Shown here in pieces: positions 1 to 64,000 of a stretch of DNA of 64,000 nt. Numbering within the stretch: position 1 is the first letter of the stretch; every line of letters begins with the position of its first letter. The notes below the pieces were generated by a model. That model did no database searches. It saw nothing but the letters and a program-made list of their open reading frames with translations, and had not been told where the DNA came from. Made by a program: the position numbers and the translations under genes. Source of the DNA: a bacterium (GTDB lineage: Bacteria; Patescibacteriota; Minisyncoccia; Phycocordibacterales; UBA2100); NCBI GenBank assembly GCA_030674455.1, contig JAUSGQ010000015.1, forward strand, positions 5,574-69,573, in the 5' to 3' direction.

Positions 1-1059
1 GAGGAGAATACTCTCGCGCTAACCATGCAATCCATTTTTGCGCTGCGCTATCCGCGCGACCTCCTGGAAACAATAATCGTTGACGATGGCTCAACTGATG
101 GCACACTCGCGGTCGCCAAGAAATTTGAGAGAAATGGAGTGCGTGTCCTTCAAAAGGAAAACGGCGGAAAATTCACAGCGCTGAATTTGGCTCTCGAGAA
201 CTCGGATGCAGAAATTATCGGATGCCTTGATGCGGATTCCACGGTGGGAGAAAACGCGCTTAGGCGAGCGGTTGCTGTGTTTGAGAATCCGGATATTGCA
301 GCAGTTACGCCCGGCGTTCACGTGAGAAAGCCAAAAACGGCGCTGCAACACATCCAGAATGCCGAATATGCGTTAAGCGTGTTCAATCGATTTATGTTCG
401 CCGCGCTCGGTTCTGTGTTCATCACTCCCGGCGCGTTTTCTATATATCGGGCAAAAACTATCCGGGATTTGGGCGGCTGGCGGCACGGACATTCCACAGA
501 AGACATGGAATTGGCTCTGCGCATGCAAGAAAATGGTCATAAAATCGCGAACGCCCCTACCGCCGCCGTTTTTACCGCGGCTCCGAGAACCATCGCCGGA
601 CTTTTCCACCAAAGAGTGCGGTGGACGTACGGTTTCTTGCGAAATTTGTCGGACTACAAATTTATGTTCGCTAACCGAGCATACGGCAATCTTGGATTGT
701 TCATCTTGCCGTTCGCGCTCATTTCTATCGGGACGGGAATATATTTTTTTATGCGAGTTCTTTGGTACGGGTTCGAAAATATTTATGACCTTATCGCGCG
801 GATAGAAATAACGGGAATAGCTCCGCATCCGTCATTTGATTTGTTTTACTTTAATACAAGCGCCATGCTCATGATTTCTATCGTTACGATAGCGCTCGTT
901 CTCGCTCTTATAAGCGCCGGCTCATGGCTCGGCACCGGCCGCAGAATGCCGCCGGTCGGGACGCCACTGTTTATTCTGCTCTACGGGCTTCTCGTACCTC
1001 TTTGGATAAGTACCGCTCTCTTTCGCGCTGTATTTAAAACAGGCGTGCGGTGGAGGTAA
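1..1059 (+). CDS. Family 2 glycosyltransferase (5' partial; the frame is open to the window start)
   Basis: Translation shows DDGSTDGT, DADS and QRVRW(T)YG motifs typical of GT2 (cellulose-synthase-like) enzymes, with a hydrophobic C-terminal multi-TM region. The frame continues upstream of the M at position 25 to base 1. Confidence 0.75.
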   Translation, partial: EENTLALTMQSIFALRYPRDLLETIIVDDGSTDGTLAVAKKFERNGVRVLQKENGGKFTALNLALENSDAEIIGCLDADSTVGENALRRAVAVFENPDIAAVTPGVHVRKPKTALQHIQNAEYALSVFNRFMFAALGSVFITPGAFSIYRAKTIRDLGGWRHGHSTEDMELALRMQENGHKIANAPTAAVFTAAPRTIAGLFHQRVRWTYGFLRNLSDYKFMFANRAYGNLGLFILPFALISIGTGIYFFMRVLWYGFENIYDLIARIEITGIAPHPSFDLFYFNTSAMLMISIVTIALVLALISAGSWLGTGRRMPPVGTPLFILLYGLLVPLWISTALFRAVFKTGVRWR

Positions 1060-1113
1060 GGGCTTGTCCCGCACAATCAGAGCGTAGCGAATGATTTTGT
1101 GGATGACAAACCT

Positions 1114-1191
1114 TACCCAGCACCTTTGTTTCATTGAGAAACGAAGGTGCTGGGTGTAAGATTTTCTAAACTCGTTATACTCGTTAACAAA
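1114..1191 (+). promoter_or_regulatory. Conserved hairpin (ACCCAGCACCTT...AAGGTGCTGGGT) plus conserved leader ending CTAACATG, copy 1 of 3, upstream of ORF 1199
   Basis: 13 bp perfect inverted repeat at 1114-1158 followed by TAAGATTTTCTAAACTCGTTATACTCGTTAACAAAATCTAAC-ATG. Near-identical copies in the same gene-relative orientation lie upstream of aroC (47364-47500) and trpE (52618-52694). Confidence 0.5.
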
Positions 1192-1198
1192 ATCTAAC

Positions 1199-1906
1199 AT
1201 GAACAGCCCAATCATCGGCGCGCGCGCCGCACAATTCAAGAACTACGGAATCGCGTTCGTCATCACAGCGGCGATTTTCGCGACCGCGCTGTATGCCTCC
1301 AACTATTTCAATGACCGGCGCATCGCCGAAATTCGCACGACGCAGGACAATATTTCCATAGACATTCTCTCGCTTGAAACTCAATTTGAGCTTCTTGCCG
1401 AACATTCGTGCAAAGATATTTCGGAAAATTCGGTTTTATCGAAGGAAATCCGTCCGTTGGCAGACCGTCTTTCATATCTTGAGAACCAAACTTCGGTAGA
1501 CGAGGAGGAACTGCTCCGGCTCAAGCGCTACTATTCCCTGCTTCAGATAAAAGACCTTCTACTGATGAAAAAAGTCGCTTCAAAATGCAAATTGAAATCC
1601 GTGTTCATTCTTTATTTCTATTCCAATGAAGGCGATTGCAAAGATTGCGAGAACCAAGGATACGTTTTGACTGCCCTATCCGAAAAGTACCCGCAGCTGC
1701 GCATCTATTCTTTCGACTACAATCTCGACCTCTCTGCCCTTCAAACGCTCCTCAGCATTAGCGATGTGGAAAATAAATTACCCGCGCTCTCTATCAACGA
1801 CAAGATTTATTATGGATTCAAAGGAGTGGATGATATTGAGAAAATCCTTCCGCAGCTGGCGACACTCGACAAGACAGCGACAAGTACGAAGAGCAGTTCC
1901 CGCTAG
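1199..1906 (+). CDS. Hypothetical membrane-anchored protein with a CxxC (CKDC) motif, possibly a thioredoxin-like fold
   Basis: 235 aa ORF with an N-terminal TM helix and a CKDC motif. The start codon sits in the conserved CTAACATG context. No confident family assignment. Confidence 0.45.
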   Translation: MNSPIIGARAAQFKNYGIAFVITAAIFATALYASNYFNDRRIAEIRTTQDNISIDILSLETQFELLAEHSCKDISENSVLSKEIRPLADRLSYLENQTSVDEEELLRLKRYYSLLQIKDLLLMKKVASKCKLKSVFILYFYSNEGDCKDCENQGYVLTALSEKYPQLRIYSFDYNLDLSALQTLLSISDVENKLPALSINDKIYYGFKGVDDIEKILPQLATLDKTATSTKSSSR

Positions 1907-1918
1907 CGCGCCCAACGT

Positions 1919-2368
1919 TTACTGAAACGTTATTCGAAAGTTATACATTCCCATTGAGCAGAGTCCTTGCATAGTGCCTTGGGCTTGTTCTGGGGAAATT
2001 GGGATTTCTTCCGTCCCTGTCGAACTTAAAAATTTCTGATACCGCAACTTTGGAATCACAAGACTGGCCGAGCAGTCGAATGTGCCTCTGGTGCTGACAC
2101 GAAGTAAGGTCGGCATGCCGGCTTTCGCTACTACGACGCGCGGCGAATAACCGCCCTTGGCCGAAATATCTATGAGCTGTCTGCCTCCCACAATGGAAAC
2201 CACTGATGAACTGTCGGGGCCACTTTGTCTTCCGGCAAACCAGACTGCGCCGAAGATTAGGAGCAGGCTGACGCAGATGGAAACGAGAATTGATTTGTTC
2301 ATCCCATTAGAGACATTTCGCGGTCGTGTATTATTTTGTGACGACATGGAATTTGTAACTTTATACAT
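1919..2368 (-). CDS. Hypothetical membrane-anchored secreted protein (possible cupredoxin-like domain)
   Basis: 149 aa with an N-terminal TM/signal (ILVSICVSLLLIFGAVWFAG) and Cys/Met-rich C-terminal motifs (TFDCSAS, GLCSMGMY). It is the last gene of the metal cluster. Confidence 0.4.
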   Translation of the reverse strand: MYKVTNSMSSQNNTRPRNVSNGMNKSILVSICVSLLLIFGAVWFAGRQSGPDSSSVVSIVGGRQLIDISAKGGYSPRVVVAKAGMPTLLRVSTRGTFDCSASLVIPKLRYQKFLSSTGTEEIPISPEQAQGTMQGLCSMGMYNFRITFQ

Positions 2369-2424
2369 GAAGTGAGTAATTCGATATTTTTTCGCACGAC
2401 CGCGGTCTCTAACGGGACAGGTCC

Positions 2425-3522
2425 CTAAAAATTAAAAAGTGGATTAATGATTCCGGCAGTCGCCAGTGCATTCGAAAGGTTGAGAAGCGCTAGCGCGATT
2501 ACGATGAGACCGGCTGTCTTGAAGAATATTCCTTTCCACGGCTTGTGCGCGATGTTGAGAGAGCCGAATGATAGGAGCGCCAGCATGGGAAGCGTGCCGA
2601 GAGCGAAGAATGTCATGGTGAGAGCGCCTGTCATGAAGCTGCCTGTCGAGAGCGCGTAGAGCTGCATTGATTGTGTGAATCCACACGGCAGAAAGAACGT
2701 TCCGATGCCGACGAGCACAGGGGCTAGGTAGTGATCGTGCCTGCTTCCGCGCACTACATGCCGCGAGAAAACTTTAGGGAGCGTGAACTGTAAGCGTTTT
2801 GTGAAATGGAACACGTCAAGCAGGTTAATTCCAAGAATGAGCATCACGAGAGCGACAATGACTCCAAGAACAATATTGGCCGTTAGTCCGAGATGAAGAG
2901 AATTACCGAGTATTCCCACAACGCCGCCCAAAACAAAAAAACCGGCCAATCTTCCAACATGAAATAACGATTGCGTTCTCCATGTCCCGCCTTCTTTTGC
3001 GGAACTTGCGGAAAGCGAGAGTACAAGCCCGCCCACTATCGCAAGACACGTAGAAACAGAGGCAATGAGTCCGATTACAAACGCAGTTCCATAACTCACA
3101 TCCGACGAAGTAATCAGATTGGTTAATCCGGCTTTTTGGAGTGCAAGAAATCCAACTATGATAACGAGCGCTATGGGAAATGCGTAGGCAAAATCTCCCC
3201 AGCCGGCATTCTTCTTAGCTTTTTCCAAAGAAAGCGTATAGCCGTGGCCTTTAACAAGCTTCGTCAGCTCTTCGGCTATCAACTCCGGCGCTTTGGCAAA
3301 CTCTCCCGCAATCGTTACCTGATGGCTTGCGAGCGAGGCCTCCACACGGGAAACATTCGGCAACTCCTTAAACGTCTCCTCAATGAGGAGCGTGCAGGAG
3401 GCGCAATGCATTCCGTGTACGTGAAAGGTGTAAGTCTGTTGTTGCGCTTCTGAGCCTATGAGTCCGACATCGGCACCTGTAGACGGACCGACCGATCCAT
3501 GGTCGGCATCTGTAGACGACAT
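2425..3522 (-). CDS. HMA (heavy-metal-associated) domain fused to a multi-TM DsbD_2/CcdA-like membrane domain
   Basis: GMHCASC metal-binding motif in a ferredoxin-like HMA domain, followed by about 8 TM helices with LPCGFT and STCLAIVGG motifs. The N-terminal 20 aa (MSSTDADHGSVGPSTGADVG) are encoded by a copy of the GTCTACAG palindromic element. Confidence 0.7.
   Translation of the reverse strand: MSSTDADHGSVGPSTGADVGLIGSEAQQQTYTFHVHGMHCASCTLLIEETFKELPNVSRVEASLASHQVTIAGEFAKAPELIAEELTKLVKGHGYTLSLEKAKKNAGWGDFAYAFPIALVIIVGFLALQKAGLTNLITSSDVSYGTAFVIGLIASVSTCLAIVGGLVLSLSASSAKEGGTWRTQSLFHVGRLAGFFVLGGVVGILGNSLHLGLTANIVLGVIVALVMLILGINLLDVFHFTKRLQFTLPKVFSRHVVRGSRHDHYLAPVLVGIGTFFLPCGFTQSMQLYALSTGSFMTGALTMTFFALGTLPMLALLSFGSLNIAHKPWKGIFFKTAGLIVIALALLNLSNALATAGIINPLFNF
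3470..3519 (-). repeat. In-frame copy of the GTCTACAG(A/G)TGCCGA palindromic element (doubled) encoding the HMA protein N-terminus
   Basis: On the coding strand the sequence is ATGTCGTCTACAGATGCCGACCATGGATCGGTCGGTCCGTCTACAGGTGCCGAC, which matches the intergenic element in repeats R1, R5 and R6. Confidence 0.6.
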
Positions 3523-3551
3523 AAGGCACCATCTTATCATGCCAGCATTCT

Positions 3552-3806
3552 TCACGCCTTAATTTTGTTGGACAGTATCGCGTACAAACCGACAGCCAAG
3601 TATGCAATCACATTCCAGATCACGAGACCGGTGATAAATGTCGTGAGCGTTGCGACGTTCTCGCCCACGTTTGCATTTGTGTGGAGACCGTAATACATAA
3701 ACGCTGACACGATGTTCGGAAACAAAGCTACTCCGAGATAACAAACCGCATACACGATGCTTATCCACGCCGCAGTAACCTTCAAAAGATGTTTTGTGTT
3801 TATCAT
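3552..3806 (-). CDS. Small hypothetical membrane protein (2-3 TM)
   Basis: 84 aa hydrophobic ORF in the co-directional metal cluster. Confidence 0.4.
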   Translation of the reverse strand: MINTKHLLKVTAAWISIVYAVCYLGVALFPNIVSAFMYYGLHTNANVGENVATLTTFITGLVIWNVIAYLAVGLYAILSNKIKA

Positions 3807-3864
3807 AAATATTAAATTTCATTCTAATAATAGACGCTAATAAATATCGACCTTTTTGTTGATG

Positions 3865-4347
3865 CTATTTGAGGGTCCATGTGAAATTCCTTTCGGGGAC
3901 GTCAATGTTGAGGATTTTTAGCTGTACCTGTTTCGGCACAGAAGTGCTTGTCATAAACGACAGAACGCCCTCGCGGTGGTGTCCGCCGGGAGGCGCTCCG
4001 TCCCATTTCGTGGGACGATATATCCTGTTGCTGTCGTCAACGAGAACCGCAGTTGTGAGCATGTCTTGGTCCAATGAACCGGAATGCACATCGAGTACCA
4101 CCTTGAATTTCCACACCGAGTCCGCGGCAGAAAGCTGGAATGGGGTAACCGTTACGGCGACTATTCCTTGCGAATCGGTTATTTCCTCATATCCCGCGCC
4201 CACTGAACTTTGTGCGGGCGGTTCGGGAGGAAAGCCGGAACTGGAACCAGGCTGCGGTTGACTGTTTTGTCCGTAAGCGAGAAACAGAGCAACGATAATA
4301 GCGCCTCCGATAACGAGAAGTGGTACGTTGTTTTTTGTTTTTTCCAT
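3865..4347 (-). CDS. Hypothetical secreted / membrane-anchored protein
   Basis: 160 aa with an N-terminal TM, a Gln/Pro/Ser-rich linker and a beta-rich C-terminal domain with a GGHH motif. Part of the metal cluster. Confidence 0.5.
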   Translation of the reverse strand: MEKTKNNVPLLVIGGAIIVALFLAYGQNSQPQPGSSSGFPPEPPAQSSVGAGYEEITDSQGIVAVTVTPFQLSAADSVWKFKVVLDVHSGSLDQDMLTTAVLVDDSNRIYRPTKWDGAPPGGHHREGVLSFMTSTSVPKQVQLKILNIDVPERNFTWTLK

Positions 4348-4355
4348 ATATTTTC

Positions 4356-4829
4356 TTATCTACTGATTTGCATAGCGTAAACTTTTCTTATGCTATTAAG
4401 TATGAAGGCAATCCCCGCAAGATTGAAGAGCAAGCCGACCCAGAATAATTCTACCTGATATTGCGTCACAAAGGTTACGGCTCCCGAAATACCGAGAATT
4501 GGAAGCAAATTCGCAAGATAATGAGTGCAGCACGAAATCATCGCGGCGGTAGAGGTTGTGCCGGTTACTCCCAAGACTTTCCCACTTCCTCCCCCGCCTG
4601 CGGTGAGCGGCGTCGAACTGCCGTGAACAAGATTGCGCAGATAGATAAAAAGGCCGATCTGTATTCCGAATCCAATCGCAAGAGCAACGACGAAGTACCA
4701 GAAGTCCAAGAACTGGTCGACGGTGAAACTCCAGCCGGAAACAAACGTCAGAGCAAGAAAATAGACAGCAAGCAGAATGAGAGATGCTCCGAGCCCAAAG
4801 ACGATTGATTTTGCTATTGTATTTCTCAT
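4356..4829 (-). CDS. MerT-like heavy-metal transport membrane protein (CC motif)
   Basis: 4 TM helices. ISCCTHYLANLLPILGISGA resembles the MerT signature SACCLGPLVLIALGFSGA. The upstream Arg-rich extension in the ORF track looks non-coding, so the start was taken at MRNTIAKS. Confidence 0.45.
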   Translation of the reverse strand: MRNTIAKSIVFGLGASLILLAVYFLALTFVSGWSFTVDQFLDFWYFVVALAIGFGIQIGLFIYLRNLVHGSSTPLTAGGGGSGKVLGVTGTTSTAAMISCCTHYLANLLPILGISGAVTFVTQYQVELFWVGLLFNLAGIAFILNSIRKVYAMQISR

Positions 4830-4861
4830 ATCATTCAACCATCCGAGAACTTTTACACGTT

Positions 4862-5134
4862 TCAATGGCAGCATCCGCCTTTCTCGTGGCTTTCCGTATC
4901 TGCCTGTTCGGATGCGGCGGCTTTGCTGTTTCCGTCGAAACCGCGTCCTCCATGTCCTTTCCACATCATCCAGACATGAGGCACAACGCAGACACCAAGG
5001 ATAATCAGCCACAGATATCCGGAGGAAAATAATTTCTCTCCGCCAAAAAATAGGAATCCGATAAGTAACAGACATGGGACCATCATCCAGAGCATGGCTT
5101 TGTGCCCGCCGTACTTGTTATTGTAATTGTGCAT
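4862..5134 (-). CDS. Small 2-TM membrane protein ending in ...GGCCH (putative metal-binding tail)
   Basis: 90 aa ORF in a different frame from the spurious N-terminal extension of the MerT-like ORF, with two clear TM helices and a C-terminal Cys-Cys-His. Confidence 0.4.
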   Translation of the reverse strand: MHNYNNKYGGHKAMLWMMVPCLLLIGFLFFGGEKLFSSGYLWLIILGVCVVPHVWMMWKGHGGRGFDGNSKAAASEQADTESHEKGGCCH

Positions 5135-5169
5135 AATGAATTAAATTGTGAATTAATTGCCATTCCCAA

Positions 5170-5197
5170 CGTTTTGCCTGCCCGCGCAGGCAAAACG
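5170..5197. promoter_or_regulatory. Perfect 28 bp palindrome CGTTTTGCCTGCCCGCGCAGGCAAAACG
   Basis: Read directly from the sequence. It lies between the His-rich protein gene and the small CCH protein gene and has no T tract, so it looks more like an operator than a terminator. Confidence 0.4.
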
Positions 5198-5216
5198 TCA
5201 AGTGTGCCACAATTGC

Positions 5217-6338
5217 CTAGATACCGCAGCCGCTTTGCTGGCGAGGCTGCGCAGACGCACCGCCGGCTTCTACGCCGCAGCCGCTGCCGCCTCCGCCCTG
5301 CGCGGGAGCGCTCACTTGCGATAGAATGTTCCGAAATCCTGCCGCACTTGAATAATTCACTCCTAGCATCTCGCGCGGAGAGACTTTTTTCCAATCAATT
5401 CCCTTGCCTTGCATGTATTCCGCCATGGTGAGATACGTGTCCGGGAACCAGTATGAGTTGACCTTTAGAGCATACTTGTACATATTCTCCTCGCTCATGC
5501 CTTGAGCAGCCATGAGTTCCAATAGCCCGAGCATCGCCATGCCGTGATTGCAGTCGGGGAAATGCGTGGAATTTCCGCAGCACGGCCGATAAATGTTTCG
5601 CGACACGCGGTCGACAAGTTCCTGCTGCTCTTCAGTCAACGCCACGAGCGCGTGCTTGCCGTAGTGTTCCATTGCGCCGCCTTTCGCAATTGTCCATCCG
5701 CCGGTTGAGGCAAAATTCCCGGCTCCGCCGTATGCCGGATTCATCATTTCCGTTTTGTCGCCCAGTATCGGATTTTCATTGGCAAGTCCGAATGCCCAGA
5801 GCAAATTCAAGAGATATCCGGCGTTATTTCCATCGATTGTAAGCTCACCATTGGTACGCCCTGAAAGAAGTTTTTCGTACTCGGAAGGGAACGAGCCGCC
5901 GGTTGTGGCGGCAGGCCAAGCCACGAAATCTGCTGATTCGCCTGTAGACGGACCGCGCGACTCGTAAACTTGTTTGAGCGCGACGGGGTCAATGGCACCG
6001 GCTTCAACCAGCCGCGCGCCCAAATCGCCCCACACAACCGGCAGCTTGACGCCTTTCGCCGGAAGAACCGCCTCTTCAATCGCAGAAGGACCGGAAGCAC
6101 TTCCTGTTTTTGCAAACAGATTCGCGATGCTTCCCCATTGCGAGCCGGGCATTGCGCTCGCGATAATAATTCCCGCGATAATGATACTGACCGGAGTTCC
6201 GTACTCTTGGTAAAGCGCTTTCCAGTTTACTCCTTTAGACGCGGAATGTTCCGAGTGATGATGCTGGCAGCACGAATGTGTGGCATGTTCCTGATGCGTG
6301 CCGGAATGATGTATATTATTCGACGAATGATTTTCCAT
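5217..6338 (-). CDS. His/Cys-rich membrane-anchored protein (putative metal-binding), novel
   Basis: N-terminus HHSGTHQEHATHSCCQHHHSEHS, one TM, then a large extracytoplasmic domain with CCGNSTHFPDCNHGM and a C-terminal GGGGSGCG...SGCGI. Contains an in-frame GTCTACAGG fragment (GPSTGES). Confidence 0.5.
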   Translation of the reverse strand: MENHSSNNIHHSGTHQEHATHSCCQHHHSEHSASKGVNWKALYQEYGTPVSIIIAGIIIASAMPGSQWGSIANLFAKTGSASGPSAIEEAVLPAKGVKLPVVWGDLGARLVEAGAIDPVALKQVYESRGPSTGESADFVAWPAATTGGSFPSEYEKLLSGRTNGELTIDGNNAGYLLNLLWAFGLANENPILGDKTEMMNPAYGGAGNFASTGGWTIAKGGAMEHYGKHALVALTEEQQELVDRVSRNIYRPCCGNSTHFPDCNHGMAMLGLLELMAAQGMSEENMYKYALKVNSYWFPDTYLTMAEYMQGKGIDWKKVSPREMLGVNYSSAAGFRNILSQVSAPAQGGGGSGCGVEAGGASAQPRQQSGCGI

Positions 6339-6363
6339 AGTTAAGTGATAATTAATTAATAAT

Positions 6364-6807
6364 CTAACAGCAATCTTTCATCTTCTGCTCGATTTCCGCG
6401 ACGGTTCCTTCACGCGGTTTTACTCGCGAAGACAAAAATAGGAACGATACCAGCACGAGAAATGCAAGAGCAAGAAACGCCGCCGCCCATAGCTCAGCAA
6501 GAATTCCATAAGCAGCGACGAATCCAGCCGGAATAAAGAGGATTTTAAGGAGGAGACGAGATTGCTGGGACGAGCCCGCAAGCATCTTCTCCATCTGGTA
6601 AGCGATGCCGACAACCGAACCGCCCATTAGAAGCGCCGGGATTATTAGAGTTATTTCGTAGCCCAGGAAGTGAGCGGCAAGAAGCCCTGCCCACGTGACA
6701 AACACGCCGGAACAAATCGGGCAAACCTGAACCGGCAGTATTTTGTTTGCCACCCACGTCAACCCCGTGATGATGAGGATTGAGACAACTGTGATTGTTA
6801 TGAGCAT
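6364..6807 (-). CDS. Membrane protein with CPIC (CxxC) in TM1 and a C-terminal CC
   Basis: 147 aa, 4 predicted TM helices, Cys motifs. Co-operonic with the metal cluster. Confidence 0.5.
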   Translation of the reverse strand: MLITITVVSILIITGLTWVANKILPVQVCPICSGVFVTWAGLLAAHFLGYEITLIIPALLMGGSVVGIAYQMEKMLAGSSQQSRLLLKILFIPAGFVAAYGILAELWAAAFLALAFLVLVSFLFLSSRVKPREGTVAEIEQKMKDCC

Positions 6808-6822
6808 ACTTGTTCGAGCTGA

Positions 6823-7602
6823 TCAGAATACGAGGATAAGAGTTCCCAATACTATCATGGCAATTCCGGCGATAAGGCGGACCCGGTCGATATGGTCGCG
6901 CTTCCATCCCTGCATTTTTTCTACGACTCCTTTATCCGCTGCAAACCAAAGCACCAAGACGAGCGGAACTATCAGCACGAGATTGTAGAGCAAGAGATAC
7001 CAGAATCCCGCGAAATAGGTTACCTGGTCGCGCAAGAGACCTATGACCATAAGGTATGGCCCGCCCATGCAGGGGAACTGGCAAATTCCCACAAGAAGTC
7101 CGAGGCCGAAAGCCGCTATAATGGAGGTCTTTTCCAACAGCTTCGCCATCGGTTTATGCGCTATTGCAGGCATCTTGAGCTTGAGGGGAATGTTCGGGAA
7201 GAATCTGTTCAGGAGATTGATGATGCCGAAGAGAATGAGAATTGATGCGCCAAGCTTGCCCATGAAGTGCGGCGTGTTGAAGAGGTGCAATACTTTCAAG
7301 AGTCCGAGCCCTATCAAGAGATAAGAGGCGAAAATGCCTGCAATGTATACGCCTCCTATCTGCAAGATTTTCTCCCGCGTCAACTGTAATCCGAACAGGA
7401 ATGCTATCGTGATGAGGAGAATCGAGAACGAGCATGGATGCACGCTATCGAGGAGCGAAGAGATGAGTACAAGCGGAAGAAGCCACGCGCCGCCTTGGCT
7501 TATGTTCCAGATTATCTCCGAAGTAGCCGGACTGAATTTAAGGATGAGTATCGCGAGAATGAACGTGCCAATAACGCCAGCGATGATTAGAAGCCGTTGC
7601 AT
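6823..7602 (-). CDS. Cytochrome c biogenesis CcdA / DsbD transmembrane-domain-like protein
   Basis: Multi-TM with conserved Cys in TM helices (HPCSF, CQFPC), typical of the DsbD/CcdA thiol-disulfide transporter family. Start taken at MQRLLIIAG to abut the DUF1573 gene stop. Confidence 0.6.
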   Translation of the reverse strand: MQRLLIIAGVIGTFILAILILKFSPATSEIIWNISQGGAWLLPLVLISSLLDSVHPCSFSILLITIAFLFGLQLTREKILQIGGVYIAGIFASYLLIGLGLLKVLHLFNTPHFMGKLGASILILFGIINLLNRFFPNIPLKLKMPAIAHKPMAKLLEKTSIIAAFGLGLLVGICQFPCMGGPYLMVIGLLRDQVTYFAGFWYLLLYNLVLIVPLVLVLWFAADKGVVEKMQGWKRDHIDRVRLIAGIAMIVLGTLILVF

Positions 7603-7603
7603 A

Positions 7604-8128
7604 CTAAGGTGTAACGAGTGCCTTGATATCAAGCTGAAGAACGCCGCCGGCTTCATCGGTGAGCGTCACGAACCGGTCGATTTGGCCGACGCCGGCAGGG
7701 CCGTGAGCATTGGGGTCATAGACTACGCGCACGGTTCGGCTTTCTCCCGGCTTCAACGTTTCGTTTGCGGGCGGAATGTAGCCCATGCCAGGCATTCGAA
7801 ACGGCCCTTTCACACTCCCCTCGGCAGTGAGGAGGTAGGCGGTAGTACACATGCAGGATGTGAACATGCTGCTAACTGTAATGTCTTTTTCGGTCGGATT
7901 CGTTACGCTGAATTCTTTGTACACGAGCCCATTCTTCATGGAGATAGTGCCAAAGTCGTAAAGAATTTCCGGAGCGGCAAGTTCGCTTTTTTGGCCGCCG
8001 GTCGTGGCGGCACCTGTAGACGGTCCTCCGCTTGCTTGCGCCGGCAGAGGCGCTTGATTGGTGCGGCCCCACCACATGAGGCCGAATCCGACGAGAACGA
8101 CAGCCGCGACTGTAAGTATTGTTTTCAT
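7604..8128 (-). CDS. DUF1573-like membrane-anchored protein
   Basis: N-terminal TM, Gly/Thr linker (containing in-frame GPSTGA from a GTCTACAGG fragment), then an Ig-like domain with an SCMCT motif, as in DUF1573 proteins. Confidence 0.6.
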   Translation of the reverse strand: MKTILTVAAVVLVGFGLMWWGRTNQAPLPAQASGGPSTGAATTGGQKSELAAPEILYDFGTISMKNGLVYKEFSVTNPTEKDITVSSMFTSCMCTTAYLLTAEGSVKGPFRMPGMGYIPPANETLKPGESRTVRVVYDPNAHGPAGVGQIDRFVTLTDEAGGVLQLDIKALVTP

Positions 8129-8162
8129 GTTGTTTAGGATTGATGTTCGTAATGGCAAACAC

Positions 8163-8218
8163 AAAACTCGCGTGTAAACGCGAGCGAGAGCGCAAAAAAA
8201 GCCCGGCTTTTTTTGCGC
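8163..8218 (-). terminator. Tandem hairpins (GCGCAAAAAAAGCC-CGG-GCTTTTTTTGCGC and CTCGCGTGTAAACGCGAG) followed by a T run on the minus strand
   Basis: Read from the sequence. Positioned just 3' of the 8221-8640 minus-strand gene. Confidence 0.6.
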
Positions 8219-8220
8219 TC

Positions 8221-8640
8221 TTAAAATGCGGACGGGCTATTTTCAAATAACGAGAGCCATCTTTTGGCCTCTCTATTCTGCGGAGAGGAAACGGGATGCC
8301 GCGAGTATCGTAAGAGCCCGGGCGAAAGTGCGGGCGGAGGAATCGTGAACAAGAAGAATCCGCACGCTAAGAGAAGTAGCGCAATAATAAAAATAATCGT
8401 ATTGATGACAACAGGCGCAGCCGTAAGCGATTGATATGCCGAGATATGATGAACGGCCGCCGCAACTAGATCTTGAGGGCAGAGCGGCTCTCCCATAACG
8501 GAGAACGGGCAATCGCTCTCTATGCCCGTGTCGGCGTGGGCCATTGTCGCAAAACTAAAAAATACGATTGCAAGAAGCGACACAAGCATGAACGCCGCGG
8601 CGATTCTTTTTTGCAGAGATGCATGATGTACTGTTTTCAT
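8221..8640 (-). CDS. Hypothetical membrane protein
   Basis: 139 aa with a signal/TM, a DCPF...PLCPQD motif and two further TM helices. Confidence 0.45.
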   Translation of the reverse strand: MKTVHHASLQKRIAAAFMLVSLLAIVFFSFATMAHADTGIESDCPFSVMGEPLCPQDLVAAAVHHISAYQSLTAAPVVINTIIFIIALLLLACGFFLFTIPPPALSPGLLRYSRHPVSSPQNREAKRWLSLFENSPSAF

Positions 8641-8804
8641 AAATACGGAGTGTCAGCCCTTACAGCATGACTGATAATTTCCAAATTGCAACTTTTGTGT
8701 TCCTTGCACCACGCCTCGCATCTCTTTTTCCACTCCTCCTCTTTGTAAGCTGATCCGCATTCGCTGCAAACGTATACGAGCGGCGTTATTTTAGATGTTG
8801 CCAT
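8637..8804 (-). CDS. Small Cys-rich (CxxC...CxxxC...C) zinc-ribbon-like protein, 56 aa, absent from the ORF track
   Basis: Manual translation gives MATSKITPLVYVCSECGSAYKEEEWKKRCEAWCKEHKSCNLEIISHAVRADTPYL*. Its stop overlaps the ATG of the downstream gene (ATGA). Confidence 0.35.
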   Translation of the reverse strand: MATSKITPLVYVCSECGSAYKEEEWKKRCEAWCKEHKSCNLEIISHAVRADTPYL

Positions 8805-8808
8805 GGTT

Positions 8809-11223
8809 TTAGAGCCGCTTCGCTTTCAAACGAAGCGAGTTCCCGACGACGGATACGCTTGAGAACGCCATGGCAAGCCCCGCGAACACGGGACTTAGCA
8901 GCCAGCCGAATAGTGGGAAGAATATTCCGGTCGCAAGAGGAATTCCCACGATATTGTATATGAATGCCCAGAAAAGATTCTGTTTGATGCCGCGCATCGT
9001 CAGTTTGGAAAGCCGGATGGCTTTCACCAGTTTTGAAATATCGCCGTGCAGGAGCGTGATACCCGCAGACTCAATGGCGACATCTGTTCCTGTCGCCATG
9101 GCGATGCCAACGTCGGCCTGTGCGAGGGCCGGTGCGTCGTTGACGCCGTCTCCCGCCATGGCTACTACCAGCCGCTGGCTGGAATTTTCAATTTTTAATT
9201 TCCAATTTTCAAATTTCCCAGACTGCAAATCTTTAATCAGATTAAGTTTATCTTCGGGCAGGACTTCGGCCACAACTTCGTCTATTCCCGCTTGCTCAGC
9301 AATGAATGCGGCGGTGCGTTTGTCGTCGCCCGTCAGCATGACCACTTTGATTCCGAGCGCGTGCAAATCCTTGACCGCAGCAACAGCTTCCGGTTTGATT
9401 TGGTCGGCTATCATCGCAACCGCAAGAACCGTATTTTCTGCAACAAGTATGACCGGGGTTTTTCCTTCCGATGTGTCCTTCTCAACCATGTCCCGCAACT
9501 TGGCGGTTGAACCGCCAAGTTGGTCGATACCTTTGATACTGCCGACAAAGTACTTTACGCCGCCGATACTGCCACCAATCCCCTTGCCTTTTACACTCTC
9601 AAATTCCTCAACGGGCAACAGCGTGATATTTTTCTCTTTTGCATTCGAAACAACCGCGTGCGCAATCGGATGCTCCGATTTATTTTCAAGCGAAGCAAGA
9701 ATCGCGATAATTTCCGCATCGCTTTTCCTCGATAGATTTTGCAGAGAAACCAATTCGGGCTTGCCTTTCGTAATCGTCCCGGTCTTATCCATTAAGACAA
9801 CGCTGACTTTGTGCAATTTCTCGAGAGTGGCCGCGTCTTTTACCAGTATCCCTTCACGCGCTCCCTTTCCGACTCCTACGATTATTGCTGTCGGTGTGGC
9901 GAGACCAAGTGCGCATGGGCATGCGATTACCAATATTCCCACGAACGAGACAAGACCGAATGAAAGTGCTTGAGAAAATCCGAGATATTGAGACCCGATT
10001 GCGAGCCACGCTCCCAGAGAAACGAACGCGATGACCAGTACAATGGGCACAAAAACGGCCGAAATTTTGTCCGCAAGCGCTTGTATGGGCGCGCGGCTTC
10101 CCTGCGCCTCCTCAACCATTTTCACTATGTGTGCAAGCATGGTTTCTTGGCCGACTTTCGTCGCTTTGAACGTAAATGAACCGCTCGTGTTTATTGTTCC
10201 GGCTACGACTGAATCACCGACGGCTTTTTTGACCGGCATCGGCTCGCCCGTCACCATTGATTCGTCCACGTGCGAGGAACCTTCCGTCAAAATTCCATCA
10301 ACGGGGATTTTACCCGCCGGTTTTACGACAACAATATCTCCCACGACCACTTGATCAATTGGGATTTCAATCTCTTGCCCTTCGAAGCCCTTGGGCGAAG
10401 TAGGGTCTTTTCCCTCCCGTATTACCAATGCGGTTTTTGCCTGCAAGTTCAAAAGTTTCTCTATCGCGTCCCCCGTCTTTACTTTCGCGCGGGCTTCAAG
10501 ATATTTTCCGAGAGCAATGAAAGTAATAACGATTATTGTTACGTCAAAGTACGTGGCGTCTATATTTATGAAGCGGCTTAAAGATGCTCCAAAAAACAGG
10601 ATGGCTAAACTGTATACATATGCGACGGAGGTTCCAAGTCCTATAAGCGTATCCATATTGGCCTTCCCATAGCGCAAAAAACGATAAAAACCCAAAAGGT
10701 ACGGTTTTCCAACGACAAAAAGTACGTAAGTCGCCATGAGCGGAAGCAAATAATTTATGGGAACTTTCAGCACGGATGGAATCGGGCCGACAGTGCCAAA
10801 TTGAGATAGAACATCCCACCCCAAAATGAGTGCGCTTATAATTGAGAGCGGTACAGCTGAAACTACCTTCCATTTCAAATCGGCGATTTCAGCGAGCTTT
10901 TCTTCCTTTGATTGGTTAAGCCCAAGATGAGCCGCGTGCTCATCCTCCGACATTCCCATTTCACTCGCACTGAGCGAAGTCGAAGTGTGCGCCGACATCC
11001 CCTCTCTTGCTTTCGGCTGAATGAAAGAGTATCCGAGCGGCTTTATTTTTTCCGAAAGATGATGCGGATTTGTTTTTACCTCGTCGTATGAGATTTTCGC
11101 CGCCTCGGTGCCGTAATTAACTTCCACGGATTGCACGCCTTCGACTTTCTTTAGCGTCTTTTCGATAATCGCCGCACAGCTGGCGCAATGCATGCCCCTT
11201 ATGTTAAGCGTCTTATTGATCAT
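8809..11223 (-). CDS. copA: Copper-translocating P1B-type ATPase CopA
   Basis: N-terminal HMA domain ([15 protein letters not shown]), [20 protein letters not shown] and 8 TM helices. Start taken at [10 protein letters not shown]; the longer ORF in the track overlaps csoR. Confidence 0.9.
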
Positions 11224-11267
11224 AAAATTGAAGCGCAACCTGCCCCGTAGCTCCGCTGGAGGCGGAT

Positions 11268-11291
11268 GGTACCGGGGTGCATTCCCCGGAG
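11268..11291. promoter_or_regulatory. GC-rich inverted repeat GGTACCGGGGTGCATTCCCCGGAG between csoR and copA (possible second CsoR site)
   Basis: Read from the sequence. The adjacent CTGGAGGCGGATGG resembles the GGATCC-linker palindromic element. Confidence 0.3.
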
Positions 11292-11361
11292 TTTGAAAGT
11301 ATTTGATTTCATGACTTGCATTTAGTATTTTTGCTGGAACCTGTAACCTGACACCTGACAC

Positions 11362-11616
11362 CTATTTCCTCTTGAGCTTATAAACATTGATAATTTCTCC
11401 GACCGCCTTTTTCGCGCTGCCGTTTTTTATCTGCTTCACCAAGCAGGTTGATAAGTGGTCCTGCAGTATCAAGTCTTCCACATTTGACAATCCCTGCTTT
11501 ACCGCTGAACTCTGCGTGATGACATCGATACAATACGCATCTTTTTCTATCATCTCGCGAAGTCCTCTCACCTGGCCCTCGATTATATTCAATCGCCGCA
11601 CAGTGTCCGTTTTCAT
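11362..11616 (-). CDS. csoR: CsoR/RcnR-family metal-sensing transcriptional repressor
   Basis: 84 aa with the DUF156 fold hallmarks: conserved C (YCIDV) and an H...C pair (HLSTC). Sits immediately upstream of copA. Confidence 0.8.
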   Translation of the reverse strand: MKTDTVRRLNIIEGQVRGLREMIEKDAYCIDVITQSSAVKQGLSNVEDLILQDHLSTCLVKQIKNGSAKKAVGEIINVYKLKRK

Positions 11617-11622
11617 ACTTGG

Positions 11623-11862
11623 TTATGCGTGAATATCCTTTTTCATGCTTTCAAACTGTTCCCTCGTAATCTCGCCCTTCGCATAGCGAGTCTTTAGGAT
11701 GTCGAGAGCCGACTCACGCGAAGTACCATTGCCGGTATTGGTGTTGCGCACAAGCCAAACGATGCCCGCGATGACGAGAGCCCAGAACGCGAGCATTCCG
11801 ATAAAACCCAAGAAATGAAACGGAAAGAATCCGCCATCGTAATTTCCGTAGTAGTACATCAT
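11623..11862 (-). CDS. SHOCT-domain membrane protein
   Basis: 79 aa with an N-terminal TM and a C-terminal ILKTRYAKGEITREQFESMKKDI, the SHOCT motif. Confidence 0.7.
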   Translation of the reverse strand: MMYYYGNYDGGFFPFHFLGFIGMLAFWALVIAGIVWLVRNTNTGNGTSRESALDILKTRYAKGEITREQFESMKKDIHA

Positions 11863-11941
11863 AGAGATAGGTAGCAGGTTATAGGTTACAGGTAGTAGTT
11901 AGTAGAGGATGCGAAACTAATGTGCCAATAATAGCGCTAGT

Positions 11942-11959
11942 ATACCCCCCAGGGGGTAT
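11942..11959. promoter_or_regulatory. CsoR-type operator ATACCCCCCAGGGGGTAT upstream of the SHOCT-csoR-copA operon
   Basis: GC-tract pseudo-palindrome matching the known CsoR operator architecture (ATACCC-N-GGGTAT), about 80 bp upstream of the first gene of the operon. Confidence 0.6.
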
Positions 11960-11993
11960 CTGTCAATGTGGATGTGGAAAACTCGCAACCCCC

Positions 11994-14471
11994 CTACATA
12001 ACCCCAATCGGCGCCGGCGGGGTTGGCATATCCCCGCCCATGCTGTTTTCCGCGCGAGGAGTGCCTGAAATCGTATTGCCTGACGCGTCTGTTTCAGCGG
12101 AAGCCGCCGTACTTATGCCTCTATGCCAATTGTCCGCGGTCGCATCACCCGGATTCGAATCGCGCTCCATGGTCATCGGATTAATTAAATCAGGGGCGAA
12201 AATAGCGCCAGAGACTCCGGAACACCAGCCCCCGCACAGGGAAACTGCGGGCGTGCCGTCAACTGTGGTCGTCGCGCTTCCGCTTCCCCACTCCAGCCGC
12301 AACTCTTCGCCGTCGTTTGAAAGTTCATCAAAGGCAAGGATAATATTTCCAGCGACACTTGTCGCTTCTTCACGCCGCTCAATAAGATAATATCCGCCTT
12401 GCGTAATCGCGCCGGAGAGCTGTATGTATGATGGAGACCCATCCGCGGAAACAAGCGCAAAGCGCGAAAGCGCAAGCGCGTACAGCGAGTTGTTTTTTAA
12501 TTCTATCCATTCATCGCTCGCTTCTGCTTGCGTTCCCGCCCACGCAATTTCATTGATTATTAACGGCTGTGTCGCGACGTAGACATCCACGGGGGTAGAG
12601 GTCGCGGCATTTCCCGCCGCGTTGTACGCACCAACAGAGAGAGTGGTTGAAGCGTTCGCGGCCAAGGAGAGCGCGACATTCGTTCCTGATGTAGTCGCCA
12701 CGGTCGCGCCGTTCACCGCGTACGCGTAATACTCTGTGCCTGCGACAGGCGACCAAGCGAGTGTCGCGCTGGTGGTTGGTATGAGACAAAACAGCGTTGA
12801 TAGAGACGCCGAGCATTCAGAAACAAACGCGGAGGGCGCCGTGCCAACGATAACCGTACGCGTAATCGCATCGGATGTGTTTCCCGCGCCATCGGCCGCG
12901 ACCACGCCGATTGAAATTGTCCCTTCCGGCAACGAGAGAGCTATGGACCAATCGCCGCCCGAATCGGCAACGGTTGCCACTGTTCCGCCCGCGTATGAAG
13001 CGACTACCGAGTAGCCGGAATTCGTCGTGCCGGAAAACGTAACTGGTGATGTCGCGAAAAACGCCCCTTCGAGGGGCGCTTGGACAGCGAGTGGAACGGA
13101 AACGGATACCGGCGCCGCGACCGGACTTGGAGCCGCGCCTCCCCCGCCTCCCCCGAAGCCGGGAGAAACACCGATGAGCGGCAACCCCGACCCCAGCGGA
13201 ACAATCATTTTCGGCTGGCTCGGTGAAGGCGCGGGCGGTGGCGAAACTGGCGGAGGCGGTGGCGGTGGCGGTGGCGAAGCCGGAGCTTTGGGCGTTATTG
13301 GAGCAACGACTGCGACTGTTTTTGGAGTTGGCGGCGCGGGGGCAACAGTGGGCGCGGGTTTAGCAGGGGCCGGCGCCGGAGGCGGCGAAGACATCTTGAG
13401 TAATGCGGGAGAGATCGCGGCGACTTGGCTCGCCGCGCCTGCTTTGCCGGCGGCCGAAGTCGCGGTTGCGAACACTTTTCTTATTTGGGCGGCCGCGTAT
13501 GCCGCGGCCGCGGCCGCTTTCTGCGCCGCGACTACGACTGCATTTGTTACAACATTAGCCGTATAAACGATTGCTTTTCCTGTAATAATTATTCCGGTAC
13601 CGAGGGCGCGGCCAGTCGCGGAAGCCGCTCCATCAATCGCGTTTACAACAGCAACGTCGGCGGTTTTTATCGCTTGCGCGACAGGGTCAGCGATAGCAAA
13701 CACGACAGCTTTCGTTTTGTGCGCGATAGTCTTAGGAGGCGGATTAAAGCATCCCTCGGAAACAGTGGAAGCGCTGGTTTTTAAGTTTCCGAGCGCGCGT
13801 GAAATGTCGGCGACGATTCTATCGGGTTCACCGGCAAGATAACTGCTACTAAAATGATGTCCGCCAGCTTTTTCGCTTATTTCATTTGGTGGAAGAGGAA
13901 TGGTTATGTTCGCTGGAAGCGGCGCCGGTGCGCCTGCCTTAGCCATCCATGGGCGAATTCCGTTAATCACTCTGTCGTTCGTAGAAGTGAGATACGCGCC
14001 TCCGCCTTCTACGCGGTCGGCCGGAGTAGCAAGATTGTATACGGCCAGCGATTCTACCGGCACTCCGTTATTGAGAAAATACTGATAGAGCGCATTGGTG
14101 TAGAAAGTCCCCTGCGAATGTCCGAGAAGAAGTATTTTGCGAGTGGAAACCTGCGGATGAATTTGCATCAAGATGGTATCGCGGTCAAAATCCGAGATTG
14201 AATTGCCGAAAGCTTGAGCTATTGATTGAAGCGTATCTCCAAAACCGCCGATGTGGGGTGGATTGTAGCCGTTAATAAATTGAACATCAGTTTCTTTACC
14301 TTTCTTTTCAAACTGTTTTGTGAGCGCATAAGTATCTTTATCAGCATCTTCTTTATTGGTCCAGATACCATTTACATACACAACCGTTGTTCCATTCGGC
14401 TCGCAAACAGCAAAAACATATGACGGAGTCAAAACAACAAGAAATACAAGAGTTAATGTCACTTTCTTCAC
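11994..14471 (-). CDS. Secreted multidomain protein: N-terminal alpha/beta-hydrolase (lipase-like, GHSQG), Pro-rich linker, Ig-like repeats, C-terminal lamin-tail domain (LTD)
   Basis: Signal peptide, nucleophile elbow LLLGHSQGT, a PPPPPPPP linker, and a C-terminus IINEIAWAGT...EWIELKN...YYLIERREEA typical of LTD (PF00932). Confidence 0.7.
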   Translation of the reverse strand: MKKVTLTLVFLVVLTPSYVFAVCEPNGTTVVYVNGIWTNKEDADKDTYALTKQFEKKGKETDVQFINGYNPPHIGGFGDTLQSIAQAFGNSISDFDRDTILMQIHPQVSTRKILLLGHSQGTFYTNALYQYFLNNGVPVESLAVYNLATPADRVEGGGAYLTSTNDRVINGIRPWMAKAGAPAPLPANITIPLPPNEISEKAGGHHFSSSYLAGEPDRIVADISRALGNLKTSASTVSEGCFNPPPKTIAHKTKAVVFAIADPVAQAIKTADVAVVNAIDGAASATGRALGTGIIITGKAIVYTANVVTNAVVVAAQKAAAAAAYAAAQIRKVFATATSAAGKAGAASQVAAISPALLKMSSPPPAPAPAKPAPTVAPAPPTPKTVAVVAPITPKAPASPPPPPPPPPVSPPPAPSPSQPKMIVPLGSGLPLIGVSPGFGGGGGGAAPSPVAAPVSVSVPLAVQAPLEGAFFATSPVTFSGTTNSGYSVVASYAGGTVATVADSGGDWSIALSLPEGTISIGVVAADGAGNTSDAITRTVIVGTAPSAFVSECSASLSTLFCLIPTTSATLAWSPVAGTEYYAYAVNGATVATTSGTNVALSLAANASTTLSVGAYNAAGNAATSTPVDVYVATQPLIINEIAWAGTQAEASDEWIELKNNSLYALALSRFALVSADGSPSYIQLSGAITQGGYYLIERREEATSVAGNIILAFDELSNDGEELRLEWGSGSATTTVDGTPAVSLCGGWCSGVSGAIFAPDLINPMTMERDSNPGDATADNWHRGISTAASAETDASGNTISGTPRAENSMGGDMPTPPAPIGVM

Positions 14472-14478
14472 ACCAATA

Positions 14479-15177
14479 TTACGTCCCTACGTCACAATCT
14501 TGTCCTGACAGAACCTTGAAAGACGTCCGGTACGCATCGAGGTTGGAATATTTCTGTTTTCGGTCCTTCGTGTTCCTAACCAAATCTTCCACCTCCGTTA
14601 CTTTTTTAGAATAATCCGTATTTCCATCCAAGGCATCAAACACACAACCAAAACCTTGTCCCCTCTTTTGTGCAACAGCTACCCAAGTCTCCGAATTAAA
14701 CACCTGCGTTAATTCCATCTGCAACGCCTTAGCATACTGCAACTCGGCGGCGCGGATTTTTGCCTCGTTAGGATATTTCTTAAAAATCGCAAGTTCGACA
14801 TCGTCGCGGATGCCGTTTCCGTTTGCGTCTATTCCCTCAACAGTCGCGTCAACTTGCGCGGGGTCGGGCGGCGGCGGGAGATTCTCGCCCATTACGTCTG
14901 CGAGCGTGAGTTTTTGCGCGTGAATTTGCGCGACTACTTCTTGTGTTTTTTCTTGCTCCAATACAAAAGGAAGGCGATAAATAAGCAGGGCGACAAAAAG
15001 CCAGAACGGCACGGCAATAACCCAAAACCACCACTTGCGATAAATGGAGCGGCGGGCTACCGAAATCAAGGGTTCCCCCTGATTCTCTTCATTCCCAGGG
15101 CTGCTCATATTTGAGATTGTAGCACCGTCTCTTTTCTTAACCTCATCACTATCCACAACCCTAGAAAAAACAAACAT
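14479..15177 (-). CDS. Hypothetical membrane protein
   Basis: 232 aa with one TM (WWFWVIAVPFWLFVALLIY). No family recognised. Confidence 0.45.
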   Translation of the reverse strand: MFVFSRVVDSDEVKKRDGATISNMSSPGNEENQGEPLISVARRSIYRKWWFWVIAVPFWLFVALLIYRLPFVLEQEKTQEVVAQIHAQKLTLADVMGENLPPPPDPAQVDATVEGIDANGNGIRDDVELAIFKKYPNEAKIRAAELQYAKALQMELTQVFNSETWVAVAQKRGQGFGCVFDALDGNTDYSKKVTEVEDLVRNTKDRKQKYSNLDAYRTSFKVLSGQDCDVGT

Positions 15178-15211
15178 CCCTATCTTGCGCGGTAGCGTAA
15201 GATAGGGATGT
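15174..15211. promoter_or_regulatory. 38 bp palindrome ACATCCCTATCTTGCGC-GGTA-GCGTAAGATAGGGATGT overlapping the start codon of the PaaX-like gene
   Basis: Read from the sequence. A second copy lies at 15866-15902, immediately downstream of the same gene. Confidence 0.6.
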
Positions 15212-15791
15212 GGGACAGATTGAGGAGAAATCCCGAAAACGCCGAAAGAAGGAGAACATTCAGCAGGCAGTTCTTGCCGCGATAGGAATCGCGGGCATTC
15301 TTGCCGTGACTATGATTGCGCCAAATATCTTTCAGGCGGTTCCCGGTCTCATGGGAAGAAAGCGATACAAACTGGCCTTTCAAGCTCGCACTGCCTCTTC
15401 TCGTCTCGCCATAAAGGGCTACGTGCGATTCATTTTGAAAAATGGAAAGAAATGGATTGAGATTACTGATGCTGGAAGACGCGCTCTGTTGCTCGAGCAT
15501 GAAAAAGCGCGACTCGATGTCATACAGGGCAAACGGTGGGACAAGCGTTACAGACTGGTCATGTTTGACATCCCGCAGAAACGCAAAAACACGAGGGACA
15601 GTGTAAGACGGTTGTTGCGCGAGTGCGGGTTCCTTCGATTGCAGGACAGCGTGTGGGTATTTCCCTACGACTGCGAGGAGTTGATTGTTCTAATTAAGTC
15701 GGATATGCGGCTCGGCAAGGATTTACTGTATGTCATTGTTGATTCGATAGAGAACGACGGTTGGATAAAAAAACACTTCGGCTTGGGATGA
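15210..15791 (+). CDS. PaaX-like transcriptional regulator (N-terminal TM, winged HTH, WDxRW...FDIP central domain); paralog 1
   Basis: RWDKRYRLVMFDIPQKRKNTRDSVRRLLRECGFLRLQDSVWVFPYD resembles the PaaX central/C-terminal (Cas2-like fold) region WDGKWLLLL, and GYVRFILKNGKKWIEITDAGRRALL resembles the PaaX wHTH. GTG start. A paralog lies at 58173-58748. Confidence 0.55.
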   Translation: MGQIEEKSRKRRKKENIQQAVLAAIGIAGILAVTMIAPNIFQAVPGLMGRKRYKLAFQARTASSRLAIKGYVRFILKNGKKWIEITDAGRRALLLEHEKARLDVIQGKRWDKRYRLVMFDIPQKRKNTRDSVRRLLRECGFLRLQDSVWVFPYDCEELIVLIKSDMRLGKDLLYVIVDSIENDGWIKKHFGLG

Positions 15792-15865
15792 TGCGAGAGA
15801 TAGAAATGCGATTGATTCATTTTTGCCCTTTAGCTTTCGATGTCCATTGCATTTCACATTTCCCA

Positions 15866-15902
15866 ACATCCCTATCTCGCGCTACCGCGCAAGATAGGGA
15901 TG
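15866..15902. promoter_or_regulatory. Second copy of the ACATCCCTATCTCGCGC-tacc-GCGCAAGATAGGGATGT palindrome, 3' of the PaaX-like gene
   Basis: Read from the sequence. Together with 15174-15211 it brackets the gene. Confidence 0.6.
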
Positions 15903-15958
15903 TTTGAATGGTTGAGCGTGTAAAACTGTAAAATCGCGAATTACAGAGTCCGAGGGCG

Positions 15959-16183
15959 CTACTCCGCTACAGATAACATCTTTGACGGGGCGTGATGCCC
16001 GCTTATTATTCGCACTTTTTTCGCTGGGACGCCGAGCTTCTCCGCTATTATTTTTATTACTCTAGCGTTCGCGGAATTTCTTTCCGCTTTTTCTTTTACC
16101 GCAATCTTAAAAACATCTCTCGAAATAAGTTCAATGCTCTCCTTTTTCTGCCCCGTTTTCACCCGCGCCTTTATGTACACCAT
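15959..16183 (-). CDS. DUF167 (YggU) family protein
   Basis: 74 aa, MVYIKARVKTGQKKESIEL...IKIIAEKLGVPAKKVRIISG, typical of DUF167. Confidence 0.65.
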   Translation of the reverse strand: MVYIKARVKTGQKKESIELISRDVFKIAVKEKAERNSANARVIKIIAEKLGVPAKKVRIISGHHAPSKMLSVAE

Positions 16184-16396
16184 GTGAGATACGGCATCAT
16201 ATACCCATGCTAAGAATACCGAAAATATCGAACTCCTCCGCCCAGATTTTCATCCCTAAATTATATCAACAATTTCTTTGAGCCGCCTCCGCAGACATCT
16301 GGGAAACTCTCGGTTTTCCCAATCCTTCCGACACGAGGAACTCCCGTTCCCCGACCCCCTCCCAGTCTGGGAGTCGTCTCTTACGCTTCGCCTTAG

Positions 16397-16469
16397 AGCC
16401 GCCTCCCAGACTCGAACTGGGGACCTTCACTTTACAAAAGTGTTGCTCTACCAACTGAGCTAAGGCGGC
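16397..16469 (-). tRNA. tRNA-Thr (anticodon UGU)
   Basis: Reverse complement GCCGCCTTAGCTCAGTTGGTAGAGCAACACTTTTGTAAAGTGAAGGTCCCCAGTTCGAGTCTGGGAGGCGGCT gives a 7 bp acceptor stem, D arm, anticodon loop TTTGTAA, and T arm CCCAG-TTCGAGT-CTGGG. CCA is not encoded. The ORF 16266-16454 is therefore spurious. Confidence 0.85.
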
Positions 16470-16645
16470 TTATCTAATATCTAAAGAACAATCTTTTACT
16501 ACCAAAGCCGACGCTTCGGTCGGCTCCCCGACCCCACAGGGCGTCGGAGCTGAGCTAAGGCGGCATTCACCATCTTACTGAGTCCCGACGTTTCAGTCGG
16601 GATCCCGACCGCTTTACGCGTCGGGACTAAGGCGGCGTGAGACTA
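16470..16645 (-). repeat. Two partial duplicates of the tRNA-Thr 5' end (GCCGCCTTAG...), each fused to GC-rich hairpins (GCCGAC-CGAAGC-GTCGGC and CCCGAC-TGAAAC-GTCGGG)
   Basis: Read from the sequence. On the minus strand, GCCGCCTTAGCTCAG and GCCGCCTTAGTCCC copies begin near 16568 and 16640. Confidence 0.5.
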
Positions 16646-17068
16646 CTATAATCTTTCCGCGCCGTTCTGACCACTGTTCGCGCCAGAATCCTTGCCATTG
16701 CGTAATGGATGCTCGCTCACCTGCTTCAAGAATTCCGAGTGTGTTTCCTTCTTTTCGAAATTGTGTTTGTGGGAAACGAGGTCTGCCAAACGATGTGCCT
16801 GCGTTTCAAGGTATCGCGCGAATCGCGCCGCCTCGAGCGCGCCCCAGTGTATAGCCATGCGGGACAAAAGCAAAAGAATGCCGGGGAGTTTTGATAGCTC
16901 TTCCCTTTTTTCCAGAATGCGCTCCTTAAGTTCTATTGCTTTTTCGTCTGCTATTTTGCGTAAGTTGGGAGAAAGCACCTTTTGACTGCGTTCCTCAAAC
17001 TGCTTCACGACGAACAGGCCGACGATTCCGAGCAGTGACAGAAAAAAGATTACGGATGCGAAAAGCAT
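16646..17068 (-). CDS. Hypothetical membrane protein
   Basis: Start taken at MLFASVIFF. The upstream 20 aa of the ORF (MSVFYSQLFVDWNSFVDW) are read-through into repeat R1 and are repeated verbatim at the sufD ORF. Confidence 0.45.
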   Translation of the reverse strand: MLFASVIFFLSLLGIVGLFVVKQFEERSQKVLSPNLRKIADEKAIELKERILEKREELSKLPGILLLLSRMAIHWGALEAARFARYLETQAHRLADLVSHKHNFEKKETHSEFLKQVSEHPLRNGKDSGANSGQNGAERL

Positions 17069-17071
17069 AAA

Positions 17072-17207
17072 GTGCCAATCAACGAATGAATTCCAATCTA
17101 CAAATAACTGCGAATAAAATACGCTCACCGTCTACAGGTGCCGACCAATGACCGGTCGGCCATTTGTAGCCATTTGTAGTATTCGGATGATTTGTATATT
17201 GGGACAT
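17072..17207. repeat. MITE-like intercistronic element R1 (ends GTGCCAATCAACGAATGAATTCCAATCTACAAAT ... ATTTGTATATTGGGAC), carrying the nested GTCTACAGGTGCCGACCAATGACCGGTCGGC palindrome
   Basis: Shares more than 100 bp with R5 (35290-35459) and R6 (37475-37640). Confidence 0.8.
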
Positions 17208-17210
17208 AGG

Positions 17211-17795
17211 TTATTTCACTGAAAGACGTTCGAATCTGACTACTTCTATCTTCTCGCCGAATTTCTGAATGGCTGAATCTATGAGCCCGCGAATCGTTAT
17301 CGTCGGGTCTTTTACATACGACTGTTCCAGAAGTATGCGTTCTTTGAGGTAGCTCTCGATCTTGCCCTCAACCGCGCGCACTCGCACCGCCTCGGGAAGA
17401 CTCTCGGCTTCTTTTTCAAACACTTCCAGAGCCGCCCGCTTGTCTGCATCTTTCACGTCCGCGCGCGACCTGAACTGCGGGTTCATCGCTGCGACATGCA
17501 TCGCGATTCCGTATGCCAATTTCGCAAATTCCTCGTTCTTCGCGACGAAGTCGGTCTCGCACGCGAGAACGACCGCTCCGACGACGCTTCCGCCGGCATG
17601 CGTGTAGGCGCTCGCGACCCCAGCGCCGAGCGCGCGGCCGGATTTCTTCGACGCTATCGAGGAACTCTGTTTGCGAAGAATTACTTTCGCCTTCTCCATG
17701 TCGCCACCAGCCTCCTGCAGAGCTTTCTTGCACTGCATGACTGAAACGCCGGTCTCATCTCGTAAAGATTTAATGAGTTCAGTAGTTATTTCCAT
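17211..17795 (-). CDS. tsf: Elongation factor Ts
   Basis: N-terminal UBA-like ITTELIKSLRDETGVSVMQCKKALQEAGGDMEKA and the dimerisation domain. Start taken at MEITTE; the longer ORF reads into repeat R2. Confidence 0.9.
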   Translation of the reverse strand: MEITTELIKSLRDETGVSVMQCKKALQEAGGDMEKAKVILRKQSSSIASKKSGRALGAGVASAYTHAGGSVVGAVVLACETDFVAKNEEFAKLAYGIAMHVAAMNPQFRSRADVKDADKRAALEVFEKEAESLPEAVRVRAVEGKIESYLKERILLEQSYVKDPTITIRGLIDSAIQKFGEKIEVVRFERLSVK

Positions 17796-17901
17796 AAGAT
17801 GTTCCAATCTACAAATACATTCCAATCTACAAATTACCACGAATATGACGTGGTGTTATTTGTGGATATTTGTAGCATTCGCATCATTCGCAGATTGGGA
17901 C
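17794..17901. repeat. MITE-like element R2 between rpsB and tsf; it encodes the last 14 aa and the stop codon of rpsB
   Basis: CATAAGATGTTCCAATCTACAAAT...GCAGATTGGGAC. The rpsB C-terminus SQSANDANATNIHK* lies inside the element. Confidence 0.75.
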
Positions 17902-18644
17902 TTCCCCTTCTCGTATGCCTCCGCAATCGCGTTCACCACGAGCCGGATACTGCGCACGGATGTGTCGTTCGCCGGCACCGGATACTGCACTTGAGAAAAG
18001 TCGCAGTCCGAGCTTGAAAGGCCGATGACTGGAATTCCCAACTGGTTCGCCTCGCGTACCGCTGTAAACTCACGCTTCGTATCTACGATGAAAAGCGCCG
18101 CCGGAAGGTCAAGCATTTTCACCAATCCGCCAAAGCGCGCAAGAAGCTCTGTTATCTCCCGGTCAATGAGAAGGCGTTCTTTTTTCGTGTACTTCTCAAG
18201 CTCGCCCGAGTCACGTTCGCTCATAAGCTTTTCCAAACGGTCGATTCGCTTTCGGATATTCTTGAAATTCGTGAGCGAGCCCCCTATCCAGCGTCCGGCA
18301 ACATACGGCGCGCCAATACGCAGGGCGACTTCCTTAACGATATCAACCGCCTCATTCTTGCCGCCGACGAAGAGAAGCTGTTTTGAACTCACAGACTTCG
18401 CACCAGCTTGCGGAGCGCCAACAGCGGGAGTATTACCCGCGATAGAACGCGCGAATTCGCAAGCCGCCTCGAGGCGCTTCTGGGTTTGCTCAAGGTCAAA
18501 AATGTCGTTGCGGTCTTTAGTGCCGAAAATGAAAGGCGAAGCTGTTGGGTGGCGGCGCGTGCGCGAATAGCCAAAATGTGCGCCTGCATCAAACAGAGTT
18601 TTAATGTCTTGTGTTCCTGCGGTCACCCCATTAGAAGTTATCAT
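17856..18644 (-). CDS. rpsB: 30S ribosomal protein S2
   Basis: HFGYSRTRRHPTASPFIFG...and a conserved S2 core. An alternative start lies at 18680. Confidence 0.9.
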   Translation of the reverse strand: MITSNGVTAGTQDIKTLFDAGAHFGYSRTRRHPTASPFIFGTKDRNDIFDLEQTQKRLEAACEFARSIAGNTPAVGAPQAGAKSVSSKQLLFVGGKNEAVDIVKEVALRIGAPYVAGRWIGGSLTNFKNIRKRIDRLEKLMSERDSGELEKYTKKERLLIDREITELLARFGGLVKMLDLPAALFIVDTKREFTAVREANQLGIPVIGLSSSDCDFSQVQYPVPANDTSVRSIRLVVNAIAEAYEKGKSQSANDANATNIHK

Positions 18645-18845
18645 GGTTGTATGTGATTGTTTTTTGGATTCTTTAAGCACCCCCTCGTCGCATTAAAACC
18701 ACGCGTTTTCTGAACTTCAAACGGGGCAGGTGTCGCGCGAGTGTATCACAGGCAATAGGCACTAGGCAAATGACCGTACAGTCCGTAACCAGCAGTTACT
18801 AGTTAGTTGTCAATGTACCAAGGGGCGCCCTTGCCGCTTCTTTGT

Positions 18846-18883
18846 ATTGCTTTAGCAAATGCGGCCGCATTTTCTAAAGCAAT
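18846..18883. promoter_or_regulatory. Palindrome ATTGCTTTAGCAAATGCGGCCGCATTTTCTAAAGCAAT (core ATGCGGCCGCAT) in the rpsB upstream region
   Basis: One of three ATGCGGCCGCAT-centred long palindromes in the window; the others are at 20989-21028 and 40015-40056. Confidence 0.6.
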
Positions 18884-19006
18884 ATGCAGTCATACCAACA
18901 TTTTCAGTATCCGATACTTAGTTATAGACCTAAGTATCTGGATGCAAAAATCGCGAGACGCTCTGGACACTTTCGCCACTTTGTACTTATTGGTATCGTA
19001 TAGGTT

Positions 19007-19348
19007 ATGGGAAAACGCATGATAGTCCGGCGTCGGAACATACCCTGCTCGATATGCGAGAGGGTCATGCACGTTGTTTTCTACAGAGACCGTAGCTATC
19101 GCGGCGGACATTATTTTGGAAAAATTCCGATGTATCGGAAATCGGAGTTGGACAAAATGAGGCATCGCGGGCTCCACAAATCAAACATCACTCCAACGTG
19201 GACAGTCGATGTCTACAATTATGACCCCAAGCCATATGCTCATTTCGAGTATTGGGAGTGTCCGGAATGCTACTGGCATCCGAGAGTAAGAATCAACGAG
19301 ATACGCGCTTCTCGGGTCAAGGTTGCAGTGAAAAAGAAGAGGTGCTAA
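19007..19348 (+). CDS. Hypothetical Cys-rich (CxxC...CxxC) zinc-ribbon protein
   Basis: 113 aa with PCSICERV and ECPECYW motifs. Basic. Confidence 0.45.
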   Translation: MGKRMIVRRRNIPCSICERVMHVVFYRDRSYRGGHYFGKIPMYRKSELDKMRHRGLHKSNITPTWTVDVYNYDPKPYAHFEYWECPECYWHPRVRINEIRASRVKVAVKKKRC

Positions 19349-19382
19349 AAGCGTCTACTAAATCGCTGGATTCTACAAGTGC

Positions 19383-19420
19383 TTGCACAATTTTGTACAT
19401 TTTGTACAATGTGTGCATGA
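19383..19420. promoter_or_regulatory. Nested inverted repeat GCTTGCACAA-TTTTGTACATTTTGTACAA-TGTGTGCATG overlapping the phd start (candidate toxin-antitoxin operator)
   Basis: Read from the sequence. A TTGTACA direct/inverted repeat flanked by TGCACAA/TTGTGCA. Confidence 0.5.
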
Positions 19421-19668
19421 AGATTCTCACAACAACCAGCGCGCGCAAGCACATCGGAGACATTGTGAATCGCGCGAAATACCGCGGTGAGGTTTTTGCG
19501 ATCGGCAGGCGCGACTCGATTGATGCGGTTCTCATTGGATTCCCCAGATTCTACAATGCGGCGCTGGACGACATAACGAATGTGAACGCGTATTCCAGAA
19601 GCTTCGATTTTTTGGAGAACGAGCCCGATATCTATTCCGCTTCCGATTTGAAGGAGCGCTATGTCTAA
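19417..19668 (+). CDS. Phd/YefM-family antitoxin
   Basis: MKILTTTSARKHIGDIVNRAKYRGEVFAIGRR... is a typical Phd/YefM N-terminus. The stop overlaps the toxin start. Start taken at the internal M. Confidence 0.7.
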   Translation: MKILTTTSARKHIGDIVNRAKYRGEVFAIGRRDSIDAVLIGFPRFYNAALDDITNVNAYSRSFDFLENEPDIYSASDLKERYV

Positions 19669-19981
19669 AGGGCGCATTGTCCTCATTCCATTCCCTTTCA
19701 CCGACCTCTCGGGACAGAAAGTTCGTCCCGCGCTTATACTGCACGTATCGCGCGGCGATGATTGCATCGTCGCATTCATTTCTTCGCGAGCCGAGCAGAA
19801 AAGTCCTTTTGATGTTCGCATCTCCGCGACACATGCGAACGGCCTCAAAATAAATTCGGTCATAAAAGTCGATAAGCTCGCGACACTGCAAAAGAAGATT
19901 GTTATCGGTGAGCTAGGCGTTGCAGAACATCCGGTGCGTCGCGCCGTGGACGCGGCACTGCGGAAATTACTCCGCGTATGA
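19661..19981 (+). CDS. MazF/PemK-family toxin (type II toxin-antitoxin endoribonuclease)
   Basis: KGRIVLIPFPFTDLSGQKVRPALILH is the MazF/PemK signature. 8 bp overlap with the antitoxin gene. Confidence 0.75.
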   Translation: MSKGRIVLIPFPFTDLSGQKVRPALILHVSRGDDCIVAFISSRAEQKSPFDVRISATHANGLKINSVIKVDKLATLQKKIVIGELGVAEHPVRRAVDAALRKLLRV

Positions 19982-20019
19982 ACGTGTGGACGCAGACGAG
20001 GTAAATTCATGATAAAGTA

Positions 20020-20631
20020 GTGCTTATGAATAAACACAGCAAAGAACGCACGCTCGTTATCATCAAGCCCGATGGCATCCAGCGCTCGCTCATCGGCGAA
20101 ATAATGGTGCGATACGAACGGCTCGGCCTCAAGTTGGTTGGCCTCAAAATGGTCATCCCTACCACAGAGCAAATCGAGGGCCACTACACACTAGACCCGA
20201 ATTGGCGGCGCGTAACGGGCGAAAAGACGATTAAGAGCTACCGCGACCGGGGGCTTCCCCCACCGTCGGAAGACCCGCTCGCGATTACGGCGGTAATTCT
20301 CAAAAATCTCAAAAAGTACATGACAGCCGGCCCCGTCATCTGCATGGTGTGGGAGGGCGCGCACGCGGTAGAGCTCGTCCGCAAGATTACAGGCGGCACG
20401 GAACCGCGCTCGGCGCAAGTTGGAACCATCCGCGGAGACTTCGTGCTGGATTCCTACATAATGTCAGACCAAGACGACAGGGCCGTACGCAATCTCATCC
20501 ACGCTTCCGGTTCTGTTCCCGAAGCGGAAATGGAAATCCCCCACTGGTTCGAAAAAGAAGAGCTTATTGATTACAAAGTCTCGCACGAAGATATCATTTA
20601 CGGAAAAGAGTTGGAGGGAATTCTTCCTTGA
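20020..20631 (+). CDS. ndk: Nucleoside diphosphate kinase (long form with insert)
   Basis: ERTLVIIKPDGIQRSLIGEIMVRYERLGLKLVGLKM and the NLIHASGS active-site region. Confidence 0.85.
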   Translation: MLMNKHSKERTLVIIKPDGIQRSLIGEIMVRYERLGLKLVGLKMVIPTTEQIEGHYTLDPNWRRVTGEKTIKSYRDRGLPPPSEDPLAITAVILKNLKKYMTAGPVICMVWEGAHAVELVRKITGGTEPRSAQVGTIRGDFVLDSYIMSDQDDRAVRNLIHASGSVPEAEMEIPHWFEKEELIDYKVSHEDIIYGKELEGILP

Positions 20632-20942
20632 CCAAACGCGAGTGTATCTTGCATTAAGTATCTGTGAACAACTTCCTTTACAAATTTTTATGTCGCGGGA
20701 TACTTAACCCAGCGACAGGTATCACACCTGCTGGTACAACTTAGGGAGCTCGAATCGCTTCATGCTTTTGGTGTGAATGCTGAGAGCACCCACCTGGTAA
20801 AACCCAGGCTTGCCGTGCCTGCCGCGCCTTGCCGCCCCGCTAACTGCGGGGCGCTAGAGCGTAAGGGTAATCTAAAGACTGAAAGACAAACTCGAGAGCG
20901 TGCCGCAAGATGGAAAGGGCGTTTTCGGGGCCGCCCATAGAA

Positions 20943-20972
20943 ACTCCGCATCCGCGGGGTTTTTGTGTTTTA
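20943..20972 (+). terminator. Rho-independent terminator module CTCCGCATCCGCGGGG-TTTTTGTGTTTT (copy 1)
   Basis: GC hairpin plus a T run. The identical 32 bp module ATAGAAACTCCGCATCCGCGGGGTTTTTGTGT recurs at 21650-21684 after relE. Confidence 0.6.
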
Positions 20973-20988
20973 GGGAGTGCGGATGCGG

Positions 20989-21028
20989 TATCATCGTAGC
21001 CGATGCGGCCGCATCGGCTATGATGATA
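20989..21028. promoter_or_regulatory. Palindrome TATCATCGTAGCCGATGCGGCCGCATCGGCTATGATGATA (ATGCGGCCGCAT core) abutting the relBE -35 TTGACA (21034-21039)
   Basis: Read from the sequence. Operator-like position immediately upstream of the TTGACA...TATA(T/A)A promoter, 30 bp before the relB ATG. Confidence 0.6.
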
Positions 21029-21068
21029 CGGTCTTGACATATGTTTAAGCTATATATAAACTATACGC

Positions 21069-21335
21069 ATGACTACACAGGTGGTATTTAATATAGACTC
21101 GAAGGTAAAGGCGCGCGCAATGGAACGAGCCAAGCGCGAGGGTATTCCCTTTGCTTCAGTGTTGAAGCTCGCCACAAAAGCTTTTGCCGAGGGGCAATTC
21201 TCCATTGGAATCGTTGATGAAATTCTTCCTCAAAAGATGCGGCTGCTTGAGCGTGAGTCAAAATTGCTTGACAAAGGAAAAGGCCGTCGTTTTTCTTCTG
21301 TGAAAGACGCTCTCGCTTTTGTGGAGCATCTATAA
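21069..21335 (+). CDS. RelB/DinJ-like antitoxin
   Basis: 88 aa with a ribbon-helix-helix-like N-terminus (VVFNIDSKVKARAMERAKREG). Immediately upstream of the RelE-like toxin. Confidence 0.55.
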   Translation: MTTQVVFNIDSKVKARAMERAKREGIPFASVLKLATKAFAEGQFSIGIVDEILPQKMRLLERESKLLDKGKGRRFSSVKDALAFVEHL

Positions 21336-21338
21336 TAT

Positions 21339-21620
21339 ATGCGCGAGCGAGAACCGAATCGGCTGACTTTCTCGCCTTGGTTCGAGAAGGTGCTTCGGTC
21401 CTTAAAACGAAAGAATCCGAATCTGGTTCGCGCGTTTGCAAAACACCTGCCAAAAATTGTTGCGAATCCAGAACTGGGCAAGCCGTTACGACATTCTCTT
21501 CGAAACTATCGTCGCATTCATATTGAAGGTTCATTTGTCCTTTTGTATGAGATACGAGAACGCGAGGTATACCTTATTGACCTCGACCACCACGATAAGG
21601 TATACAAAAAATACTCGTAG
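21339..21620 (+). CDS. RelE/ParE-family toxin
   Basis: 93 aa with ...LRNYRRIHIEGSFVLLYEIREREVYLIDLDHH typical of RelE/YoeB-like mRNA interferases. Confidence 0.65.
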   Translation: MREREPNRLTFSPWFEKVLRSLKRKNPNLVRAFAKHLPKIVANPELGKPLRHSLRNYRRIHIEGSFVLLYEIREREVYLIDLDHHDKVYKKYS

Positions 21621-21659
21621 TCGGACTCAAAGGGCTACCCTTGGAATGGTTCATAGAAA

Positions 21660-21684
21660 CTCCGCATCCGCGGGGTTTTTGTGT
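21660..21684 (+). terminator. Rho-independent terminator module (copy 2) after relE
   Basis: CTCCGCATCCGCGGGG-TTTTTGTGT. Confidence 0.65.
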
Positions 21685-21688
21685 AATA

Positions 21689-22186
21689 CTATTGTCCTCT
21701 TGTCGTTCTTTCAATCATTTTATTGAGATCATCTAAATACGGACCCTGGCAATTGGCTAATTTAAAGAAGGTTATATACCCACTTATAACTGCACCCTTG
21801 GCAAATCCTTGCGCTGTGTCTTTTTCATAATCTCTGACGTCAACGATACAGTTCATCCCAAGCATCCTTGTTCCATCGGTTAGAGAAGGTCCTTCCAAAT
21901 AAATCTCACAGTTACTTATTGACCCGCCCTTAATTACCGTAGCGCCACCGCCGACTTTTGCGGGCGTACACGTTTTATAGTTTCTCGTAAAGCAGTTTTG
22001 ATCAGTGCCACAGTCAATAGCGTTGTTAGTTGCTGAAGTTGAGGGTTGCGTAGTAACTTGACTAGTAACCTGTGTCGCTGGTGTGTTTGATGTAGATTTT
22101 GATTGTTGATTTTTATTAAAGTAAAAATAACCAAAACCCGCAACTACCAGTAGAACAATCAAATCGATTATAATTTTTTTACTCAT
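21689..22186 (-). CDS. Hypothetical secreted protein (TM anchor, Thr/Ser-rich linker, Cys-containing globular domain)
   Basis: 165 aa ORF. No family recognised. Confidence 0.45.
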   Translation of the reverse strand: MSKKIIIDLIVLLVVAGFGYFYFNKNQQSKSTSNTPATQVTSQVTTQPSTSATNNAIDCGTDQNCFTRNYKTCTPAKVGGGATVIKGGSISNCEIYLEGPSLTDGTRMLGMNCIVDVRDYEKDTAQGFAKGAVISGYITFFKLANCQGPYLDDLNKMIERTTRGQ

Positions 22187-22330
22187 ATCATTTAATAATC
22201 ATTTCTTTTTATTTCTAATGCCGTAATGCTACCCCCCCCTCAAGATACGCAAGCGACAAAAAAGGAAAGGTCCTCGGAAGTTCACCTCCGTGTTTGAAGG
22301 GGACACCTTGACGCTCCCAGCTTCAACGAG

Positions 22331-22388
22331 AAGGTACGAGGTTTTTTGACGGTACGGGTTCATCTTCCGTCAAAAAACCTCGTACCTT
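22331..22388. other. Long perfect hairpin (22 nt arms AAGGTACGAGGTTTTTTGACGG / CCGTCAAAAAACCTCGTACCTT)
   Basis: Read from the sequence. Lies upstream of the leuC promoter motif. Confidence 0.6.
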
Positions 22389-22398
22389 TGAGCCCCTC

Positions 22399-22436
22399 CC
22401 TCTCGCAAGAGAGGCCAGGTTTGTTATATTAGTAAG
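22399..22436 (+). promoter_or_regulatory. Conserved promoter-like motif CTCTCGCAAGAGAGGCCAGGTTTGTTATATTAGTAAG (-10 TATATT 22425-22430) upstream of leuC
   Basis: An almost identical motif sits upstream of leuA (25269-25306). Confidence 0.55.
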
Positions 22437-22449
22437 TACAACTAAATGT

Positions 22450-23907
22450 ATGGCAAAAGCAAAAACTGAAACAACAAGCAAGGCGACAAAAAAGACCCTG
22501 TACGAAAAGCTGTGGGATGCGCATGTGGTGCGCGAAGCAAAGGGCGAACCTACTATATTGTATATAGACCTGCATCTAATCCACGAGGTTACTACGCCGC
22601 AGGCATTCACCGGATTGCACAACCGCAAACTGCCTGTTCGCCGTACCGACCTCACCATCGCGACCATGGACCATTCGGTGCCTTCCGCAAATCGCAAGAA
22701 GCTCCCGTGGCCCGACGTCATGGCGCAAAAGCAAGTAGAGATGCTGGCGAAGAACTGCAAGAAGCATGGCATCACGCTCTACGGTCTCGACAGCGAGCAT
22801 CAGGGTATCGTACACGTCATCGGGCCGGAACTTGGTATCACACAACCGGGAAAAACAATCGTCTGCGGAGACAGCCACACATCCACGCACGGCGCTTTCG
22901 GTGCGCTTGCCTTCGGCATCGGCACGTCGGAAGTCGAGCACGTACTCGCCACACAGTGCCTGCTTCAGAACAAAACAAAAACGATGGCAATCACCGTAAA
23001 CGGCTCGCTCAAGCCCGGCGTCTATTCCAAAGACATTATCCTGCGCATCATCCACGAGCTCGGCATCGGCGGAGGAACCGGCTATACCTTTGAATATCGC
23101 GGGAGCGCCATCCGCGCCCTCTCGATGGAAGCGCGCATGTCGATCTGCAATATGAGTATCGAAGCCGGCGCGCGCGCGGGAATAATAGCTCCCGACCAGA
23201 CCACAATTGATTACCTCGAAAAGCGCGTGAAATTCAAAAATGATGGCCGTCTACAGGTGCCGACCATGGACCGGTCGGCCGAAAAAAAGCAGGCCATCGC
23301 GAAGTGGCTCTCATGGCAATCCGATGAAGGCGCAAAATTCGACGAAGAACTCATCATTGATGCGGCTACTATTGAGCCGATGGTCACATGGGGTACGAAC
23401 CCGGGCATGTCTGTCGGCATCAGCCAAAAAATCCCAAAAGAAGAAAACGAGGACATCAAAAAAGCACTGGAGTATATGGGGCTCAAGGGAGGCCAAATGA
23501 TGCGCGGGCAAAAAATTGATTACGTATTTTTCGGCAGCTGCACCAACTCCCGCATTGAAGACCTGCGCATAGAAGCGAATATCCTCAAAGGCAAAAAAAT
23601 CGCTCCCGGCGTCACCGTCTTCGCGGTTCCCGGCTCATTCGAGGTCAAAAAGCAGGCCGAAGCCGAGGGACTCCACAAAATATTTCTCGATGCCGGGTGT
23701 GAGTGGCGCGAAGCTGGCTGCTCAATGTGCATCGGCATGAATGGCGACCTTGTGCCTTCGGGAAAATACTGCGCTTCCACTTCAAACCGCAACTTCATCG
23801 GCCGCCAAGGCCGAGGAGCCCGCACGCTCCTCATGTCGCCCGCGATGGCCGCGGTCGCCGCAATTCTAGGCGCTGTCGGCGATTCCCGCGACTACATAAA
23901 GATATGA
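22450..23907 (+). CDS. leuC: 3-isopropylmalate dehydratase large subunit
   Basis: Aconitase-family motifs (GDSHT, SCTNSRIEDL, CIGMNGD). Contains a roughly 12 aa in-frame insertion RLQVPTMDRSAE encoded by the GTCTACAGG palindromic element at 23248-23280. Confidence 0.9.
   Translation: MAKAKTETTSKATKKTLYEKLWDAHVVREAKGEPTILYIDLHLIHEVTTPQAFTGLHNRKLPVRRTDLTIATMDHSVPSANRKKLPWPDVMAQKQVEMLAKNCKKHGITLYGLDSEHQGIVHVIGPELGITQPGKTIVCGDSHTSTHGAFGALAFGIGTSEVEHVLATQCLLQNKTKTMAITVNGSLKPGVYSKDIILRIIHELGIGGGTGYTFEYRGSAIRALSMEARMSICNMSIEAGARAGIIAPDQTTIDYLEKRVKFKNDGRLQVPTMDRSAEKKQAIAKWLSWQSDEGAKFDEELIIDAATIEPMVTWGTNPGMSVGISQKIPKEENEDIKKALEYMGLKGGQMMRGQKIDYVFFGSCTNSRIEDLRIEANILKGKKIAPGVTVFAVPGSFEVKKQAEAEGLHKIFLDAGCEWREAGCSMCIGMNGDLVPSGKYCASTSNRNFIGRQGRGARTLLMSPAMAAVAAILGAVGDSRDYIKI
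23248..23280 (+). repeat. In-frame copy of the palindromic element CGTCTACAGGTGCCGACCATGGACCGGTCGGCC within leuC
   Basis: Identical core to the intergenic copies in R1, R5 and R6. E. coli LeuC lacks these roughly 12 residues at this position. Confidence 0.75.
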
Positions 23908-24040
23908 AGTCCCAATCTACAAATGATACGAATACTACCTGCCCGCCGAAGCCTCGGCGCAGGCGGGCGAATGGCTACGAATACACGTGGTTTAACATTT
24001 GTAGTTATTTGTAGATTGGAATAAATTTGTAGATTGGTAC
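23908..24040. repeat. MITE-like intercistronic element R3, filling the leuC stop to leuD start gap
   Basis: AGTCCCAATCTACAAAT...ATTTGTAGATTGGTACACCT-ATG, with a nested GC hairpin module CCTGCCCGCCGAAGCCTCGGCGCAGGCGGGCG. Confidence 0.8.
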
Positions 24041-24044
24041 ACCT

Positions 24045-24644
24045 ATGAAATCATCTCAATTCAAAGACCTCACATCCACGCTCGCACCCCTGATGCGCGA
24101 CAATGTCGACACCGACCAGATAATTCCGGCGCGCTTTCTCACGGCAACCGACAAAAAGGGATTCGGCATGCGCCTCTTCATGGATTTGCGCTACGAGGAT
24201 GACGGCTTCACGCCCAAGCCCGATTTCGTCCTGAACCAAAAGAAATACAAGAGCGCAAAAATCCTTCTCGCGCATGAAAATTTCGGCTGCGGTTCCTCAC
24301 GCGAACACGCGCCCTGGGCCATCATCGGCGCAGGCTTTACTGCCGTCATCGCGGTCTCATTCGCCGACATATTCAAAAATAATTCGGCAAAAAATGGCTT
24401 GCTCCTCGTCGAACTGCCCCGAGAAGTGATAGACGCGATGCATGCCGACGTCGAAAAAAACCCTAAAGAGAAAGCAAGTATAAATTTGGAAAAGCAAACG
24501 CTCACGTGGAAAAAGCAGGCGCACACATTCGCAATCAACCCGTTCGTTAAGAAGTGCCTTATGGAAGGCCTTGATGACATCGGATACACTTTAAGCTTCG
24601 CTAAGGAAATCAAATCGTTCGAAAACACAAGAGATCAGGCATAA
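24045..24644 (+). CDS. leuD: 3-isopropylmalate dehydratase small subunit
   Basis: LMRDNVDTDQIIPARFL... is a typical LeuD sequence. Confidence 0.9.
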   Translation: MKSSQFKDLTSTLAPLMRDNVDTDQIIPARFLTATDKKGFGMRLFMDLRYEDDGFTPKPDFVLNQKKYKSAKILLAHENFGCGSSREHAPWAIIGAGFTAVIAVSFADIFKNNSAKNGLLLVELPREVIDAMHADVEKNPKEKASINLEKQTLTWKKQAHTFAINPFVKKCLMEGLDDIGYTLSFAKEIKSFENTRDQA

Positions 24645-24754
24645 ATGCTCGGGGCATGCGACCTTTCATTGACGATTCATGGATGTGCCTATATGAGCAA
24701 TGTGCCTGTGGGCGGAAGCCCCTTTTCGGCTAAGGATTCCCAAAGCTGAAGACA

Positions 24755-24797
24755 GGCGCACCAAAGAGCGCCACCATACGGTGGTGTTTTTTGTTTT
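24755..24797 (+). terminator. Rho-independent terminator after leuD (CCACC-ATAC-GGTGG followed by TGTTTTTTGTTTTC)
   Basis: Read from the sequence. Confidence 0.7.
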
Positions 24798-24870
24798 CTA
24801 ATCTAACCACTGCTAGCAAAACCATTTTTGCTTTCAATTCTCACCTCGCTCCCACATTTTCTAACCATTC

Positions 24871-25161
24871 TCATTCTAACATTTTGCAAAATGTTAGAAC
24901 GTGAACTGCACGGGCGGTTAGCTTATGCCTTACGCTCCTCGCGTCGTAGCGTTTCAGAATGAGTCCTGCAATTGCCATCTTGCGCAGGTGGTCGGATGCA
25001 TTCTCGTACCCGATGTTCAATCGCTCGGCGATATCCTCAACCGAAAGCTCCGGCTCTTTGTGCAACAGGTTAAGAATTTCGAGCCGCCGGTGATTCGCAA
25101 AACCTTTTACCACCCTCTCAAGCCGCCGATAGTTAGTTGGATTGTTAGTCGCTCCTGTCAT
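24871..25161 (-). CDS. ArsR/SmtB-family HTH transcriptional regulator (paralog 1)
   Basis: 96 aa with ...RRLEILNLLHKEPELSVEDIAERLNIGYENASDHLRKMAIAGLI... (wHTH). The C-terminal ...VLTFCKMLE is encoded by the 3' palindrome. Confidence 0.75.
   Translation of the reverse strand: MTGATNNPTNYRRLERVVKGFANHRRLEILNLLHKEPELSVEDIAERLNIGYENASDHLRKMAIAGLILKRYDARSVRHKLTARAVHVLTFCKMLE
24874..24899. promoter_or_regulatory. Palindrome TTCTAACATTTTGCAAAATGTTAGAA overlapping the 3' end (C-terminal codons) of ArsR paralog 1
   Basis: Read from the sequence. Same core as the 44 bp palindrome upstream of the gene. Confidence 0.65.
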
Positions 25162-25170
25162 GCTTGCATG

Positions 25171-25214
25171 TTATCCACATTCTAACATTTTGCAAAATGT
25201 TAGAATGTGGATAA
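25171..25214. promoter_or_regulatory. Perfect 44 bp palindrome TTATCCACATTCTAACATTTTGCAAAATGTTAGAATGTGGATAA between the ArsR gene (divergent) and leuA
   Basis: Read from the sequence. 10 bp upstream of the ArsR start codon. Confidence 0.7.
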
Positions 25215-25268
25215 CCGAATGAGCGGAGAGATGAAATCTCGATGAGAAAACGGTCGAGACGTAGCCGC

Positions 25269-25306
25269 GCCTCTCGCAAGAAAAGCCAGTTCTGCTATAT
25301 TAGTGA
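25269..25306 (+). promoter_or_regulatory. Conserved promoter-like motif CCTCTCGCAAGAAAAGCCAGTTCTGCTATATTAGTGAG (-10 TATATT 25285-25290) upstream of leuA
   Basis: Paralogous to the motif at 22399-22436 upstream of leuC. Confidence 0.55.
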
Positions 25307-25318
25307 GACCAAAACAAT

Positions 25319-27049
25319 ATGCGTAATTCAGCAAAAAAATACCGTTCGTTTCCGCCCGTCGGCCTCAAAGACCGGACGTGGCCAAACAAGACCATAACCA
25401 AAGCGCCTCGCTGGTGCTCTGTCGATTTGCGCGACGGCAATCAGGCGCTCATAACGCCGATGAACCTTGAGCAGAAACTCAACATGTTCAAACTGCTCGT
25501 GGACATAGGATTCAAGGAAATCGAGGTGGGCTTCCCTTCCGCTTCGCAGGTGGAATTTGATTTTGTCCGCACGCTTATCGAGCGCAAGTTGATTCCGGCC
25601 GACGTTACCATCCAAGTGCTGACGCAAGCGCGCGAACACCTCATCGAAACCACGTGCCGCTCGCTCGTGGGAGCTAAGCGCGCGCTCATTCACGTGTACA
25701 ACTCCACTTCGGAACTCCAGCGCCGCGTCGTATTCCGAATGGGCAAGAAGGAGGTAAAAGAGCTGGCCGTCAAAGGAACCGCATGGACGCGCCAGTACAG
25801 CGAGAAATATCTTAATGGCACGGATGTCTTCTACGAATACAGTCCCGAAAGCTTCATGGGAACAGAGCTGGATTTCGCAGTTGAGGTGTGCGACGCAGTC
25901 GTCGATGAATGGAAACCGAAAGCTGGAGAAAGGGTCATCATCAATTTGCCCAACACGGTTGAACTCGCAACCCCCAATATTTACGCCGACCAAATCGAGT
26001 GGTTCTGCCGACACTTCAAATCACGCGACAAAGCGATTATCAGTCTTCACTGCCACAACGACCGCGGGAGCGCAGTTGCTGCGTCCGAGCTCGGCATCAT
26101 GGCCGGCGCCGAACGCGTGGAAGGCACGCTCTTCGGCAACGGCGAGCGCACCGGCAATGTCGACATCATCACGCTCGCGCTCAATCTCCACACACAGGGC
26201 ATCGACCCGGGACTCGACCTGCACGATATGGACCACTGCATTGAAGTCTACGAATCATGCACCGACCTCACCGTCCCCCCGCGCCATCCATACGCGGGCG
26301 AATTGGTCTTTACCGCATTTTCCGGCTCGCATCAAGACGCGATAGACAAGGGCTTCCGTGCGATGAAAGATTCCGGGAAAACTCTCTGGGAAGTTCCCTA
26401 CATCCCGATGGACCCCAAAGATGTCGGCCACACCTACGAGGCGGTCATCCGCATCAACAGCCAGTCCGGCAAGGGAGGCGTTGCGCACATTCTGCGCGTC
26501 GAGTTCGGCTACAACACACCGAAGGCGATGCACCCCGAGTTGGGCAAGATGATCCAACGCATTTCCGACGCGACCGGCCAAGAAGTACTGCCAGGAGTAA
26601 TCCGAAAAGCGTTTGAGGATGAATATCTGAATCGTTCGAGCCCAGTCTCGCTCGAGAGTTTCAAGATCAGCGACCAGAGCGGCCTAAATGGCGACGTCAC
26701 CTCAATTTCTGCAGTCATCAAAAAGGACGGGAAAAAGCGCACGGTTAAAGACACCGGCAACGGCCCTATCGATGCCTTCAGCAAAGCACTCAAGCGCGCT
26801 GGCGCTGGCCACTACACGTTCCTCTCATACGAGGAACACGCGCTCGGCAAAGGCGAAGACGCGCGCGCCGTCGCCTACATTCAAATAGCCGATGAACATG
26901 GCAAAGCATATTTCGGCGTCGGCACCGATTTCAACATTGTCGGCGCATCTCTGCGCGCTCTTTTGAGCGCACTGAATCGTTCGGAACAATCTAAAACCGA
27001 CAAATCAAAACAGAAAGCATCCGCCACCGGCGCAAAGAAACACACATGA
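25319..27049 (+). CDS. leuA: 2-isopropylmalate synthase (long form with C-terminal regulatory domain)
   Basis: DLRDGNQ, HCHND and a LeuA dimer/regulatory C-terminal domain. 576 aa. Confidence 0.9.
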   Translation: MRNSAKKYRSFPPVGLKDRTWPNKTITKAPRWCSVDLRDGNQALITPMNLEQKLNMFKLLVDIGFKEIEVGFPSASQVEFDFVRTLIERKLIPADVTIQVLTQAREHLIETTCRSLVGAKRALIHVYNSTSELQRRVVFRMGKKEVKELAVKGTAWTRQYSEKYLNGTDVFYEYSPESFMGTELDFAVEVCDAVVDEWKPKAGERVIINLPNTVELATPNIYADQIEWFCRHFKSRDKAIISLHCHNDRGSAVAASELGIMAGAERVEGTLFGNGERTGNVDIITLALNLHTQGIDPGLDLHDMDHCIEVYESCTDLTVPPRHPYAGELVFTAFSGSHQDAIDKGFRAMKDSGKTLWEVPYIPMDPKDVGHTYEAVIRINSQSGKGGVAHILRVEFGYNTPKAMHPELGKMIQRISDATGQEVLPGVIRKAFEDEYLNRSSPVSLESFKISDQSGLNGDVTSISAVIKKDGKKRTVKDTGNGPIDAFSKALKRAGAGHYTFLSYEEHALGKGEDARAVAYIQIADEHGKAYFGVGTDFNIVGASLRALLSALNRSEQSKTDKSKQKASATGAKKHT

Positions 27050-28140
27050 GCAAGACCGGCACCATAGCAGTCCTGCCGGGCGACGGCATCGGCCCCGAGA
27101 TAATGGCCTCAGCAATCAAGGTCTTGGACGCAGTCAGCGCGAAATGCGGCCACACATTTGAGACAAAAGAAGGATTAACCGGCGGCCTCGCGTACGACAA
27201 ATTCGGCGTCCACCTGCCGGAAGAGACAATAAAAATCTGTGAAGCTTCCGACGCAATCCTCTTCGGCGCCGTCGGCGGTCATGTTTCCGACCAGGAATCC
27301 CCGCGCTGGAAAGATGCCGAAAAGAACGTCATCCTTGGGCTTCGCAAGAAATTCAATCTGTTCGCCAACCTGCGCCCGCTCAAAGTCTGGCCCGGAACGG
27401 AATCTTTTAGCCCGCTTCAGGAGCGCTTCATCAAAGGCACCGACGTTTTAATCGTGCGCGAACTTATCGCCGGTCTCTACTTCGGCCCGATGCGCCGCTT
27501 TGAAGAGAATGGAGAAATTACAGCGGAAGAAACGAGCCGCTACACATGGAAACAAATCGAGAACGTCGTGCGCATCGCGTTTCAGGCCGCGCAAAAGAGA
27601 AAAAAGAAACTCACCGTCGTCGACAAAGCGAATGTGCTGGAAACGTCGCGTCTCTGGCGCGAAGTCGCGCGCAAAATCCAGCTCGAGTTCCTTGATGTCG
27701 CCATGGATTTTATGTTCGTCGACAACGCGGCCCAACAGCTCGTTCGCTCACCCGCTTCGTTTGATGTCATTGCGACAGACAACATGTTCGGCGACATTTT
27801 AAGCGACCTCGGCGGCGCCGTCGTCGGCTCTCTCGGCTTGGTACCTTCCGCCAGCATATCCGCCAAAGGCGGAGAAAAGAAATTCGGCCTTTACGAACCC
27901 GCCCACGGCTCCGCGCCTGACATTGCAGGGAAAGGAATCGCGAACCCGACCGCGCAAATCCTCTCGCTCGCGATGCTCCTGCGCTACACCTACGAGCTAG
28001 ACAAAGAGGCGCAGGCAATTGAGGAAGCGGTGCTCGCAGCATGGAAAGCAGGCAAGAAAACGAAAGACCTCGCGGCCCCGGGCGAAGCGAGTCTTTCTAC
28101 CGATGAGTTCACATCTTGCGTCATCGAGAGATTGAAGTAA
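27046..28140 (+). CDS. leuB: 3-isopropylmalate dehydrogenase
   Basis: MSKTGTIAVLPGDGIGPEIM..., NMFGDILSDLGG, GSAPDIAGKG. Confidence 0.9.
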   Translation: MSKTGTIAVLPGDGIGPEIMASAIKVLDAVSAKCGHTFETKEGLTGGLAYDKFGVHLPEETIKICEASDAILFGAVGGHVSDQESPRWKDAEKNVILGLRKKFNLFANLRPLKVWPGTESFSPLQERFIKGTDVLIVRELIAGLYFGPMRRFEENGEITAEETSRYTWKQIENVVRIAFQAAQKRKKKLTVVDKANVLETSRLWREVARKIQLEFLDVAMDFMFVDNAAQQLVRSPASFDVIATDNMFGDILSDLGGAVVGSLGLVPSASISAKGGEKKFGLYEPAHGSAPDIAGKGIANPTAQILSLAMLLRYTYELDKEAQAIEEAVLAAWKAGKKTKDLAAPGEASLSTDEFTSCVIERLK

Positions 28141-28156
28141 TAATCAGGTGACTATG

Positions 28157-28260
28157 AAGTCCCAATCTGCAAATGATACGAATACTACGAATGGCTACAA
28201 ATATTACACATCTTACATTTGTAGTTATTTGTAGATTGGGATAGATTCGTAGATTGGTAC
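28157..28260. repeat. MITE-like intercistronic element R4, filling the leuB stop to ilvE start gap
   Basis: GAAGTCCCAATCTGCAAATGATACGAATAC...ATTTGTAGATTGGGATAGATTCGTAGATTGGTACAC. Confidence 0.8.
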
Positions 28261-28265
28261 ACTCT

Positions 28266-29204
28266 ATGCAAGCGACAAAATACATCTGGTTTAATGGGAA
28301 GCTCGTTCCATGGAAGAGCGCAAAAATCCATGTGCTATCGCACTCGCTCCACTATGGTACTGCTGCTTTCGAGGGCATCCGCATGTACGACACAAAAAAA
28401 GGTCCTGCCATCTTCCACCTGAAACGACACATGGAACGCCTCATCTTCTCGGCCAAAAGTCTCGGGATGGATTTGCCGTATACACTCCCCCAGCTCATGC
28501 AGGCCGCGGTAGACACGGTGAGCAAGAATAAATTGAAGTCGTGCTACATCCGCCCCATCGCCTACTACGGTTTCGGCGAAGTGCGCGTGCTCCCCACCAA
28601 CTGCCCTATCGAAGTCGCTATCGCCGCATGGCCGTGGGGCGCCTACTTGGGCGACGAGCCGGCTCGCATCACAGTGGTAAAGACGCTCCGCATCCATCCG
28701 CAAACGCTCCGCGTGAAAGCGAAAATCAGCGGCCACTATGTGAACTCCATGCTCGCTGGCCGCGAGGCCACAGACCGCGGATTCACCGAAGCGCTTCAAC
28801 TAGACTACAAGGGCAATATCGCCGAAGGCCCGGGCGAAAATTTCTTTATCGTTAAGGGAAAGACCCTTACGACGCCGGCACTCGGCTCGATTCTCCCCGG
28901 CATTACTCGCGAATCTGTCATCACCCTCGCGCGCGACTTGGGCTACAAAGTGGTGGAGCGTGCGGTAACGGTTAAAGACGCGCTTTCTGCCGACGAATGT
29001 TTCTTCACCGGCACCGCCGCGGAAGTGACGGCCATCGCCTCGATAGACAATAAGAAAATGAAAACCGCTAGTGGTTCGTCTACAGATGCCGATGCCTACT
29101 CCATCGGCCCAGTCACTAAACAAATCCGCGAAGAATTCCTCAAAATAACGAGAGGCGAAAATCCAAAGTACAAAAAGTGGCTGACGTTTGTAAAAGAATA
29201 CTAG
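28266..29204 (+). CDS. ilvE: Branched-chain amino acid aminotransferase (class IV)
   Basis: YIWFNGKLVPW, a C-terminal EGPGENFF...GTAAEV motif region. ATG at 28266; the track's TTG start at 28254 lies inside R4. Contains an in-frame palindromic element (SSTDADAYS) at 29077-29108. Confidence 0.85.
   Translation: MQATKYIWFNGKLVPWKSAKIHVLSHSLHYGTAAFEGIRMYDTKKGPAIFHLKRHMERLIFSAKSLGMDLPYTLPQLMQAAVDTVSKNKLKSCYIRPIAYYGFGEVRVLPTNCPIEVAIAAWPWGAYLGDEPARITVVKTLRIHPQTLRVKAKISGHYVNSMLAGREATDRGFTEALQLDYKGNIAEGPGENFFIVKGKTLTTPALGSILPGITRESVITLARDLGYKVVERAVTVKDALSADECFFTGTAAEVTAIASIDNKKMKTASGSSTDADAYSIGPVTKQIREEFLKITRGENPKYKKWLTFVKEY
29077..29108 (+). repeat. In-frame copy of the type-B palindromic element CGTCTACAGATGCCGATGCCTACTCCATCGGC within ilvE
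   Basis: The same element occurs intergenically at 36767-36799 and at the purD 3' end at 56746-56778. E. coli IlvE is about 10 aa shorter at this position. Confidence 0.7.
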
Positions 29205-29312
29205 CGGTTCCCATCGTATTCTCGAGGTGACTCCTGCCTTAACTTCGGACTCACCGAGGTGACTCCTTGGCATTTGCAAGGTGTCTCCTCGGGTTCGACC
29301 TCTCGCTTTCGC

Positions 29313-29708
29313 TCATCTATTCAAAATAGTTACCGTCAGCTGCAAAATTGTCGCAAAAGAAACCCAGAGAAGATACGGGATTTGAATGTACGTAATCCAG
29401 CGCGCAAAGGGATATATGGCGAGCATCGCCCAAATAAGCGTCGCGAGCACTAGAACAACGTCCACCGCAGCAAGCTCATTATTTTTCAGGCCGAATTGGA
29501 TCCACGTGAACGCGAAATTGAAGACAAGATTCAGAAGAAATGGCAGAGCAACCAGGAACGGAATTTCTTTTTGCCAGGCCATAAAAAACACTTTCCCGAA
29601 CGAAACCGCAATCAATATATACAGCACGCTCCACACCGGTCCGAATATCCAGCCGGGCGGCGCCCACGATGGCTTGATGAGGGTCTGGTATGAGGCGTAT
29701 GAATCCAT
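29313..29708 (-). CDS. TspO/MBR (tryptophan-rich sensory protein) family membrane protein
   Basis: LIKPSWAPPGWIFGPVWSVLYILIAVSFG matches the TspO signature PxWxPPxWxFGPVWxxLY. 131 aa, 4-5 TM. Confidence 0.6.
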   Translation of the reverse strand: MDSYASYQTLIKPSWAPPGWIFGPVWSVLYILIAVSFGKVFFMAWQKEIPFLVALPFLLNLVFNFAFTWIQFGLKNNELAAVDVVLVLATLIWAMLAIYPFARWITYIQIPYLLWVSFATILQLTVTILNR

Positions 29709-29731
29709 AACTGCTCCCGCATTATAACCCG

Positions 29732-30001
29732 CTAATCTTCCCTCAAGTGCTTATTGCGCGACTTTTTCATGCTCTCCATCCTGCCCTTCATGAGCGTAGA
29801 CCAGCCCAAAATCCCAATGGCCGACCGCACCGCCTCCGCCTCATCATCGCTAAGCGGATACTTACTAATCAGCTTTGTTAACACATCAATCGCCGTCTTA
29901 TCTTCCATCCCAAAATTATACCAAACCACCAACCGCCAATCCCAACCCGTCTCCAATGACACTCTCACATTCTTGAGAATGTGAGAATGTTCATAAGACA
30001 A
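29732..30001 (-). CDS. Hypothetical small protein
   Basis: 89 aa ORF preceded by the palindrome TCTCACATTCTTGAGAATGTGAGA (29958-29981). Start uncertain. Confidence 0.3.
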   Translation of the reverse strand: MSYEHSHILKNVRVSLETGWDWRLVVWYNFGMEDKTAIDVLTKLISKYPLSDDEAEAVRSAIGILGWSTLMKGRMESMKKSRNKHLRED

Positions 30002-30025
30002 GCCGTACCGATATTGCTTTCTTTT

Positions 30026-31177
30026 TTAGCGCCAGCTTTTTGCACCCTCAAAAACAATCTTCGCGGAAGAACCGAGAACAATCAGAACTAGTACGAATTT
30101 AGCGAGACCGCCGAGCACGGGGATAAGTCCGAGCAACGTGTAGATAAGCACGCCGAGCAGTATCGTCTGCCATGTGAGCTGATATTCCGCTTGTTTGTAG
30201 AATTTCTTATACACGTATGCGCCGAGAAGCACCGCCGCCCACGCCGAAGCCGTGAGCATAAGCGCCCCGAAGAGGAGGAGCCCCAGCACGCCGAATGGAA
30301 TGCCGATGAGCGTTACAAGCGCAATGACAGAAGCTATCGGAAGAACAATAAGTACGATGAATCCTCGGCCAATTTCTTGGAACGGATGTGCCGCTGCGCT
30401 CGCGACAACCGCGAACGCAAAGCGTTTGAATAAGAGTCCGAGTACGAGTGCGAAGAGAAGCGCAGCCAGGAACTTACCGAGGAAGAGAGCGGACAGAATC
30501 GCGATTATGCCCTCTTTTGTAATCGGACTTTTTGCAGGACTCGTTAGCTGCGTGAAGGTCGTCTTCCCTTTCACCACAGCGCCGGTTTCAATAGTGGCTT
30601 CCGATGCCGCTGCGTAATCCAGATTGCCGTCGATAACAGCATCTTTGCCCAGTGTAAGTTTGTTGCCGGTGAATATTACATTTCCGCTCACATGAGAATT
30701 GATGACGACTTCGCCGCCCTTTAACTGCATCTTTCCTCCCACCGGAGCGTTTACCGCGAGAGCACCGCCTGCCCATACCACATCTCTGCCGACACTGCCG
30801 GAAATTTGCGTTTGTCCGCCCGCCACTACGATATCTTTTCCGACTTTACCGGCAATAGAAATGTTACCGCCCGCTACGCGCAAATCATCGCCAACATCCG
30901 AAAGAATAGCAATCGAGCCGCCGCCGATGAGAGCATCCTGCGAGACCGGACCATTAACTGAAACATTGCCTCCGCCGATAACAAGATCGCCGACCACCGT
31001 GCCGCCGCTTGAGATATTGCCGCCGAGGAGATAGAGGTCGTTATTTACCGTTTCTGTCGCGGAAAGCGTTGGCGACTCGCCCGTGCGAATCTCCGCCGCT
31101 ATCGCAGCTACCGGAATAATAAGCGTACTAATGATAATTGCCGCCCACGCCCACGAACCCTTTAAAGAGTTGCTCAT
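30026..31177 (-). CDS. Bactofilin-like polymer-forming protein with a C-terminal multi-TM domain
   Basis: Signal/TM, then degenerate beta-helix repeats (GGNIS.GG, GDLVIGGGNVSVNG, VAGGNISIAG, as in bactofilin/CcmA) and 4-5 C-terminal TM helices. Confidence 0.55.
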   Translation of the reverse strand: MSNSLKGSWAWAAIIISTLIIPVAAIAAEIRTGESPTLSATETVNNDLYLLGGNISSGGTVVGDLVIGGGNVSVNGPVSQDALIGGGSIAILSDVGDDLRVAGGNISIAGKVGKDIVVAGGQTQISGSVGRDVVWAGGALAVNAPVGGKMQLKGGEVVINSHVSGNVIFTGNKLTLGKDAVIDGNLDYAAASEATIETGAVVKGKTTFTQLTSPAKSPITKEGIIAILSALFLGKFLAALLFALVLGLLFKRFAFAVVASAAAHPFQEIGRGFIVLIVLPIASVIALVTLIGIPFGVLGLLLFGALMLTASAWAAVLLGAYVYKKFYKQAEYQLTWQTILLGVLIYTLLGLIPVLGGLAKFVLVLIVLGSSAKIVFEGAKSWR

Positions 31178-31212
31178 GAATAAATGATACCCCCTCCCAC
31201 AGGCTTTTCAAC

Positions 31213-31255
31213 TCCCTTATCAACCCCCTTTTCAACCCCCTTTTCAACCCCTATT
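31213..31255. repeat. Short tandem repeat (TTCAACCCCCTT)x3
   Basis: Read from the sequence. It creates the STPFSTPFSTP spurious ORF. Confidence 0.7.
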
Positions 31256-31257
31256 TT

Positions 31258-31291
31258 CTTATTGCAGTGTTTTGCAAAACACTGCAATAAG
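31258..31291. promoter_or_regulatory. Perfect 34 bp palindrome CTTATTGCAGTGTTTTGCAAAACACTGCAATAAG
   Basis: Read from the sequence. Related copies lie at 31356-31387 and 31652-31683, flanking ArsR paralog 2. Confidence 0.65.
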
Positions 31292-31355
31292 ATACTGAAA
31301 GAAAAAATCGGCGCTATCGTTTTTACACTTTATCGCCCCGTCACTCAATTTCTCG

Positions 31356-31637
31356 CTATTGCAGTCTTTTGCAAAACACTAGAATAGACTCCCCGCGCGG
31401 CGTTAGTTTGTGTCGGACACTGGGTCCCTCGTTTCGCTTCAGCACAAGACCTGCAATCGCAAGTTTGCGAACATGGTCGGACGCATTTTCGTATCCAATA
31501 TCCAACCTTTCGGAAATATCCTCTACTGATAACTCCGGTTCGCGCTTCAGCAAATCCATAATCTGAACGCGCCGGTGATTAGCGAACCCCTTCACGATTC
31601 GTTCGATATTTCTGTACTGACTACTATCTACCGCCAT
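31356..31637 (-). CDS. ArsR/SmtB-family HTH transcriptional regulator (paralog 2)
   Basis: 93 aa, about 60% identical to paralog 1 (RVQIMDLLKREPELSVEDISERLDIGYENASDHVRKLAIAGLVLKR). The C-terminal ILVFCKRLQ is encoded by the palindrome at 31356-31387. Confidence 0.75.
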   Translation of the reverse strand: MAVDSSQYRNIERIVKGFANHRRVQIMDLLKREPELSVEDISERLDIGYENASDHVRKLAIAGLVLKRNEGPSVRHKLTPRGESILVFCKRLQ

Positions 31638-31651
31638 GCTCCCATTTTACC

Positions 31652-31683
31652 CTATTGCAGTGTTTTGCAAAACACTGGAATAG
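31652..31683. promoter_or_regulatory. Palindrome CTATTGCAGTGTTTTGCAAAACACTGGAATAG, 15 bp upstream of the ArsR paralog 2 start
   Basis: Read from the sequence. Confidence 0.65.
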
Positions 31684-31746
31684 AGAAAACTGTTTATAAC
31701 CGTGTACAGACAGTACAGACGAGGTGTGCGCTCCGTCGGAAACTGG

Positions 31747-32061
31747 CTAGTATGAATACGTAATTTCCCTAATTTGCGGCAATACCTTTTTTATCTTTTC
31801 ATCCATGCTTACGCCGAAGTGAAGGTCTGCCAATCCGCATCCTTGGCAATTTCCGACCAAGCGCAAGATAACCGAATCCGACTCCACGGCAACGAGTTCC
31901 GCGCCCCCTCCGTGTTCCGTGAACATGGGCTCAAATTCTTTCAAAACTGCCTCAACCGCGGCGATGATTTGTTTTGTGGTCTTCTTTTTAGTTGGTTTTG
32001 TGCTCTTTTTCCCTGCCCCACTAGAGACAGTTCGCGCTCGTATGTCTTTCTTTATAGTCAT
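31747..32061 (-). CDS. NifU-like (Nfu) Fe-S cluster carrier domain protein
   Basis: C-terminal ...LRLVGNCQGCGLADLHF... (CxxC Nfu motif), with an N-terminal Lys/Thr-rich tail. Confidence 0.55.
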   Translation of the reverse strand: MTIKKDIRARTVSSGAGKKSTKPTKKKTTKQIIAAVEAVLKEFEPMFTEHGGGAELVAVESDSVILRLVGNCQGCGLADLHFGVSMDEKIKKVLPQIREITYSY

Positions 32062-32132
32062 AGGTCATTTAGTGTATCAAAAACCAGCAAACATTCGATA
32101 TTTTTTTCTCTAATGGAGAACTTTTGAGTTGT

Positions 32133-33032
32133 TCACTTTGATTCACCAATTCCGATCAGAGTGTCTCCGATTCGCACGATGCGAATTTCATCATTATCCA
32201 TTTCACACACCAGCCCCGTAAAATTGCTGCGTACAAAGTTTCTTGTTCTATCGGAAATCATCTCTCCTACTACATCCCCTTTCAAGATTTTTTTGCCGAG
32301 AGCAAGCTGTTTGTTTTTAATAAACTCTCCTGTTTTTTCTGATTTGATAAGATTTATTACAACATGGGGAATTTCATCAAATTCAATTGCTTTGAAATTA
32401 TTTTTATTTTCACGACCCTGCAGATAAGCAATTAATCCAGATACGATTCGGTCTATCTGCTCTCGACTCACTTTATGCTCAACTGGTACTTCGAGAAGAA
32501 TGTATGGGATGCGCGATTCTTTTAAATACTGCGCCAATGTTCCGGTCTTTCGGTTCTTATGCTCCGCGGGTGAGGAGCGGACCACATCTGGATCGAAGAG
32601 GGTCGCTACCTGATCTGCACGGCCAACATGATTAGAGACAACTTGAATCAAGCCCGCGGTAGTGAAATTGTGCAGGTCAATAACGCAATCATGTTGTTTT
32701 GCAATACTGATAATCTTTCTGATGATTCCATGCGCGAGACCCTCATCAACTGCGTCAAAGAAATGTCTGTTCAGATCGAGACCAGAGGTACTTTCCTGGC
32801 GAGAATTTGCCAGAAAACCTGTGGGATTTGCGATCGGCAGGATAGTTAATGTGCCAATAAATGTCGGCAATTTCTGCATTAATTCGCCAATGATAATCTG
32901 TCCCGATTTTTCATTACCATGTATGCCGGATATCAATAATGTTTTCGGCGCACCCCCACCAAATGAAAGACAATCAAGGAAAATCGGTTCATCCGGGTTG
33001 GGAATCGAGAGTTTGCTTTTTACAAAATCCAT
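32133..33032 (-). CDS. Succinylglutamate desuccinylase / aspartoacylase (AstE/AspA) family zinc hydrolase
   Basis: ISGIHGNEKSG and the ...DLHN... motifs typical of AstE_AspA. 299 aa. Confidence 0.55.
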   Translation of the reverse strand: MDFVKSKLSIPNPDEPIFLDCLSFGGGAPKTLLISGIHGNEKSGQIIIGELMQKLPTFIGTLTILPIANPTGFLANSRQESTSGLDLNRHFFDAVDEGLAHGIIRKIISIAKQHDCVIDLHNFTTAGLIQVVSNHVGRADQVATLFDPDVVRSSPAEHKNRKTGTLAQYLKESRIPYILLEVPVEHKVSREQIDRIVSGLIAYLQGRENKNNFKAIEFDEIPHVVINLIKSEKTGEFIKNKQLALGKKILKGDVVGEMISDRTRNFVRSNFTGLVCEMDNDEIRIVRIGDTLIGIGESK

Positions 33033-33106
33033 CGGAATGGCGCAGCCAGAACTACTGAACGCACTTTTTAACGATATTTTTTAACTTTCAACTACAGGCG
33101 AATGGG

Positions 33107-34711
33107 TTACTGGTTGAGAGCCGCGCGGGTACTCGGGCCGACATAGCCGGCCGCTTTAATGCCTTTCGCGTTTTGGAATTTCTTGACTGCGGCTTCTGTC
33201 ACTTTCCCGAAGTATCCGGTCGCCGAGCCCGAGAAAAATCCAAGCCCGGCGAGGCGCTTCTGGAGTTCAAGAACGTCCGTCCCAGTGTCGCGCAGGCCGA
33301 TGAAATTCTTGAAGACGTACGCATCTCCCGCCGTCGTGCTCGCGCCCCCACTTGCGTTCGCCGCTCCGGAGGAACTCTGTGGCAGCGCATTGAGAGCCGC
33401 GCGAGTCGCGGGACCGACGATACCGACCGCCTGCAATCCGTTCGCCTTTTGGAATTTCTTGACGGCGGCGGTCGTGGCCGGCCCGAAGTGGCCATTCGGA
33501 ACGGCCGTTAGGAATCCTTGCTCCGCGAGTACTTTTTGCAATTGTAAAACGATATCGCTCGTTTGCCCTGGGCGCAGAGTTGCGCTGAAGATGCCGACGG
33601 AAGAAGGCGCGGGATTCGCGGCGCTTGCTGGAGTCGATAGAGTGGCGATTTGAGCCTGAACTTTGGCGACTTGGTCCAGCAGAGCGGAAAGCGCCGTACT
33701 GCTCGCGGTGCCTGATGTGGAACTGGCGACACTAGCGGAACTGGAAGCGGAAACTGCCGACGAGGGGTCAACTCCGCCGGGGCCCAGAACGACGATGGTC
33801 TGCGTCGTTGAAGCGGATTGTCCGTATGAGCCTATCGTTCCGATGACTTTGATGACATGCGTTCCGAAATCGCTCGCGAGCGGCGTCCACGAGAAGAGCC
33901 CCGACGCGTTAATGTTGCTGTTCGTTATGGATGATGTTGTACCGGTGAACGCGTCGGAGACGGAAAAGGTAGTGGGCCAATAACCCGCAGCGCTCGTCGT
34001 AAATGTAACGGTCTGACCGGGGGTAATGTTTCCCGATGGAGAGACGGACGGGATAGTGAGCGTCGGGTCCGCGCCCACGCGCAATGTTTTACTGACTGAG
34101 GCACTGCGGCCTAAAGAATCGCGGGCATATACCGTGAGAAGGTGTTCGCCTTGCTGATCCACATCCGGAGTCCAAGAGAAATTCCCCGCTGCATCAATGT
34201 TTGTATCCCTGATACTTGTCCCAGCGGTTCCGCCGAACGAATCACCGAGGGAAAAAATCGGGTTGGTGAATCCCGATGTAGTCGCGGTAAACGTAAGTTT
34301 TGCGGCGGATAAAACGGTTGTTCCGGGGGATAGTGATTGGATCGAAATCGAGGGCGGCGGAATTACGACAATCGTCGCGGTCGTACTCGCCGCATTGCCA
34401 ATATTATCAGAGGCGCTGATAGTGAGCGGGTGAGTGCCTACGTCGCTTACTGCCGGAGTCCAAGAGAACTCACCGACGACGCTGAAGTTGCTATTTGATA
34501 CAGTTGATGTGCCAAAGGCATCCGATATTACGTATATGCGCGAGGTGAAACCAGTGGGCACGATAGTGAATGCGATAGTTGTGCCGGCAGGTACCGCACC
34601 CGTTGGAGAAAGCGATTGGACGGCAATCGACAGTGTGTCTGCGAATGCAAAAGGGGCTACGAAGAGTACGCACCCGAATACCGCCGCGACAAGATGCTTA
34701 AGCGATTTCAT
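33107..34711 (-). CDS. Secreted protein with Ig-like repeats and two C-terminal peptidoglycan-binding (PG_binding_1) domains
   Basis: Signal peptide, four roughly 90 aa beta-rich repeats, then 2x ...LQKVLAEQGF...GHFGPATTAAVKKFQKANGL.... Confidence 0.65.
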   Translation of the reverse strand: MKSLKHLVAAVFGCVLFVAPFAFADTLSIAVQSLSPTGAVPAGTTIAFTIVPTGFTSRIYVISDAFGTSTVSNSNFSVVGEFSWTPAVSDVGTHPLTISASDNIGNAASTTATIVVIPPPSISIQSLSPGTTVLSAAKLTFTATTSGFTNPIFSLGDSFGGTAGTSIRDTNIDAAGNFSWTPDVDQQGEHLLTVYARDSLGRSASVSKTLRVGADPTLTIPSVSPSGNITPGQTVTFTTSAAGYWPTTFSVSDAFTGTTSSITNSNINASGLFSWTPLASDFGTHVIKVIGTIGSYGQSASTTQTIVVLGPGGVDPSSAVSASSSASVASSTSGTASSTALSALLDQVAKVQAQIATLSTPASAANPAPSSVGIFSATLRPGQTSDIVLQLQKVLAEQGFLTAVPNGHFGPATTAAVKKFQKANGLQAVGIVGPATRAALNALPQSSSGAANASGGASTTAGDAYVFKNFIGLRDTGTDVLELQKRLAGLGFFSGSATGYFGKVTEAAVKKFQNAKGIKAAGYVGPSTRAALNQ

Positions 34712-34775
34712 TAGCTTTAATTATACGCCAGAGCTGAAAACGTACCAGTCCAGCTTGGGTGCGCATCTTGCGTCA

Positions 34776-34900
34776 TTGCGAGCGGAGCGGAGCAAGCCAG
34801 AATCCTTCCCCAAGGTGAGACCTTAGGAGTGACTCTTTAAGGTCTCACCTTAAGAATTCAAATTTCCTGGATTGCTTCGCATAGCTCACAATGACAATTC
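34776..34900. repeat. Palindromic repeat R11 (TTGCGAGCGGAGCGGAGCAAGCCAG ... GGATTGCTTCGCATAGCTCACAATGACAATTC) with an inserted AAGGTGAGACCTT hairpin
   Basis: A shorter relative, R10, lies at 36805-36882. Confidence 0.6.
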
Positions 34901-34914
34901 AAGGGTATGGGTGA

Positions 34915-35289
34915 CTACTCTCCAGCTACCGCCTTTTGAAGTGCATATAGCGAAAGAAGCATGCAGGGTAACCTGGCCGGTCCTATTTTGGCGCGCATTA
35001 ATTCTTGAATCTGGTCGGGGCCGGTGGATTTTAGTTTTTTGACAGTTTTGCCAACCATCCATTCGGTAAATTGAGAGCTGGACGCAACGGAAAGCGCACA
35101 CCCCGAACCGCTGAAACGCACTTTCTCAACGACACCTTTCTTGTTCACCTTTAACTGTAAACGAATTTTGTCGCCGCACAATGGATTTACCGCTTCCGCT
35201 TCATACGTTGGATTTTTCATCACGCCGAAATTTTGCGGATTTCGGTAATGCTCCATTATTTCCTCTCTGTAGATGTCATTATTATCCAT
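34915..35289 (-). CDS. sufU: SufU/IscU-like Fe-S cluster assembly scaffold (sulfur acceptor)
   Basis: NPLCGDKIRL...GSGCALSVASSS...ARLPCMLL. Start taken at MDNND. Confidence 0.75.
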   Translation of the reverse strand: MDNNDIYREEIMEHYRNPQNFGVMKNPTYEAEAVNPLCGDKIRLQLKVNKKGVVEKVRFSGSGCALSVASSSQFTEWMVGKTVKKLKSTGPDQIQELMRAKIGPARLPCMLLSLYALQKAVAGE

Positions 35290-35459
35290 ACTTGTACCAA
35301 TCAACGAATGAATTCCAATCTACAAATAACTGCGAATGAACAACTCGCACCGTCTACAGGTGCCGACCAATGACCGGTCGGCCATTTGTAGCCATTCGCC
35401 CGCCTGCGCCGAGGCTTCGGCGGGCAGGTAGTATTCGGATGATTTGTAGATTGGGACAT
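35290..35459. repeat. MITE-like intercistronic element R5 (sufS-sufU junction) with nested GTCTACAGG and GC-hairpin modules
   Basis: Near-identical to R6 over about 165 bp. Confidence 0.85.
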
Positions 35460-35467
35460 ATAGTTTT

Positions 35468-36718
35468 TTATTGAAATTTCCTTTGAATCGTAACGAGCGC
35501 ACTCACCAATCGGTCAACCTCTTCGGCGGTATTGTAAATACAAAGACTAGCTCTCACCGATGCATCAAGCGAAAGGCTCTCGTGCAAAATCTGCGCGCAG
35601 TGGTGGCCGGCGCGAACGGCAATCCCCTCTCTATCAAGCAGGGTCGCAATATCGTGCGCGTGAATTCCTTTGATCGTAAAACTGAATATCGGCGCTCTCG
35701 CCTTCGTTGTCGCGGGGCCGAGCAGTGCGAGGCCGGGAACATTTTTGAGTGCGCGGAGCGCGTAGGCAGTCAGACTGCCTTCATATTTCGCAATGTTATT
35801 CAATCCGATACTTTGCAGAAATGAAATCGCCGCGCCCAAGCCGATAACTTCGGCAACGGGCGGCGTCCCGCCTTCAAATTTCTCGGGCAAGGGCGCGTAG
35901 GTAGTCTTTGTGCGCGTGACTTCTGCTATCATGTGGCCGCCGAATTTATGAGGCGGCAATTTCTCCAACAGTTCTTTTTTACCGTACAAAACGCCAATCC
36001 CCGTCGGACCGTACATTTTATGGCCGGAAAAGGCCAAGAAATCGCACCCGAGCGCCTGCACGTCAACCGCGCCGTGCGCTATTGATTGCGCCGCGTCCAC
36101 CAGCACCAACGCGCCTGCCTTGTGCGCGAGTGAGATCATCTCCCGAACAGGATTCTCAGTTCCCAGTACGTTTGAAACATGAGTAACGCCGACAAACTTC
36201 GGCTTGTGCTTCGCCAATAATTTCTTGAAAGCGCCAATATCAATTCTTCCCTCGCTATTGAGCGGAACAAAATCTAGTTTCAATTTCTTCCGCGCGGTCG
36301 ACCGATCAATGGTCGACACCTGTAGACGGGCTGCGGCCTGCCACGGCACAATCATCGCGTGATGCTCCATGTCTGATAGCAAAATCCGGTCTCCACGTTT
36401 CAAAAAAGCCTCGGATAATCCGGCAACGACGACATTGATGCTCTCGGTTGCTCCCGAAGTAAATATGATTTCTTCGCGATGCTTTGCGTTTACAAATTCT
36501 TTTACCTGGTCGCGAACTTTCTCGTACGCTGCAGTCGCGCCTTCGGCAAGCGCGTACACGCCGCGATGAACCGGCGCATTCTGCGAGCGGTAAAATTTGT
36601 CCATCGCTTCAATAACCGTAGCGGGCTTCTGCGTCGTCGCCGCGTTGTCCAAATACGCCAGGGGCTTCAGGCCTCGCTTTTGAAATATGGGAAATTGATT
36701 GCGGATTTTGGGAATCAT
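35468..36718 (-). CDS. sufS: Cysteine desulfurase SufS
   Basis: Class V aminotransferase, PLP-lysine region ...FLAFSGHKMYGPTGIG..., and a C-terminal ...RAGHHCAQ.... Contains an in-frame palindromic element (RLQVSTIDRST) at 36296-36329. Confidence 0.9.
   Translation of the reverse strand: MIPKIRNQFPIFQKRGLKPLAYLDNAATTQKPATVIEAMDKFYRSQNAPVHRGVYALAEGATAAYEKVRDQVKEFVNAKHREEIIFTSGATESINVVVAGLSEAFLKRGDRILLSDMEHHAMIVPWQAAARLQVSTIDRSTARKKLKLDFVPLNSEGRIDIGAFKKLLAKHKPKFVGVTHVSNVLGTENPVREMISLAHKAGALVLVDAAQSIAHGAVDVQALGCDFLAFSGHKMYGPTGIGVLYGKKELLEKLPPHKFGGHMIAEVTRTKTTYAPLPEKFEGGTPPVAEVIGLGAAISFLQSIGLNNIAKYEGSLTAYALRALKNVPGLALLGPATTKARAPIFSFTIKGIHAHDIATLLDREGIAVRAGHHCAQILHESLSLDASVRASLCIYNTAEEVDRLVSALVTIQRKFQ
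36296..36329 (-). repeat. In-frame copy of GTCTACAGGTGTCGACCATTGATCGGTCGACC within sufS
   Basis: On the coding strand this gives CGTCTACAGGTGTCGACCATTGATCGGTCG. E. coli SufS is about 11 aa shorter here. Confidence 0.7.
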
Positions 36719-36766
36719 ATAGGACCTACGCAAGAACCTCAAAAAACAGCGCAAAACCGAGCTTCT

Positions 36767-36799
36767 CGTCTACAGATGCCGATGCATACCCCATCGGCC
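36767..36799. repeat. Intergenic type-B palindromic element CGTCTACAGATGCCGATGCATACCCCATCGGCC
   Basis: Read from the sequence. Confidence 0.7.
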
Positions 36800-36804
36800 T
36801 GTCT

Positions 36805-36882
36805 TTGCGAGCGGAGCGAAGCAATCCAGGTTCTATGGCTCTAATCCTAGATTGCTTCGGCAAAGCCTCGCAATAACGATTC
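36805..36882. repeat. Palindromic repeat R10 (TTGCGAGCGGAGCGAAGCAATCCAGG...CCTAGATTGCTTCGGCAAAGCCTCGCAA)
   Basis: Related to R11 at 34776-34900. Confidence 0.6.
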
Positions 36883-36901
36883 AGATGTTGCGTAAGTCCT
36901 T

Positions 36902-37468
36902 TCATAGTTTTAATAATGCGGAACGGATTTCTTTTGATTCCGCGGGAGGAAACTCATCCACAAACGACTCCAGAAATCCGCGCACAATCATTTTCTTCGC
37001 CTCTTTGCGGGAAAGTCCTCGAGTCGCGAGATAAAACAGTTCCTCCTCGCCGACTTTTCCCACCGTGGCGCCGTGTCCGGCCTTGACTTCATTTTCCAAG
37101 ACTTCGAGCCGCGGAATTGCACCCGCGCGCGCGCCCTGCGAAAGCAAAATTGCGTGTTCATTCAAATCCGCGTCCGCGTTTTTCGCTCCCTTCTTGATAA
37201 CGACGAGCCCTTCGTAGTTTGCAACAGCGTCTCCATCCAGCACGCCTTTGACGAGAGTTCGGGAAAAAGTGTTAGGTGCGTCGTGAATAACCTCGGTCTC
37301 CAATTTGAACATGCCCTTTTTCGCAAAGAAAATGCAAAGTACCTTGACCGACCCGCCGGGCGCATCCATTAGAATCCGTGCTTTTACATGGCGGTCGCCA
37401 CGGCCCAACCATACGATAGGAACAATTCTTTTTTCGTCGACTCCTACATGTACGTCAATAGTTTCCAT
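36902..37468 (-). CDS. sufD: SufD-like Fe-S assembly protein (short form)
   Basis: Beta-helix core and a C-terminal helical region similar to SufB/SufD. Start taken at METIDV; the track's upstream extension reads into R6. Confidence 0.7.
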   Translation of the reverse strand: METIDVHVGVDEKRIVPIVWLGRGDRHVKARILMDAPGGSVKVLCIFFAKKGMFKLETEVIHDAPNTFSRTLVKGVLDGDAVANYEGLVVIKKGAKNADADLNEHAILLSQGARAGAIPRLEVLENEVKAGHGATVGKVGEEELFYLATRGLSRKEAKKMIVRGFLESFVDEFPPAESKEIRSALLKL

Positions 37469-37474
37469 AGTTAT

Positions 37475-37640
37475 GTGCCAATCAACGAATGAATTCCAAT
37501 CTACAAATAACTGCGAATAAAATACGCTCACCGTCTACAGGTGCCGACCAATGACCGGTCGGCCATTTGTAGCCATTCGCCCGCCTGCGCCGAGGCTTCG
37601 GCGGGCAGGTAGTATTCGGATGATTTGTAGATTGGGACAT
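37475..37640. repeat. MITE-like intercistronic element R6 (sufB-sufD junction)
   Basis: TGTGCCAATCAACGAATGAATTCCAATCTACAAAT...GATTTGTAGATTGGGACAT. About 97% identical to R5. Confidence 0.85.
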
Positions 37641-37647
37641 ACGATAT

Positions 37648-39072
37648 TCATCCAAGGGAGCCTTCCATTTCGAGCTGGATAAGCCGGTTCAATTCAACGG
37701 CATATTCGAGCGGAAGCGTTTTTATAACCGGCTCCATAAACCCTTGTACTACAAGGTTAATAGCCTCCTCTTCGGTAAGCCCGCGGCTCATTAGATAAAA
37801 CACCTGCTCTTCGGAAATTCTGCCGATTTTCGCCTCGTGTCCGATAGTCACGTCCTCTTCGTCGACAGTTATATACGGCACAGTATTGGAGACTGAAATG
37901 TTGTCGGGCATCAGAGCGTCGCACTGCACGTGCGAGGTGGCACCCTTCGCACCTTTCACGATTTTGAGCTGGCCTCGATATGTGGAGATGCCGCCGCCGA
38001 AACTGATGCTTTTTGAGATAACGGTTGAAGATGTCTGCGGAGCCAGATGAATGACTTTCGCGCCAGTGTCTTTGTGCTGACCGGGGCCCGCGACCGCGAT
38101 GTTCAGATGCTCGGCGCGCGCGCCGCGGCCTTGCAGAATCGAGCACGGATAGAGCATTGTCGTCTTGCTTCCCATGCTCCCTCCAACCCATTCTTGAATC
38201 CCATCTTCTTCCACAATTGAGCGCTTCGTATTCAGGTTGTAAACATCCTTGCTCCAATTCTGAATCGTCGTGTATCGGCATCGCGCTCCCTTTTTTACGA
38301 AAATCTCTACAACCGCCGCATGAAGCGACGAAGTATTGTACATTGGCGCAGTGCATCCTTCTATGTACTGTACCGAGGCACCCTCATCGACAATTATTAA
38401 CGTGTGTTCAAATTGGCCAGACGCACGCGCGTTCATGCGGAAATATGTTTGGAGAGGCATGTCTACATGCACGCCATTCGGCACATACAAGAAACTCCCG
38501 CCCGACCACACGGCCCCATGGAGAGCCGCAAGCTTGTGCTCGCTGGTCTTCACGCACTTCGTCATAAAATATTCTTTTACCAATTCGGGATATTTCTGGA
38601 CCGCAGTATCAGTGTCGCAAAAGATAACGCCTTTATCTTCCCATTTCGGGCGCAACTTTTGATAGAAGCCTTCGGATTCGTACTGGCCGATGACGCCGGC
38701 GAGAAAAGCGCGCTCGGCTTGAGGTACGCCGATTTTTTCAAACGTATTTTTAATATCGGCTGGCACATCATCCCAGCTTTTGTATCTCCCTTCTTCAGTA
38801 CGTTGGTAGTATGTAATCTCATCGAAATGGAGACCGCTCAAATCCGGCCCCCATGTGGGAACCGGCAGGCGCATAAATTCCTCGAATGACTTGAGCCGCA
38901 ATTCCCGCATCCACGCCGGCTCATTTTTGATTGTTGAAATTTCCTCAACAACCTCGCGCGTAATCCCCTTTTTAGCGCGATAGAGGAAGCGATCCGGAAT
39001 GGCTGTTGCTCCGCCGTCTTTTGTTTGTTCTCCGATAGGTGCTTGGGTTTGGGTCTTCATAGCATGTGCCAA
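37648..39072 (-). CDS. sufB: Fe-S cluster assembly protein SufB
   Basis: Highly conserved SufB (..FYQKLRPKWEDKG..., C-terminal ...LMSRGLTEEEA...). The track uses a TTG start at 39072; an ATG lies at 39060. Confidence 0.9.
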   Translation of the reverse strand: MAHAMKTQTQAPIGEQTKDGGATAIPDRFLYRAKKGITREVVEEISTIKNEPAWMRELRLKSFEEFMRLPVPTWGPDLSGLHFDEITYYQRTEEGRYKSWDDVPADIKNTFEKIGVPQAERAFLAGVIGQYESEGFYQKLRPKWEDKGVIFCDTDTAVQKYPELVKEYFMTKCVKTSEHKLAALHGAVWSGGSFLYVPNGVHVDMPLQTYFRMNARASGQFEHTLIIVDEGASVQYIEGCTAPMYNTSSLHAAVVEIFVKKGARCRYTTIQNWSKDVYNLNTKRSIVEEDGIQEWVGGSMGSKTTMLYPCSILQGRGARAEHLNIAVAGPGQHKDTGAKVIHLAPQTSSTVISKSISFGGGISTYRGQLKIVKGAKGATSHVQCDALMPDNISVSNTVPYITVDEEDVTIGHEAKIGRISEEQVFYLMSRGLTEEEAINLVVQGFMEPVIKTLPLEYAVELNRLIQLEMEGSLG

Positions 39073-39168
39073 TTTACGAATGATGCGAATACTACAAATG
39101 GCTACAAATATAAGAAGCCTGGTATTCGTAGTTATTCGTAGATTGGAATAAATTTGTAGATTGGGACT
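39066..39168. repeat. MITE-like intercistronic element R7 (sufC-sufB junction)
   Basis: GTGCCAATTTACGAATGATGCGAATAC...ATTCGTAGATTGGAATAAATTTGTAGATTGGGAC. Confidence 0.8.
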
Positions 39169-39179
39169 TCATATATTTT

Positions 39180-39950
39180 CTAGATGTAATCGCTATATCC
39201 ATTTTTCTCGATGTCTTTTGCGAGCGCCTGCGTGCCGGATTTAATAATCTTTCCTTTGTGCAAAATGTGCACTCTGTCGGCCTTTATCCACCGCAGTATG
39301 CGGTTGTAGTGCGTGATGATAATGATGGAGACGCCGCGCGCGCGAAGTTTCGTGATTTGTTTGGCAACAAGCTTTAGAGCGTCGATATCCAGCCCCGAAT
39401 CTATCTCGTCAATTATGACGCATTTGGCGGGCAAGAGTGACAACTGCAGAATTTCCATTTTCTTTTTTTCTCCTCCCGAAAACCCATCGTTTAGGGAGCG
39501 CGAGAGAAACTCGTCCTGTATGTGGAGAGCTTTCGCGGTCTCTTTTATATCGTTGCGAAAATGCGCCATTTTGAAATCCTTCCGTTTCACAGAAAATTTC
39601 CGTATAGCAATCGTGAGCAGATTCGTGACTGAAACTCCCGAGACTGCCTGAGGATGCTGGAGAGCGAGCAAGACGCCCGCGCGCGCGATTTCGTCGGTCT
39701 TCATCGAAGAAAGCTTGTTTTTGCCGAACGCTATTGTGCCTCTCGCTATCTTGCAGCTTGGATGCCGAAGTATTGTGTTGCCAAGCGTAGATTTGCCCGA
39801 GCCGTTCGGACCCATAATCACATGCGTCTTGCCCTGCGGCAAAATCAAATTGATGCCGTTCAAAATCGGCTTAGCTTCAAGCGTAACGTGCAGATTCTTG
39901 ATGGTGAGTGTGGACATAATGTTCATTTGCCCGCCTAAACGGCTACGCAT
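39180..39950 (-). CDS. sufC: Fe-S cluster assembly ATPase SufC
   Basis: Walker A GPNGSGKST, ABC signature LSGGEKKK, Walker B IIDEIDSGLD. Start possibly at 39920 (MNIMSTL). Confidence 0.9.
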   Translation of the reverse strand: MRSRLGGQMNIMSTLTIKNLHVTLEAKPILNGINLILPQGKTHVIMGPNGSGKSTLGNTILRHPSCKIARGTIAFGKNKLSSMKTDEIARAGVLLALQHPQAVSGVSVTNLLTIAIRKFSVKRKDFKMAHFRNDIKETAKALHIQDEFLSRSLNDGFSGGEKKKMEILQLSLLPAKCVIIDEIDSGLDIDALKLVAKQITKLRARGVSIIIITHYNRILRWIKADRVHILHKGKIIKSGTQALAKDIEKNGYSDYI

Positions 39951-40014
39951 TATGGGGCTGGATTAGCTCTCGAGCAATAGCACGCGAGGGTCGGATATAA
40001 ACTCGACTTCTAGC

Positions 40015-40056
40015 ATATTGCTGTAGCAAATGCGGCCGCATTTGCTACAGCAATAT
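40015..40056. promoter_or_regulatory. Perfect 42 bp palindrome ATATTGCTGTAGCAAATGCGGCCGCATTTGCTACAGCAATAT upstream of the suf operon
   Basis: Read from the sequence. Same ATGCGGCCGCAT core and near-identical arms to 18846-18883. Confidence 0.65.
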
Positions 40057-40083
40057 GCAACTGGAATCATTTCTCCAAATTCG

Positions 40084-41373
40084 CTAAATAATAAATTTAA
40101 AGACGGGGCTGTCAGTCTTCAAAAGCTCATACGACATGCCGATAGCGTCCATTCGCTTCAGCAATGGCTTTAGGTCTTCTTTTTTCGCGAGTTCGATTCC
40201 CACGAGCGCCGGACCGCTTTCGCGATTATTCTTCTTCGTGTACTCAAAAAGAGTAATGTCATCCGTTGGCCCGAGTGCCTCGTTTAAGTATCGGCGAAGA
40301 GCGCCGGGCCTCTGGGAGAAATTTATGATGAAGTAATGTTTCAGCCCCTGGTGTACAAGGCTGCGTTCTATTATTTCGGGATATCGGCTGATGTCGTTGT
40401 TACCGCCGGAGAGAATACACACGACTGTTTTTCCCTTTCCGCCGGAGGCGGATCCTCCTCCGGAGGACAATTCTCCTTTAAGCTGTTCGAGCGCGGCAAT
40501 AGAAAGCGCGCCCGCCGGCTCCGCGACAATGCCATCGCGCTGGTAGAGAGAAATCATCGTCTCGCACACCTTGCCTTCCGGCACTAAAAGTAATTTATCA
40601 AGAACCTTCTTGCAGAGTTGAAACGTGAGATCGCCAACAGTTCGCACCGCCGCTCCGTCAACGAACGTGTCCAGTTTTTCGAGCGTTACAACCTTGCCTG
40701 CTTTCAGCGCTTTGTCCATTGAGGGCGCACCGGCAGGTTCCGCTCCGATTATTTTTACCGAAGGATTCTTCGATTTGAGATACGAGCCGATGCCCGCGCA
40801 CAATCCGCCGCCGCCGATTGGCACAACAACTGTATCAACTTTCTCGATGCCGGCAGCAGACAACTGTTCAATTATTTCCGCGCCCACCGTTCCTTGTCCG
40901 GCAATTACATACGGGTCGTTGAATGGGTGCACCAAAACCATTCCCTTCTTTTTCGACACACTCTGTGCTTCCGCAAACGATTCATCGAACGTGTCGCCAT
41001 AAAGTTCAATGGTGACGTATGAGCCGCCGAGGGTGCGCACGCGGTCAATCTTTTGCTTTGGGGTGTTCTGCGGCATGTAAATCACGCCTTGGGTTTTCAG
41101 GGCTTTGCAGCTAAATGCCACGCCCTGCGCATGATTTCCGGCGCTTGCGCACACGATGCCGCGCTTTTTCTCCGCCTCGGTGAGTAGGCGCATTCTGTTG
41201 TATGCCCCGCGCAGTTTGTATGAACGAACGACCTGCAAATCTTCCCGCTTCAAATAAATCTTCGCGCCATACCTTTCCGAAAGCGGTTTGTGCAATTGGA
41301 GAGGCGTTTCTTTCACCACATCGCGCAAATGTTCGCGCGCTTCTTCCACCATTTTTACATCAAATTGTTTCAT
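40084..41373 (-). CDS. ilvA: Threonine dehydratase (biosynthetic, with C-terminal regulatory domain)
   Basis: PLP-lysine region (..SYKLRGAYN..), GNHAQGVA, a Gly-rich loop, SGGNND. Contains an inserted SSGGGSASGG linker encoded by a GGATCC palindrome (40439-40467). Confidence 0.9.
   Translation of the reverse strand: MKQFDVKMVEEAREHLRDVVKETPLQLHKPLSERYGAKIYLKREDLQVVRSYKLRGAYNRMRLLTEAEKKRGIVCASAGNHAQGVAFSCKALKTQGVIYMPQNTPKQKIDRVRTLGGSYVTIELYGDTFDESFAEAQSVSKKKGMVLVHPFNDPYVIAGQGTVGAEIIEQLSAAGIEKVDTVVVPIGGGGLCAGIGSYLKSKNPSVKIIGAEPAGAPSMDKALKAGKVVTLEKLDTFVDGAAVRTVGDLTFQLCKKVLDKLLLVPEGKVCETMISLYQRDGIVAEPAGALSIAALEQLKGELSSGGGSASGGKGKTVVCILSGGNNDISRYPEIIERSLVHQGLKHYFIINFSQRPGALRRYLNEALGPTDDITLFEYTKKNNRESGPALVGIELAKKEDLKPLLKRMDAIGMSYELLKTDSPVFKFII
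40439..40467. repeat. GGATCC-centred palindromic element TCCGCCGGAGGCGGATCCTCCTCCGGAGGA, in-frame within ilvA
   Basis: The 18 nt TCCGCCGGAGGCGGATCC stretch is identical in trpA (45499-45527) and aroC (46892-46920). Confidence 0.7.
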
Positions 41374-41379
41374 ATGAAT

Positions 41380-41500
41380 TGGAGTTTATCTGCGTTAATG
41401 TGCGTTAGTTCTGCGTAAATCTGCATGTATTTTGTATTTGCGTTAATCTGCGTTAGTTCTGCGTAAATTTGCGTGTATTTTTTATCTGCGTAAATCTGCG
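41380..41500. repeat. About 48 bp tandem direct repeat (2.5 copies) made of phased CTGCGT(T/A)A units at roughly 10.5 bp spacing
   Basis: ATCTGCGTTAATGTGCGTTAGTTCTGCGTAAATCTGCATGTATTTTGTAT / TTGCGTTAATCTGCGTTAGTTCTGCGTAAATTTGCGTGTATTTTTTAT / CTGCGTAAATCTGCG, between the ilvA start and the ridA stop. Confidence 0.7.
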
Positions 41501-41506
41501 AGGTCT

Positions 41507-41932
41507 TTAGCCGACAAGGCCGGTGTCGGCACCTGTAGACGGTTTGCGTGAATCTGCGACTCGTAGGGCGATGCACGAAACTTCTATGCGCGCATTCTTC
41601 GGCAGAGAAGATACGCCGACCGTAGCCCGCGCCGGTTTATGCTCGCCAAAAACAGCCGCATACACTTCGTTCATGTCTTTAAAATCATTCATGTCGCGAA
41701 GATACACATTGACGCTCGCGACCGAGGCAAAGCCAACGCCGGCGGCGCGAAGAACTTCTCCAAGATTCTTGAATATCTGCTCGGTTTGCTCCCTTATTCC
41801 TCCTTTTACGAATTCTCCTGTAGCCGGGTCAATTGCAATCTGCCCCGAGCAAAATATCGTATCCCCCGCCACAGTGGCCTGCGAATACGGACCGATTGCC
41901 TTGGGTGCCTTCTCTGTCTGAACTGTGTGCAT
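41507..41932 (-). CDS. ridA: RidA (YjgF/TdcF) family reactive-intermediate deaminase
   Basis: PKAIGPYSQA..., ...ARATVGVSSLPKNARIEV.... The 13 aa C-terminal extension ...RKPSTGADTGLVG is encoded by a GTCTACAGG element copy (41526-41543). Confidence 0.8.
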   Translation of the reverse strand: MHTVQTEKAPKAIGPYSQATVAGDTIFCSGQIAIDPATGEFVKGGIREQTEQIFKNLGEVLRAAGVGFASVASVNVYLRDMNDFKDMNEVYAAVFGEHKPARATVGVSSLPKNARIEVSCIALRVADSRKPSTGADTGLVG

Positions 41933-41963
41933 AAAGATAGATTGTTACATCATTTTTAATATT

Positions 41964-42005
41964 AAACCAGCCTCCCGATGGGAGGCTGGTTTGCTGGTCT
42001 TTGTT
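41964..42005. terminator. Hairpin AAACCAGCCTCCC-GAT-GGGAGGCTGGTTT followed by a U-rich tract on the + strand; gene assignment ambiguous
   Basis: Read from the sequence. Lies between the ridA start and the trpF stop, which are both minus-strand genes. Confidence 0.4.
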
Positions 42006-42130
42006 TGGAACAACGGCGTGCAAATCAAACCCCCATCGTGGGTCGAATGATAATGCGAATCGCTATGGCCGTTGCCGCTCCTTTCATGCGTTTAATCTTA
42101 ACCATTAAGTGACAGTCTGTCAATACCTGG

Positions 42131-42781
42131 CTATAGGTTAGACTTTCTCGCCCAATTAACAAACAACTTCACTTTCTCCAAATCTTTTGTTCCATCCGCA
42201 TTTGATACTCCAGAATTTACATCGACGCCGTATGGGCGGACTTTTTCCACCGCATCGGCTACGTTATCGGGATTCAAGCCGCCGGCCAAAATTATCGGAA
42301 GCTTGATTGATTCCACAATTCTTTTGCTGATGTTCCAATCGTGAGTCTTCCCCGTTCCACCCTTCTGCCCATTCTCCTTAATTCCAGAGTCAAGAACGAG
42401 CCCGTCTGCCGCACCCTCATAGCTCTTCGCTTCCTCAATCGCGCTTTCGTCGTACACATTGACCACTTTAAATAATTTGATGTTCGGAAGTACTGATTTG
42501 ATTTTGTGCATTCCATCTACGTCTGCATGCGTTTGAACGGCTTTGACCCCCGTTTTTTTAACAAGCCCAATAAGTTCTTCCGGGTCAGTAACCGATGTCA
42601 CCAAAACCGGCGTAGAATCTTTCGGCAATTGCGAAATAATGTCGGCTGCTTTCTCGATGGTGATAGGATTCCTCGCGTGCTTGAGCTCGATGTGAAAACC
42701 GAGCATATCTGCTCCGCGCGCGAGCACCGCACGAGCAGTTTCGATATCCATGATTCCGCAGATTTTCACGAGAGCATTCAT
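42131..42781 (-). CDS. trpF: Phosphoribosylanthranilate isomerase
   Basis: VKICGI...ARGADMLGFHIE... is the PRAI TIM-barrel signature. Divergent from trpCBA. Confidence 0.85.
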   Translation of the reverse strand: MNALVKICGIMDIETARAVLARGADMLGFHIELKHARNPITIEKAADIISQLPKDSTPVLVTSVTDPEELIGLVKKTGVKAVQTHADVDGMHKIKSVLPNIKLFKVVNVYDESAIEEAKSYEGAADGLVLDSGIKENGQKGGTGKTHDWNISKRIVESIKLPIILAGGLNPDNVADAVEKVRPYGVDVNSGVSNADGTKDLEKVKLFVNWARKSNL

Positions 42782-42884
42782 ACCAATATACAAATGTATT
42801 CCAATCTACAAATAACTACAAATGTAAAGCAATGTAATATTTGTAGCCATTCGTAGTATTCGTATCATTTGCAGATTGGGACAT
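42782..42884. repeat. MITE-like element R8 in the divergent trpF/trpC promoter region
   Basis: TACCAATATACAAATGTATTCCAATCTACAAATAACTACAAATG...ATTTGCAGATTGGGACAT. Confidence 0.75.
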
Positions 42885-42912
42885 GGTACTTAGAAGACTC
42901 TTAAAATCATAG

Positions 42913-43710
42913 ATGTATAATGACACGGTGAGCATACTAGACGAAATAGTGAACAACAAGAAAATCGAGGTCGAGGCCTTAAAGGCTGTTCGGCCGCTTG
43001 AAATTTTGCAAGAAGAGGCCGCCGAGGTAACTATCAAAAAGCGTCCGTTTCGCGAACTTTTTAAGAAGGGCCCCGTATTGATTGCCGAGATTAAGCCCCA
43101 CTCTCCTTCCATGGGAGAAATCATGGATGAGTCTCCGCTTGAAATGGCAGACCTCTACTCAAAAAGCGATGCCGATGTGATCTCTGTTCTCACCGATTCC
43201 GAATATTTCGGTGGCAGCAACGAACTGCTTCGGGATGTTCGCGGGCGCGTCCCACAAGCAATCCTGCGCAAAGATTTCATTATCGACGAATATCAGGTCT
43301 ACGAAACGCTCCTTCTACCGGCTGACGCATTCTTATTGATTGCATCCATTCTGACAGAGAGCGAACTCGCGAATTTGCTTAAGCTCGGGAGCAAACTAGG
43401 CCTTGATGCGCTCGTTGAGGTTCACGACGAGGAAGACATCGAAAAAGCGCTCCGCGCGGGAGCAAAAATCATGGGAATAAATAATCGCGACTTAAAGACT
43501 TTCAAAACCGACATTGCCGTTACTGAAAAACTAATGGCAAAAATTCCCAAAGGAACCTTCGTCGTGAGCGAATCAGGAATTGGGTCTGCAGACGACGTAA
43601 AAAAGGTGCGCCGAAGCGGCATTAGCGGTATTCTGGTAGGTACATCGGTTCTGCAAGCCACTGACCCAATTGCAAAAATAAATGAATTGAAACAGGCACT
43701 AAACTCATGA
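42913..43710 (+). CDS. trpC: Indole-3-glycerol phosphate synthase
   Basis: ...LIAEIKPHSPSMGEI..., ...INNRDLKTF... are IGPS motifs. Confidence 0.9.
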   Translation: MYNDTVSILDEIVNNKKIEVEALKAVRPLEILQEEAAEVTIKKRPFRELFKKGPVLIAEIKPHSPSMGEIMDESPLEMADLYSKSDADVISVLTDSEYFGGSNELLRDVRGRVPQAILRKDFIIDEYQVYETLLLPADAFLLIASILTESELANLLKLGSKLGLDALVEVHDEEDIEKALRAGAKIMGINNRDLKTFKTDIAVTEKLMAKIPKGTFVVSESGIGSADDVKKVRRSGISGILVGTSVLQATDPIAKINELKQALNS

Positions 43711-44933
43711 ATAAAGAAATTAAATACGGCGGTGCATACGTTCCTGAAATGTTATGGGATACGTTGAGGAAGCTCACCGAAGAATTTGAGCGCGCAAAAA
43801 AAGACGAAGCGTTTCAAAGCGAATTCCAAGACCTTCTTCGCAATTTCTCCGGCCGTCCGACGCCGCTCATTTTCGCCGCGCGTGCGACAGCCGACCTCGG
43901 CGGACTGACCGGCCAGGGCGCAAAAGTCTATCTCAAAAATGAGGGCGCAAATCACACGGGCGCGCACAAAATAACGCACTGCCTCGGGCAAGGGCTTCTT
44001 GCAAAACGCCTCGGGAAATCGATGCTCATTGCCGAAACTGGCGCAGGCCAACATGGCGTTGCCACCGCCACTGCGGCCGCCAAATTAGGGCTTGAATGCG
44101 TCGTTTTTATGGGCAGCCATGACATCAAGCGGCAACGCCCCAACGTGTTCCTTATGGAGCGCTTGGGCGCAAAAGTCGTACCCGTGGAATACGGAAGCAA
44201 AACGCTCAAAGATGCCGTGAATGAGGCGCTCAAATTCTGGATGGAACATTTAGACGAAGCGCACTACTGTATCGGCTCGGTCTTGGGGCCGGCGCCCTAC
44301 CCCGAGATGAACCGATACTTCCAGTCTGTCATCGGGCGGGAGATTCGCGCGGAGCTTTCAGAACGAGAAAATAAACTTCCAGACGCAATCGTCGCATGCG
44401 TCGGCGGAGGCTCAAATGCAATGGGAAGTTTTTATGATTTCATTCCCGAAAAGTCGGTGCGTCTTATCGGCGTCGAAGCCGGAGGAGTCGGAAAGAAAAT
44501 GGGAGAACATGCGTCGCGCAAAATTGCCGGAGAGCTCGGCATTTTCCAGGGTTACAAATCTCTTTTCTTGCAAACGGATGAGGGGCAAATCGCGCCCACA
44601 CATTCCATCTCTGCCGGTCTGGATTACCCGGGGGTCGGCCCCGAGCTTGCAGAGCTTTACACCAGTGGCCGTGTCGAGCTGACATATGCCACTGATGCGG
44701 AAGCGGTTTCTGCCGTGGATTATTTCGCCAAGCTTGAAGGCGTTATTTCCGCGCTTGAGAGCGCGCACGCGCTCGCGGAAGTGCGCAAAATCGCACCCAA
44801 AATGCCAAAGAATTCCATAGTGGTCGCAACTCTCTCCGGCCGCGGCGACAAAGACCTATTCAACTTCGCCCGCGCGTTCAAAGATGAAAGCTTCCGCGAA
44901 TTTTTGAAGGACGAGTACAATCGGTATGAGTAA
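43707..44933 (+). CDS. trpB: Tryptophan synthase beta chain
   Basis: FSGRPTPL, GAKVYLKNEGANHTGAHKI, GGGSNAMG. Confidence 0.9.
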   Translation: MNKEIKYGGAYVPEMLWDTLRKLTEEFERAKKDEAFQSEFQDLLRNFSGRPTPLIFAARATADLGGLTGQGAKVYLKNEGANHTGAHKITHCLGQGLLAKRLGKSMLIAETGAGQHGVATATAAAKLGLECVVFMGSHDIKRQRPNVFLMERLGAKVVPVEYGSKTLKDAVNEALKFWMEHLDEAHYCIGSVLGPAPYPEMNRYFQSVIGREIRAELSERENKLPDAIVACVGGGSNAMGSFYDFIPEKSVRLIGVEAGGVGKKMGEHASRKIAGELGIFQGYKSLFLQTDEGQIAPTHSISAGLDYPGVGPELAELYTSGRVELTYATDAEAVSAVDYFAKLEGVISALESAHALAEVRKIAPKMPKNSIVVATLSGRGDKDLFNFARAFKDESFREFLKDEYNRYE

Positions 44934-44953
44934 TTACTCTGCGTCGCATCAAG

Positions 44954-45796
44954 GTGACTCCTTGCGTGCAAGGTGTCTCCTTGATGCATTTCACCACCAT
45001 GAATAACCTTGGAACACTACTTTCGGAATCTAGAGGCAAAAAACCTCTCTTCATGGCGCATATGATTGCCGGATACCCCACAATTGAGGATTCGGAAAAA
45101 GTGGCGGAAGCTCTTGTAAAAGGCGGAGCGGATATTATTGAACTGCAAATTCCTTTTTCCGACCCCATGGCCGATGGTCCGGCAATCGCGGTTGCGAGCG
45201 AAGAAGCAATAAAGGCAGGCGCGACGGTTGCAAAATCTCTTTCCCTTCTGAAAAAGGTGGCGGCTCTTGGAAAGCCGGTTGCAGTGATGACATACGTAAA
45301 TATTCCTTTCAGATACGGAATTCCCAAATTCGTAAAATCTATTGCGGATGCGGGCGCAAGCGCCCTAATAGTCCCGGACTGCCCGTTCGATACTCAAGAA
45401 GGTCAGACCTTCTTCGACAGTTGCAAAGAATGTGGCGTGTATTTTGTTCCCGTCGTTTCGCCCGGTGTGCCAAAGGAACGGCTGGAACAACTAGCATCCG
45501 CCGGAGGCGGATCCTCCTCTGGAGGAAAAGATTCAAGAGGATTCGTCTATTGCACCTCGCGCCAAGGAATCACGGGAGCAAACAGCAAATTCGCGAAAGA
45601 ACTGTTTGATTTCGTGAAAGAATTGAAACAAATTTTCAAGCTCCCCATAGCCGTCGGCTTCGGCGTTAAATCAAAGGAAGATGTCGCCGAGCTGGCACAA
45701 GTAGCCGATATAGTCATCGCCGGCAGTGTTTTTGTGAATGCAATTAAGAATTCCGGCATTGGACATGTTGAACCTCTGGTGCGAACGCTGATGTAA
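44954..45796 (+). CDS. trpA: Tryptophan synthase alpha chain
   Basis: ...MIAGYPT..., ...IIELQIPFSDPMADGP.... Contains an inserted AGGGSSSGG linker from the GGATCC palindrome (45499-45527). Start uncertain (44954, 44978 or 44993). Confidence 0.85.
   Translation: MTPCVQGVSLMHFTTMNNLGTLLSESRGKKPLFMAHMIAGYPTIEDSEKVAEALVKGGADIIELQIPFSDPMADGPAIAVASEEAIKAGATVAKSLSLLKKVAALGKPVAVMTYVNIPFRYGIPKFVKSIADAGASALIVPDCPFDTQEGQTFFDSCKECGVYFVPVVSPGVPKERLEQLASAGGGSSSGGKDSRGFVYCTSRQGITGANSKFAKELFDFVKELKQIFKLPIAVGFGVKSKEDVAELAQVADIVIAGSVFVNAIKNSGIGHVEPLVRTLM
45499..45527. repeat. GGATCC-centred palindromic element TCCGCCGGAGGCGGATCCTCCTCTGGAGGA, in-frame within trpA
   Basis: Shares an identical 18 nt half with the ilvA and aroC copies. 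Confidence 0.7.
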
Positions 45797-45872
45797 CGGA
45801 ACACCCAATATAGAATGAACTAGCATCATATTTGTCGAAATTTGTACCCCATTTTTATTTTCCCGTAAGTGA

Positions 45873-46259
45873 TTAGGATTGTCCAACATTATCAAACCCT
45901 TGTAAGGGCTCATTATGCTCCCAATCATCTGTAAAACGTGTTTTTATTAGATCCCCCCATTTAGATACTTTTACTAACAATTCCATTGCATCTCGTACAG
46001 ATTCCGAGGTTGTCGTTCCAGCATGCAGCGAATCCGCATGCGCAAATCCCACAGCTCGAGGGAAGTTAGGGTGCGTGTCTAGATATTTCGCGAAGTTAGC
46101 TGCATATCTTGCAACTTCTCTTTTATGAGCGTCCATACAATTATCCAAATATTCGTGCCAAATTTGCTGATTTTTAACCTCGAAAGATGGCAGAGCCGCG
46201 CGCCAATTTTTTAGAACTTCCGTGCCCTGACGGTTGAGATGCTTATCCATTTTGGGCAC
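45873..46259 (-). CDS. Hypothetical protein
   Basis: 128 aa, overlaps aroC by 17 nt, co-directional with aroC and aroAK. No family recognised. Confidence 0.4.
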
Positions 46260-47355
46260 GATTGCGCAAAAAGTGATCCATGATGACGAGTGCTGACATC
46301 GCGTCTACTATCGGAACTGCGCGCGGAAGAACACACGGGTCGTGGCGGCCGGAGGCCTCAAGCTTCGTCGCTTCGCCTCCTATTTTCACCGTTTCTTGTT
46401 CCTTGCGTATCGTTGAAACCGGCTTGAAAACAACGCGGAAGTGAATTGTTTCTCCGTTCGAAATCCCGCCTATGGTGCCGCCGGCGTTGTTCGTTTTTGT
46501 GTGTATGTTGCCGTTTTTATCGGTGTAAAACGGGTCGTTGTGTTCGCTTCCGCGCATGCCGACGCTTCGAAAGCCGAGACCGATGTCGAATCCCTTAACC
46601 GCGTTGATTGAGAGCATGGCACGCCCTAGGTCTGAATTGAGTTTGTCGAACACAGGCTCGCCCAGACCGGCGGGTACGTTTCGGATGACACCCTGAATGA
46701 TGCCACCGATAGAATCGCCGTCTTTTCGCACCTCGTCAACAAGCTCGATCATCTTCTCGGCAACTTTTTGGTCGGGACAGCGGATGATATTTGATTCAAT
46801 GTCTTCCGCCTTCACCGCATTGAAATCCACTTCGGCCTTGATATCGCCCACCTGGGTCACGTAGCTCAATATTTCGACGCCGGAATGTTTTCCGCCGGAG
46901 GCGGATCCGCCTATGGCGGACAGATATTTCTGCGCGATAGCGCCAGCGGCAACGCGCGCGAGAGTTTCCCGCGCCGAAGCGCGGCCGGACCCCCTCCAAT
47001 CACGAGTCCCGTATTTCGCTTCGTAAGTGTAATCGGCATGCGATGGGCGATATAAATCTTTGAGAGCCAGATAATCCTCCGGCTTCGCGTCTTCGTTGAG
47101 TACCATCATGAGAATCGGCGTACCCGTCGTCTTCCCCTCAAAGTAACCAGAAAGAATGTGAATTTTGTCGGACTCTTTTCTCGGAGTCGTTATTTTACTT
47201 TGCCCCGGTCGCCGTCTATCAAGCGCCACCTGGATTTCCTCTTCCGTGATTTCAATACCCGGCGGGCATCCGTCTACCACAACGCCCACAGCCCCGCCGT
47301 GCGACTCGCCGAATGTCGTTATGCGAAAAAGTTGTCCGAATGAATTTCCTGCCAT
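46243..47355 (-). CDS. aroC: Chorismate synthase
   Basis: [33 protein letters not shown]... is the canonical AroC N-terminus. Contains an inserted IGGSASGG linker from the GGATCC palindrome (46892-46920). Confidence 0.9.
46892..46920. repeat. GGATCC-centred palindromic element TCCGCCGGAGGCGGATCCGCCTATGGCGGA, in-frame within aroC
   Basis: Shares an identical 18 nt half with the ilvA and trpA copies. Confidence 0.7.
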
Positions 47356-47363
47356 GTTAGATT

Positions 47364-47500
47364 TTGTTACGAGTAATTACGAGTTAGAAAATCTTACACC
47401 CAGCACCTTTCACGCTCATTCTACCATTTAATCGGCGAGTGACATCTGTTGTTTGTGGTTTACAAATGTAACTAATTCCACATTAAAGGTGCTGGGTTAT
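47364..47500 (-). promoter_or_regulatory. Hairpin (ACCCAGCACCTT / AAGGTGCTGGGT, with a roughly 70 nt loop) plus conserved leader ...TAACAAAATCTAACATG upstream of aroC (copy 2)
   Basis: Same element and orientation relative to the gene start as 1114-1191 and 52618-52694. Confidence 0.5.
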
Positions 47501-47543
47501 AGAAAATGTAGTCACTTCGTTTCTTATTTTCTTATAATAACCC

Positions 47544-49391
47544 TTATTTTTCTACAATACCGCGTCTTTCTAATCGCTCGAGCACTTCCTCTGTTTTCTG
47601 CTCCAGCGTCAGATTGGTGTCCATAACAATCTCATCTGCTGCAGCCTCATAGAGCTTTTTGCGCTCGGCGAGAACCGTCTCAATCTCTTCGCGCGTGCTT
47701 GCTGCATTCGTAAGAGCCGGCCTTCCGGGGTCGTGCTCAATTCGCTCCGCCAGGATATCCGCCGGCGCATTCAGGAAGATGAGAATGCCGTTCTCCTTCA
47801 AAACAGCGACATTTTCCGGACGCTCTATCACGCCTCCGCCGGTGGAAATGATAGTGTCTTTCTGCTTGCCAACTTCCGATACAATCTCTGATTCCCGGTC
47901 CCTGAAATATTCCCAACCGCGCTTCTGCACTGTCTCCGCTATCTTCATCCCCTCGCGCTCTTCTATTAGGTCGTCTATATCTATGAGCTCTTTATTGAGT
48001 TTCTGCGCAAGCAAGCGCCCCACCGTGGTCTTGCCGCCGCCGCGCATACCGATAAGAATGATGTTCGGATGCTCGTAGCTGATGGAGAATGGGGCGCCGG
48101 CGAGCGCAAGCGATTTCCAAAAACGCGGGAAGGTCTTCGTGACGACATCAGGATCTACGATCTCCATGCCGGGCAATTTTGCGGCGGCAACCGCGAACGC
48201 CATCGCCATGCGGTGGTCGCCGTACGTGTCTATGCGGGCTGGCTTTGGTTTGCCGCCGTACACGGTGAGCGTGTCCTGCGTCGATTCGGCACGTATACCC
48301 ATCTTCTTGAGCTCTGTTTCGATGGCGGCGACGCGTTCGGTTTCTTTGACGCGGAGCGACTGCACGCCTCTTATGGTCGTTGTTCCATCCGCAAACGCAG
48401 CGAGCACAGAAAGAGTCTGCGCCTGATCGGGACAGTCTTGCATGTCAACGGAAACTGCTTTCACGCCTTTGCCCGTAATGGTTATTGAGTGCTCTCCATA
48501 GGTGACTTCGTTCCCCATATCCTCAAGGATTTTCAAGAAGCGAATGTCGGCTTGATAGGTTTTCGGATTGAGATTGGTGAGCGTCAGGGTTGAACGTGTC
48601 AAAGCTGCAATGGCGAAGAAGTAGGCGGCGCTCGAAAAATCACCCTCTACCGTATGTTCAGTAGCGCGATACGCCTGTCCGGCAGGCACGAAGTAGTGCT
48701 TGTAACCATCGTTCTCTACCGATACGCCGAACGAGCGCATGGCGTCGATTGTCATATCGATATACGGCTTGGATATCTGATTACCCACTATGTCAATGCG
48801 AAGCTCGCCGATCAAGGGCGCGATCATAAGAATGGCCGAAAGAAATTGGCTCGAGACCGTGCCTTTTATCTTCACAACTCCGGACTCAAGATGCGAAGAA
48901 AGAACCTTGACCGGCGGATAGCCGTGCTTGTCTACATATTCTATGCGCGCGCCGAGCTGCTCGAGGGATTCCACGAGATGTGCGATCGGACGCTCGTTGA
49001 GGCGGCCGCGGCCGCGTATGATTTTGATACCCGGAACAATCGCGGAAAGCGCGAGAACAAAACGGATAGCTGTTCCAGAGAGATTGGCGTTGAGATGGTA
49101 CTCGCCTTCTCGTATCGCGCTTATGTCGGAAGTAACTATTAGAGAACCGGGCTGCCGCGCGATGTCTTCCGGAGCAAGCATGTCATCCTTAAAAGCGAAG
49201 TGTATCCCCAATTCCCGCAAGCACGCTATCATCGCGTGCGTATCGTCTGAAACGAGCGGGTTGTTGATGGTGACTGTGCCTTTTGTGAGAGCGGCGAGAA
49301 GAAGTGCCCTGTTGGTATAGCTTTTCGAACCCGGAATGGCGATGGTCGCAGTCACCGGCTTATTGAACGGGGTTATCCGGACGGTTTTCAT
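47544..49391 (-). CDS. aroA: Bifunctional 3-phosphoshikimate 1-carboxyvinyltransferase / shikimate kinase (AroA-AroK fusion)
   Basis: N-terminal EPSP synthase (about 430 aa), then a C-terminal shikimate kinase (GMRGGGKTT Walker A, ...DIDDLIEEREGM...). Confidence 0.85.
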   Translation of the reverse strand: MKTVRITPFNKPVTATIAIPGSKSYTNRALLLAALTKGTVTINNPLVSDDTHAMIACLRELGIHFAFKDDMLAPEDIARQPGSLIVTSDISAIREGEYHLNANLSGTAIRFVLALSAIVPGIKIIRGRGRLNERPIAHLVESLEQLGARIEYVDKHGYPPVKVLSSHLESGVVKIKGTVSSQFLSAILMIAPLIGELRIDIVGNQISKPYIDMTIDAMRSFGVSVENDGYKHYFVPAGQAYRATEHTVEGDFSSAAYFFAIAALTRSTLTLTNLNPKTYQADIRFLKILEDMGNEVTYGEHSITITGKGVKAVSVDMQDCPDQAQTLSVLAAFADGTTTIRGVQSLRVKETERVAAIETELKKMGIRAESTQDTLTVYGGKPKPARIDTYGDHRMAMAFAVAAAKLPGMEIVDPDVVTKTFPRFWKSLALAGAPFSISYEHPNIILIGMRGGGKTTVGRLLAQKLNKELIDIDDLIEEREGMKIAETVQKRGWEYFRDRESEIVSEVGKQKDTIISTGGGVIERPENVAVLKENGILIFLNAPADILAERIEHDPGRPALTNAASTREEIETVLAERKKLYEAAADEIVMDTNLTLEQKTEEVLERLERRGIVEK

Positions 49392-49619
49392 CCCGTTAGA
49401 AGCCCGCCTGCCATCGCCTGAAGCCGCGATAGTAAGATGGCTTGGTTAGTTAATAAATACATAGCATTCATTTCTATCATTGATTCCCCCGCTCTGGCTT
49501 TGGCGGGCAGGTAGGAAGCTCACGCTTCCGACTCGGAAGTTATTGCTTGTAAGCATACGACCAATGTTAAACATATAGAGAATGTACCACATGTGAACTT
49601 CCGCGACTTCTAACGGGAT

Positions 49620-50630
49620 TCATACGGAATTGCTCTCTTTTATGAGGCGCTCAAGCGCTTCTCGGGCAGTGCCGGAATCCAATGAACGCTCCGCAAGTTC
49701 GATTCCCTCTTTCGGCGTCTTTGCTATACCAGCGACGTAAAGGCCGAGCGCGGCGTTCAGAACCACAATGTCGCGCTTCGGCCCTTTCTCACCGTTCAAA
49801 ATTGCGCGAATCATCGCAGCATTTTCTTCAGGTCCGCCGCTTTGAAGCTCCAAAATGGATGCCTTTTTAAATCCAAGCTTTGCCGGATCAATCGCGTACT
49901 TTTTTACATGCCGTTCGGTAATCTCAAAAACGTGCGTCGGGGCGCTGATGCTGACCTCATCCATGCCGTCCTCGCTCGTCACTATGAGCAAATGTTTGTA
50001 TTCGAGCTCGCGCGCCACCTCGGCCAACTTTTCCGCAAGTGCAAGATTCGGCACGCCGACAAGCTGCCGCTTGGTGCTCGCCGGATTTGAGAACGGCCCT
50101 AAAACATTGAAAATCGTGCGAATTTTGAGTTCCTTGCGCACCAAAACAACTTGCTTCATTGATGGATGGTAGAGGGGCGCGAACAAAAAGACCATGCCTA
50201 CATTTCTAAATACGTCTTCCGCCTGTGTAGGCGTAAGTACTATTCGCACGCCGAGAGCTTCAAGTACATCGGCACTCCCGCATTTACTGCTCGCCGCGCG
50301 ATTCCCGTGCTTCGCAATTTTCGCACCCGCACCGCAGGCAACGAATGCGGCGGCCGTTGAAATATTAAATGTGCCGGTCCCGTCGCCACCCGTGCCGACG
50401 ACATCAATCGCATCCTTTGCGCGCACCGTAAGCATTTTCTCGCGCATGCCCTCTATCAATCCTTTCACTTCGGCAACGCTTTCCCCTTTCATGCGGAATG
50501 CAGTCAAGATTGCTCCCGTTTGCACGGGGGAAATCACTCCTTCCATCACATCAAGAAGAAACTGCCTCGCATCGGCAGATGTGAGATCCTTCTTTTCAAC
50601 CAGTGTGTTCAAGATTTCTGTAGCATTCAT
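49620..50630 (-). CDS. trpD: Anthranilate phosphoribosyltransferase
   Basis: GTGGDGTGTFNISTAAAFVACGAG...KHGNRAASSKCGSADVLEALG. Confidence 0.9.
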   Translation of the reverse strand: MNATEILNTLVEKKDLTSADARQFLLDVMEGVISPVQTGAILTAFRMKGESVAEVKGLIEGMREKMLTVRAKDAIDVVGTGGDGTGTFNISTAAAFVACGAGAKIAKHGNRAASSKCGSADVLEALGVRIVLTPTQAEDVFRNVGMVFLFAPLYHPSMKQVVLVRKELKIRTIFNVLGPFSNPASTKRQLVGVPNLALAEKLAEVARELEYKHLLIVTSEDGMDEVSISAPTHVFEITERHVKKYAIDPAKLGFKKASILELQSGGPEENAAMIRAILNGEKGPKRDIVVLNAALGLYVAGIAKTPKEGIELAERSLDSGTAREALERLIKESNSV

Positions 50631-50647
50631 ACGTAGAGTCTATCCTA

Positions 50648-51244
50648 TTATCGCGCAATGAAATTCGCGAGCAATTGTTTTCCGCCTTCCGTCGCAAACG
50701 ACTCAGGATGGAATTGGATTCCTTCTATCGGATATTCCAAATGCCGCAAGCCCATGATCTCTCCAGTATCCAGCGATGTCGCGGTTACCGCAAGACATGA
50801 GGGCAACGTGGCTCTTTCAGCGATAAGCGAATGATAACGCATCACCTCCAATTTTTGTGGCAAACCCTTGAACACGCCCTTGCCGTCATGTTCGATAATA
50901 CTGGTTTTTCCATGCATCGGTTTTTGTGCGCGCACAACACCTCCGCCAAAGCAGTATGCTATTCCCTGCATTCCAAGGCACACGCCGAGAACCGGAGTGG
51001 TCTTCCCTATTTTTGTAATGACATCCGCGCATACGCCGAAATATTTTGGGTCGCGCGGGTCTCCGGGGCCGGGAGAAATAATTATTTTGTCGTACTTCCG
51101 TTTTTCTATTTCCGCGAGCGTTATTTCGTCGTTCCGCACGACATCCAATGTGAACTTCTCTCCGTTCTCGGAAAGTATCTCTCCCACGTACTGGTAGAGA
51201 TTGAATGTGAACGAATCGTAATTATCTATTATTAGGACTTTCAT
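50648..51244 (-). CDS. trpG: Anthranilate synthase component II (glutamine amidotransferase)
   Basis: MKVLIIDNYDSFTFNLYQY..., a catalytic Cys in GVCLGMQ, and the HPES motif. Start taken at MKVLII; 4 nt overlap with trpE. Confidence 0.85.
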   Translation of the reverse strand: MKVLIIDNYDSFTFNLYQYVGEILSENGEKFTLDVVRNDEITLAEIEKRKYDKIIISPGPGDPRDPKYFGVCADVITKIGKTTPVLGVCLGMQGIAYCFGGGVVRAQKPMHGKTSIIEHDGKGVFKGLPQKLEVMRYHSLIAERATLPSCLAVTATSLDTGEIMGLRHLEYPIEGIQFHPESFATEGGKQLLANFIAR

Positions 51245-52608
51245 ACTTTTTTTGCGGAAACGCCAAGCACCTCTTTCATCGCGGCGGATTTGTTTTGAAT
51301 CTCCTCGTACTCTTTTTTCGGAACGGAGTCGTATACGATGCCTCCGCATGTTTGAGTATACGCATCTTCGCCGGTAATGAAAACCGAGCGCAGGGCGAGC
51401 GCGAATGTGCAGTCGCCGTTGAACCCAAAATGCCCAACTCCTCCGCCATACGGTCCGCGCGCCTCTTTTTCGTTAGCATCTATAATTTTTATGGTCTCTA
51501 TCTTCGGCGTCCCGCACACCGTTCCCATCGGAAATTGGCTCGCAAAACCGGAAAACATGTCTTCCTCGGGGCGAATCGTGCCAACAACCTCGCTCGAAAT
51601 GTGCTGTACATGGCTGAACTTCTTAACGGTCATAAGGTCGCGGATTTTCACCGTGCCGAATTTGGCCACTTTTCCGAGGTCATTTCTGTGCAGGTCCACG
51701 AGCATGTTGTGCTCGGCGCGCTCTTTTTCGTCGTTCACAAGTTCGCGCGCGAGCTTCTGGTCTTCCTTCTCATCGGCGCCTCGACGGATCGTTCCCGCGA
51801 GCGGCCGCGTCGTCATTTCCCCATCGCGCAATGAGAACAATAATTCCGGACTCGCGCCGATAATTCTTTTTCCTTGGAATTTGAGGTAGTACATGAACGG
51901 CGACGGGTTTATTTCTCTCAATCGTTCATAGATTTTCACCGTATCGCCTTTAATCTTGTATTTCGTCTTGAATCCGACTTCGCACTGAAATGTTTTCCCT
52001 TCTCTGATTTTCTCCTTCACATCCTCCACGATTTTCGCGTGTTCAGTTTCCGAAAGTCCTTCGTCGACGCACTGCGCACTGAAAGGCTCCGCGCTGATTT
52101 CGGAAGCAATTATTTCCTTCAGTATCGCGCTTCTATCAGTTTCGTAATAAAAATATGTCAGTTCATCGGTCTGCTTGTCCATTATTAATCCGTCCGTATA
52201 GGCCCCAAAAAGGAACTGGTCGAACGTGTCGTGCACTTTGACGTGGAGAGAGGGTTCCATAAGATTAATCGCCTCATAGCTTAAGTATCCGACGAGCCCT
52301 CCGTCGTAATTTCTCCCGATAGTGCGCGCGGGCATGGTATCGCGCAGGGCGTAGTATGGATTCGCAACGGAATAATCTTTTCCATCAACGGTCAAAGTTT
52401 TTTCCCTGCCGCTAATCAGATGTGCAGGCTCAAAACCCAATATTGAGTAGCGGGCGAATTTTCCTTCGTCTCCCAATGATTCAAAAATAAAACAGGTATC
52501 AAATCGCCGTTCGATTTTCCTGAACAATTCGAAGAAGTCCACTCCGTCCGCAAGTTTGACGTATGTCGGTTTCTGCGAAATCTTGATTTTTGGAATTTCT
52601 TTTGTCAT
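51241..52608 (-). CDS. trpE: Anthranilate synthase component I (chorismate-binding)
   Basis: Chorismate-binding enzyme C-terminal motifs (..GAYTDGLIMD.., ..RGPYGGGVGHFGFNGD..). Assigned as TrpE rather than PabB from the trpG-trpD context. Confidence 0.8.
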   Translation of the reverse strand: MTKEIPKIKISQKPTYVKLADGVDFFELFRKIERRFDTCFIFESLGDEGKFARYSILGFEPAHLISGREKTLTVDGKDYSVANPYYALRDTMPARTIGRNYDGGLVGYLSYEAINLMEPSLHVKVHDTFDQFLFGAYTDGLIMDKQTDELTYFYYETDRSAILKEIIASEISAEPFSAQCVDEGLSETEHAKIVEDVKEKIREGKTFQCEVGFKTKYKIKGDTVKIYERLREINPSPFMYYLKFQGKRIIGASPELLFSLRDGEMTTRPLAGTIRRGADEKEDQKLARELVNDEKERAEHNMLVDLHRNDLGKVAKFGTVKIRDLMTVKKFSHVQHISSEVVGTIRPEEDMFSGFASQFPMGTVCGTPKIETIKIIDANEKEARGPYGGGVGHFGFNGDCTFALALRSVFITGEDAYTQTCGGIVYDSVPKKEYEEIQNKSAAMKEVLGVSAKKV

Positions 52609-52617
52609 GTTAGTTTT

Positions 52618-52694
52618 TCTTAACGAGTTTACGAGTTTAGAAACAGCTTACACCCAGCACCTTTGTTTCAGTAAGAAACGAAGGTGCTGGGTTA
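52618..52694 (-). promoter_or_regulatory. Hairpin ACCCAGCACCTT-TGTTTCAGTAAGAAACG-AAGGTGCTGGGT plus conserved leader ...TTAAGAAAAACTAACATG upstream of trpE (copy 3)
   Basis: See 1114-1191 and 47364-47500. Confidence 0.5.
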
Positions 52695-52727
52695 GGAATA
52701 TGTAATTCGCTTCGCTCATAACACTTC

Positions 52728-52781
52728 CTAAAAATAAAAACCGCCCTCACCGCACAAGTATACCTTGTGCTGTAAGGGCGG
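52728..52781 (-). terminator. Strong rho-independent terminator on the minus strand (CCGCCCTTACAGCACAAGG-TATAC-TTGTGCGGTGAGGGCGG followed by TTTTTATTTTT)
   Basis: Read from the sequence. It ends the candidate ncRNA. Confidence 0.7.
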
Positions 52782-52993
52782 ATTTCCGCGGTACCACCTT
52801 ATTTCGGATAGTTTACAGTTGACAGTGAACAGTCTACAGAAACATCCATCTCATCCCGATGCGGGATTGCTCTGTTACGGGAGAACCCGGACCCGCACAC
52901 GCCTTTCGATAAACTCAGGACAAGCACGAGTCGCTGTTGTCATTTCCGAGCCCAATCTCTTGCTTTTACAAGAGACCCGGACAGCGTTAACTA
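52741..52993 (-). ncRNA. Candidate structured ncRNA (about 250 nt) between a sigma70-like promoter (TCGACA-16 bp-TATAAT at 53027-53000) and a strong intrinsic terminator; class unassigned
   Basis: No credible ORF. Promoter and terminator were read from the sequence. The internal hairpins UCUCUUG-UAAAAG-CAAGAGA and CCCG-CAU-CGGG and the segment GCGUGUGCGGGUCCGGG...AACAGAGCAAUCCCGC loosely resemble SRP/RNase P conserved regions but do not match either fully. Confidence 0.4.
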
Positions 52994-53008
52994 TTGGTAA
53001 TTATACCA

Positions 53009-53893
53009 CTAATCTTCTACCTGTCGAGACGCAGATATTTTCATCACCAGGAAAAACGAAGGCAACCGGCATAATCCGTATCGGCTAAATACATACCTCT
53101 CACTGCGTATTATTCTTTGTAATGAAATACTCTTATTCTGTACGCTGGCAATTTGCATTAAAGCCCGGAAAACAAGTTCTATATCTTCGCACGCGTCTTT
53201 GCCCTTTGTAAGAAAATTGAGATGTTTCCTATCAGCTGCAGGAACTCCAAAAGGATATGCGGGAAATTTCCCTTCCAAAATAATTTCTCCGTTTGGTTTG
53301 GTGATACGAACTGCCTCTTCGAATGTCTTTTCCTGATCTGTATCGAAGTCTAGGAAATACGACAGAAATGCCAGATCAAAATGATTTGTCGGGAAGCCTA
53401 GGTGTTCTATCCTTCCCGTATATCCGTGGAAACCATTCGCGCGAATTATCGCGGTACTTGCCGGACTTATGTCTGTACCATGTAATTGACGGCTGTTAAC
53501 GCCAAACTGGTGGTGTAAAAAACGGAGGAGTTCGTTGCTTCCCGCTCCAATATCGATAATTTGTAAATCATTGAGTTTAGGCGCCGCAATGCCGGTTATT
53601 TTATTAAATTGCTCCGGGAAAAGGAGTGCATTCAAATACATATAGTTTGGTCGGTTGCCCTGGTATTCGATATCGTAGATAGAGGCAATAACCTGTTCCG
53701 AACCGGAACTCATCTTATAGGCATGTTTCGCGAGCCTTTGCACTGCATAAAGCCCCGCCATGCGCTTTAATGCCTCGAATCTAAATGCCCAAAGCGGGCG
53801 GCAAAAAAGTCCTGATAGACCGGACAGGGTTTTGATGTGCACGTATTTCGCGCCAAACGAATTTGCGAAGCGAAGTAGTTTGCCGTCTTGCAT
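53009..53893 (-). CDS. Class I SAM-dependent methyltransferase
   Basis: Motif I IIDIGAGSNELL and post-I acidic D (HGTDIS). No DPPY/NPPY, so probably not a DNA methyltransferase. Confidence 0.6.
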   Translation of the reverse strand: MQDGKLLRFANSFGAKYVHIKTLSGLSGLFCRPLWAFRFEALKRMAGLYAVQRLAKHAYKMSSGSEQVIASIYDIEYQGNRPNYMYLNALLFPEQFNKITGIAAPKLNDLQIIDIGAGSNELLRFLHHQFGVNSRQLHGTDISPASTAIIRANGFHGYTGRIEHLGFPTNHFDLAFLSYFLDFDTDQEKTFEEAVRITKPNGEIILEGKFPAYPFGVPAADRKHLNFLTKGKDACEDIELVFRALMQIASVQNKSISLQRIIRSERYVFSRYGLCRLPSFFLVMKISASRQVED

Positions 53894-53905
53894 ACATTTC
53901 AGCTA

Positions 53906-56725
53906 TCACTGAAACGGCTGCATCATGGGGTCGGCAGGTTTCTCCTCGACATATCGCGCGCGAATATCGGCCTCTATCTCTTCCCTGTCTTTTCCGTATG
54001 TCAGATATGAAAGTTCTTTGAGCGCTGGCACTTTGCTGGAATCCGAAACCTCCGGCTTCACCGTCTGTATAGTGAACGGCCGCGCCGGTACCCCGTTTAC
54101 AAGGAGTGACATCACAGCGTTGTAGTTAGGGAGATTTTCCAAATCGGGCGCGGTGAAACCCGGTTCAAATTGCTTTGCAAGGAATTCGGCATCGGTTGTG
54201 CCTACGCGGAATGCCGCTTTCGTACCGACGTTGCCGATGACGGCATCGCGTATTTTCTCGTCTAACTGCGCGATGAACTGGTGCGCGATGATGAGCGAGA
54301 GTTTGTATTTTCGCGCCTCGGAAAGAATAGTTCCGATAGAGGGTGTCGCAAAGTTCTGGAATTCGTCGATGTAGAGATAGAACACCGGAAGATTGCCGCC
54401 TACCGAATCAATGCGTGAGAATGCGGCCTGGAGGAATTTGGAAACCAGAACAAGCCCCAGGAGCGAAGTGTTCCTGTCGCCTAAACGCCCCTTTGAGAGG
54501 TTCGCGAGGAAGATTTTCTTGTCGTCCATGATTTTTCGGAAGTCGAACGCGGATTTTTCCTGCGCGACGATAGGCCGCATGATGTCGTTGGCGAGAAAGA
54601 CGTCGAATTTGCTGGAAATGTACGGTGTCACGTTCTCGAGCGAAGCATCTCCGCCAGCCGCTTCGGCGATTTTCCGCCAGAATTGGATGATGACCGGATT
54701 TTTGCACTTCGAGATCTTGAGGTCGCGGAATGTGGGGTCGGCAAATACGCGCGGAACTTCGAGGAACGTGGAACCCGATTCCGGGTCTTCGACGACGAGT
54801 TGAACGGCGTTGCGATAGTATTGCTCGAACATCGGGCCGAAGGCTTCAGGAACATCCGCATAGAGCTTACGGAAAATCCCATACACTTCATCCACCACGA
54901 ATGTTTTCATTTCCGGCTTTGAGCGGTCGTATTCCAGCATGTTGAGGCCCATCGGGCGTGCTGTGTAGGCAGGGTCAAAGTAGATGACATCGTTCATTCG
55001 CTCCGGAGGAATTGCCGCGAGAATGTCTTCGATGTCGTTTCCGTGCGGGTCTATGAACGCGACCCCTTCCCCGTTCTTGATGTCCTGAATAATCATGTTC
55101 TTGATAAGCGTCGTTTTTCCTGTACCCGTCTGCCCGATGACGTAGCAATGACGCATGCGGTCGGCTGGTGCGAATCGAACCGGAGTTTCCGTAGCACCGT
55201 ATCGATTGATACCAAGAACAACACCTTCCGAAGCCATTGCGACGGGCGCCGGCATCTGCTTGGCAAACGCCCGCTTGAGTTCGCGCGAGGTCGTAACGCG
55301 TTCGGCGGTAAAGTGGAACATAGTCGTCACCTCCGCAAGACTAAGCGGCATCGTAATTGACCGGTCGAAAGCGCGATATATGTAATCGCGCAAAAAACTC
55401 TGCAGGCTCCAACTGCTTACTTCTTTAAAGCCCATGTGATTCCCCTTTGGGTCGTCGTATTGGTTGAACGGCGCCATCAAATTCTGGAGAATATCCTGCG
55501 CGCGTTTTTTATCAGGCGCCGAAGCCACAAGACGGATAAGCACGGGGGCAATGCGACTCTTAATTTTGCGTCCGATGACTTCCGTTGCGACTTGATCTGT
55601 GGCGCGCCTATATTCCTTGTCTTTTTCTTCTTTGTAAAGTTCCGGCATGAAAATTGCCCTTCCAAGTTCAGAGGCAAAATCTCCAATAACGGTTTCCGGA
55701 ACTTGGAGCGCCCGAGAAATATGCCAACCCTTTTCTATCACGCGGATCATTTTCTTATAGTGTCTGTTGTATCTGTCGCCTTCATTGCCTACGACAAACT
55801 GGATAGCAGCGCCTTCCCCATGCTTAGCGAGCTTTGCAAACGCGGAAAGCAATACGTTCATAGGGTCGTGCTCGAACATCTCGGCAGTCTTCAGAGGAAA
55901 GGCGGGGTGGTCGGCAAGCTTCCCTATCGCGCCGGCGTTTTCCCCTTCATAATTAAAAATATTGTAGTCGCCGCGGCTCTCGGAAATACGCGCGTTCGGA
56001 AATACTGATGAAATTAAGCGCTCGGCGAGGACTTGCTTGGCGCGCGGAACACCGAGATAGAGGGAAGCTTCCTCGGACCCGTTCGGAACCGCGATTTCAA
56101 GAGAGAACCCTTCGTCCCGAGATATGAGCGACGTGAGACCCGCATAGAGTTGTTCGGAGGATGAAAGAATTTGCTCCAATTTCATCTGCCCCATCTGCTT
56201 CTCATCTTTTTCCCCATGCGCCTGCGGTTGTATCTCAAAAAGAACCATGTGAAGCGCGCGCTTCACTTTTTCCGGCGGCGCAAATCCTTTTTCAGGAAGC
56301 CCTTCGGCAATGTAGCGCACCAGCATCCTGTGCAAATCGTCTTCCAAATGCGGATTTTTCATGCGAGCCGCCACCGAAAGTGCGTTGCGTATACCATGTT
56401 CGGCGACAATCTTGAGAAGCCCGTCCATTTGCGCATCGTGCTCTTCCGGTTCAAGGTTCAGCGCGTGCCGGATCGTGTCATGCTCCGGCATGACTGCCTC
56501 CTCGTGGAGAACTGCGTGCGCGGGCGTCGCCGCGTACGCGGCGATTTCGCGTTTTGCAATTCGGTCCTTCTCGATGCGATTTTCTGCGGTTTCTAATTCC
56601 CCCGTCTTTTCTTTTACCTGCTCGCGTAAATAAGCAAGCTCCTCTTGCGGAGATTTGAATTTTTCCGCCGTCTTAGTGATACGCTCTGCAATAAAGCGCG
56701 GTTCGTGTGTAGCCAATGCCACCAT
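53906..56725 (-). CDS. Large P-loop ATPase with a VirD4/TraG/TraD (T4SS coupling protein)-like C-terminal half and a unique roughly 480 aa N-terminal domain; no TM segments
   Basis: Walker A VIGQTGTGKTT, FIDPHGND (as in DPKGE of VirD4), Walker B-like YLYIDEFQNF, followed by a TraM-recognition-like region. Confidence 0.55.
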   Translation of the reverse strand: MVALATHEPRFIAERITKTAEKFKSPQEELAYLREQVKEKTGELETAENRIEKDRIAKREIAAYAATPAHAVLHEEAVMPEHDTIRHALNLEPEEHDAQMDGLLKIVAEHGIRNALSVAARMKNPHLEDDLHRMLVRYIAEGLPEKGFAPPEKVKRALHMVLFEIQPQAHGEKDEKQMGQMKLEQILSSSEQLYAGLTSLISRDEGFSLEIAVPNGSEEASLYLGVPRAKQVLAERLISSVFPNARISESRGDYNIFNYEGENAGAIGKLADHPAFPLKTAEMFEHDPMNVLLSAFAKLAKHGEGAAIQFVVGNEGDRYNRHYKKMIRVIEKGWHISRALQVPETVIGDFASELGRAIFMPELYKEEKDKEYRRATDQVATEVIGRKIKSRIAPVLIRLVASAPDKKRAQDILQNLMAPFNQYDDPKGNHMGFKEVSSWSLQSFLRDYIYRAFDRSITMPLSLAEVTTMFHFTAERVTTSRELKRAFAKQMPAPVAMASEGVVLGINRYGATETPVRFAPADRMRHCYVIGQTGTGKTTLIKNMIIQDIKNGEGVAFIDPHGNDIEDILAAIPPERMNDVIYFDPAYTARPMGLNMLEYDRSKPEMKTFVVDEVYGIFRKLYADVPEAFGPMFEQYYRNAVQLVVEDPESGSTFLEVPRVFADPTFRDLKISKCKNPVIIQFWRKIAEAAGGDASLENVTPYISSKFDVFLANDIMRPIVAQEKSAFDFRKIMDDKKIFLANLSKGRLGDRNTSLLGLVLVSKFLQAAFSRIDSVGGNLPVFYLYIDEFQNFATPSIGTILSEARKYKLSLIIAHQFIAQLDEKIRDAVIGNVGTKAAFRVGTTDAEFLAKQFEPGFTAPDLENLPNYNAVMSLLVNGVPARPFTIQTVKPEVSDSSKVPALKELSYLTYGKDREEIEADIRARYVEEKPADPMMQPFQ

Positions 56726-56745
56726 CGTTGAATTATATCATCACT

Positions 56746-56778
56746 CCGTCCACAGATGCCGATACCTACCTCATCGGC
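56746..56778. repeat. Type-B palindromic element CCGTCCACAGATGCCGATACCTACCTCATCGGC forming the purD C-terminus (..ALAMPMR*) and 3' flank
   Basis: Read from the sequence. Confidence 0.6.
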
Positions 56779-58046
56779 ATAGCAAGCGCCTTCCTGCCGA
56801 TATCGCGGCGGAAATATTTTCCCTCAAAATGAATCAGCTCTACGGCCTCGTACGCTCGCGCAAGTGCCTCCTTGAGCGTGTCGCCCACGGCAGAAACTCC
56901 AAGTACGCGTCCCCCCGCCGTAATCAAGGACTCCCCTTGATTTGAGGTGCCGGAGTGAAATACGACAACACCCGGGACTTTTTCTGCTTCCTCTATTCCC
57001 GTTATTGGGAATCCTTTTTTGTAAGCATCGGGATATCCGCCGGAAGCAAGAACAATATTTACCGCGAATCCCGAATTCCACTCAATTTTTGCACTGCCTA
57101 GTTTGCCATCGGCAGACGCTTCCAAAGCATCTAGCAAGTCTGTCTTTAAGAGACGCGTGTAAACTTGGCACTCCGGGTCGCCAAAGCGCGCGTTAAATTC
57201 AAGGACTTTGTGTCCCTGCGACGACATTTTGAGACCCGGATACAAAATCCCGACAAACGGCGCACCGTGTTCCGCAAGCGCGCGAAGCGTGGGGCGCACT
57301 ACGCGCGTTTCTATATCTTTCAGAGCTTCCGCTCCAACCCACGGGACGGGGACTATTGCGCCCATGCCACCCGTATTTTTTCCAGTATCATTTTCGCCTA
57401 TCTGCTTGTGGTCCTGCGATGGCGGAAATAGTACAAAATCCTTTCCATCCGAAAGCGCGTGAATGGAGATTTCCTGTCCATCGAGATATTCCTCGATGAC
57501 AACCTCGTCGCCCGCATCTTTAAAAACGCGTTCTACCATAATTTCATTGAGAGCGGCTTCAGCTTCCGCAAGAGTCGAACAGACATACACCCCCTTCCCC
57601 AAGGAAAGCCCGCTCGCTTTGATAACGATGGGCGCTCCGCGCTCTCGCACATACGAGAGCGCATCGTCGTGATTCGAGAAAACCTCGAATTCTGCGGTAG
57701 GCACGCCCGCCTCTCTCATCAAGCGCTTCGCAAATGCCTTTGAACCTTCAATGTGCGCTGCAGCTTTCACCGGCCCCCACACTCGCAACCCGCGCTGTTT
57801 GAAAAAATCGACAATGCCTTCGCCCAATGGATTGTCGGGACCCACAACTGTGAAAGCTATATTTTTCTCTTTTGCAAATTTCGCGAGACCTTCAAAATCC
57901 ATCGCATCAATCAGTACGTTTTCACCCACGAGCCGTGTACCGCCATTTCCCGGCGCAATGTAGAGCTTCCCGATGCGTGGAGACTGCTTAAGTTTCCACG
58001 CGAGAGAATGTTCTCTCCCCCCAGAACCAATAACCAAAACATCCAT
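56766..58046 (-). CDS. purD: Phosphoribosylamine--glycine ligase
   Basis: MDVLVIGSGGREHSLAWKL..., ATP-grasp motifs. Confidence 0.9.
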   Translation of the reverse strand: MDVLVIGSGGREHSLAWKLKQSPRIGKLYIAPGNGGTRLVGENVLIDAMDFEGLAKFAKEKNIAFTVVGPDNPLGEGIVDFFKQRGLRVWGPVKAAAHIEGSKAFAKRLMREAGVPTAEFEVFSNHDDALSYVRERGAPIVIKASGLSLGKGVYVCSTLAEAEAALNEIMVERVFKDAGDEVVIEEYLDGQEISIHALSDGKDFVLFPPSQDHKQIGENDTGKNTGGMGAIVPVPWVGAEALKDIETRVVRPTLRALAEHGAPFVGILYPGLKMSSQGHKVLEFNARFGDPECQVYTRLLKTDLLDALEASADGKLGSAKIEWNSGFAVNIVLASGGYPDAYKKGFPITGIEEAEKVPGVVVFHSGTSNQGESLITAGGRVLGVSAVGDTLKEALARAYEAVELIHFEGKYFRRDIGRKALAMPMR

Positions 58047-58124
58047 GATTAGATTATATACGAGAATTCAAAAAAAGGTTCTTGTGTACGTGCCCTCTTA
58101 TCCTTATTAACTTATTATTTGCAT

Positions 58125-58160
58125 GGTACAATCAATCAACAGGTGTTGATGGATTGTACC
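58125..58160. promoter_or_regulatory. Palindrome GGTACAATCAATCAACAGGTGTTGATGGATTGTACC, 12 bp upstream of PaaX-like paralog 2
   Basis: Read from the sequence. A second copy lies 3' of the gene at 58764-58797. Confidence 0.6.
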
Positions 58161-58172
58161 TGACGCACCGTA

Positions 58173-58748
58173 ATGATAACGCCCAATATAAAAACTCTAA
58201 ATAATAAAAGTCGGCGCGAGCGAACTGTGCAAGTCTTAAAGATGATAGCCATCGGCGCACTTATTATTGGTATCGGTGCCGTGCCATCTCCGCGAGCAAT
58301 GAGTAAACTTCTTTCTGAATTGGCACTTGGAGATAACCAAAGAAATAGAAAGTATGCGGGCCGAAAAATCCGTGAACTGAAGAAGCGAGGATATCTTGAG
58401 GAGCATGGAGTTAGATATGCTGTCAGCGACAAAGGCCAGGAAATACTTTCTCGCGAACACATTACGAATCTTGTAATACCAAGGCCACGCAAGTGGAACG
58501 GGAAGTGGCATTTTATCATGTTTGACATTCCGCTAACAGATTCGTATGCACGTCAGGCCCTGAATAAGATTCTACTCGGCATGGGTCTGGTGCAGTATCA
58601 GCAGTCGGTTCTTATATACCCGTATCCAATCAAAGAAACTGTTCTGCATGTCTGCAGGTTTTACAAAGTCGCCCGTTATGTATCGTTCGTTACCGCGGAA
58701 GATATTGATGGCTTTGATAAACTCAAAAGACAGTTCGGCTTAACATGA
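58173..58748 (+). CDS. PaaX-like transcriptional regulator (paralog 2)
   Basis: N-terminal TM (IAIGALIIGIGAV), wHTH (HGVRYAVSDKGQEIL), and RKWNGKWHFIMFDIPLTDSYARQALNKILLGMGLVQYQQSVLIYPY, paralogous to 15210-15791. Confidence 0.55.
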   Translation: MITPNIKTLNNKSRRERTVQVLKMIAIGALIIGIGAVPSPRAMSKLLSELALGDNQRNRKYAGRKIRELKKRGYLEEHGVRYAVSDKGQEILSREHITNLVIPRPRKWNGKWHFIMFDIPLTDSYARQALNKILLGMGLVQYQQSVLIYPYPIKETVLHVCRFYKVARYVSFVTAEDIDGFDKLKRQFGLT

Positions 58749-58763
58749 AATTGCTCTGCGGTA

Positions 58764-58797
58764 GGACAATCAATCGACACCTGTTGATTGATTGTCC
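58764..58797. promoter_or_regulatory. Palindrome GGACAATCAATCGACACCTGTTGATTGATTGTCC, 3' of PaaX-like paralog 2
   Basis: Read from the sequence. Confidence 0.6.
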
Positions 58798-58820
58798 TTT
58801 GTCCTCTTGTCATGTCGTAA

Positions 58821-59354
58821 CTATTTGTGATTCTTCTCGATATACCCTATCGCTTCTTCCGGTGTATCGGCAAAATACACAAGTTCTTTGAGCGAAAAAG
58901 GTAAAAATCCTTCTTCATCCATTTTTGCAAGTTGAATTTTAAGCCCTTCGTAGAAATTGTCAGTGTTCAGTATAACTACGAGCTTTTGGTGCATTTTGTG
59001 TTTTTTTAGTTCAAGAATTTCTGTCACTTCGTCCAAGGTACCAACTCCACCAACCAGCACGATTATTACGTCTGCTCGTTTAAGCAACGTTTCCTTCCGC
59101 TCCTTAATGTCTTTCGTGATTATCATCTCGTCCGCATTTTTGCGCGCGTGGTCTTTCAAGAATTCAACCGATATCCCTACGACTTTACCGTTGGCTCTTT
59201 GAACGCCATTGGCTAGAACCTTGAGTAATCCCCTATCAGAACCACCATATATCAAGGTATGGCCGTTCTCTCCGATCAATTTCGCGAGTCCAGCCGTAGC
59301 TTGTGCGTACTTCTTTTCTACATCGTTTACAGAACCAAAGACACAGATGTTCAT
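58821..59354 (-). CDS. LOG-family protein (TIGR00730; cytokinin riboside 5'-monophosphate phosphoribohydrolase-like)
   Basis: ...IYGGSDRGLL..., ...LVGGVGTLDEV... (PGGxGTxxE-like). Confidence 0.75.
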   Translation of the reverse strand: MNICVFGSVNDVEKKYAQATAGLAKLIGENGHTLIYGGSDRGLLKVLANGVQRANGKVVGISVEFLKDHARKNADEMIITKDIKERKETLLKRADVIIVLVGGVGTLDEVTEILELKKHKMHQKLVVILNTDNFYEGLKIQLAKMDEEGFLPFSLKELVYFADTPEEAIGYIEKNHK

Positions 59355-59368
59355 TCGGTTATTCTAAC

Positions 59369-60139
59369 CTATTCTTTGGTCAAAATCTCCGGGCCGTTTT
59401 TGGTTACGATTATCGTGTGTTCACAGTGCGCCGTGCGCGAGCCGTCTTTTGTGCGATACGAGTGGCCGTCTTTATCGACATAAAGGTCGCCCGAGCCGAG
59501 CGTCATCATTGGCTCGATAGCAATCACTAATCCTTCTTCGAGTTTTACGCCGCTTCCTGGAGCCCCAAAATTCGGTACATGCGGTTCTTCGTGAACCCGA
59601 AGTCCCACGCCATGCCCGGAAAGATTTCGCGGGAATCCAAACTGGTATTTCTTTGCTACACGCTCCACGGCATAACCGATGTCTCCAGTCGTGTTCCCGA
59701 TCATAGCCCTCGCAATGCCGGCTGCGAGCGCTTCCTGCGTGCCCTTGAGCAAGCGTACATCCTCCGGGTCGCGCTTCGTGCCCGCTATTACCGTAACCGC
59801 GGAATCGGTAAAGAATCCTTCGTGCCTGATGCCGAAGTCCAGACAAACGATATCGCCATTGAGTATCGCGGTATGGTTCAGTGCGGCGGGGCTGTGTACG
59901 ATGATGTCGTTAACAGAAACGCACAGGCCAGACGGATAGGGTTCCTCATTTTTGCCTGTCTTGTAACCTAAAAAAGCCAGGTCATCGCCGTCTTTTGCGA
60001 CCATTTCCTGGGCATTGTCCTCAAGCTCTTTCGGCGTAATCCCCGGCTCAACCATTTCACTCAATATTCGAAGGTGCTTCGCCAGGCGACGGCCTCCCTC
60101 GCGCAACGCTGATATTTCTTTTTCAGTTCTGGCAATCAT
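59369..60139 (-). CDS. map: Type I methionine aminopeptidase
   Basis: Pita-bread fold metal ligands (..DIVCLDFG.., ..GHGVGL..HE.., ..EPMM..). Confidence 0.9.
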   Translation of the reverse strand: MIARTEKEISALREGGRRLAKHLRILSEMVEPGITPKELEDNAQEMVAKDGDDLAFLGYKTGKNEEPYPSGLCVSVNDIIVHSPAALNHTAILNGDIVCLDFGIRHEGFFTDSAVTVIAGTKRDPEDVRLLKGTQEALAAGIARAMIGNTTGDIGYAVERVAKKYQFGFPRNLSGHGVGLRVHEEPHVPNFGAPGSGVKLEEGLVIAIEPMMTLGSGDLYVDKDGHSYRTKDGSRTAHCEHTIIVTKNGPEILTKE

Positions 60140-60311
60140 ATTAGAGATTCTTAGTGAGCATAGCGAGCTTAGAAACTCTTATATCCGCCCAAATTTTTGA
60201 CTTCGGAAACTTTGTGGCAAAATGCTCAAAATTCGGCATGTGATTGATGTTTAGCATAACTCCGGCACGGCCAAAAATTTAGGCGGATCGTTAAAAACAT
60301 ATTCGCTTCGC

Positions 60312-60911
60312 TCATTGTTTTAGCCCAAGGGCAACGAGAATAGACTTGTGTATAACGGCCACCTCCGGCTCTCCGTTAATTTCATGGATAACGCGGCCGC
60401 GGCTTTTAAGAAGATCGAGCTGCGGCAGCACATCTGTCTTCGTCCATGCGAGTCGCCTGCGAATTCCCTCCTCGGTGTCGTCATTGCGCCCGCGGCTTAT
60501 TAATCGCTTCACCGCAGTGTCGTCGGAAATGACGAGATTGACAACCTGCAGATTATCGCGCTTGAAAAATTTCATCATGTCGTCGAACGCGCGCGTCTGG
60601 TCGTCACCGCGTGCAAGCCCATCAGCAATAATGTGTTCCTCGCCTGTAAAACTATCTATGAGCAATTTGGTTTGAAGATAAATGGCCATGAAATCATAGA
60701 TGCGGATTCCGTTGTCTATTATCTCGCCCGTTAATTTGCCCGCGTACGTTCCCGTATCGCGCAACTTGCGAAGTTCGTGGCCCATGTCAATACGAATAAC
60801 TTTTCGGTCAGATTTGGTCTTCAAGTAATCCGCAAGCAGCTGCACCTGGGTGCCTTTGCCGGCGCCTTGTGAGCCAAAGAAAAGCAGCGTGACAGGCTTG
60901 GATAGAGTCAT
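60312..60911 (-). CDS. adk: Adenylate kinase
   Basis: P-loop FFGSQGAGKGTQ, AMP-binding and LID segments. Confidence 0.85.
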   Translation of the reverse strand: MTLSKPVTLLFFGSQGAGKGTQVQLLADYLKTKSDRKVIRIDMGHELRKLRDTGTYAGKLTGEIIDNGIRIYDFMAIYLQTKLLIDSFTGEEHIIADGLARGDDQTRAFDDMMKFFKRDNLQVVNLVISDDTAVKRLISRGRNDDTEEGIRRRLAWTKTDVLPQLDLLKSRGRVIHEINGEPEVAVIHKSILVALGLKQ

Positions 60912-60975
60912 ATTTTAAGAGTATACCTTTTACTATACGTTGATGAAAGTGTTTTCTTTATTTATTTTCTGTTAT

Positions 60976-61560
60976 TTATTTGAGATCGTATCCTTCTTTT
61001 CTAAGAATCGCCACTACCTGCTCAACCGCTTCGTTTAATTTTCCGTCTGCATTCACTACGGTGTAATCGTAAAAAGACTTTTCATCTTTCATTTCCGCTT
61101 CCGCATTCTCTCGACGCTTCGCAATGTCTGCGTCTGCAAGTTCAGGATTCCTCTGTCTAAGACGGCGCTCTATGGTCTCAATATTCTCCGGCACGATAAA
61201 AATAGTTGCCGCGCTAAAATTAGCCTTGTAGTATTTTGCACCGACAATGTCGGGATTTACTATTACTATCTTTTGAGAATCGATTTTTTCTTTCAGATCA
61301 GATGCATAAGTGCCGTAATATGTATTCCTGTTCGGAATGTACGTTGACTCCAAAATGGCGCCATTTTGCTTATACCGTAAAAATTCGTCCTGCGTAATAA
61401 AATAGTAATCTTTACCATTCCTTTCATCCGCTCTTGGTTTGCGAGTTGTCGCTGTTACGAGCCGGCTCGCCGTACCGGGGAAACGCTTAACGATTTCGTT
61501 CGTGATTGTTGTTTCCCCGCTCCCGGTTGGACCGGCAATAACCACTACTTGTTTAGGCAT
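60976..61560 (-). CDS. gmk: Guanylate kinase
   Basis: AGPTGSGETT P-loop and ATTRKPRADERNGKDYYFITQDEF (GMP-binding TTRxPRxGE..G.dY.F). Start taken at MPKQVVV. Confidence 0.75.
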   Translation of the reverse strand: MPKQVVVIAGPTGSGETTITNEIVKRFPGTASRLVTATTRKPRADERNGKDYYFITQDEFLRYKQNGAILESTYIPNRNTYYGTYASDLKEKIDSQKIVIVNPDIVGAKYYKANFSAATIFIVPENIETIERRLRQRNPELADADIAKRRENAEAEMKDEKSFYDYTVVNADGKLNEAVEQVVAILRKEGYDLK

Positions 61561-61704
61561 AGCACAGTATACGATGCGATAAACAATTTTCAATTTGCAA
61601 TTTTCAATCAATTTTCAAATTTTAATGACCAAAAGCGTCCGCCTGAAAATTGGGTCTTGAAAATTCAATGCAAATTGAGAATTAAAAATTAAAAATTCCG
61701 CGAG

Positions 61705-62985
61705 TTAGTACTCGCGGATAGAAGTTTGCGCATCAACTTTCTTAACGACATCCAAAACTACGGACACAACGATCAAAAGCGCCGTGCCGCCGATAGTAAC
61801 CGCTGTAATTCCTGTAACTCCCTGCAAAATAATAGGCAAAATAGCCAGGAATCCGAGGAAGAGCGCACCCACGAGCGTGATGCGCGTAATGATATTGCCG
61901 AGATATTCCGAGGTCATCACTCCCGGACGTACTCCGGGAATAAATGCTCCGTTCTTTTGCAGATTTTTAGCGATTTGTGTTGGCTCGAACGTGATAGCCG
62001 TATAGAAGTATGTGAACAAAAACACCATTACGAAATACAACGCTCCATATATCCACTGGTTCGCCAAAACCGCGACTATCCACGATGCAACGGCGGCAAC
62101 AATTGCTATTGAGCTTTGTGCGAGGAACGACGCGATCATTTGCGGGAAAAGCAGGATTGAGAGCGCGAAAATTATCGGCATGACTCCCGCTTGATTGACG
62201 CGGATAGGCAAATATGTGGAGACGCCTCCCATGACCTTCATACCGCGTATGCGCTTCGCGTAGGTAACGGGGATAGGCCTTTCCGCTTCCGTCACGTAGA
62301 CGACTCCTGCCACAATGACGAGAGCAACGGCCGCAAATCCCAAATATGCGGGCAATTGGGAAATATCAAAGGTGAAAATAAATTGCGATATGGCGTTGGG
62401 AATTCCCGCTACTATTCCCGCAAATATCAGTAGCGAGATTCCGTTACCGACGCCGAATTCAGTAATCAGTTCCCCTATCCACATGAGCAGGATCGCTCCT
62501 GCGGCAATCACGACCACGTTAGTGAGGGTGTGAATAAAATCCATCTGCGGAACAATGCCATTCTGGCGTAAAAGAACAAGAAAACCGAATGCCTGTATAA
62601 AGGCGAGCGGTACGGTAAGATATCGCGAATACTGCGTGAAGCGCATTCTTCCGGAGTCTCCTTCTTCCTGATACATGGCTTTGAGCGAGGGAGAAAGAAC
62701 CGACATCAGCTGCATAACAATTGACGCAGTAATGAATGGAGAAACTCCAATCATCATTATGGAAAGGTTTGAGAATCCGCCGCCGGAAAATACGTTCAGC
62801 AATCCTAAGAATTGTCCGGCACTTCCGGAAAAGAATCTCTCCAATGCCCCTGCATCAACGCCCGGAATAGGAATCGCCGCAAGCAAGCGGAACACGACAA
62901 GAGCGCCCAACACGAACAAAATTCGATTGCGAAGTGTCTCGTCGGTGACGATGAGTTTGAGCTTGCGAATGAAGGTATCGAACAT
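61705..62985 (-). CDS. secY: Preprotein translocase subunit SecY
   Basis: 10 TM, ...LAAIPIPGV..., a plug and lateral gate regions typical of SecY. Confidence 0.9.
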   Translation of the reverse strand: MFDTFIRKLKLIVTDETLRNRILFVLGALVVFRLLAAIPIPGVDAGALERFFSGSAGQFLGLLNVFSGGGFSNLSIMMIGVSPFITASIVMQLMSVLSPSLKAMYQEEGDSGRMRFTQYSRYLTVPLAFIQAFGFLVLLRQNGIVPQMDFIHTLTNVVVIAAGAILLMWIGELITEFGVGNGISLLIFAGIVAGIPNAISQFIFTFDISQLPAYLGFAAVALVIVAGVVYVTEAERPIPVTYAKRIRGMKVMGGVSTYLPIRVNQAGVMPIIFALSILLFPQMIASFLAQSSIAIVAAVASWIVAVLANQWIYGALYFVMVFLFTYFYTAITFEPTQIAKNLQKNGAFIPGVRPGVMTSEYLGNIITRITLVGALFLGFLAILPIILQGVTGITAVTIGGTALLIVVSVVLDVVKKVDAQTSIREY

Positions 62986-63093
62986 AAGATATGTACCAAT
63001 CTACGAATTTATTCCAATCTACGAATGACTACGAATAAGAAACACGAGTATTTGTAGCCATTTGTAATATTCTTATCATTTGTAGATTGGGAC
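62986..63093. repeat. MITE-like intercistronic element R9, filling the rplO stop to secY start gap exactly
   Basis: AAGATATGTACCAATCTACGAAT...ATCATTTGTAGATTGGGAC. Confidence 0.8.
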
Positions 63094-63094
63094 T

Positions 63095-63544
63095 TCATAT
63101 GGTTATTGTTCCACCAGCTTTTTCAATTGCTGCGCGTGCTGTAGCGGAAACCGCGCATCCTTTGAAATTCAATTTCTTGCTTATCGAGCCGCCCATTATT
63201 TTGACCGGCGGAAAGAGCGGGCCGCGCGCGCGAATAATCCTCTTTTCATTCAAACCCTTCGGTGTAACTTCCGCTCCGTCTTCAAAATGCGACTGGAGAA
63301 CCGCGAGTGAAACCGGGATGGCGTCTTTGCGTGAGGGATTGACTGTGCGTCCGCGATTCTTGCCGTACCCGCGGCGTTTCGGAAGCTTTTTGATGATGTC
63401 GCGCATCTCGGGGCGCTTCTTTCGGCCCGCGCGCGCGTTCTGACCCTTTGTGCCGCGTCCGGCAGTTTTTCCGCGCTTTCCGCCGCGACCAACTCGCTTG
63501 CGCGAACGCGCCGCAATTCTTTTGAGCATGTGTAATCCGGACAT
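63095..63544 (-). CDS. rplO: 50S ribosomal protein L15
   Basis: MLKRIAARSRKRVGRGGKRGKTAGRGTKGQNARAG... Start taken at MSGLHML. Confidence 0.85.
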   Translation of the reverse strand: MSGLHMLKRIAARSRKRVGRGGKRGKTAGRGTKGQNARAGRKKRPEMRDIIKKLPKRRGYGKNRGRTVNPSRKDAIPVSLAVLQSHFEDGAEVTPKGLNEKRIIRARGPLFPPVKIMGGSISKKLNFKGCAVSATARAAIEKAGGTITI

Positions 63545-63599
63545 AAAGTAGGTTATAGGTGTTAGGTTATAGGTTACAGTAAAAAATACAGATAAAAAA

Positions 63600-64000
63600 T
63601 CATTTCTTAGATACTGCTTTAAGCGCCTCCATCGCTGCGCGCGCATTGTTAAGCGGATTCTTGCTTCGCGAAAGAAGTTTCGCCGTAACGTCGGAAATTC
63701 CCGCCAACTCCAACACCGCACGCACCGATGAACCGGCGACAAGACCGCGGCCCGGGCTCGGCCTGATTTCAACGACTGAAGCGCAGTATTTTGCTTCAAT
63801 GTTGCGCGGAATGCTTCTCGTTTTTGTCAGATTTACCGTTAACATACCGCGTTTCGCCGCGCGCGTGGCCTTCTCGATGGCAAGCGCAGTGTCGGCGGCT
63901 TTACCCAAACCAACGCCGACTCGTCCCTTTTTGTCGCCCAACACGAGCGCCGCGCTGAAGTTAAATCGGCGTCCGCCTGCCATGACACGCGCAACGCGGC
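63600..64000 (-). CDS. rpsE: 30S ribosomal protein S5 (N-terminus beyond the window end)
   Basis: ...GRRFNFSAALVLGDKKGRVGVGLGKAADTALAIEKA... is S5. No L30 gene lies between rpsE and rplO. Confidence 0.8.
   Translation of the reverse strand, partial: RVARVMAGGRRFNFSAALVLGDKKGRVGVGLGKAADTALAIEKATRAAKRGMLTVNLTKTRSIPRNIEAKYCASVVEIRPSPGRGLVAGSSVRAVLELAGISDVTAKLLSRSKNPLNNARAAMEALKAVSKK

What the first reader, a model, noticed from the sequence alone, without database searches (positions are those of the whole stretch)
1114..1191. Conserved hairpin plus leader ending CTAACATG upstream of aroC, trpE and a CxxC membrane protein: candidate cis-regulatory element for the aromatic pathway
Three copies of a 13 bp-stem hairpin (ACCCAGCACCTT...AAGGTGCTGGGT) lie at 1114-1191, 47364-47500 and 52618-52694. 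Each is followed by a roughly 40 nt conserved tract, TAAG(A/C)TTTTCTAAACTCGT(T/A)A(T/A)ACTCGTTAA(C/G)AAAA(T/A)CTAAC-ATG. All three are in the same orientation relative to the downstream start codon. Two of the three target genes are aromatic amino-acid pathway enzymes: chorismate synthase and anthranilate synthase. The tract contains a -10-like TATACT/TAATTA about 20 nt before the ATG. The element could be a shared promoter with an upstream insulator hairpin, or a regulatory leader such as an attenuator or a protein- or ligand-binding RNA.
Basis: seen in the sequence. Interest (0 to 1): 0.6.

Follow-up and report, generated by a model that had tools for sequence, protein, structure and literature searches.

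The report
Generic gene-start cassette, not aromatic regulator
The hairpin-plus-leader is real, but it is a standard "gene-start" cassette that Kaiserbacteria-like ultra-small bacteria place in front of all kinds of genes, apparently in place of a normal ribosome-binding site; the tryptophan-specific control is more likely a T-box-like leader just upstream of the trpE copy.

Summary
The window holds four copies, not three; the fourth precedes map (60137-60320, minus strand). The aromatic-pathway interpretation fails. The same cassette occurs 83 times in 381 kb from related Patescibacteria (CPR) genomes and in at least 120 metagenome contigs. It always points at an ATG and precedes unrelated genes: ribosomal proteins, rpoC, secY, dnaK, ftsZ, ssb and others.

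The cassette fills the spacer from the upstream stop codon to the next start codon. It has four parts:
- a decayed mirror-image left arm;
- hairpin P1 (13 bp; more than 44 different stem sequences, 10 of 13 pairs with compensatory changes), whose loop is short or carries a sigma-70 promoter, as in the aroC copy;
- a G-poor leader with stop codons in all three frames;
- hairpin P2, in which GUGUAAG+X pairs with X'+CUAAC, so the helix ends at position -1 of the AUG. All four Watson-Crick combinations are seen at that pair.

The host shows almost no Shine-Dalgarno motifs. The best reading is a standardised, SD-independent translation-start and cistron-boundary module. How it works is inferred, not shown. 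No Rfam family or paper matches it. A diverged T-box-like leader (52741-52995, minus strand) lies upstream of the trpE copy.

The parts
1060..1114 (+). Copy 1, left arm: the spacer after the stop codon of the glycosyltransferase gene (25-1059). It is diverged, and its GATTTTGT can pair with ACAAAATC of the leader.
1115..1155 (+). Copy 1, hairpin P1: ACCCAGCACCTTTGTTTC / GAAACGAAGGTGCTGGGT, 19 bp, short loop ('class A').
1154..1201 (+). Copy 1, leader with hairpin P2 (GUGUAAG-AUUUU ... AAAAU-CUAAC) and the ATG (1199-1201) of the CxxC membrane protein gene (1199-1906).
47498..47543 (-). Copy 2, left arm. It starts at the stop codon of the aroA-aroK fusion gene (47544-49391).
47485..47497 (-). 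Copy 2, P1 5' arm (ACCCAGCACCTTT).
47411..47484 (-). Copy 2, 74-nt insert in the P1 loop. It carries a sigma-70-type promoter: ATGTCA (47445-47440), 16 nt, TG-n-TAGAAT (47426-47418). The extended -10 is conserved in the JAUSHX01 ortholog.
47398..47410 (-). Copy 2, P1 3' arm (AAAGGTGCTGGGT).
47353..47399 (-). Copy 2, leader/P2 and the ATG of aroC (46243-47355).
52693..52731 (-). Copy 3, left arm (GTTATGAGCGAAGCGAATTACATATTCCTA). It is a decayed reverse-complement copy of the leader; the leader model hits it on the opposite strand (15.8 bits).
52652..52692 (-). Copy 3, hairpin P1 (class A).
52606..52653 (-). Copy 3, leader/P2 and the ATG of trpE (51241-52608; trpG and trpD follow).
60289..60320 (-). 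Copy 4, left arm (ATGAGCGAAGCGAATATGTTTTTAAC). The TGA stop codon of adk (60312-60911) lies inside it.
60183..60288 (-). Copy 4, P1 with a different stem sequence: ATCCGCCTAAATT (60288-60276) pairs with AATTTGGGCGGAT (60195-60183), 12 of 13 plus one U.G. The loop is 80 nt and holds a weak promoter-like TTGCCA.
60137..60184 (-). Copy 4, leader/P2 (AUAUAAG ... CUAAU-AUG, a compensatory G:C to A:U change at the pair next to the AUG) and the ATG of map (59369-60139).
52741..53027 (-). Not part of the cassette but directly 5' of copy 3. It comprises a promoter (TCGACA-16-TG-n-TATAAT, 53027-53000), a T-box-like leader (Rfam T-box 52771-52943, core GGUGGUACCGCG at 52798-52787) and a terminator hairpin with a T-run (about 52790-52737). 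This is the probable Trp-specific control of trpE.

Best explanation
The three hairpin-plus-leader elements, and a fourth before map, are copies of a lineage-wide intergenic expression cassette of Kaiserbacteria-like Patescibacteria. It is not a regulator of aromatic amino-acid genes.

Shown:
- The cassette spans the whole spacer from the stop codon of the upstream co-directional gene to the next ATG.
- It has a decayed mirror-image left arm.
- It has a helix P1 of about 13 bp whose sequence varies but whose pairing is kept. The P1 loop is either short or holds an insert of about 65-80 nt with a sigma-70 promoter aimed at the gene.
- It has a G-poor leader of 45-53 nt with stop codons in all three frames.
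- That leader forms helix P2: GUGUAAG+X pairs with X'+CUAAC, so the helix ends at position -1 of an AUG start codon. The loop of about 25 nt carries two YUCR repeats.

Inferred:
- In an organism that shows almost no Shine-Dalgarno motifs, the leader is a standardised SD-independent translation start module. Incoming ribosomes are unloaded by the three-frame stops. The single-stranded C/U/A-rich P2 loop and the A-rich tract give ribosomes a standby site, and the weak A-U-rich P2 opens to expose the AUG.
- P1 is a boundary or insulator hairpin for RNA arriving from upstream. It may protect the 3' end of the upstream message, protect the 5' end of the downstream message or mark a processing site, and it shields the leader's fold from upstream context. 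It also offers a neutral site for the gene's own promoter.
- Copies spread and are homogenised by recombination or gene conversion of modules.
For: Generic use:
- An exact 17-mer from the hairpin/leader junction gives about 65 true copies in CPR genome assemblies, including five Kaiserbacteria, two Paceibacterota, JAUSHX01 and CAYHST01.
- The leader model finds 83 copies in 381 kb of these loci and 115 in 100 metagenome contigs.
- Downstream proteins hit 84 Pfam families: S11, L6, L20, L24, S18, L36, L2, RpoC, SSB, MraZ, RnpA, Hsp20, DnaK, SecY, LigA, FtsZ, MetK.
- In the JAUSHX01 ribosomal-protein gene cluster (S10/spc region) nearly every gene has its own cassette.

Register:
- ATG follows CTAAC directly in 66 of 76 copies and within 1-3 nt in 6 more. 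GTG or TTG never occurs.
- The upstream stop codon lies about 33-40 nt before P1 in most copies.

Structure:
- P1: among 15 stem variants, 96.9% of cells are paired and 10 of 13 pairs show compensatory changes; the covariation score is 0.604 against 0.182 for shuffles. In metagenomes, 81 of 118 leaders have a 5' arm complementary at 11 or more of 13 positions, against 0 of 118 for shuffled arms, with 44 distinct stems.
- P2: 90% of cells are paired and 8 of 12 pairs are compensatory. In an independent set where these positions were not constrained, the pair next to the AUG is GC 54, AU 8, CG 8, UA 1.

Promoters:
- TTGCYC/TTGTAA-17-TATYAT sits at a fixed place in long P1 loops.
- The aroC copy has TG-n-TAGAAT.
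- The leader is therefore transcribed as a 5' UTR.

trpE copy:
- The cassette lies between a T-box-like terminator and the AUG, where a ribosome-binding site would normally be. P1 is therefore unlikely to be an efficient terminator, and the leader is part of the mRNA.

Host context:
- SD-like 4-mers precede only 4 of 56 window genes. TAnnnT peaks 6 nt before the ATG, which is typical of leaderless promoters.
- The anti-SD motif is reported missing in about half of Parcubacteria (PMC9297842).

Leader properties:
- Stops in all three frames in 64 of 68 leaders, against 19% of shuffles; G content is 9.7%.

Selection:
- Cassettes sit at orthologous sites in the window and in JAUSHX01 (aroC 83% and CxxC protein 91% amino-acid identity). 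In the pairwise alignments they are near-identical, apart from the central repeat of the leader, while the 3' end of the upstream gene hardly aligns.
Against: - No expression data exist. Transcription start sites, processing and any effect on translation are inferred.
- The isolated P2 folds are weak (-5 to -10 kcal/mol) and no better than shuffles.
- Non-Watson-Crick cells in P1 show no strand bias (14 G.U-type against 13 A.C-type). P1 could therefore act in DNA or on either strand.
- Compensatory change in palindromes can also arise from templated repair without selection.
- Copies are paralogous and fall into a few subfamilies, so the number of independent events is smaller than the cell counts.
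- The left arm shows no copy-specific co-evolution with its leader (cognate -15.4 against non-cognate -15.8 kcal/mol, p = 0.77), so its role is unexplained.
- The 16S rRNA 3' end of this lineage could not be obtained, so loss of the anti-SD is not shown for this organism.
- A helix that ends at the AUG could repress rather than promote initiation.
Confidence: 0.55

Rival explanations
1. The cassette is a processing (punctuation) signal. The stacked P1-P2 structure guides an endonuclease, or cleaves itself, at or next to the AUG. Internal cistrons and promoter-distal genes then become leaderless mRNAs, which this lineage appears to translate routinely.
For: - The cassette keeps an exact register with the AUG, and only AUG is used.
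- P2 ends at position -1, and P1 abuts P2 with no spacer.
- The cassette lies between co-directional genes, even inside the ribosomal-protein gene cluster.
- The host shows a leaderless promoter signature and little SD.
- P1 sequence is strongly conserved in many genomes, as expected for a protein-recognised hairpin.
Against: - No known ribozyme or RNase substrate family matches.
- Cassettes with their own promoter place it about 80 nt from the ATG rather than at leaderless distance, which is an odd detour if a leaderless end is the goal.
- Variants with 1-3 extra nt before the ATG are tolerated.
- No 5'-end data exist.
Confidence: 0.15
2. The cassette is a selfish MITE-like palindromic repeat of the ERIC/Correia/REP kind that spreads in intergenic DNA. 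Its effects on genes are incidental.
For: - The whole unit is an imperfect palindrome of about 135 nt, and the left arm is a decayed mirror of the leader.
- There is a permissive internal insertion site.
- Modules are swapped between orthologous sites.
- A small mobile hairpin, CCCGCCTGCGCCGAGGCTTCGGCGGGCAGG, is found inside one leader and in other window repeats.
- A second palindromic cassette family shares the window.
Against: - Every copy points at an ATG in fixed register, which random insertion does not predict.
- Copies are kept at orthologous sites across species.
- Both helices keep pairing through many sequence changes.
- Copies are concentrated at housekeeping genes.
- No transposase or target-site duplication was identified. 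Neither was searched for systematically.
Confidence: 0.15
3. The leader tract is itself a DNA-level promoter, or a tandem operator for a global regulator, that starts a leaderless transcript at the ATG.
For: - The host has TAnnnT 6 nt before many ATGs.
- The other cassette family in the window reads as TTGTAG-N16-TAGATT-N5..12-ATG.
- The leader keeps a fixed register to the ATG, and it contains two direct YTCR repeats spaced 8-10 nt apart.
Against: - The leader has no consistent -35/-10 pair, and the T at the last -10 position is not conserved (AATCT, AAAAA, AACTA, AGTTA).
- Leader length varies from 45 to 53 nt, which does not fit a fixed promoter spacer.
- X and X' co-vary as a helix.
- Good promoters lie upstream in the P1 loops.
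- In trpE the leader lies downstream of a riboswitch terminator.
Confidence: 0.08
4. One reading: the element is an attenuator, riboswitch or protein-binding leader that co-regulates aromatic amino-acid genes.
For: Two of the four window copies precede aroC and trpE. Orthologs of both keep a cassette in JAUSHX01 and CAYHST01.
Against: - The same element precedes ribosomal-protein genes, rpoC, secY, dnaK, ftsZ, map and many others.
- aroA-aroK, IGPS, PRAI and TrpA in the window lack it.
- There is no leader peptide, and stops occur in all frames.
- There is no Rfam match.
- A separate T-box-like leader sits upstream of trpE.
Confidence: 0.01

Closest known systems
ERIC (IRU) and Correia/NEMIS elements: transcribed intergenic imperfect palindromes of enterobacteria and Neisseria (from my own knowledge)
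   Same: Both are imperfect palindromes of about 100-150 nt, present in many copies in transcribed intergenic DNA. Both have defined internal insertion sites and fold into long RNA hairpins. Both can carry promoters and can affect mRNA processing and stability.
   Different: Those elements occur in both orientations and at variable distance from genes. Every copy here points at an ATG, with the helix ending at position -1. Only the right arm is kept intact. The pairing is maintained through dozens of different stem sequences and across many species.
Putative mobile promoters: near-identical upstream regions in front of unrelated genes (Matus-Garcia, Nijveen and van Passel 2012; from memory)
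   Same: One upstream sequence is shared by many unrelated genes within a genome, and some copies include a sigma-70 promoter.
   Different: The constant part here is the transcribed leader with two co-varying helices, not the promoter. The promoter is an optional insert in a hairpin loop.
SD-independent translation start regions (Bacteroidota, cyanobacteria and chloroplast A-rich unstructured leaders; standby-site model), and engineered 5' UTR insulators such as RiboJ or bicistronic designs (from my own knowledge)
   Same: There is no purine-rich SD. The leader is A/U/C-rich and G-poor. A structural element separates the start region from variable upstream RNA. Stop codons unload upstream ribosomes.
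   Different: Natural SD-less leaders are not a single conserved sequence reused gene after gene. Here one leader of about 48 nt with a defined hairpin is reused. No experimental evidence shows that it enhances initiation.
Punctuation of polycistronic RNA: RNase III sites between phage T7 genes, and tRNA punctuation giving leaderless mitochondrial mRNAs (from my own knowledge)
   Same: Structured spacers lie between co-directional genes, the host appears to use leaderless mRNAs, and the structure abuts the AUG.
   Different: No cleavage has been shown. The structure is not tRNA-like, and each helix alone is shorter than a typical RNase III site.
T-box leader (Rfam RF00230)
   Same: A T-box-like leader with the GGUGGUACCGCG core, an antiterminator/terminator and a T-run lies 5' of the trpE cassette in the window and in JAUSHX01.
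   Different: It is a separate element upstream of the cassette. It scores 31.7 and 27.8 bits, far below the gathering score of 93, and has a very short Stem I. The cassette itself has no T-box features.

Membership tests
Amino-acid operon attenuator (leader-peptide type, e.g. trp or phe leaders) | A short leader ORF with tandem codons for the regulating amino acid | tested here: not met
   Leaders have stop codons in all three frames in 64 of 68 cases and almost no internal start codons. There is no Trp, Phe or Tyr codon run.
Amino-acid operon attenuator (leader-peptide type, e.g. trp or phe leaders) | Alternative antiterminator/terminator hairpins followed by a U-run | tested here: not met
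   P1 is a single stable hairpin. U-rich sequence starts 6 nt after it and only in some subtypes. The terminator scan picks only the TTGTTT subtype.
Amino-acid operon attenuator (leader-peptide type, e.g. trp or phe leaders) | Restricted to biosynthetic operons of one pathway | tested here: not met
   84 Pfam families follow the element, mostly housekeeping. Nearly every gene of the JAUSHX01 ribosomal-protein cluster carries its own copy.
Known riboswitch or cis-regulatory RNA families (Rfam 15) | A match to a curated covariance model | tested here: not met
   No hit at gathering score. At E up to 10 the cassette gives only hairpin noise far below the cut-offs.
REP/ERIC/Correia-type intergenic palindromic repeats (MITE-like) | Many copies of an imperfect palindrome in intergenic DNA | tested here: met
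REP/ERIC/Correia-type intergenic palindromic repeats (MITE-like) | Occurrence in either orientation and at variable distance from flanking genes | tested here: not met
   All copies point at an ATG. CTAAC abuts the ATG in 66 of 76 copies.
REP/ERIC/Correia-type intergenic palindromic repeats (MITE-like) | Target-site duplication and a cognate transposase (RAYT or IS) | not tested
   No systematic search was made. No transposase family appears among the 25 Pfam families listed (of 41 matched) for the 40 further window ORFs.
Rho-independent terminator | A G+C-rich stem followed directly by a U-run | tested here: inconclusive
   The stem is present. The U-rich tract is displaced by GUAAG and is absent in the AGCUU subtype. 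In trpE the cassette lies downstream of a riboswitch terminator, where a second efficient terminator would make little sense.
Sigma-70 promoter located in the leader tract | -35 and -10 hexamers separated by 16-18 nt | tested here: not met
   No consistent hexamers are present and leader length varies from 45 to 53 nt. The feature is met by the inserts in long P1 loops.
Shine-Dalgarno ribosome-binding site | A purine-rich GGAGG-like motif 5-10 nt before the start codon | tested here: not met
   Leader G content is 9.7% and positions -1 to -12 read (A)AAAUCUAAC. SD-like 4-mers precede only 4 of 56 window genes.
T-box leader (the element 5' of the trpE cassette, not the cassette itself) | The T-box core sequence with antiterminator/terminator, Stem I with a specifier codon, and a score above the Rfam gathering cut-off | tested here: inconclusive
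   The core GGUGGUACCGCG and a terminator with a T-run are present and conserved in the JAUSHX01 ortholog. UGG followed by G is conserved after a Stem I-like hairpin. The scores of 31.7 and 27.8 bits are far below 93, and Stem I is much shorter than in the model.

The most novel reading that the evidence does not exclude
In a bacterial clade that has given up Shine-Dalgarno pairing, a cis-encoded 'universal leader' has taken over start-site selection. The stacked P1-P2 structure may be cut, by an RNase or by itself, at the AUG to make internal cistrons leaderless; this would be a bacterial counterpart of mitochondrial tRNA punctuation. Alternatively the YUCR loop may dock on the ribosome or on a dedicated factor. 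Either way, housekeeping mRNAs would share one leader, much as spliced-leader or 5'TOP mRNAs do in eukaryotes.
Probability: 0.2. Interest if true: 0.85.

Novelty: new variant of a known kind. Interest (0 to 1): 0.68.

Why it matters
Nothing is known experimentally about how Patescibacteria (CPR) start translation. Part of the group is reported to lack the anti-SD motif. Here one structured leader of about 48 nt is clamped to the start codon and reused in front of ribosomal-protein, polymerase, chaperone and biosynthetic genes across many genomes and groundwater metagenomes. That gives a concrete, testable candidate for the missing start signal and for how operon-internal genes are expressed in these organisms. 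It also defines an RNA motif not found in Rfam, with two helices supported by covariation, and it would improve gene-start calling in CPR genome assemblies. For the finding as written, the practical result is a correction: the element says nothing about aromatic amino-acid regulation, and the likely Trp sensor is a diverged T-box next to it.

Tried and rejected
- **Left arm pairing with its own leader.** Duplex energies are no better for cognate than for non-cognate pairs. I dropped the claim of copy-specific long-range pairing.
- **Strand assignment of P1 from wobble pairs.** The first small set showed mostly U.G on the sense strand. The larger metagenome set is symmetric, 14 against 13. I withdrew the argument.
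- **Promoter inside the leader.** No consistent hexamers are present and the spacing varies.
- **GUG-UAA 'start-stop' with the SD-like AAGGUG of P1.** The SD-like bases are buried in P1 and are absent from other P1 variants. I did not pursue it.
- **A small ORF from the ATG in the left arm through P1.** The frame is not conserved between the 28-nt and 39-nt P1 versions.
- **16S rRNA 3' end.** No 16S gene is present in any fetched locus, so complementarity between the leader and rRNA could not be tested.
- **Exact-protein lookup of the window's aroC.** The protein is not on record.
- **Literature.** No paper combines CPR terms with leaderless, Shine-Dalgarno or 5' UTR motifs, apart from PMC9297842. 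None contains the 15-nt junction sequence GGTGCTGGGTGTAAG; the 12-mer hairpin arms turn up only in unrelated eukaryotic papers.
- **Ungapped codon comparison of aroC.** It was unreliable after indels, so I do not quote third-position identities.
- **Weak Phe_leader hit.** The hit at 41961-42029 (E = 0.041) was not followed up and is probably chance.
Full report
**1. The observation**

The 12-mer ACCCAGCACCTT occurs six times exactly in the window, as three inverted pairs at 1115-1155, 47398-47497 and 52652-52692. Each hairpin is followed by GTAAG and a conserved tract of about 40 nt that ends CTAAC directly before an ATG. Each is oriented towards that ATG.

The downstream genes are a 235-aa CxxC membrane protein with no Pfam hit, chorismate synthase and anthranilate synthase component I. 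trpG, trpD and an aroA-aroK fusion gene lie between the two aromatic copies.

A covariance model of the leader, run without filters, recovers the three copies at 59-72 bits. It also finds a fourth copy at 60137-60184 (minus strand, 50.6 bits) in front of map, downstream of secY and adk. So the description is correct but incomplete.

**2. The element is not specific to aromatic genes**

An exact 17-mer from the hairpin/leader junction was scanned over one genome per prokaryotic species. It gave about 65 true copies, all in Patescibacteria (CPR) assemblies: five Kaiserbacteria, two Paceibacterota, JAUSHX01, CAYHST01 and others. Every one is followed by the same kind of leader and an ATG.

The model finds 83 copies in 381 kb of these loci.

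The 69 downstream proteins match 84 Pfam families: ribosomal proteins S11, L6, L20, L24, S18, L36 and L2, RpoC, SSB, MraZ, RnpA, Hsp20, DnaK, SecY, LigA, FtsZ, MetK and others. The only aromatic enzymes among them are the orthologs of the window's aroC and trpE. In the ribosomal-protein gene cluster (S10/spc region) of JAUSHX01 almost every gene has its own copy.

In the window, the remaining aromatic genes have no copy: aroA-aroK, indole-3-glycerol-phosphate synthase (IGPS), phosphoribosylanthranilate isomerase (PRAI) and TrpA. The other half of that criterion, absence of covariation, is not met.

**3. Anatomy**

I collected 71 leaders, 68 of them distinct.

- *Position.* In most copies the nearest same-strand upstream ORF ends 33-40 nt before the hairpin. 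The cassette therefore fills the whole stop-to-start spacer, about 107-121 nt or about 160-180 nt.
- *Left arm.* The 30-45 nt before the hairpin (consensus GTTATGAGCGAAGCGAATTACAnnTTCTTA) are a decayed reverse complement of the leader. The leader model hits the left arm of copy 3 on the opposite strand.
- *Hairpin P1.* It comes with a short loop (37 copies; window copies 1 and 3) or with the same arms separated by about 65-80 nt (34 copies; window copies 2 and 4).
- *Promoters in long loops.* The long loops contain a sigma-70-type promoter at a fixed place: TTGCYC or TTGTAA, 17 nt, TATYAT, ending 35-38 nt before GTGTAAG. The aroC copy has ATGTCA-16-TG-n-TAGAAT at 47445-47418, and the extended -10 is conserved in the JAUSHX01 ortholog.
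- *Leader.* It is 45-53 nt long and has 9.7% G. It carries stop codons in all three frames in 64 of 68 cases, against 19% of shuffles. ATG follows directly in 66 of 76 matches and within 1-3 nt in six more. It is never followed by GTG or TTG.

**4. Two helices are supported by compensatory change**

*P1.* Fifteen stem variants from the genome set are 96.9% paired, and 10 of 13 pairs show changes on both sides. The covariation score is 0.604, against 0.182 for shuffles and at most 0.178 for slid controls. These variants include unrelated stems such as ATCCGCCTAAATT/AATTTGGGCGGAT (window copy 4), ATCCGACACCACT/AGTGGTGTCGGAT and ACCCTGTTAAAT/ATTTAACAGGGT.

In the metagenome set only the leader core was fixed by the search pattern. 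There, 81 of 118 leaders have a 5' arm matching at 11 or more of 13 positions within 150 nt, against 0 of 118 for shuffled arms, and the stems fall into 44 distinct sequences.

*P2.* Inside the leader, G plus a 5-6-nt word X pairs with X' plus C: ATTTT/AAAAT, AGCTT/AATCT, TAGTC/AACTA, ATATT/AATAT, ATTTC/GAAAT. In the genome set 83.9% of cells are paired against 69.6% in shuffles, and 41 cells show double changes against 12.9.

The helix continues outward. GUGUAAG pairs with CUAAC, with one A.A mismatch, so its last established pair joins leader position 3 to position -1 of the AUG. In the genome set this pair shows GC to AU (window copy 4) and GC to CG. In the independent metagenome set it is GC 54, AU 8, CG 8, UA 1. 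The raw pattern is GTG...AAC-ATG, GTC...AAG-ATG, GTA...AAT-ATG and GGC...AAGC-ATG.

The A and U of the AUG could add U:A and G.U pairs, but there is no covariation to prove it. Those same two leader bases are the last two pairs of P1, so P1 and P2 abut directly.

*Caveats.*
- The isolated P2 folds are weak and not better than shuffles.
- Copies are paralogs that fall into a few subfamilies.
- Non-Watson-Crick cells in P1 show no strand bias, so P1 alone does not tell RNA from DNA.
- The left arm shows no copy-specific co-evolution with its leader.

**5. Context that bears on mechanism**

- The window's genes almost never have SD-like motifs (4 of 56), and TAnnnT peaks 6 nt before the ATG, the signature of leaderless promoters. 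A published survey reports the anti-SD motif missing in about half of Parcubacteria (PMC9297842). I could not obtain this lineage's 16S rRNA.
- The promoters in the P1 loops place the 3' arm and the leader in the 5' UTR.
- The trpE copy is the most informative. A strong promoter (53027-53000) is followed by a structured leader of about 260 nt that matches the Rfam T-box model at 52771-52943 (31.7 bits, E = 1.6e-5 for the region and 0.003 for the window, well below the gathering score). It carries the T-box core GGUGGUACCGCG (52798-52787) and a terminator hairpin with a T-run.
- The JAUSHX01 ortholog has the same arrangement (27.8 bits). A UGG followed by G is conserved after a Stem I-like hairpin.
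- The cassette lies between this terminator and the AUG, exactly where a ribosome-binding site would sit in a Firmicute T-box leader. P1 is therefore unlikely to be an efficient terminator. The cassette works inside the mRNA, and the Trp-specific control, if any, belongs to the T-box-like element and not to the cassette.

**6. Conservation**

The window genome and JAUSHX01 are related: aroC is 83% and the CxxC protein 91% identical at the amino-acid level. Cassettes sit at the same sites. In the pairwise alignments they are near-identical apart from the central repeat of the leader, whereas the 3' end of the upstream gene hardly aligns.

Modules are exchanged between orthologous sites. The central tandem-repeat part of the leader differs in the CxxC copy. 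The trpE copy has a different P1 and a different X/X' subtype in the two genomes, while the left arm is unchanged. This points to recombination or gene conversion among copies within a genome.

**7. Best explanation**

The cassette is a generic expression module. I hold this part with high confidence: it is a cis element tied to the start codon and to the gene boundary, with conserved base-pairing, used for many unrelated genes in one clade.

The mechanism I commit to is inferred, at about 0.55. The leader is a standardised SD-independent start region. Three-frame stops unload incoming ribosomes. A single-stranded C/U/A-rich loop with two YUCR motifs and an A-rich 3' strand serve as a standby or landing site. 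A weak helix presents the AUG. P1 is a boundary hairpin that insulates the leader from upstream RNA, protects message ends or marks a processing site, and hosts the gene's own promoter where one is needed.

Rivals:
- a punctuation or cleavage signal that makes leaderless mRNAs (0.15);
- a selfish ERIC/Correia-like palindromic repeat (0.15);
- a promoter or operator within the leader (0.08);
- the aromatic regulator (0.01).

**8. Comparison with known systems and novelty**

No Rfam family matches. No paper in the searchable library describes the element or contains its junction sequence.

In architecture the cassette resembles ERIC and Correia elements and 'mobile promoters'. In proposed function it resembles SD-less start regions and engineered 5' UTR insulators. 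It fails the defining features of attenuators, T-boxes and other riboswitches, SD sites and, for the leader itself, sigma-70 promoters.

Three things set it apart from known intergenic repeats. Its orientation towards a start codon is strict. Its helix ends at position -1 of the AUG. It is reused across many species. I file it as a new variant of a known kind. The open possibility is a substitute start-site system for an SD-less clade, which would be much more novel.

Noticed in passing
window 52741-53027 (minus strand); L091 6165-6330 (minus strand): A T-box-like leader sits upstream of trpE. It comprises a promoter (TCGACA-16-TG-n-TATAAT), a short Stem I-like hairpin followed by a conserved UGG-G, the T-box core GGUGGUACCGCG, and a terminator with a T-run. 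Its Rfam T-box scores are 31.7 and 27.8 bits (gathering score 93), and it is conserved in the JAUSHX01 ortholog. It may be a diverged T-box riboswitch in a CPR bacterium.
   Followed up: partly
window 17066-17207, 17795-17903, 23896-24042, 28153-28262, 35288-35459, 37469-37640, 39060-39169, 42774-42884, 62987-63095: A second and more abundant intergenic cassette family is built from ATTYGTAG / ATTGG words. It is also palindromic around a central hairpin (CCGACCGGTCATTGGTCGG) and also ends at an ATG, for example before secY and leuD. It reads as TTGTAG-N16-TAGATT-N5..12-ATG, which suggests a promoter for near-leaderless mRNAs. In this genome it serves housekeeping genes that carry the CTAAC-type cassette in relatives.
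   Followed up: partly
window 35399-35428 (+), 37580-37609 (+), 23938-23967 (-); degenerate copy near 49485-49512; L014 leader: The 30-nt G+C-rich mini-hairpin CCCGCCTGCGCCGAGGCTTCGGCGGGCAGG is inserted into copies of both cassette families, including inside a CTAAC-type leader in another genome. It behaves like a tiny mobile insertion.
   Followed up: no
whole window (56 called genes): Shine-Dalgarno-like motifs are almost absent (4 of 56 genes). TAnnnT peaks 6 nt before the ATG, which suggests frequent leaderless mRNAs.
   Followed up: partly
window 22450-29204, 40084-41373, 42131-52608: For a CPR-type genome the window is rich in amino-acid biosynthesis genes. It holds trpE/G/D, IGPS, PRAI, TrpA, a TrpB-like pyridoxal-phosphate-dependent (PALP) enzyme, an aroA-aroK fusion, aroC, leuA, leuC/D-like aconitase subunits, isopropylmalate dehydrogenase, threonine dehydratase and a class IV aminotransferase.
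   Followed up: no
window 24867-24903, 25173-25209, 29955-29991; 31248-31289, 31345-31386, 31641-31682: Two families of perfect palindromes, ATTCTAACATTTTGCAAAATGTTAGAA and TATTGCAGTGTTTTGCAAAACACTGCAATA, flank small genes (24871-25161 and 31356-31637). They look like operator sites of small HTH/ArsR-type regulators.
   Followed up: no
window 41387-41482: A tandem 48-nt repeat made of CTGCGTTA-type words with a period of about 10 nt lies directly upstream of the threonine dehydratase gene (40084-41373). This is another word-repeat leader or promoter. A weak Rfam Phe_leader hit lies nearby at 41961-42029 (E = 0.041).
   Followed up: no
window 49392-49619 (minus strand): The spacer between trpD and aroA-aroK is bracketed by the inverted repeat CCCGTTAGAAG ... 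CTTCTAACGGG, which ends at the ATG. It contains a promoter-like site (TTCACA-16-TATGTT, 49597-49570). This is a third stop-to-start palindromic spacer design.
   Followed up: no
window 15171-15224 and 15863-15916: Palindromic repeats of about 44-52 nt (AACATCCCTATCT...AGATAGGGATGT) flank the ORF at 15210-15791 and abut the divergent gene at 14479-15177.
   Followed up: no

What the first reader, a model, noticed from the sequence alone, without database searches (positions are those of the whole stretch)
1919..8804. Ten-gene minus-strand metal-homeostasis cluster containing several uncharacterised Cys/His-rich membrane proteins
Upstream of copA-csoR lies a co-directional array:
- A DUF1573 protein.
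- A CcdA/DsbD-like protein.
- A CxxC/CC membrane protein.
- A 373 aa protein with N-terminal HHSGTHQEHATHSCCQHHHSEHS and CCGNSTHFPDCNHGM motifs.
- A 90 aa 2-TM protein ending GGCCH, which the overlapping spurious extension of the MerT-like ORF hides.
- A MerT-like CC-motif transporter.
- Two small secreted or membrane proteins.
- An HMA-DsbD_2 fusion.
- A possible cupredoxin-like protein.
- A 56 aa Cys-rich zinc-ribbon ORF (8637-8804) that the ORF track missed.

The combination points to a mercury/copper thiol-based handling system. Several members have no recognisable family. The 28 bp palindrome at 5170-5197 is a candidate internal operator.
Basis: partly seen in the sequence, partly recalled or inferred. 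Interest (0 to 1): 0.55.

Follow-up and report, generated by a model that had tools for sequence, protein, structure and literature searches.

The report
Copper-defence gene island of ultra-small bacteria
This is a copper-stress gene island from a Patescibacteria (CPR) genome, in which a standard copper sensor and pump are joined to several uncharacterised cysteine-rich envelope proteins that stay together across hundreds of species.

Summary
The gene array is real. It holds 12 genes in 1919-8804, not ten, and is part of a 15-gene co-directional unit that starts at a CsoR-operator promoter at 11939-11966.

Profile searches confirm CsoR, a Cu(I) P-type ATPase, DUF1573, DUF5676 and HMA-DsbD_2. 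The "cupredoxin" is a homologue of the Cu(I) chaperone CupA, with its Cys...CxMxM ligands aligned. The "CcdA-like" protein belongs to the DsbD superfamily. The "MerT-like" protein has no MerT signal in any of 17 orthologues.

Five proteins match no family at all and two reach only sub-threshold matches. All seven carry invariant Cys or His.

In 80 species-level genomes the genes are strongly co-conserved as four modules. The core is mem139, then a DsbD-type membrane protein with a Cys2His ectoprotein, then a protein ending in DCC, then the 373-aa protein. The middle two slots are each filled by one of two interchangeable alternatives.

Best reading: a copper-stress island that pairs CopA efflux with a thiol-reducing, Cu(I)-binding relay across the membrane. 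Mercury is not supported. The 5169-5198 palindrome is real but not conserved, and the true CsoR operator lies at 11942-11959.

This is a new variant of a known kind, of moderate to high interest.

The parts
11939..11966 (-). Promoter with embedded CsoR operator: -35 TTGACA (11966-11961), box ATACCCCCTGGGGGGTAT (11959-11942), -10 TATACT (11944-11939)
   Evidence: Sequence read. Best promoter match of the region, 11 of 12. It is the only TACC[CT]-N3-8-[AG]GGTA box in 64 kb. In related loci 31 of 52 such boxes lie just upstream of csoR.
11623..11862 (-). SHOCT-domain small membrane protein, first gene of the unit
   Evidence: Pfam SHOCT, 1.1e-9. Present in 26 of 80 loci.
11362..11616 (-). CsoR-family Cu(I)-sensing repressor (C29, H54, C58)
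   Evidence: Pfam Trns_repr_metal, 5.5e-24. The ligand triad is visible in the sequence. C29 and H54 are invariant in 44 orthologues.
8809..11223 (-). CopA, P1B-1 Cu(I)-exporting ATPase with one N-terminal HMA domain
   Evidence: Pfam E1-E2_ATPase, Hydrolase and HMA. CPC, YN(x4)P and MxxSS motifs in the translation. Present in 57 of 80 loci.
8637..8804 (-). 55-aa cytoplasmic Cys-rich zinc-ribbon-like protein (CxxC...CxxxC)
   Evidence: ORF. No Pfam family. Orthologues in 6 loci with conserved Cys.
8221..8640 (-). mem139: 2-TM protein with an outward loop carrying invariant C44 and C54, strongly conserved H64 and H65 (0.74, 0.84), and a conserved RWLSLFENSPS tail.
   Evidence: No Pfam family. 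Present in 46 of 80 loci, always at the head of the core module. Invariant residues. Topology from K+R counts.
8166..8221 (-). Tandem hairpins directly after mem139: a 17-bp stem (8187-8221), then a terminator-like hairpin with a T-run (8166-8185)
   Evidence: z = -7.5. A strong hairpin at this junction is conserved in 61% of 46 loci and at no other junction of the cluster.
7604..8128 (-). DUF1573 Ig-like ectoprotein with invariant C92-x-C94 and H142, anchored by an N-terminal TM
   Evidence: Pfam DUF1573, 3.4e-9. Invariant residues. Present in 55 of 80 loci, and nearly mutually exclusive with a thioredoxin-fold CxxxC protein in the same slot.
6823..7602 (-). CcdA/DsbD-superfamily membrane protein (C57 in an (N/H)PC motif; C174-x3-C178 in an FPC motif; outward H106 and H112)
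   Evidence: The window copy gives only sub-threshold SfLAP, ArsG and TsoB hits. Of 25 orthologues, 8 hit Pfam DsbD_TM (best 9.4e-8) and 20 hit SfLAP. blastp to a canonical DsbD_TM neighbour gives 1.8e-4. Present in 54 of 80 loci at a median of 69% identity.
6364..6807 (-). CxxC147: 5-TM protein with an invariant CPIC at the cytoplasmic entry of TM2 and an invariant C-terminal ...DCC
   Evidence: No Pfam or NCBIfam family. Invariant Cys. Topology. Fused to the 373-aa-type domain in P0128. Never co-occurs with a soluble DCC-tail protein that fills the same slot.
5217..6338 (-). HisCys373: an N-in TM anchor with a ~290-aa ectodomain. It has invariant W181, C253, C254, D262, C263 and C354, near-invariant H265, and a genome-specific cytoplasmic His/Cys-rich N-terminal insertion.
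   Evidence: No Pfam, NCBIfam or PDB match. More than 6,400 homologues, all annotated hypothetical. 708 representative clusters. Invariant residues. AF2 model with core pLDDT above 85 and no significant PDB fold match.
5169..5198 (.). Perfect 13-nt inverted repeat with a 4-nt spacer between HisCys373 and the GGCCH gene
   Evidence: It is not conserved at this junction in related loci.
4862..5134 (-). GGCCH90: 2-TM protein with invariant C21 in TM1 and a cytoplasmic C-terminal CCH
   Evidence: Weak sub-threshold DUF2933 hit. 16 orthologues. Invariant residues. Topology.
4356..4829 (-).
   Evidence: No family in the window copy or in 17 orthologues. Alignment A4. Topology. Always paired with sec160.
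3865..4347 (-). sec160: membrane-anchored beta-sandwich ectoprotein with invariant H88 and GGHHREG (H123, H124)
   Evidence: AF2 mean pLDDT 84. Foldseek PDB hits are MPT63 at 1.6e-4, DUF4426, and H. pylori CrdA at 2.6e-3. Weak DUF5643 in orthologues.
3552..3806 (-). DUF5676 2-TM protein (invariant H6, C22, H42)
   Evidence: Pfam DUF5676, 4.7e-10. Invariant residues. Present in 10 of 80 loci.
2425..3555 (-). HMA-DsbD_2 fusion: a cytoplasmic MHCASC metal-binding domain with a 6-TM domain carrying invariant C170 and C291 (likely start near 3522)
   Evidence: Pfam DsbD_2 at 1.8e-30 and HMA at 4.6e-12. The HMA domain is closest to Cu-ATPase domains in PDB. Present in 31 of 80 loci.
1919..2368 (-). 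CupA-like cupredoxin-fold Cu(I) chaperone homologue (C99; C137-x-M-x-M), N-terminal TM anchor, likely start at 2302
   Evidence: Pfam Cupredoxin_1, 28.3 bits against a cutoff of 27. phmmer to S. pneumoniae CupA (4f2e/2mry) gives 1.9e-4 with both ligand motifs aligned. Follows HMA-DsbD_2 in 28 loci.

Best explanation
The region is the distal two-thirds of a copper-stress island in a Patescibacteria (CPR, Kaiserbacteria-like) genome. Fifteen co-directional genes run from a CsoR-operator promoter at 11939-11966 down to 1919.

Proposed mechanism:
1. Cytoplasmic Cu(I) binds CsoR (Cys29, His54, Cys58), which then leaves its operator.
2. CopA pumps Cu(I) out.
3. On the outer face of this single-membrane cell, membrane-tethered Cys/His proteins capture Cu(I) by ligand exchange. 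These are DUF1573 (CxC + His), the 373-aa protein (CC...C-x-H plus a flexible C-terminal Cys arm) and mem139 (two Cys and two His). sec160 (three His) and the CupA-like protein may do the same.
4. Copper and oxidants oxidise these thiols. The CcdA/DsbD-type membrane protein carries reducing equivalents from the cytoplasm to DUF1573 and on to the 373-aa protein, which keeps the system reduced and able to bind metal.
5. HMA-DsbD_2 with the CupA-like chaperone, and the GGCCH/CC-H/sec160 trio, are parallel three-tier modules (cytoplasmic site, intramembrane Cys, outer-face protein) with the same logic.

What is shown: gene identities, invariant residues, operator sequence, synteny, and the alternative fillings of the middle slots.

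What is inferred: topology, the direction of electron or metal flow, co-transcription beyond the hairpin after mem139, and every binding or redox activity.
For: Copper identity:
- CsoR profile with the Cys-His-Cys triad.
- A canonical CsoR box between -35 and -10.
- CopA with CPC/YN/MxxSS motifs.
- A CupA homologue with ligands aligned.
- An HMA domain closest to Cu-ATPase domains.
- Related loci add YHS, DUF302, DUF305 and HMBD genes.
- A Levybacteria relative is preceded by an ArsR/SmtB regulator.

Co-conservation in 80 species-representative loci: CopA 57, DUF1573 55, CcdA-like 54, mem139 46, CsoR 43, HMA-DsbD_2 31, CupA-like 28. The control neighbour scores 4.

Redox relay:
- The CcdA-like family hits DsbD_TM in 8 of 25 orthologues.
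- The slot 'CcdA-like + DUF1573' is filled in 18 other loci by 'canonical DsbD_TM + thioredoxin-fold AhpC/TSA-Redoxin protein with CxxxC and 2 invariant His'. One or the other DsbD-type protein is present in 70 of 80 loci, and both in only 2.
- DUF1573 also pairs with the canonical DsbD_TM in Nealsonbacteria.
- DUF1573 has Sec (UGC) variants at the CxC site (PMC9312934).

Coupling of membrane Cys proteins to the 373-aa domain: natural fusions exist with CxxC147 (P0128) and with a CPxC multi-TM domain in more than 2,000 proteins.

Invariant Cys or His in every family. Topology from K+R counts.

Precedents: TlpA reduces the Cu-binding Cys of ScoI and CoxB (PMC7558416). The Scs system links DsbD-like ScsB to copper tolerance (PMC10907172 and PMC3322552). 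HMA+DsbD_2 proteins are predicted CsoR-regulon members in gut Firmicutes (PMC4938975).
Against: - There is no experimental datum for any of the novel proteins.
- The window's CcdA-like copy is below Pfam thresholds. Profile-profile comparison with the DsbD_2 domain found nothing.
- The DsbD/LysE clan also holds metal-ion transporters (established knowledge, not tested here).
- HMA domains and cytoplasmic CC or CCH tails point to metal passage rather than electron passage.
- The suggested CcmH-like module in the 373-aa protein is not significant. hhalign gives P = 0.03-0.08 against 0.12 for a reversed control. Pfam CcmH gives no hit. Foldseek gives only a 62-column local match at E = 2.2.
- A strong conserved hairpin/terminator sits between mem139 and DUF1573, so CsoR control of the distal genes is not shown.
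- CupA in S. pneumoniae works on the cytoplasmic side. The K+R rule here predicts the opposite orientation, so at least one inference is shaky.
Confidence: 0.55

Rival explanations
1. The Cys-lined membrane proteins are thiolate-lined conduits that pass Cu(I) itself, or Ag(I) or Hg(II), across the membrane by ligand exchange. The proteins in question are the CcdA-like protein, DsbD_2, the CC-H 4-TM protein, GGCCH90 and CxxC147. Metal would pass from cytoplasmic CC, CCH or HMA sites to the outer-face Cys/His proteins. This would be a Mer-like relay run in the export direction, with no electron transfer.
For: - A true metal-binding HMA domain is fused to DsbD_2 and paired with a CupA homologue.
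- Invariant cytoplasmic CC and CCH tails, and a cytoplasmic-face CPIC.
- The window's 373-aa protein gained a cytoplasmic His/Cys-rich tail.
- The canonical DsbD_TM variant in these loci carries vicinal CC in both TM1 and TM4, more Cys than an electron relay needs.
- The Anaerolineales CcdA-like homologue is fused to a secreted domain with a GCADC motif that weakly resembles HMA.
Against: - No profile similarity to MerT, MerC or MerF.
- The partners in the alternative slot are thioredoxin-fold AhpC/TSA-Redoxin proteins, which are typical redox partners of DsbD/CcdA.
- A Cu(I) ATPase is already present for export.
Confidence: 0.25
2. The system serves copper acquisition or cuproprotein maturation. 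It would deliver Cu(I) to an extracytoplasmic copper enzyme, like Sco, PCuAC, TlpA and CcoI, rather than detoxify.
For: - The Sco-like ligand sets (Cys2His) and the TlpA-type logic come from cuproenzyme assembly.
- Weak SCO1-SenC hits in 6 of 10 Redoxin-slot proteins.
Against: - The operator position fits a CsoR repressor that switches genes on at high copper.
- The ATPase has the CopA1-type motifs.
- No cuproenzyme gene is conserved in the neighbourhood.
- The CupA-like protein lacks the type-1 copper His ligands.
Confidence: 0.08
3. A mercury-resistance (mer-like) thiol transport system, as the first reader suggested as an alternative.
For: CC motifs in membrane helices and C-terminal Cys pairs recall MerT, MerF and MerA. 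The HMA domain also gives weak MerP and MerTP hits.
Against: - No MerR, MerA, MerB or MerP gene, and no MerT profile hit in the window or in 17 orthologues.
- The sensor, pump and chaperone are all copper-type.
Confidence: 0.03
4. A housekeeping extracytoplasmic disulfide-reduction or protein-maturation pathway, analogous to the CcdA-ResA-CcmH reduction of apocytochrome c. It would sit next to copper genes without a copper function.
For: The DsbD-type protein with a thiol ectoprotein is the classic maturation pair. There is also a local structural resemblance of the CC...C region to CcmH.
Against: - The association with CsoR, CopA, HMA, YHS and ArsR genes recurs across classes while the modules shuffle.
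- No haem-lyase or cytochrome genes are nearby.
- CcmH homology is not significant.
Confidence: 0.05

Closest known systems
Scs (suppressor of copper sensitivity) system: ScsB (DsbD-like) with ScsC/ScsD thioredoxin-fold proteins
   Same: A DsbD-superfamily membrane reductase feeds envelope thiol proteins that bind Cu(I) and repair copper-induced thiol damage. ScsB and DsbD use an Ig-fold Cys domain as the first acceptor, as DUF1573 would here (PMC10907172 and PMC3322552).
   Different: There is no sequence relationship of the partners. The acceptor here is a separate DUF1573 protein with CxC + His. The terminal protein (373 aa) and the DCC-tail proteins have no Scs counterpart. The host is a monoderm CPR bacterium, and the system is linked to CsoR-CopA.
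TlpA-ScoI/CoxB pathway (reduction of copper-binding cysteines before metallation)
   Same: A thioredoxin-fold reductant supplied by DsbD/CcdA keeps the Cys2His copper sites of a membrane-anchored chaperone reduced (PMC7558416).
   Different: That pathway builds cytochrome oxidase. Here no oxidase is present, and the context is a copper-derepressed efflux island.
Streptococcus pneumoniae copY-cupA-copA operon
   Same: A membrane-anchored cupredoxin-fold chaperone with Cys...CxMxM ligands is encoded with a Cu(I) ATPase.
   Different: The partner here is an HMA-DsbD_2 protein, not a CopA with a cupredoxin domain. The regulator is CsoR, not CopY. The predicted orientation may be outward. CupA was thought to be limited to a few streptococci (PMC7558416).
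mer operon transporters MerT/MerC/MerF with MerP
   Same: Cys pairs in membrane helices plus cytoplasmic Cys pairs and an outer metal-binding partner. This is the relay-by-ligand-exchange logic.
   Different: There is no homology, the CC position differs, there is no MerR or MerA, and the context is copper.
COG2836-type HMA + DsbD_2 membrane proteins of Firmicutes
   Same: The same domain architecture, and a predicted place in the CsoR regulon (PMC4938975).
   Different: These proteins are uncharacterised there too. Here they are consistently followed by a CupA-like gene.
System I/II cytochrome c thioreduction (CcdA/DsbD, then CcmG/ResA, then CcmH)
   Same: A three-step relay from a DsbD-type protein through an ectoprotein to a terminal small-helical Cys protein. 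The helix-loop-helix around RPCC...DCNHG superposes locally on CcmH.
   Different: CcmH homology was tested and is not significant. The motif is CC...C, not CxxC. There is no haem machinery.

Membership tests
CsoR (Cu(I)-sensing CsoR/RcnR family) | Trns_repr_metal (DUF156) fold profile | tested here: met
   Pfam PF02583, 5.5e-24, 84.8 bits.
CsoR (Cu(I)-sensing CsoR/RcnR family) | x-Cys-His-Cys Cu(I) ligand signature | tested here: met
   C29, H54 and C58 are in the window protein. C29 and H54 are invariant and C58 is present in 52% of 44 orthologues.
CsoR (Cu(I)-sensing CsoR/RcnR family) | GC-rich pseudo-palindromic operator overlapping its own promoter | tested here: met
   ATACCCCCTGGGGGGTAT lies between -35 and -10 at 11942-11959. 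It is the only such box in the window, and 31 of 52 boxes in related loci precede csoR.
CsoR (Cu(I)-sensing CsoR/RcnR family) | Cu(I)-dependent release from DNA | not testable with these tools
   Needs EMSA or in vivo reporters.
P1B-1 Cu(I) ATPase (CopA) | E1-E2 ATPase and HAD domains with an N-terminal HMA | tested here: met
   Pfam hits at 3.4e-55, 1.8e-31 and 1e-16.
P1B-1 Cu(I) ATPase (CopA) | TM motifs CPC, YN(x4)P and M(x2)SS | tested here: met
   [15 protein letters not shown] and MAFSSVS are in the translation.
CupA (cupredoxin-fold Cu(I) chaperone) | Sequence similarity to solved CupA | tested here: met
   phmmer against 2mry/4f2e, E = 1.9e-4, residues 61-145 aligned to 11-94. Pfam Cupredoxin_1, 28.3 bits against a cutoff of 27.
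CupA (cupredoxin-fold Cu(I) chaperone) | Ligands: one Cys plus a C-x-M-x-M motif | tested here: met
   C99 aligns with the CupA Cys, and C137-S-M-G-M aligns with CupA C-G-M-N-M. Both Cys are invariant in 28 orthologues.
CupA (cupredoxin-fold Cu(I) chaperone) | Cytoplasm-facing domain that docks on a CopA with a cupredoxin-type N-terminal domain | tested here: not met
   CopA here has a ferredoxin-like HMA domain. K+R counts favour an outward domain in 23 of 28 orthologues. The orientation is an inference.
Blue-copper (type 1) cupredoxin | His-Cys-His-Met copper site | tested here: not met
   The family has no conserved His, only two Cys and Met.
MerT | MerT profile (Pfam or NCBIfam) | tested here: not met
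   No hit in the window copy or in any of 17 orthologues at E up to 1.
MerT | CC pair in TM1 plus a cytoplasmic loop Cys pair, within a mer operon (merR, merP, merA) | tested here: not met
   The only Cys are C100 and C101 in TM3. There are no mer genes in the window region or in related loci.
DsbD/CcdA membrane thiol-disulfide transporters | DsbD_TM profile | tested here: inconclusive
   The window copy has only sub-threshold SfLAP (23.8 bits against 35) and ArsG hits. Of 25 orthologues, 8 hit DsbD_TM (best 9.4e-8) and 20 hit SfLAP of the same clan. blastp to a canonical neighbour gives 1.8e-4. hhalign against DsbD_2 is negative.
DsbD/CcdA membrane thiol-disulfide transporters | Conserved Cys in Pro-Cys motifs of TM1 and TM4 | tested here: met
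   (N/H)PC57 and FPC178, plus C174, are invariant or nearly so.
DsbD/CcdA membrane thiol-disulfide transporters | Adjacent extracytoplasmic thiol-oxidoreductase partner | tested here: met
   Always next to DUF1573 (CxC). In other lineages the pair is replaced by a canonical DsbD_TM with an AhpC/TSA-Redoxin protein.
DsbD/CcdA membrane thiol-disulfide transporters | Thioredoxin-dependent electron transfer | not testable with these tools
   Needs complementation or biochemical assay.
HMA + DsbD_2 (COG2836-type) | HMA and DsbD_2 profiles in one polypeptide | tested here: met
   PF00403 at 4.6e-12 and PF13386 at 1.8e-30.
DUF1573 | Pfam profile and the CxC motif | tested here: met
   PF07610, 3.4e-9, 37 bits against a cutoff of 26.1. 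TSCMCT is invariant in 56 orthologues.
CcmH/NrfF thiol oxidoreductase (for the 373-aa protein) | CcmH profile, or profile-profile similarity | tested here: not met
   No Pfam CcmH hit for 10 C-terminal segments at E up to 10. hhalign gives P = 0.034 and 0.084 against 0.12 for a reversed control.
CcmH/NrfF thiol oxidoreductase (for the 373-aa protein) | Three-helix bundle with LRCxxC in the first loop | tested here: inconclusive
   Foldseek gives a local match to 2hl7: 62 columns, rmsd 2.5, TM 0.59 on the target, E = 2.2. The motif is RPCC, not CxxC.
DUF5676 / DUF2933 small membrane proteins | Pfam profiles | tested here: inconclusive
   DUF5676 is met (40.7 bits against 27.6). DUF2933 is below its cutoff (17.5 bits against 21) for the GGCCH protein.

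The most novel reading that the evidence does not exclude
Four components form a previously unrecognised thiol relay across the membrane, dedicated to copper and spread across the phylum:
- the 373-aa family;
- DUF1573;
- the divergent CcdA-like protein;
- the DCC-tail proteins (membrane CxxC147, or a soluble 199-aa form).

In this reading DUF1573 is an Ig-fold functional replacement for a thioredoxin-fold (Sco/TlpA-like) protein. The 373-aa protein is a new class of extracytoplasmic Cu(I)-thiolate protein, with a CC...C-x-H core and a swinging C-terminal Cys arm.
Probability: 0.35. Interest if true: 0.75.

Novelty: new variant of a known kind. Interest (0 to 1): 0.62.

Why it matters
Patescibacteria make up a large share of bacterial diversity. 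They have tiny genomes and few stress systems, yet they keep this island with 55-70% protein identity across classes.

If the reading is right, it would do four things:
- assign a first function to one very large orphan family (more than 6,400 homologues; 708 clusters at 50% identity) and to DUF1573;
- show that the CupA chaperone type is not confined to streptococci;
- add a monoderm counterpart to the Scs and TlpA copper-redox systems;
- define a compact set of Cys/His proteins that can be tested directly by heterologous expression and metal-binding assays.

The conserved hairpin after mem139 also offers a handle on how the island is split into expression units.

Tried and rejected
1. MerT homology. 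Pfam and NCBIfam were run on the window copy, and Pfam on 17 orthologues. Nothing was found.
2. CcmH homology of the RPCC...DCNHG region. Pfam at E up to 10, hhalign with 2 and then 20 CcmH sequences, and a reversed control were all insignificant. The metagenome scan meant to diversify CcmH returned almost only E. coli-like copies.
3. Hidden homology among the cluster's own families. All-against-all hhalign, including CcdA-like against DsbD_2 and the CC-H protein or CxxC147 against the fused N-terminal domains, gave a best probability of 36% over a signal-anchor segment. Rejected.
4. PDB sequence searches for the 373-aa protein (single sequence and profile), DUF1573 and sec160 found nothing.
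6. The 5169-5198 palindrome as operator or repeat. It is unique in the window, not conserved at this junction, and unlike the CsoR box.
7. Rfam on the region found no RNA family.
8. Long relatives of the 373-aa protein were scanned for informative fused Pfam domains. Only a C-terminal BNR repeat turned up, in one protein.
9. Cluster look-up for taxonomy of the fused forms returned no names.
10. Literature. No paper in the library describes this cluster or family; CPR papers mention only copA.

Full report
**Observation.** The minus strand from 11,966 down to 1,919 carries 15 tightly packed co-directional genes. In transcription order these are:
- a 55-aa Cys-rich zinc-ribbon-like ORF (8637-8804);
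- DUF1573 (7604-8128);
- a CcdA-like protein (6823-7602);
- a 147-aa CxxC/CC membrane protein (6364-6807);
- the 373-aa protein (5217-6338);
- the 90-aa GGCCH protein (4862-5134);
- a CC-motif 4-TM protein (4356-4829; the 239-aa ORF is an over-extension);
- a 160-aa anchored protein (3865-4347);
- DUF5676 (3552-3806);
- HMA-DsbD_2 (2425-3555);
- a cupredoxin-like protein (1919-2368, likely start 2302).

The palindrome is real (5169-5198). It has 13-nt arms, is unique in the window, has 0 matches expected by chance, and folds with z = -5.3.

**Source.** The 373-aa protein is identical to NCBI 'MAG: hypothetical protein Q7S01_02020 [bacterium]' on a 90-kb contig. Its relatives are Kaiserbacteria, Yonathbacteria, Sungbacteria and other Patescibacteria.

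**Gene identities.**
- Pfam confirms CsoR, CopA (E1-E2 ATPase, HAD, HMA), SHOCT, DUF1573, DUF5676, HMA + DsbD_2 and Cupredoxin_1.
- CsoR has the Cu(I)-type Cys29/His54/Cys58 triad. CopA has the CPC, YN and MxxSS motifs of Cu(I) pumps.
- The cupredoxin-like protein is a homologue of the S. pneumoniae Cu(I) chaperone CupA. phmmer to 4f2e/2mry gives E = 1.9e-4. The single Cys and the C-x-M-x-M motif are aligned, and both Cys are invariant in 28 orthologues. It is not a blue-copper protein.
- The CcdA-like protein is below threshold in the window. However, 8 of 25 orthologues hit DsbD_TM (best 9.4e-8), 20 hit SfLAP of the same clan, and blastp links it to a canonical DsbD_TM.
- The 'MerT-like' protein has no MerT signal in the window copy or in 17 orthologues. 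Its invariant CC-x-H lies in TM3.
- mem139, CxxC147, the 373-aa protein, the CC-H protein and the zinc ribbon match no family. sec160 and GGCCH90 reach only sub-threshold DUF5643 and DUF2933.
- sec160 models confidently as a beta-sandwich (pLDDT 84). Foldseek gives generic Ig-like matches and a modest one to the H. pylori copper protein CrdA.

**The 373-aa family.**
- It has more than 6,400 homologues in the word-indexed search and 708 clusters at 50% identity in the exhaustive search. All are unannotated.
- Across 115 diverse representatives the invariant residues are W181, C253, C254, D262, C263 and C354. R251, P252, N256, N264, H265 and G266 are nearly invariant. Together they form the motif RPCC-x-N...DCNHG plus a Gly-rich C-terminal arm ending GxxCG.
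- The AF2 model is confident in the core but matches nothing significant in PDB.
- A local resemblance to the CcmH three-helix bundle was followed up and is not statistically supported.

**Comparative genomics.** Eighty species-representative loci anchored on this family were fetched and searched with all window proteins.
- Counts of 80, many loci being truncated: CopA 57, DUF1573 55, CcdA-like 54, mem139 46, CsoR 43, HMA-DsbD_2 31, CupA-like 28, SHOCT 26, CxxC147 22, CC-H protein 18, sec160 18, GGCCH 16, DUF5676 10, zinc ribbon 6. The flanking control gene scores 4.
- Orientation is co-directional almost without exception.
- Four modules keep their internal order but shuffle relative to each other: [CsoR-CopA]; [mem139 - DUF1573 - CcdA-like - (CxxC147) - 373 aa]; [(SHOCT) - GGCCH - CC-H - sec160]; [HMA-DsbD_2 - CupA-like].
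- The middle two slots of the core module have alternative fillings.
  - 'DUF1573 + CcdA-like' is replaced in 18 loci by 'canonical DsbD_TM (with vicinal CC in TM1 and TM4) + an AhpC/TSA-Redoxin protein with CxxxC and two invariant His'. One or the other DsbD-type protein is present in 70 of 80 loci, and both in only 2.
  - The gene directly upstream of the 373-aa gene is either CxxC147 (22 loci) or a soluble 199-aa protein (30 loci), never both. Both end in ...DCC.
- In Nealsonbacteria, Levybacteria, Wildermuthbacteria and an Anaerolineales MAG, a CPxC multi-TM domain is fused to the 373-aa-type domain, in more than 2,000 proteins. One protein fuses CxxC147 itself.
- Neighbouring regulators are CsoR or, in Levybacteria, an ArsR/SmtB protein.

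**Regulation.**
- The only CsoR box in the window, ATACCCCCTGGGGGGTAT (11942-11959), lies between a perfect -35 and a good -10 upstream of SHOCT-csoR.
- The 5169-5198 palindrome has no conserved counterpart. The 60 nt after the 373-aa gene fold no better than shuffles in 80 loci (median z = 0.09).
- By contrast, the junction after mem139 carries a strong hairpin, often followed by a second hairpin with a T-run. The median MFE is -19.9 and the median z is -4.0, with 61% of 46 loci at z below -3. Every other junction in the cluster is near zero.
- CsoR control of the distal genes is therefore plausible but not shown.

**Mechanism.**
- K+R counts place the Cys/His sites in three tiers.
  - Cytoplasmic face: the HMA domain, the CPIC and DCC of CxxC147, the CCH tail and the zinc ribbon.
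  - Intramembrane: the CcdA-like protein, DsbD_2, the CC-H protein and C21 of GGCCH90.
  - Outer face: mem139, DUF1573, the 373-aa protein, sec160 and probably the CupA-like protein.
- The alternative pair, a DsbD_TM protein with a thioredoxin-fold protein, sits in the same slot as the CcdA-like/DUF1573 pair. This argues that the core module supplies reducing power to outer-face Cys2His proteins.
- The copper sensor, pump and chaperone argue that the purpose is copper defence.
- The best integrated model is that CopA exports Cu(I), tethered thiol/His proteins bind it outside, and a DsbD-type relay keeps them reduced. This is analogous to ScsB-ScsC and to TlpA-ScoI.
- The main rival is that the Cys-lined membrane proteins conduct the metal itself. 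The HMA fusion, the cytoplasmic CC tails and the surplus membrane Cys favour that reading.
- Mercury resistance, cuproenzyme assembly and a housekeeping maturation role are less likely.

**Novelty and limits.**
- The literature library holds no description of this cluster or of the 373-aa family.
- HMA+DsbD_2 proteins were predicted CsoR-regulon members in Firmicutes. DUF1573 is known only as a DUF with selenoprotein variants.

Noticed in passing
window 8166-8221 (minus strand); same junction in L007, L008, L009, L012, L038, L049, L078 and others: A long hairpin starts right after the mem139 stop codon and is usually followed by a second hairpin with a T-run. It is conserved in structure across lineages, with different stem sequences. 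61% of 46 loci have z below -3, and no other junction of the cluster shows this. It may be a conserved internal terminator, attenuator or mRNA-stabilising element that splits the island into two expression units.
   Followed up: partly
related loci, e.g. L005:7397-7996, L011, L020, L048 (not in the window): A soluble 199-aa protein family has invariant H44, W-C85-x3-H89 and a C-terminal KLVDCC(K/D)E. It sits directly upstream of the 373-aa gene in 30 loci and never co-occurs with the membrane CxxC147 protein, which also ends in DCC. No Pfam family.
   Followed up: partly
window 1199-1906 (+ strand): The convergent neighbour is a 235-aa membrane-anchored protein with four conserved Cys, including a thioredoxin-like FYSNEGDCKDC motif, and no Pfam family. 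It lies next to the island in 4 related loci, and in three of them directly upstream of csoR in the same orientation. It may be an accessory thiol protein of the system.
   Followed up: partly
window 6245-6328 (residues ~4-31 of the 373-aa protein): A 28-aa His/Cys-rich insertion (NNIHHSGTHQEHATHSCCQHHHSEHS) lies in the predicted cytoplasmic N-terminus. It is absent from all aligned homologues, including a 78%-identical one.
   Followed up: yes
L005:3544-4401, L088:7155-7991 and 18 of the 80 loci: The canonical DsbD_TM proteins of these islands carry vicinal Cys-Cys pairs in both TM1 (APCC) and TM4 (TCCAP), instead of the usual single Cys in each.
   Followed up: no
L087:13882-15114 (Anaerolineales MAG): A homologue of the window's CcdA-like protein (44% identity) is fused to a signal peptide and a ~185-aa secreted domain with a GCADC motif that weakly resembles HMA. 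The same contig encodes a fused CPxC/373-aa-type protein, DsbD_TM, Redoxin and HMA genes. The system therefore reaches beyond Patescibacteria.
   Followed up: partly
L089:7726-8004: In a Levybacteria MAG an ArsR/SmtB-type regulator gene overlaps the start of the fused 373-aa-type gene. A different metal sensor is wired to the same protein there.
   Followed up: no
window 11994-14471 (minus strand): Directly upstream of the island lies an 825-aa secreted protein. It has a lipase-like GHSQG motif, a long Pro/Ala-rich linker (local GC up to 0.62), Ig-like domains and a Lamin-tail domain. It looks unrelated to the copper island.
   Followed up: no
L023 (JALNWB010000120.1, labelled Ignavibacteriaceae) and P0316 (labelled Devosiaceae): Contigs that carry typical Patescibacteria versions of the island are filed under non-CPR taxa. 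This is probably mis-binning rather than transfer.
   Followed up: no
L007:8908-13490: The closest relative with the same gene order has about 4.6 kb inserted between the GGCCH gene and the CC-H gene. Its content was not examined.
   Followed up: no
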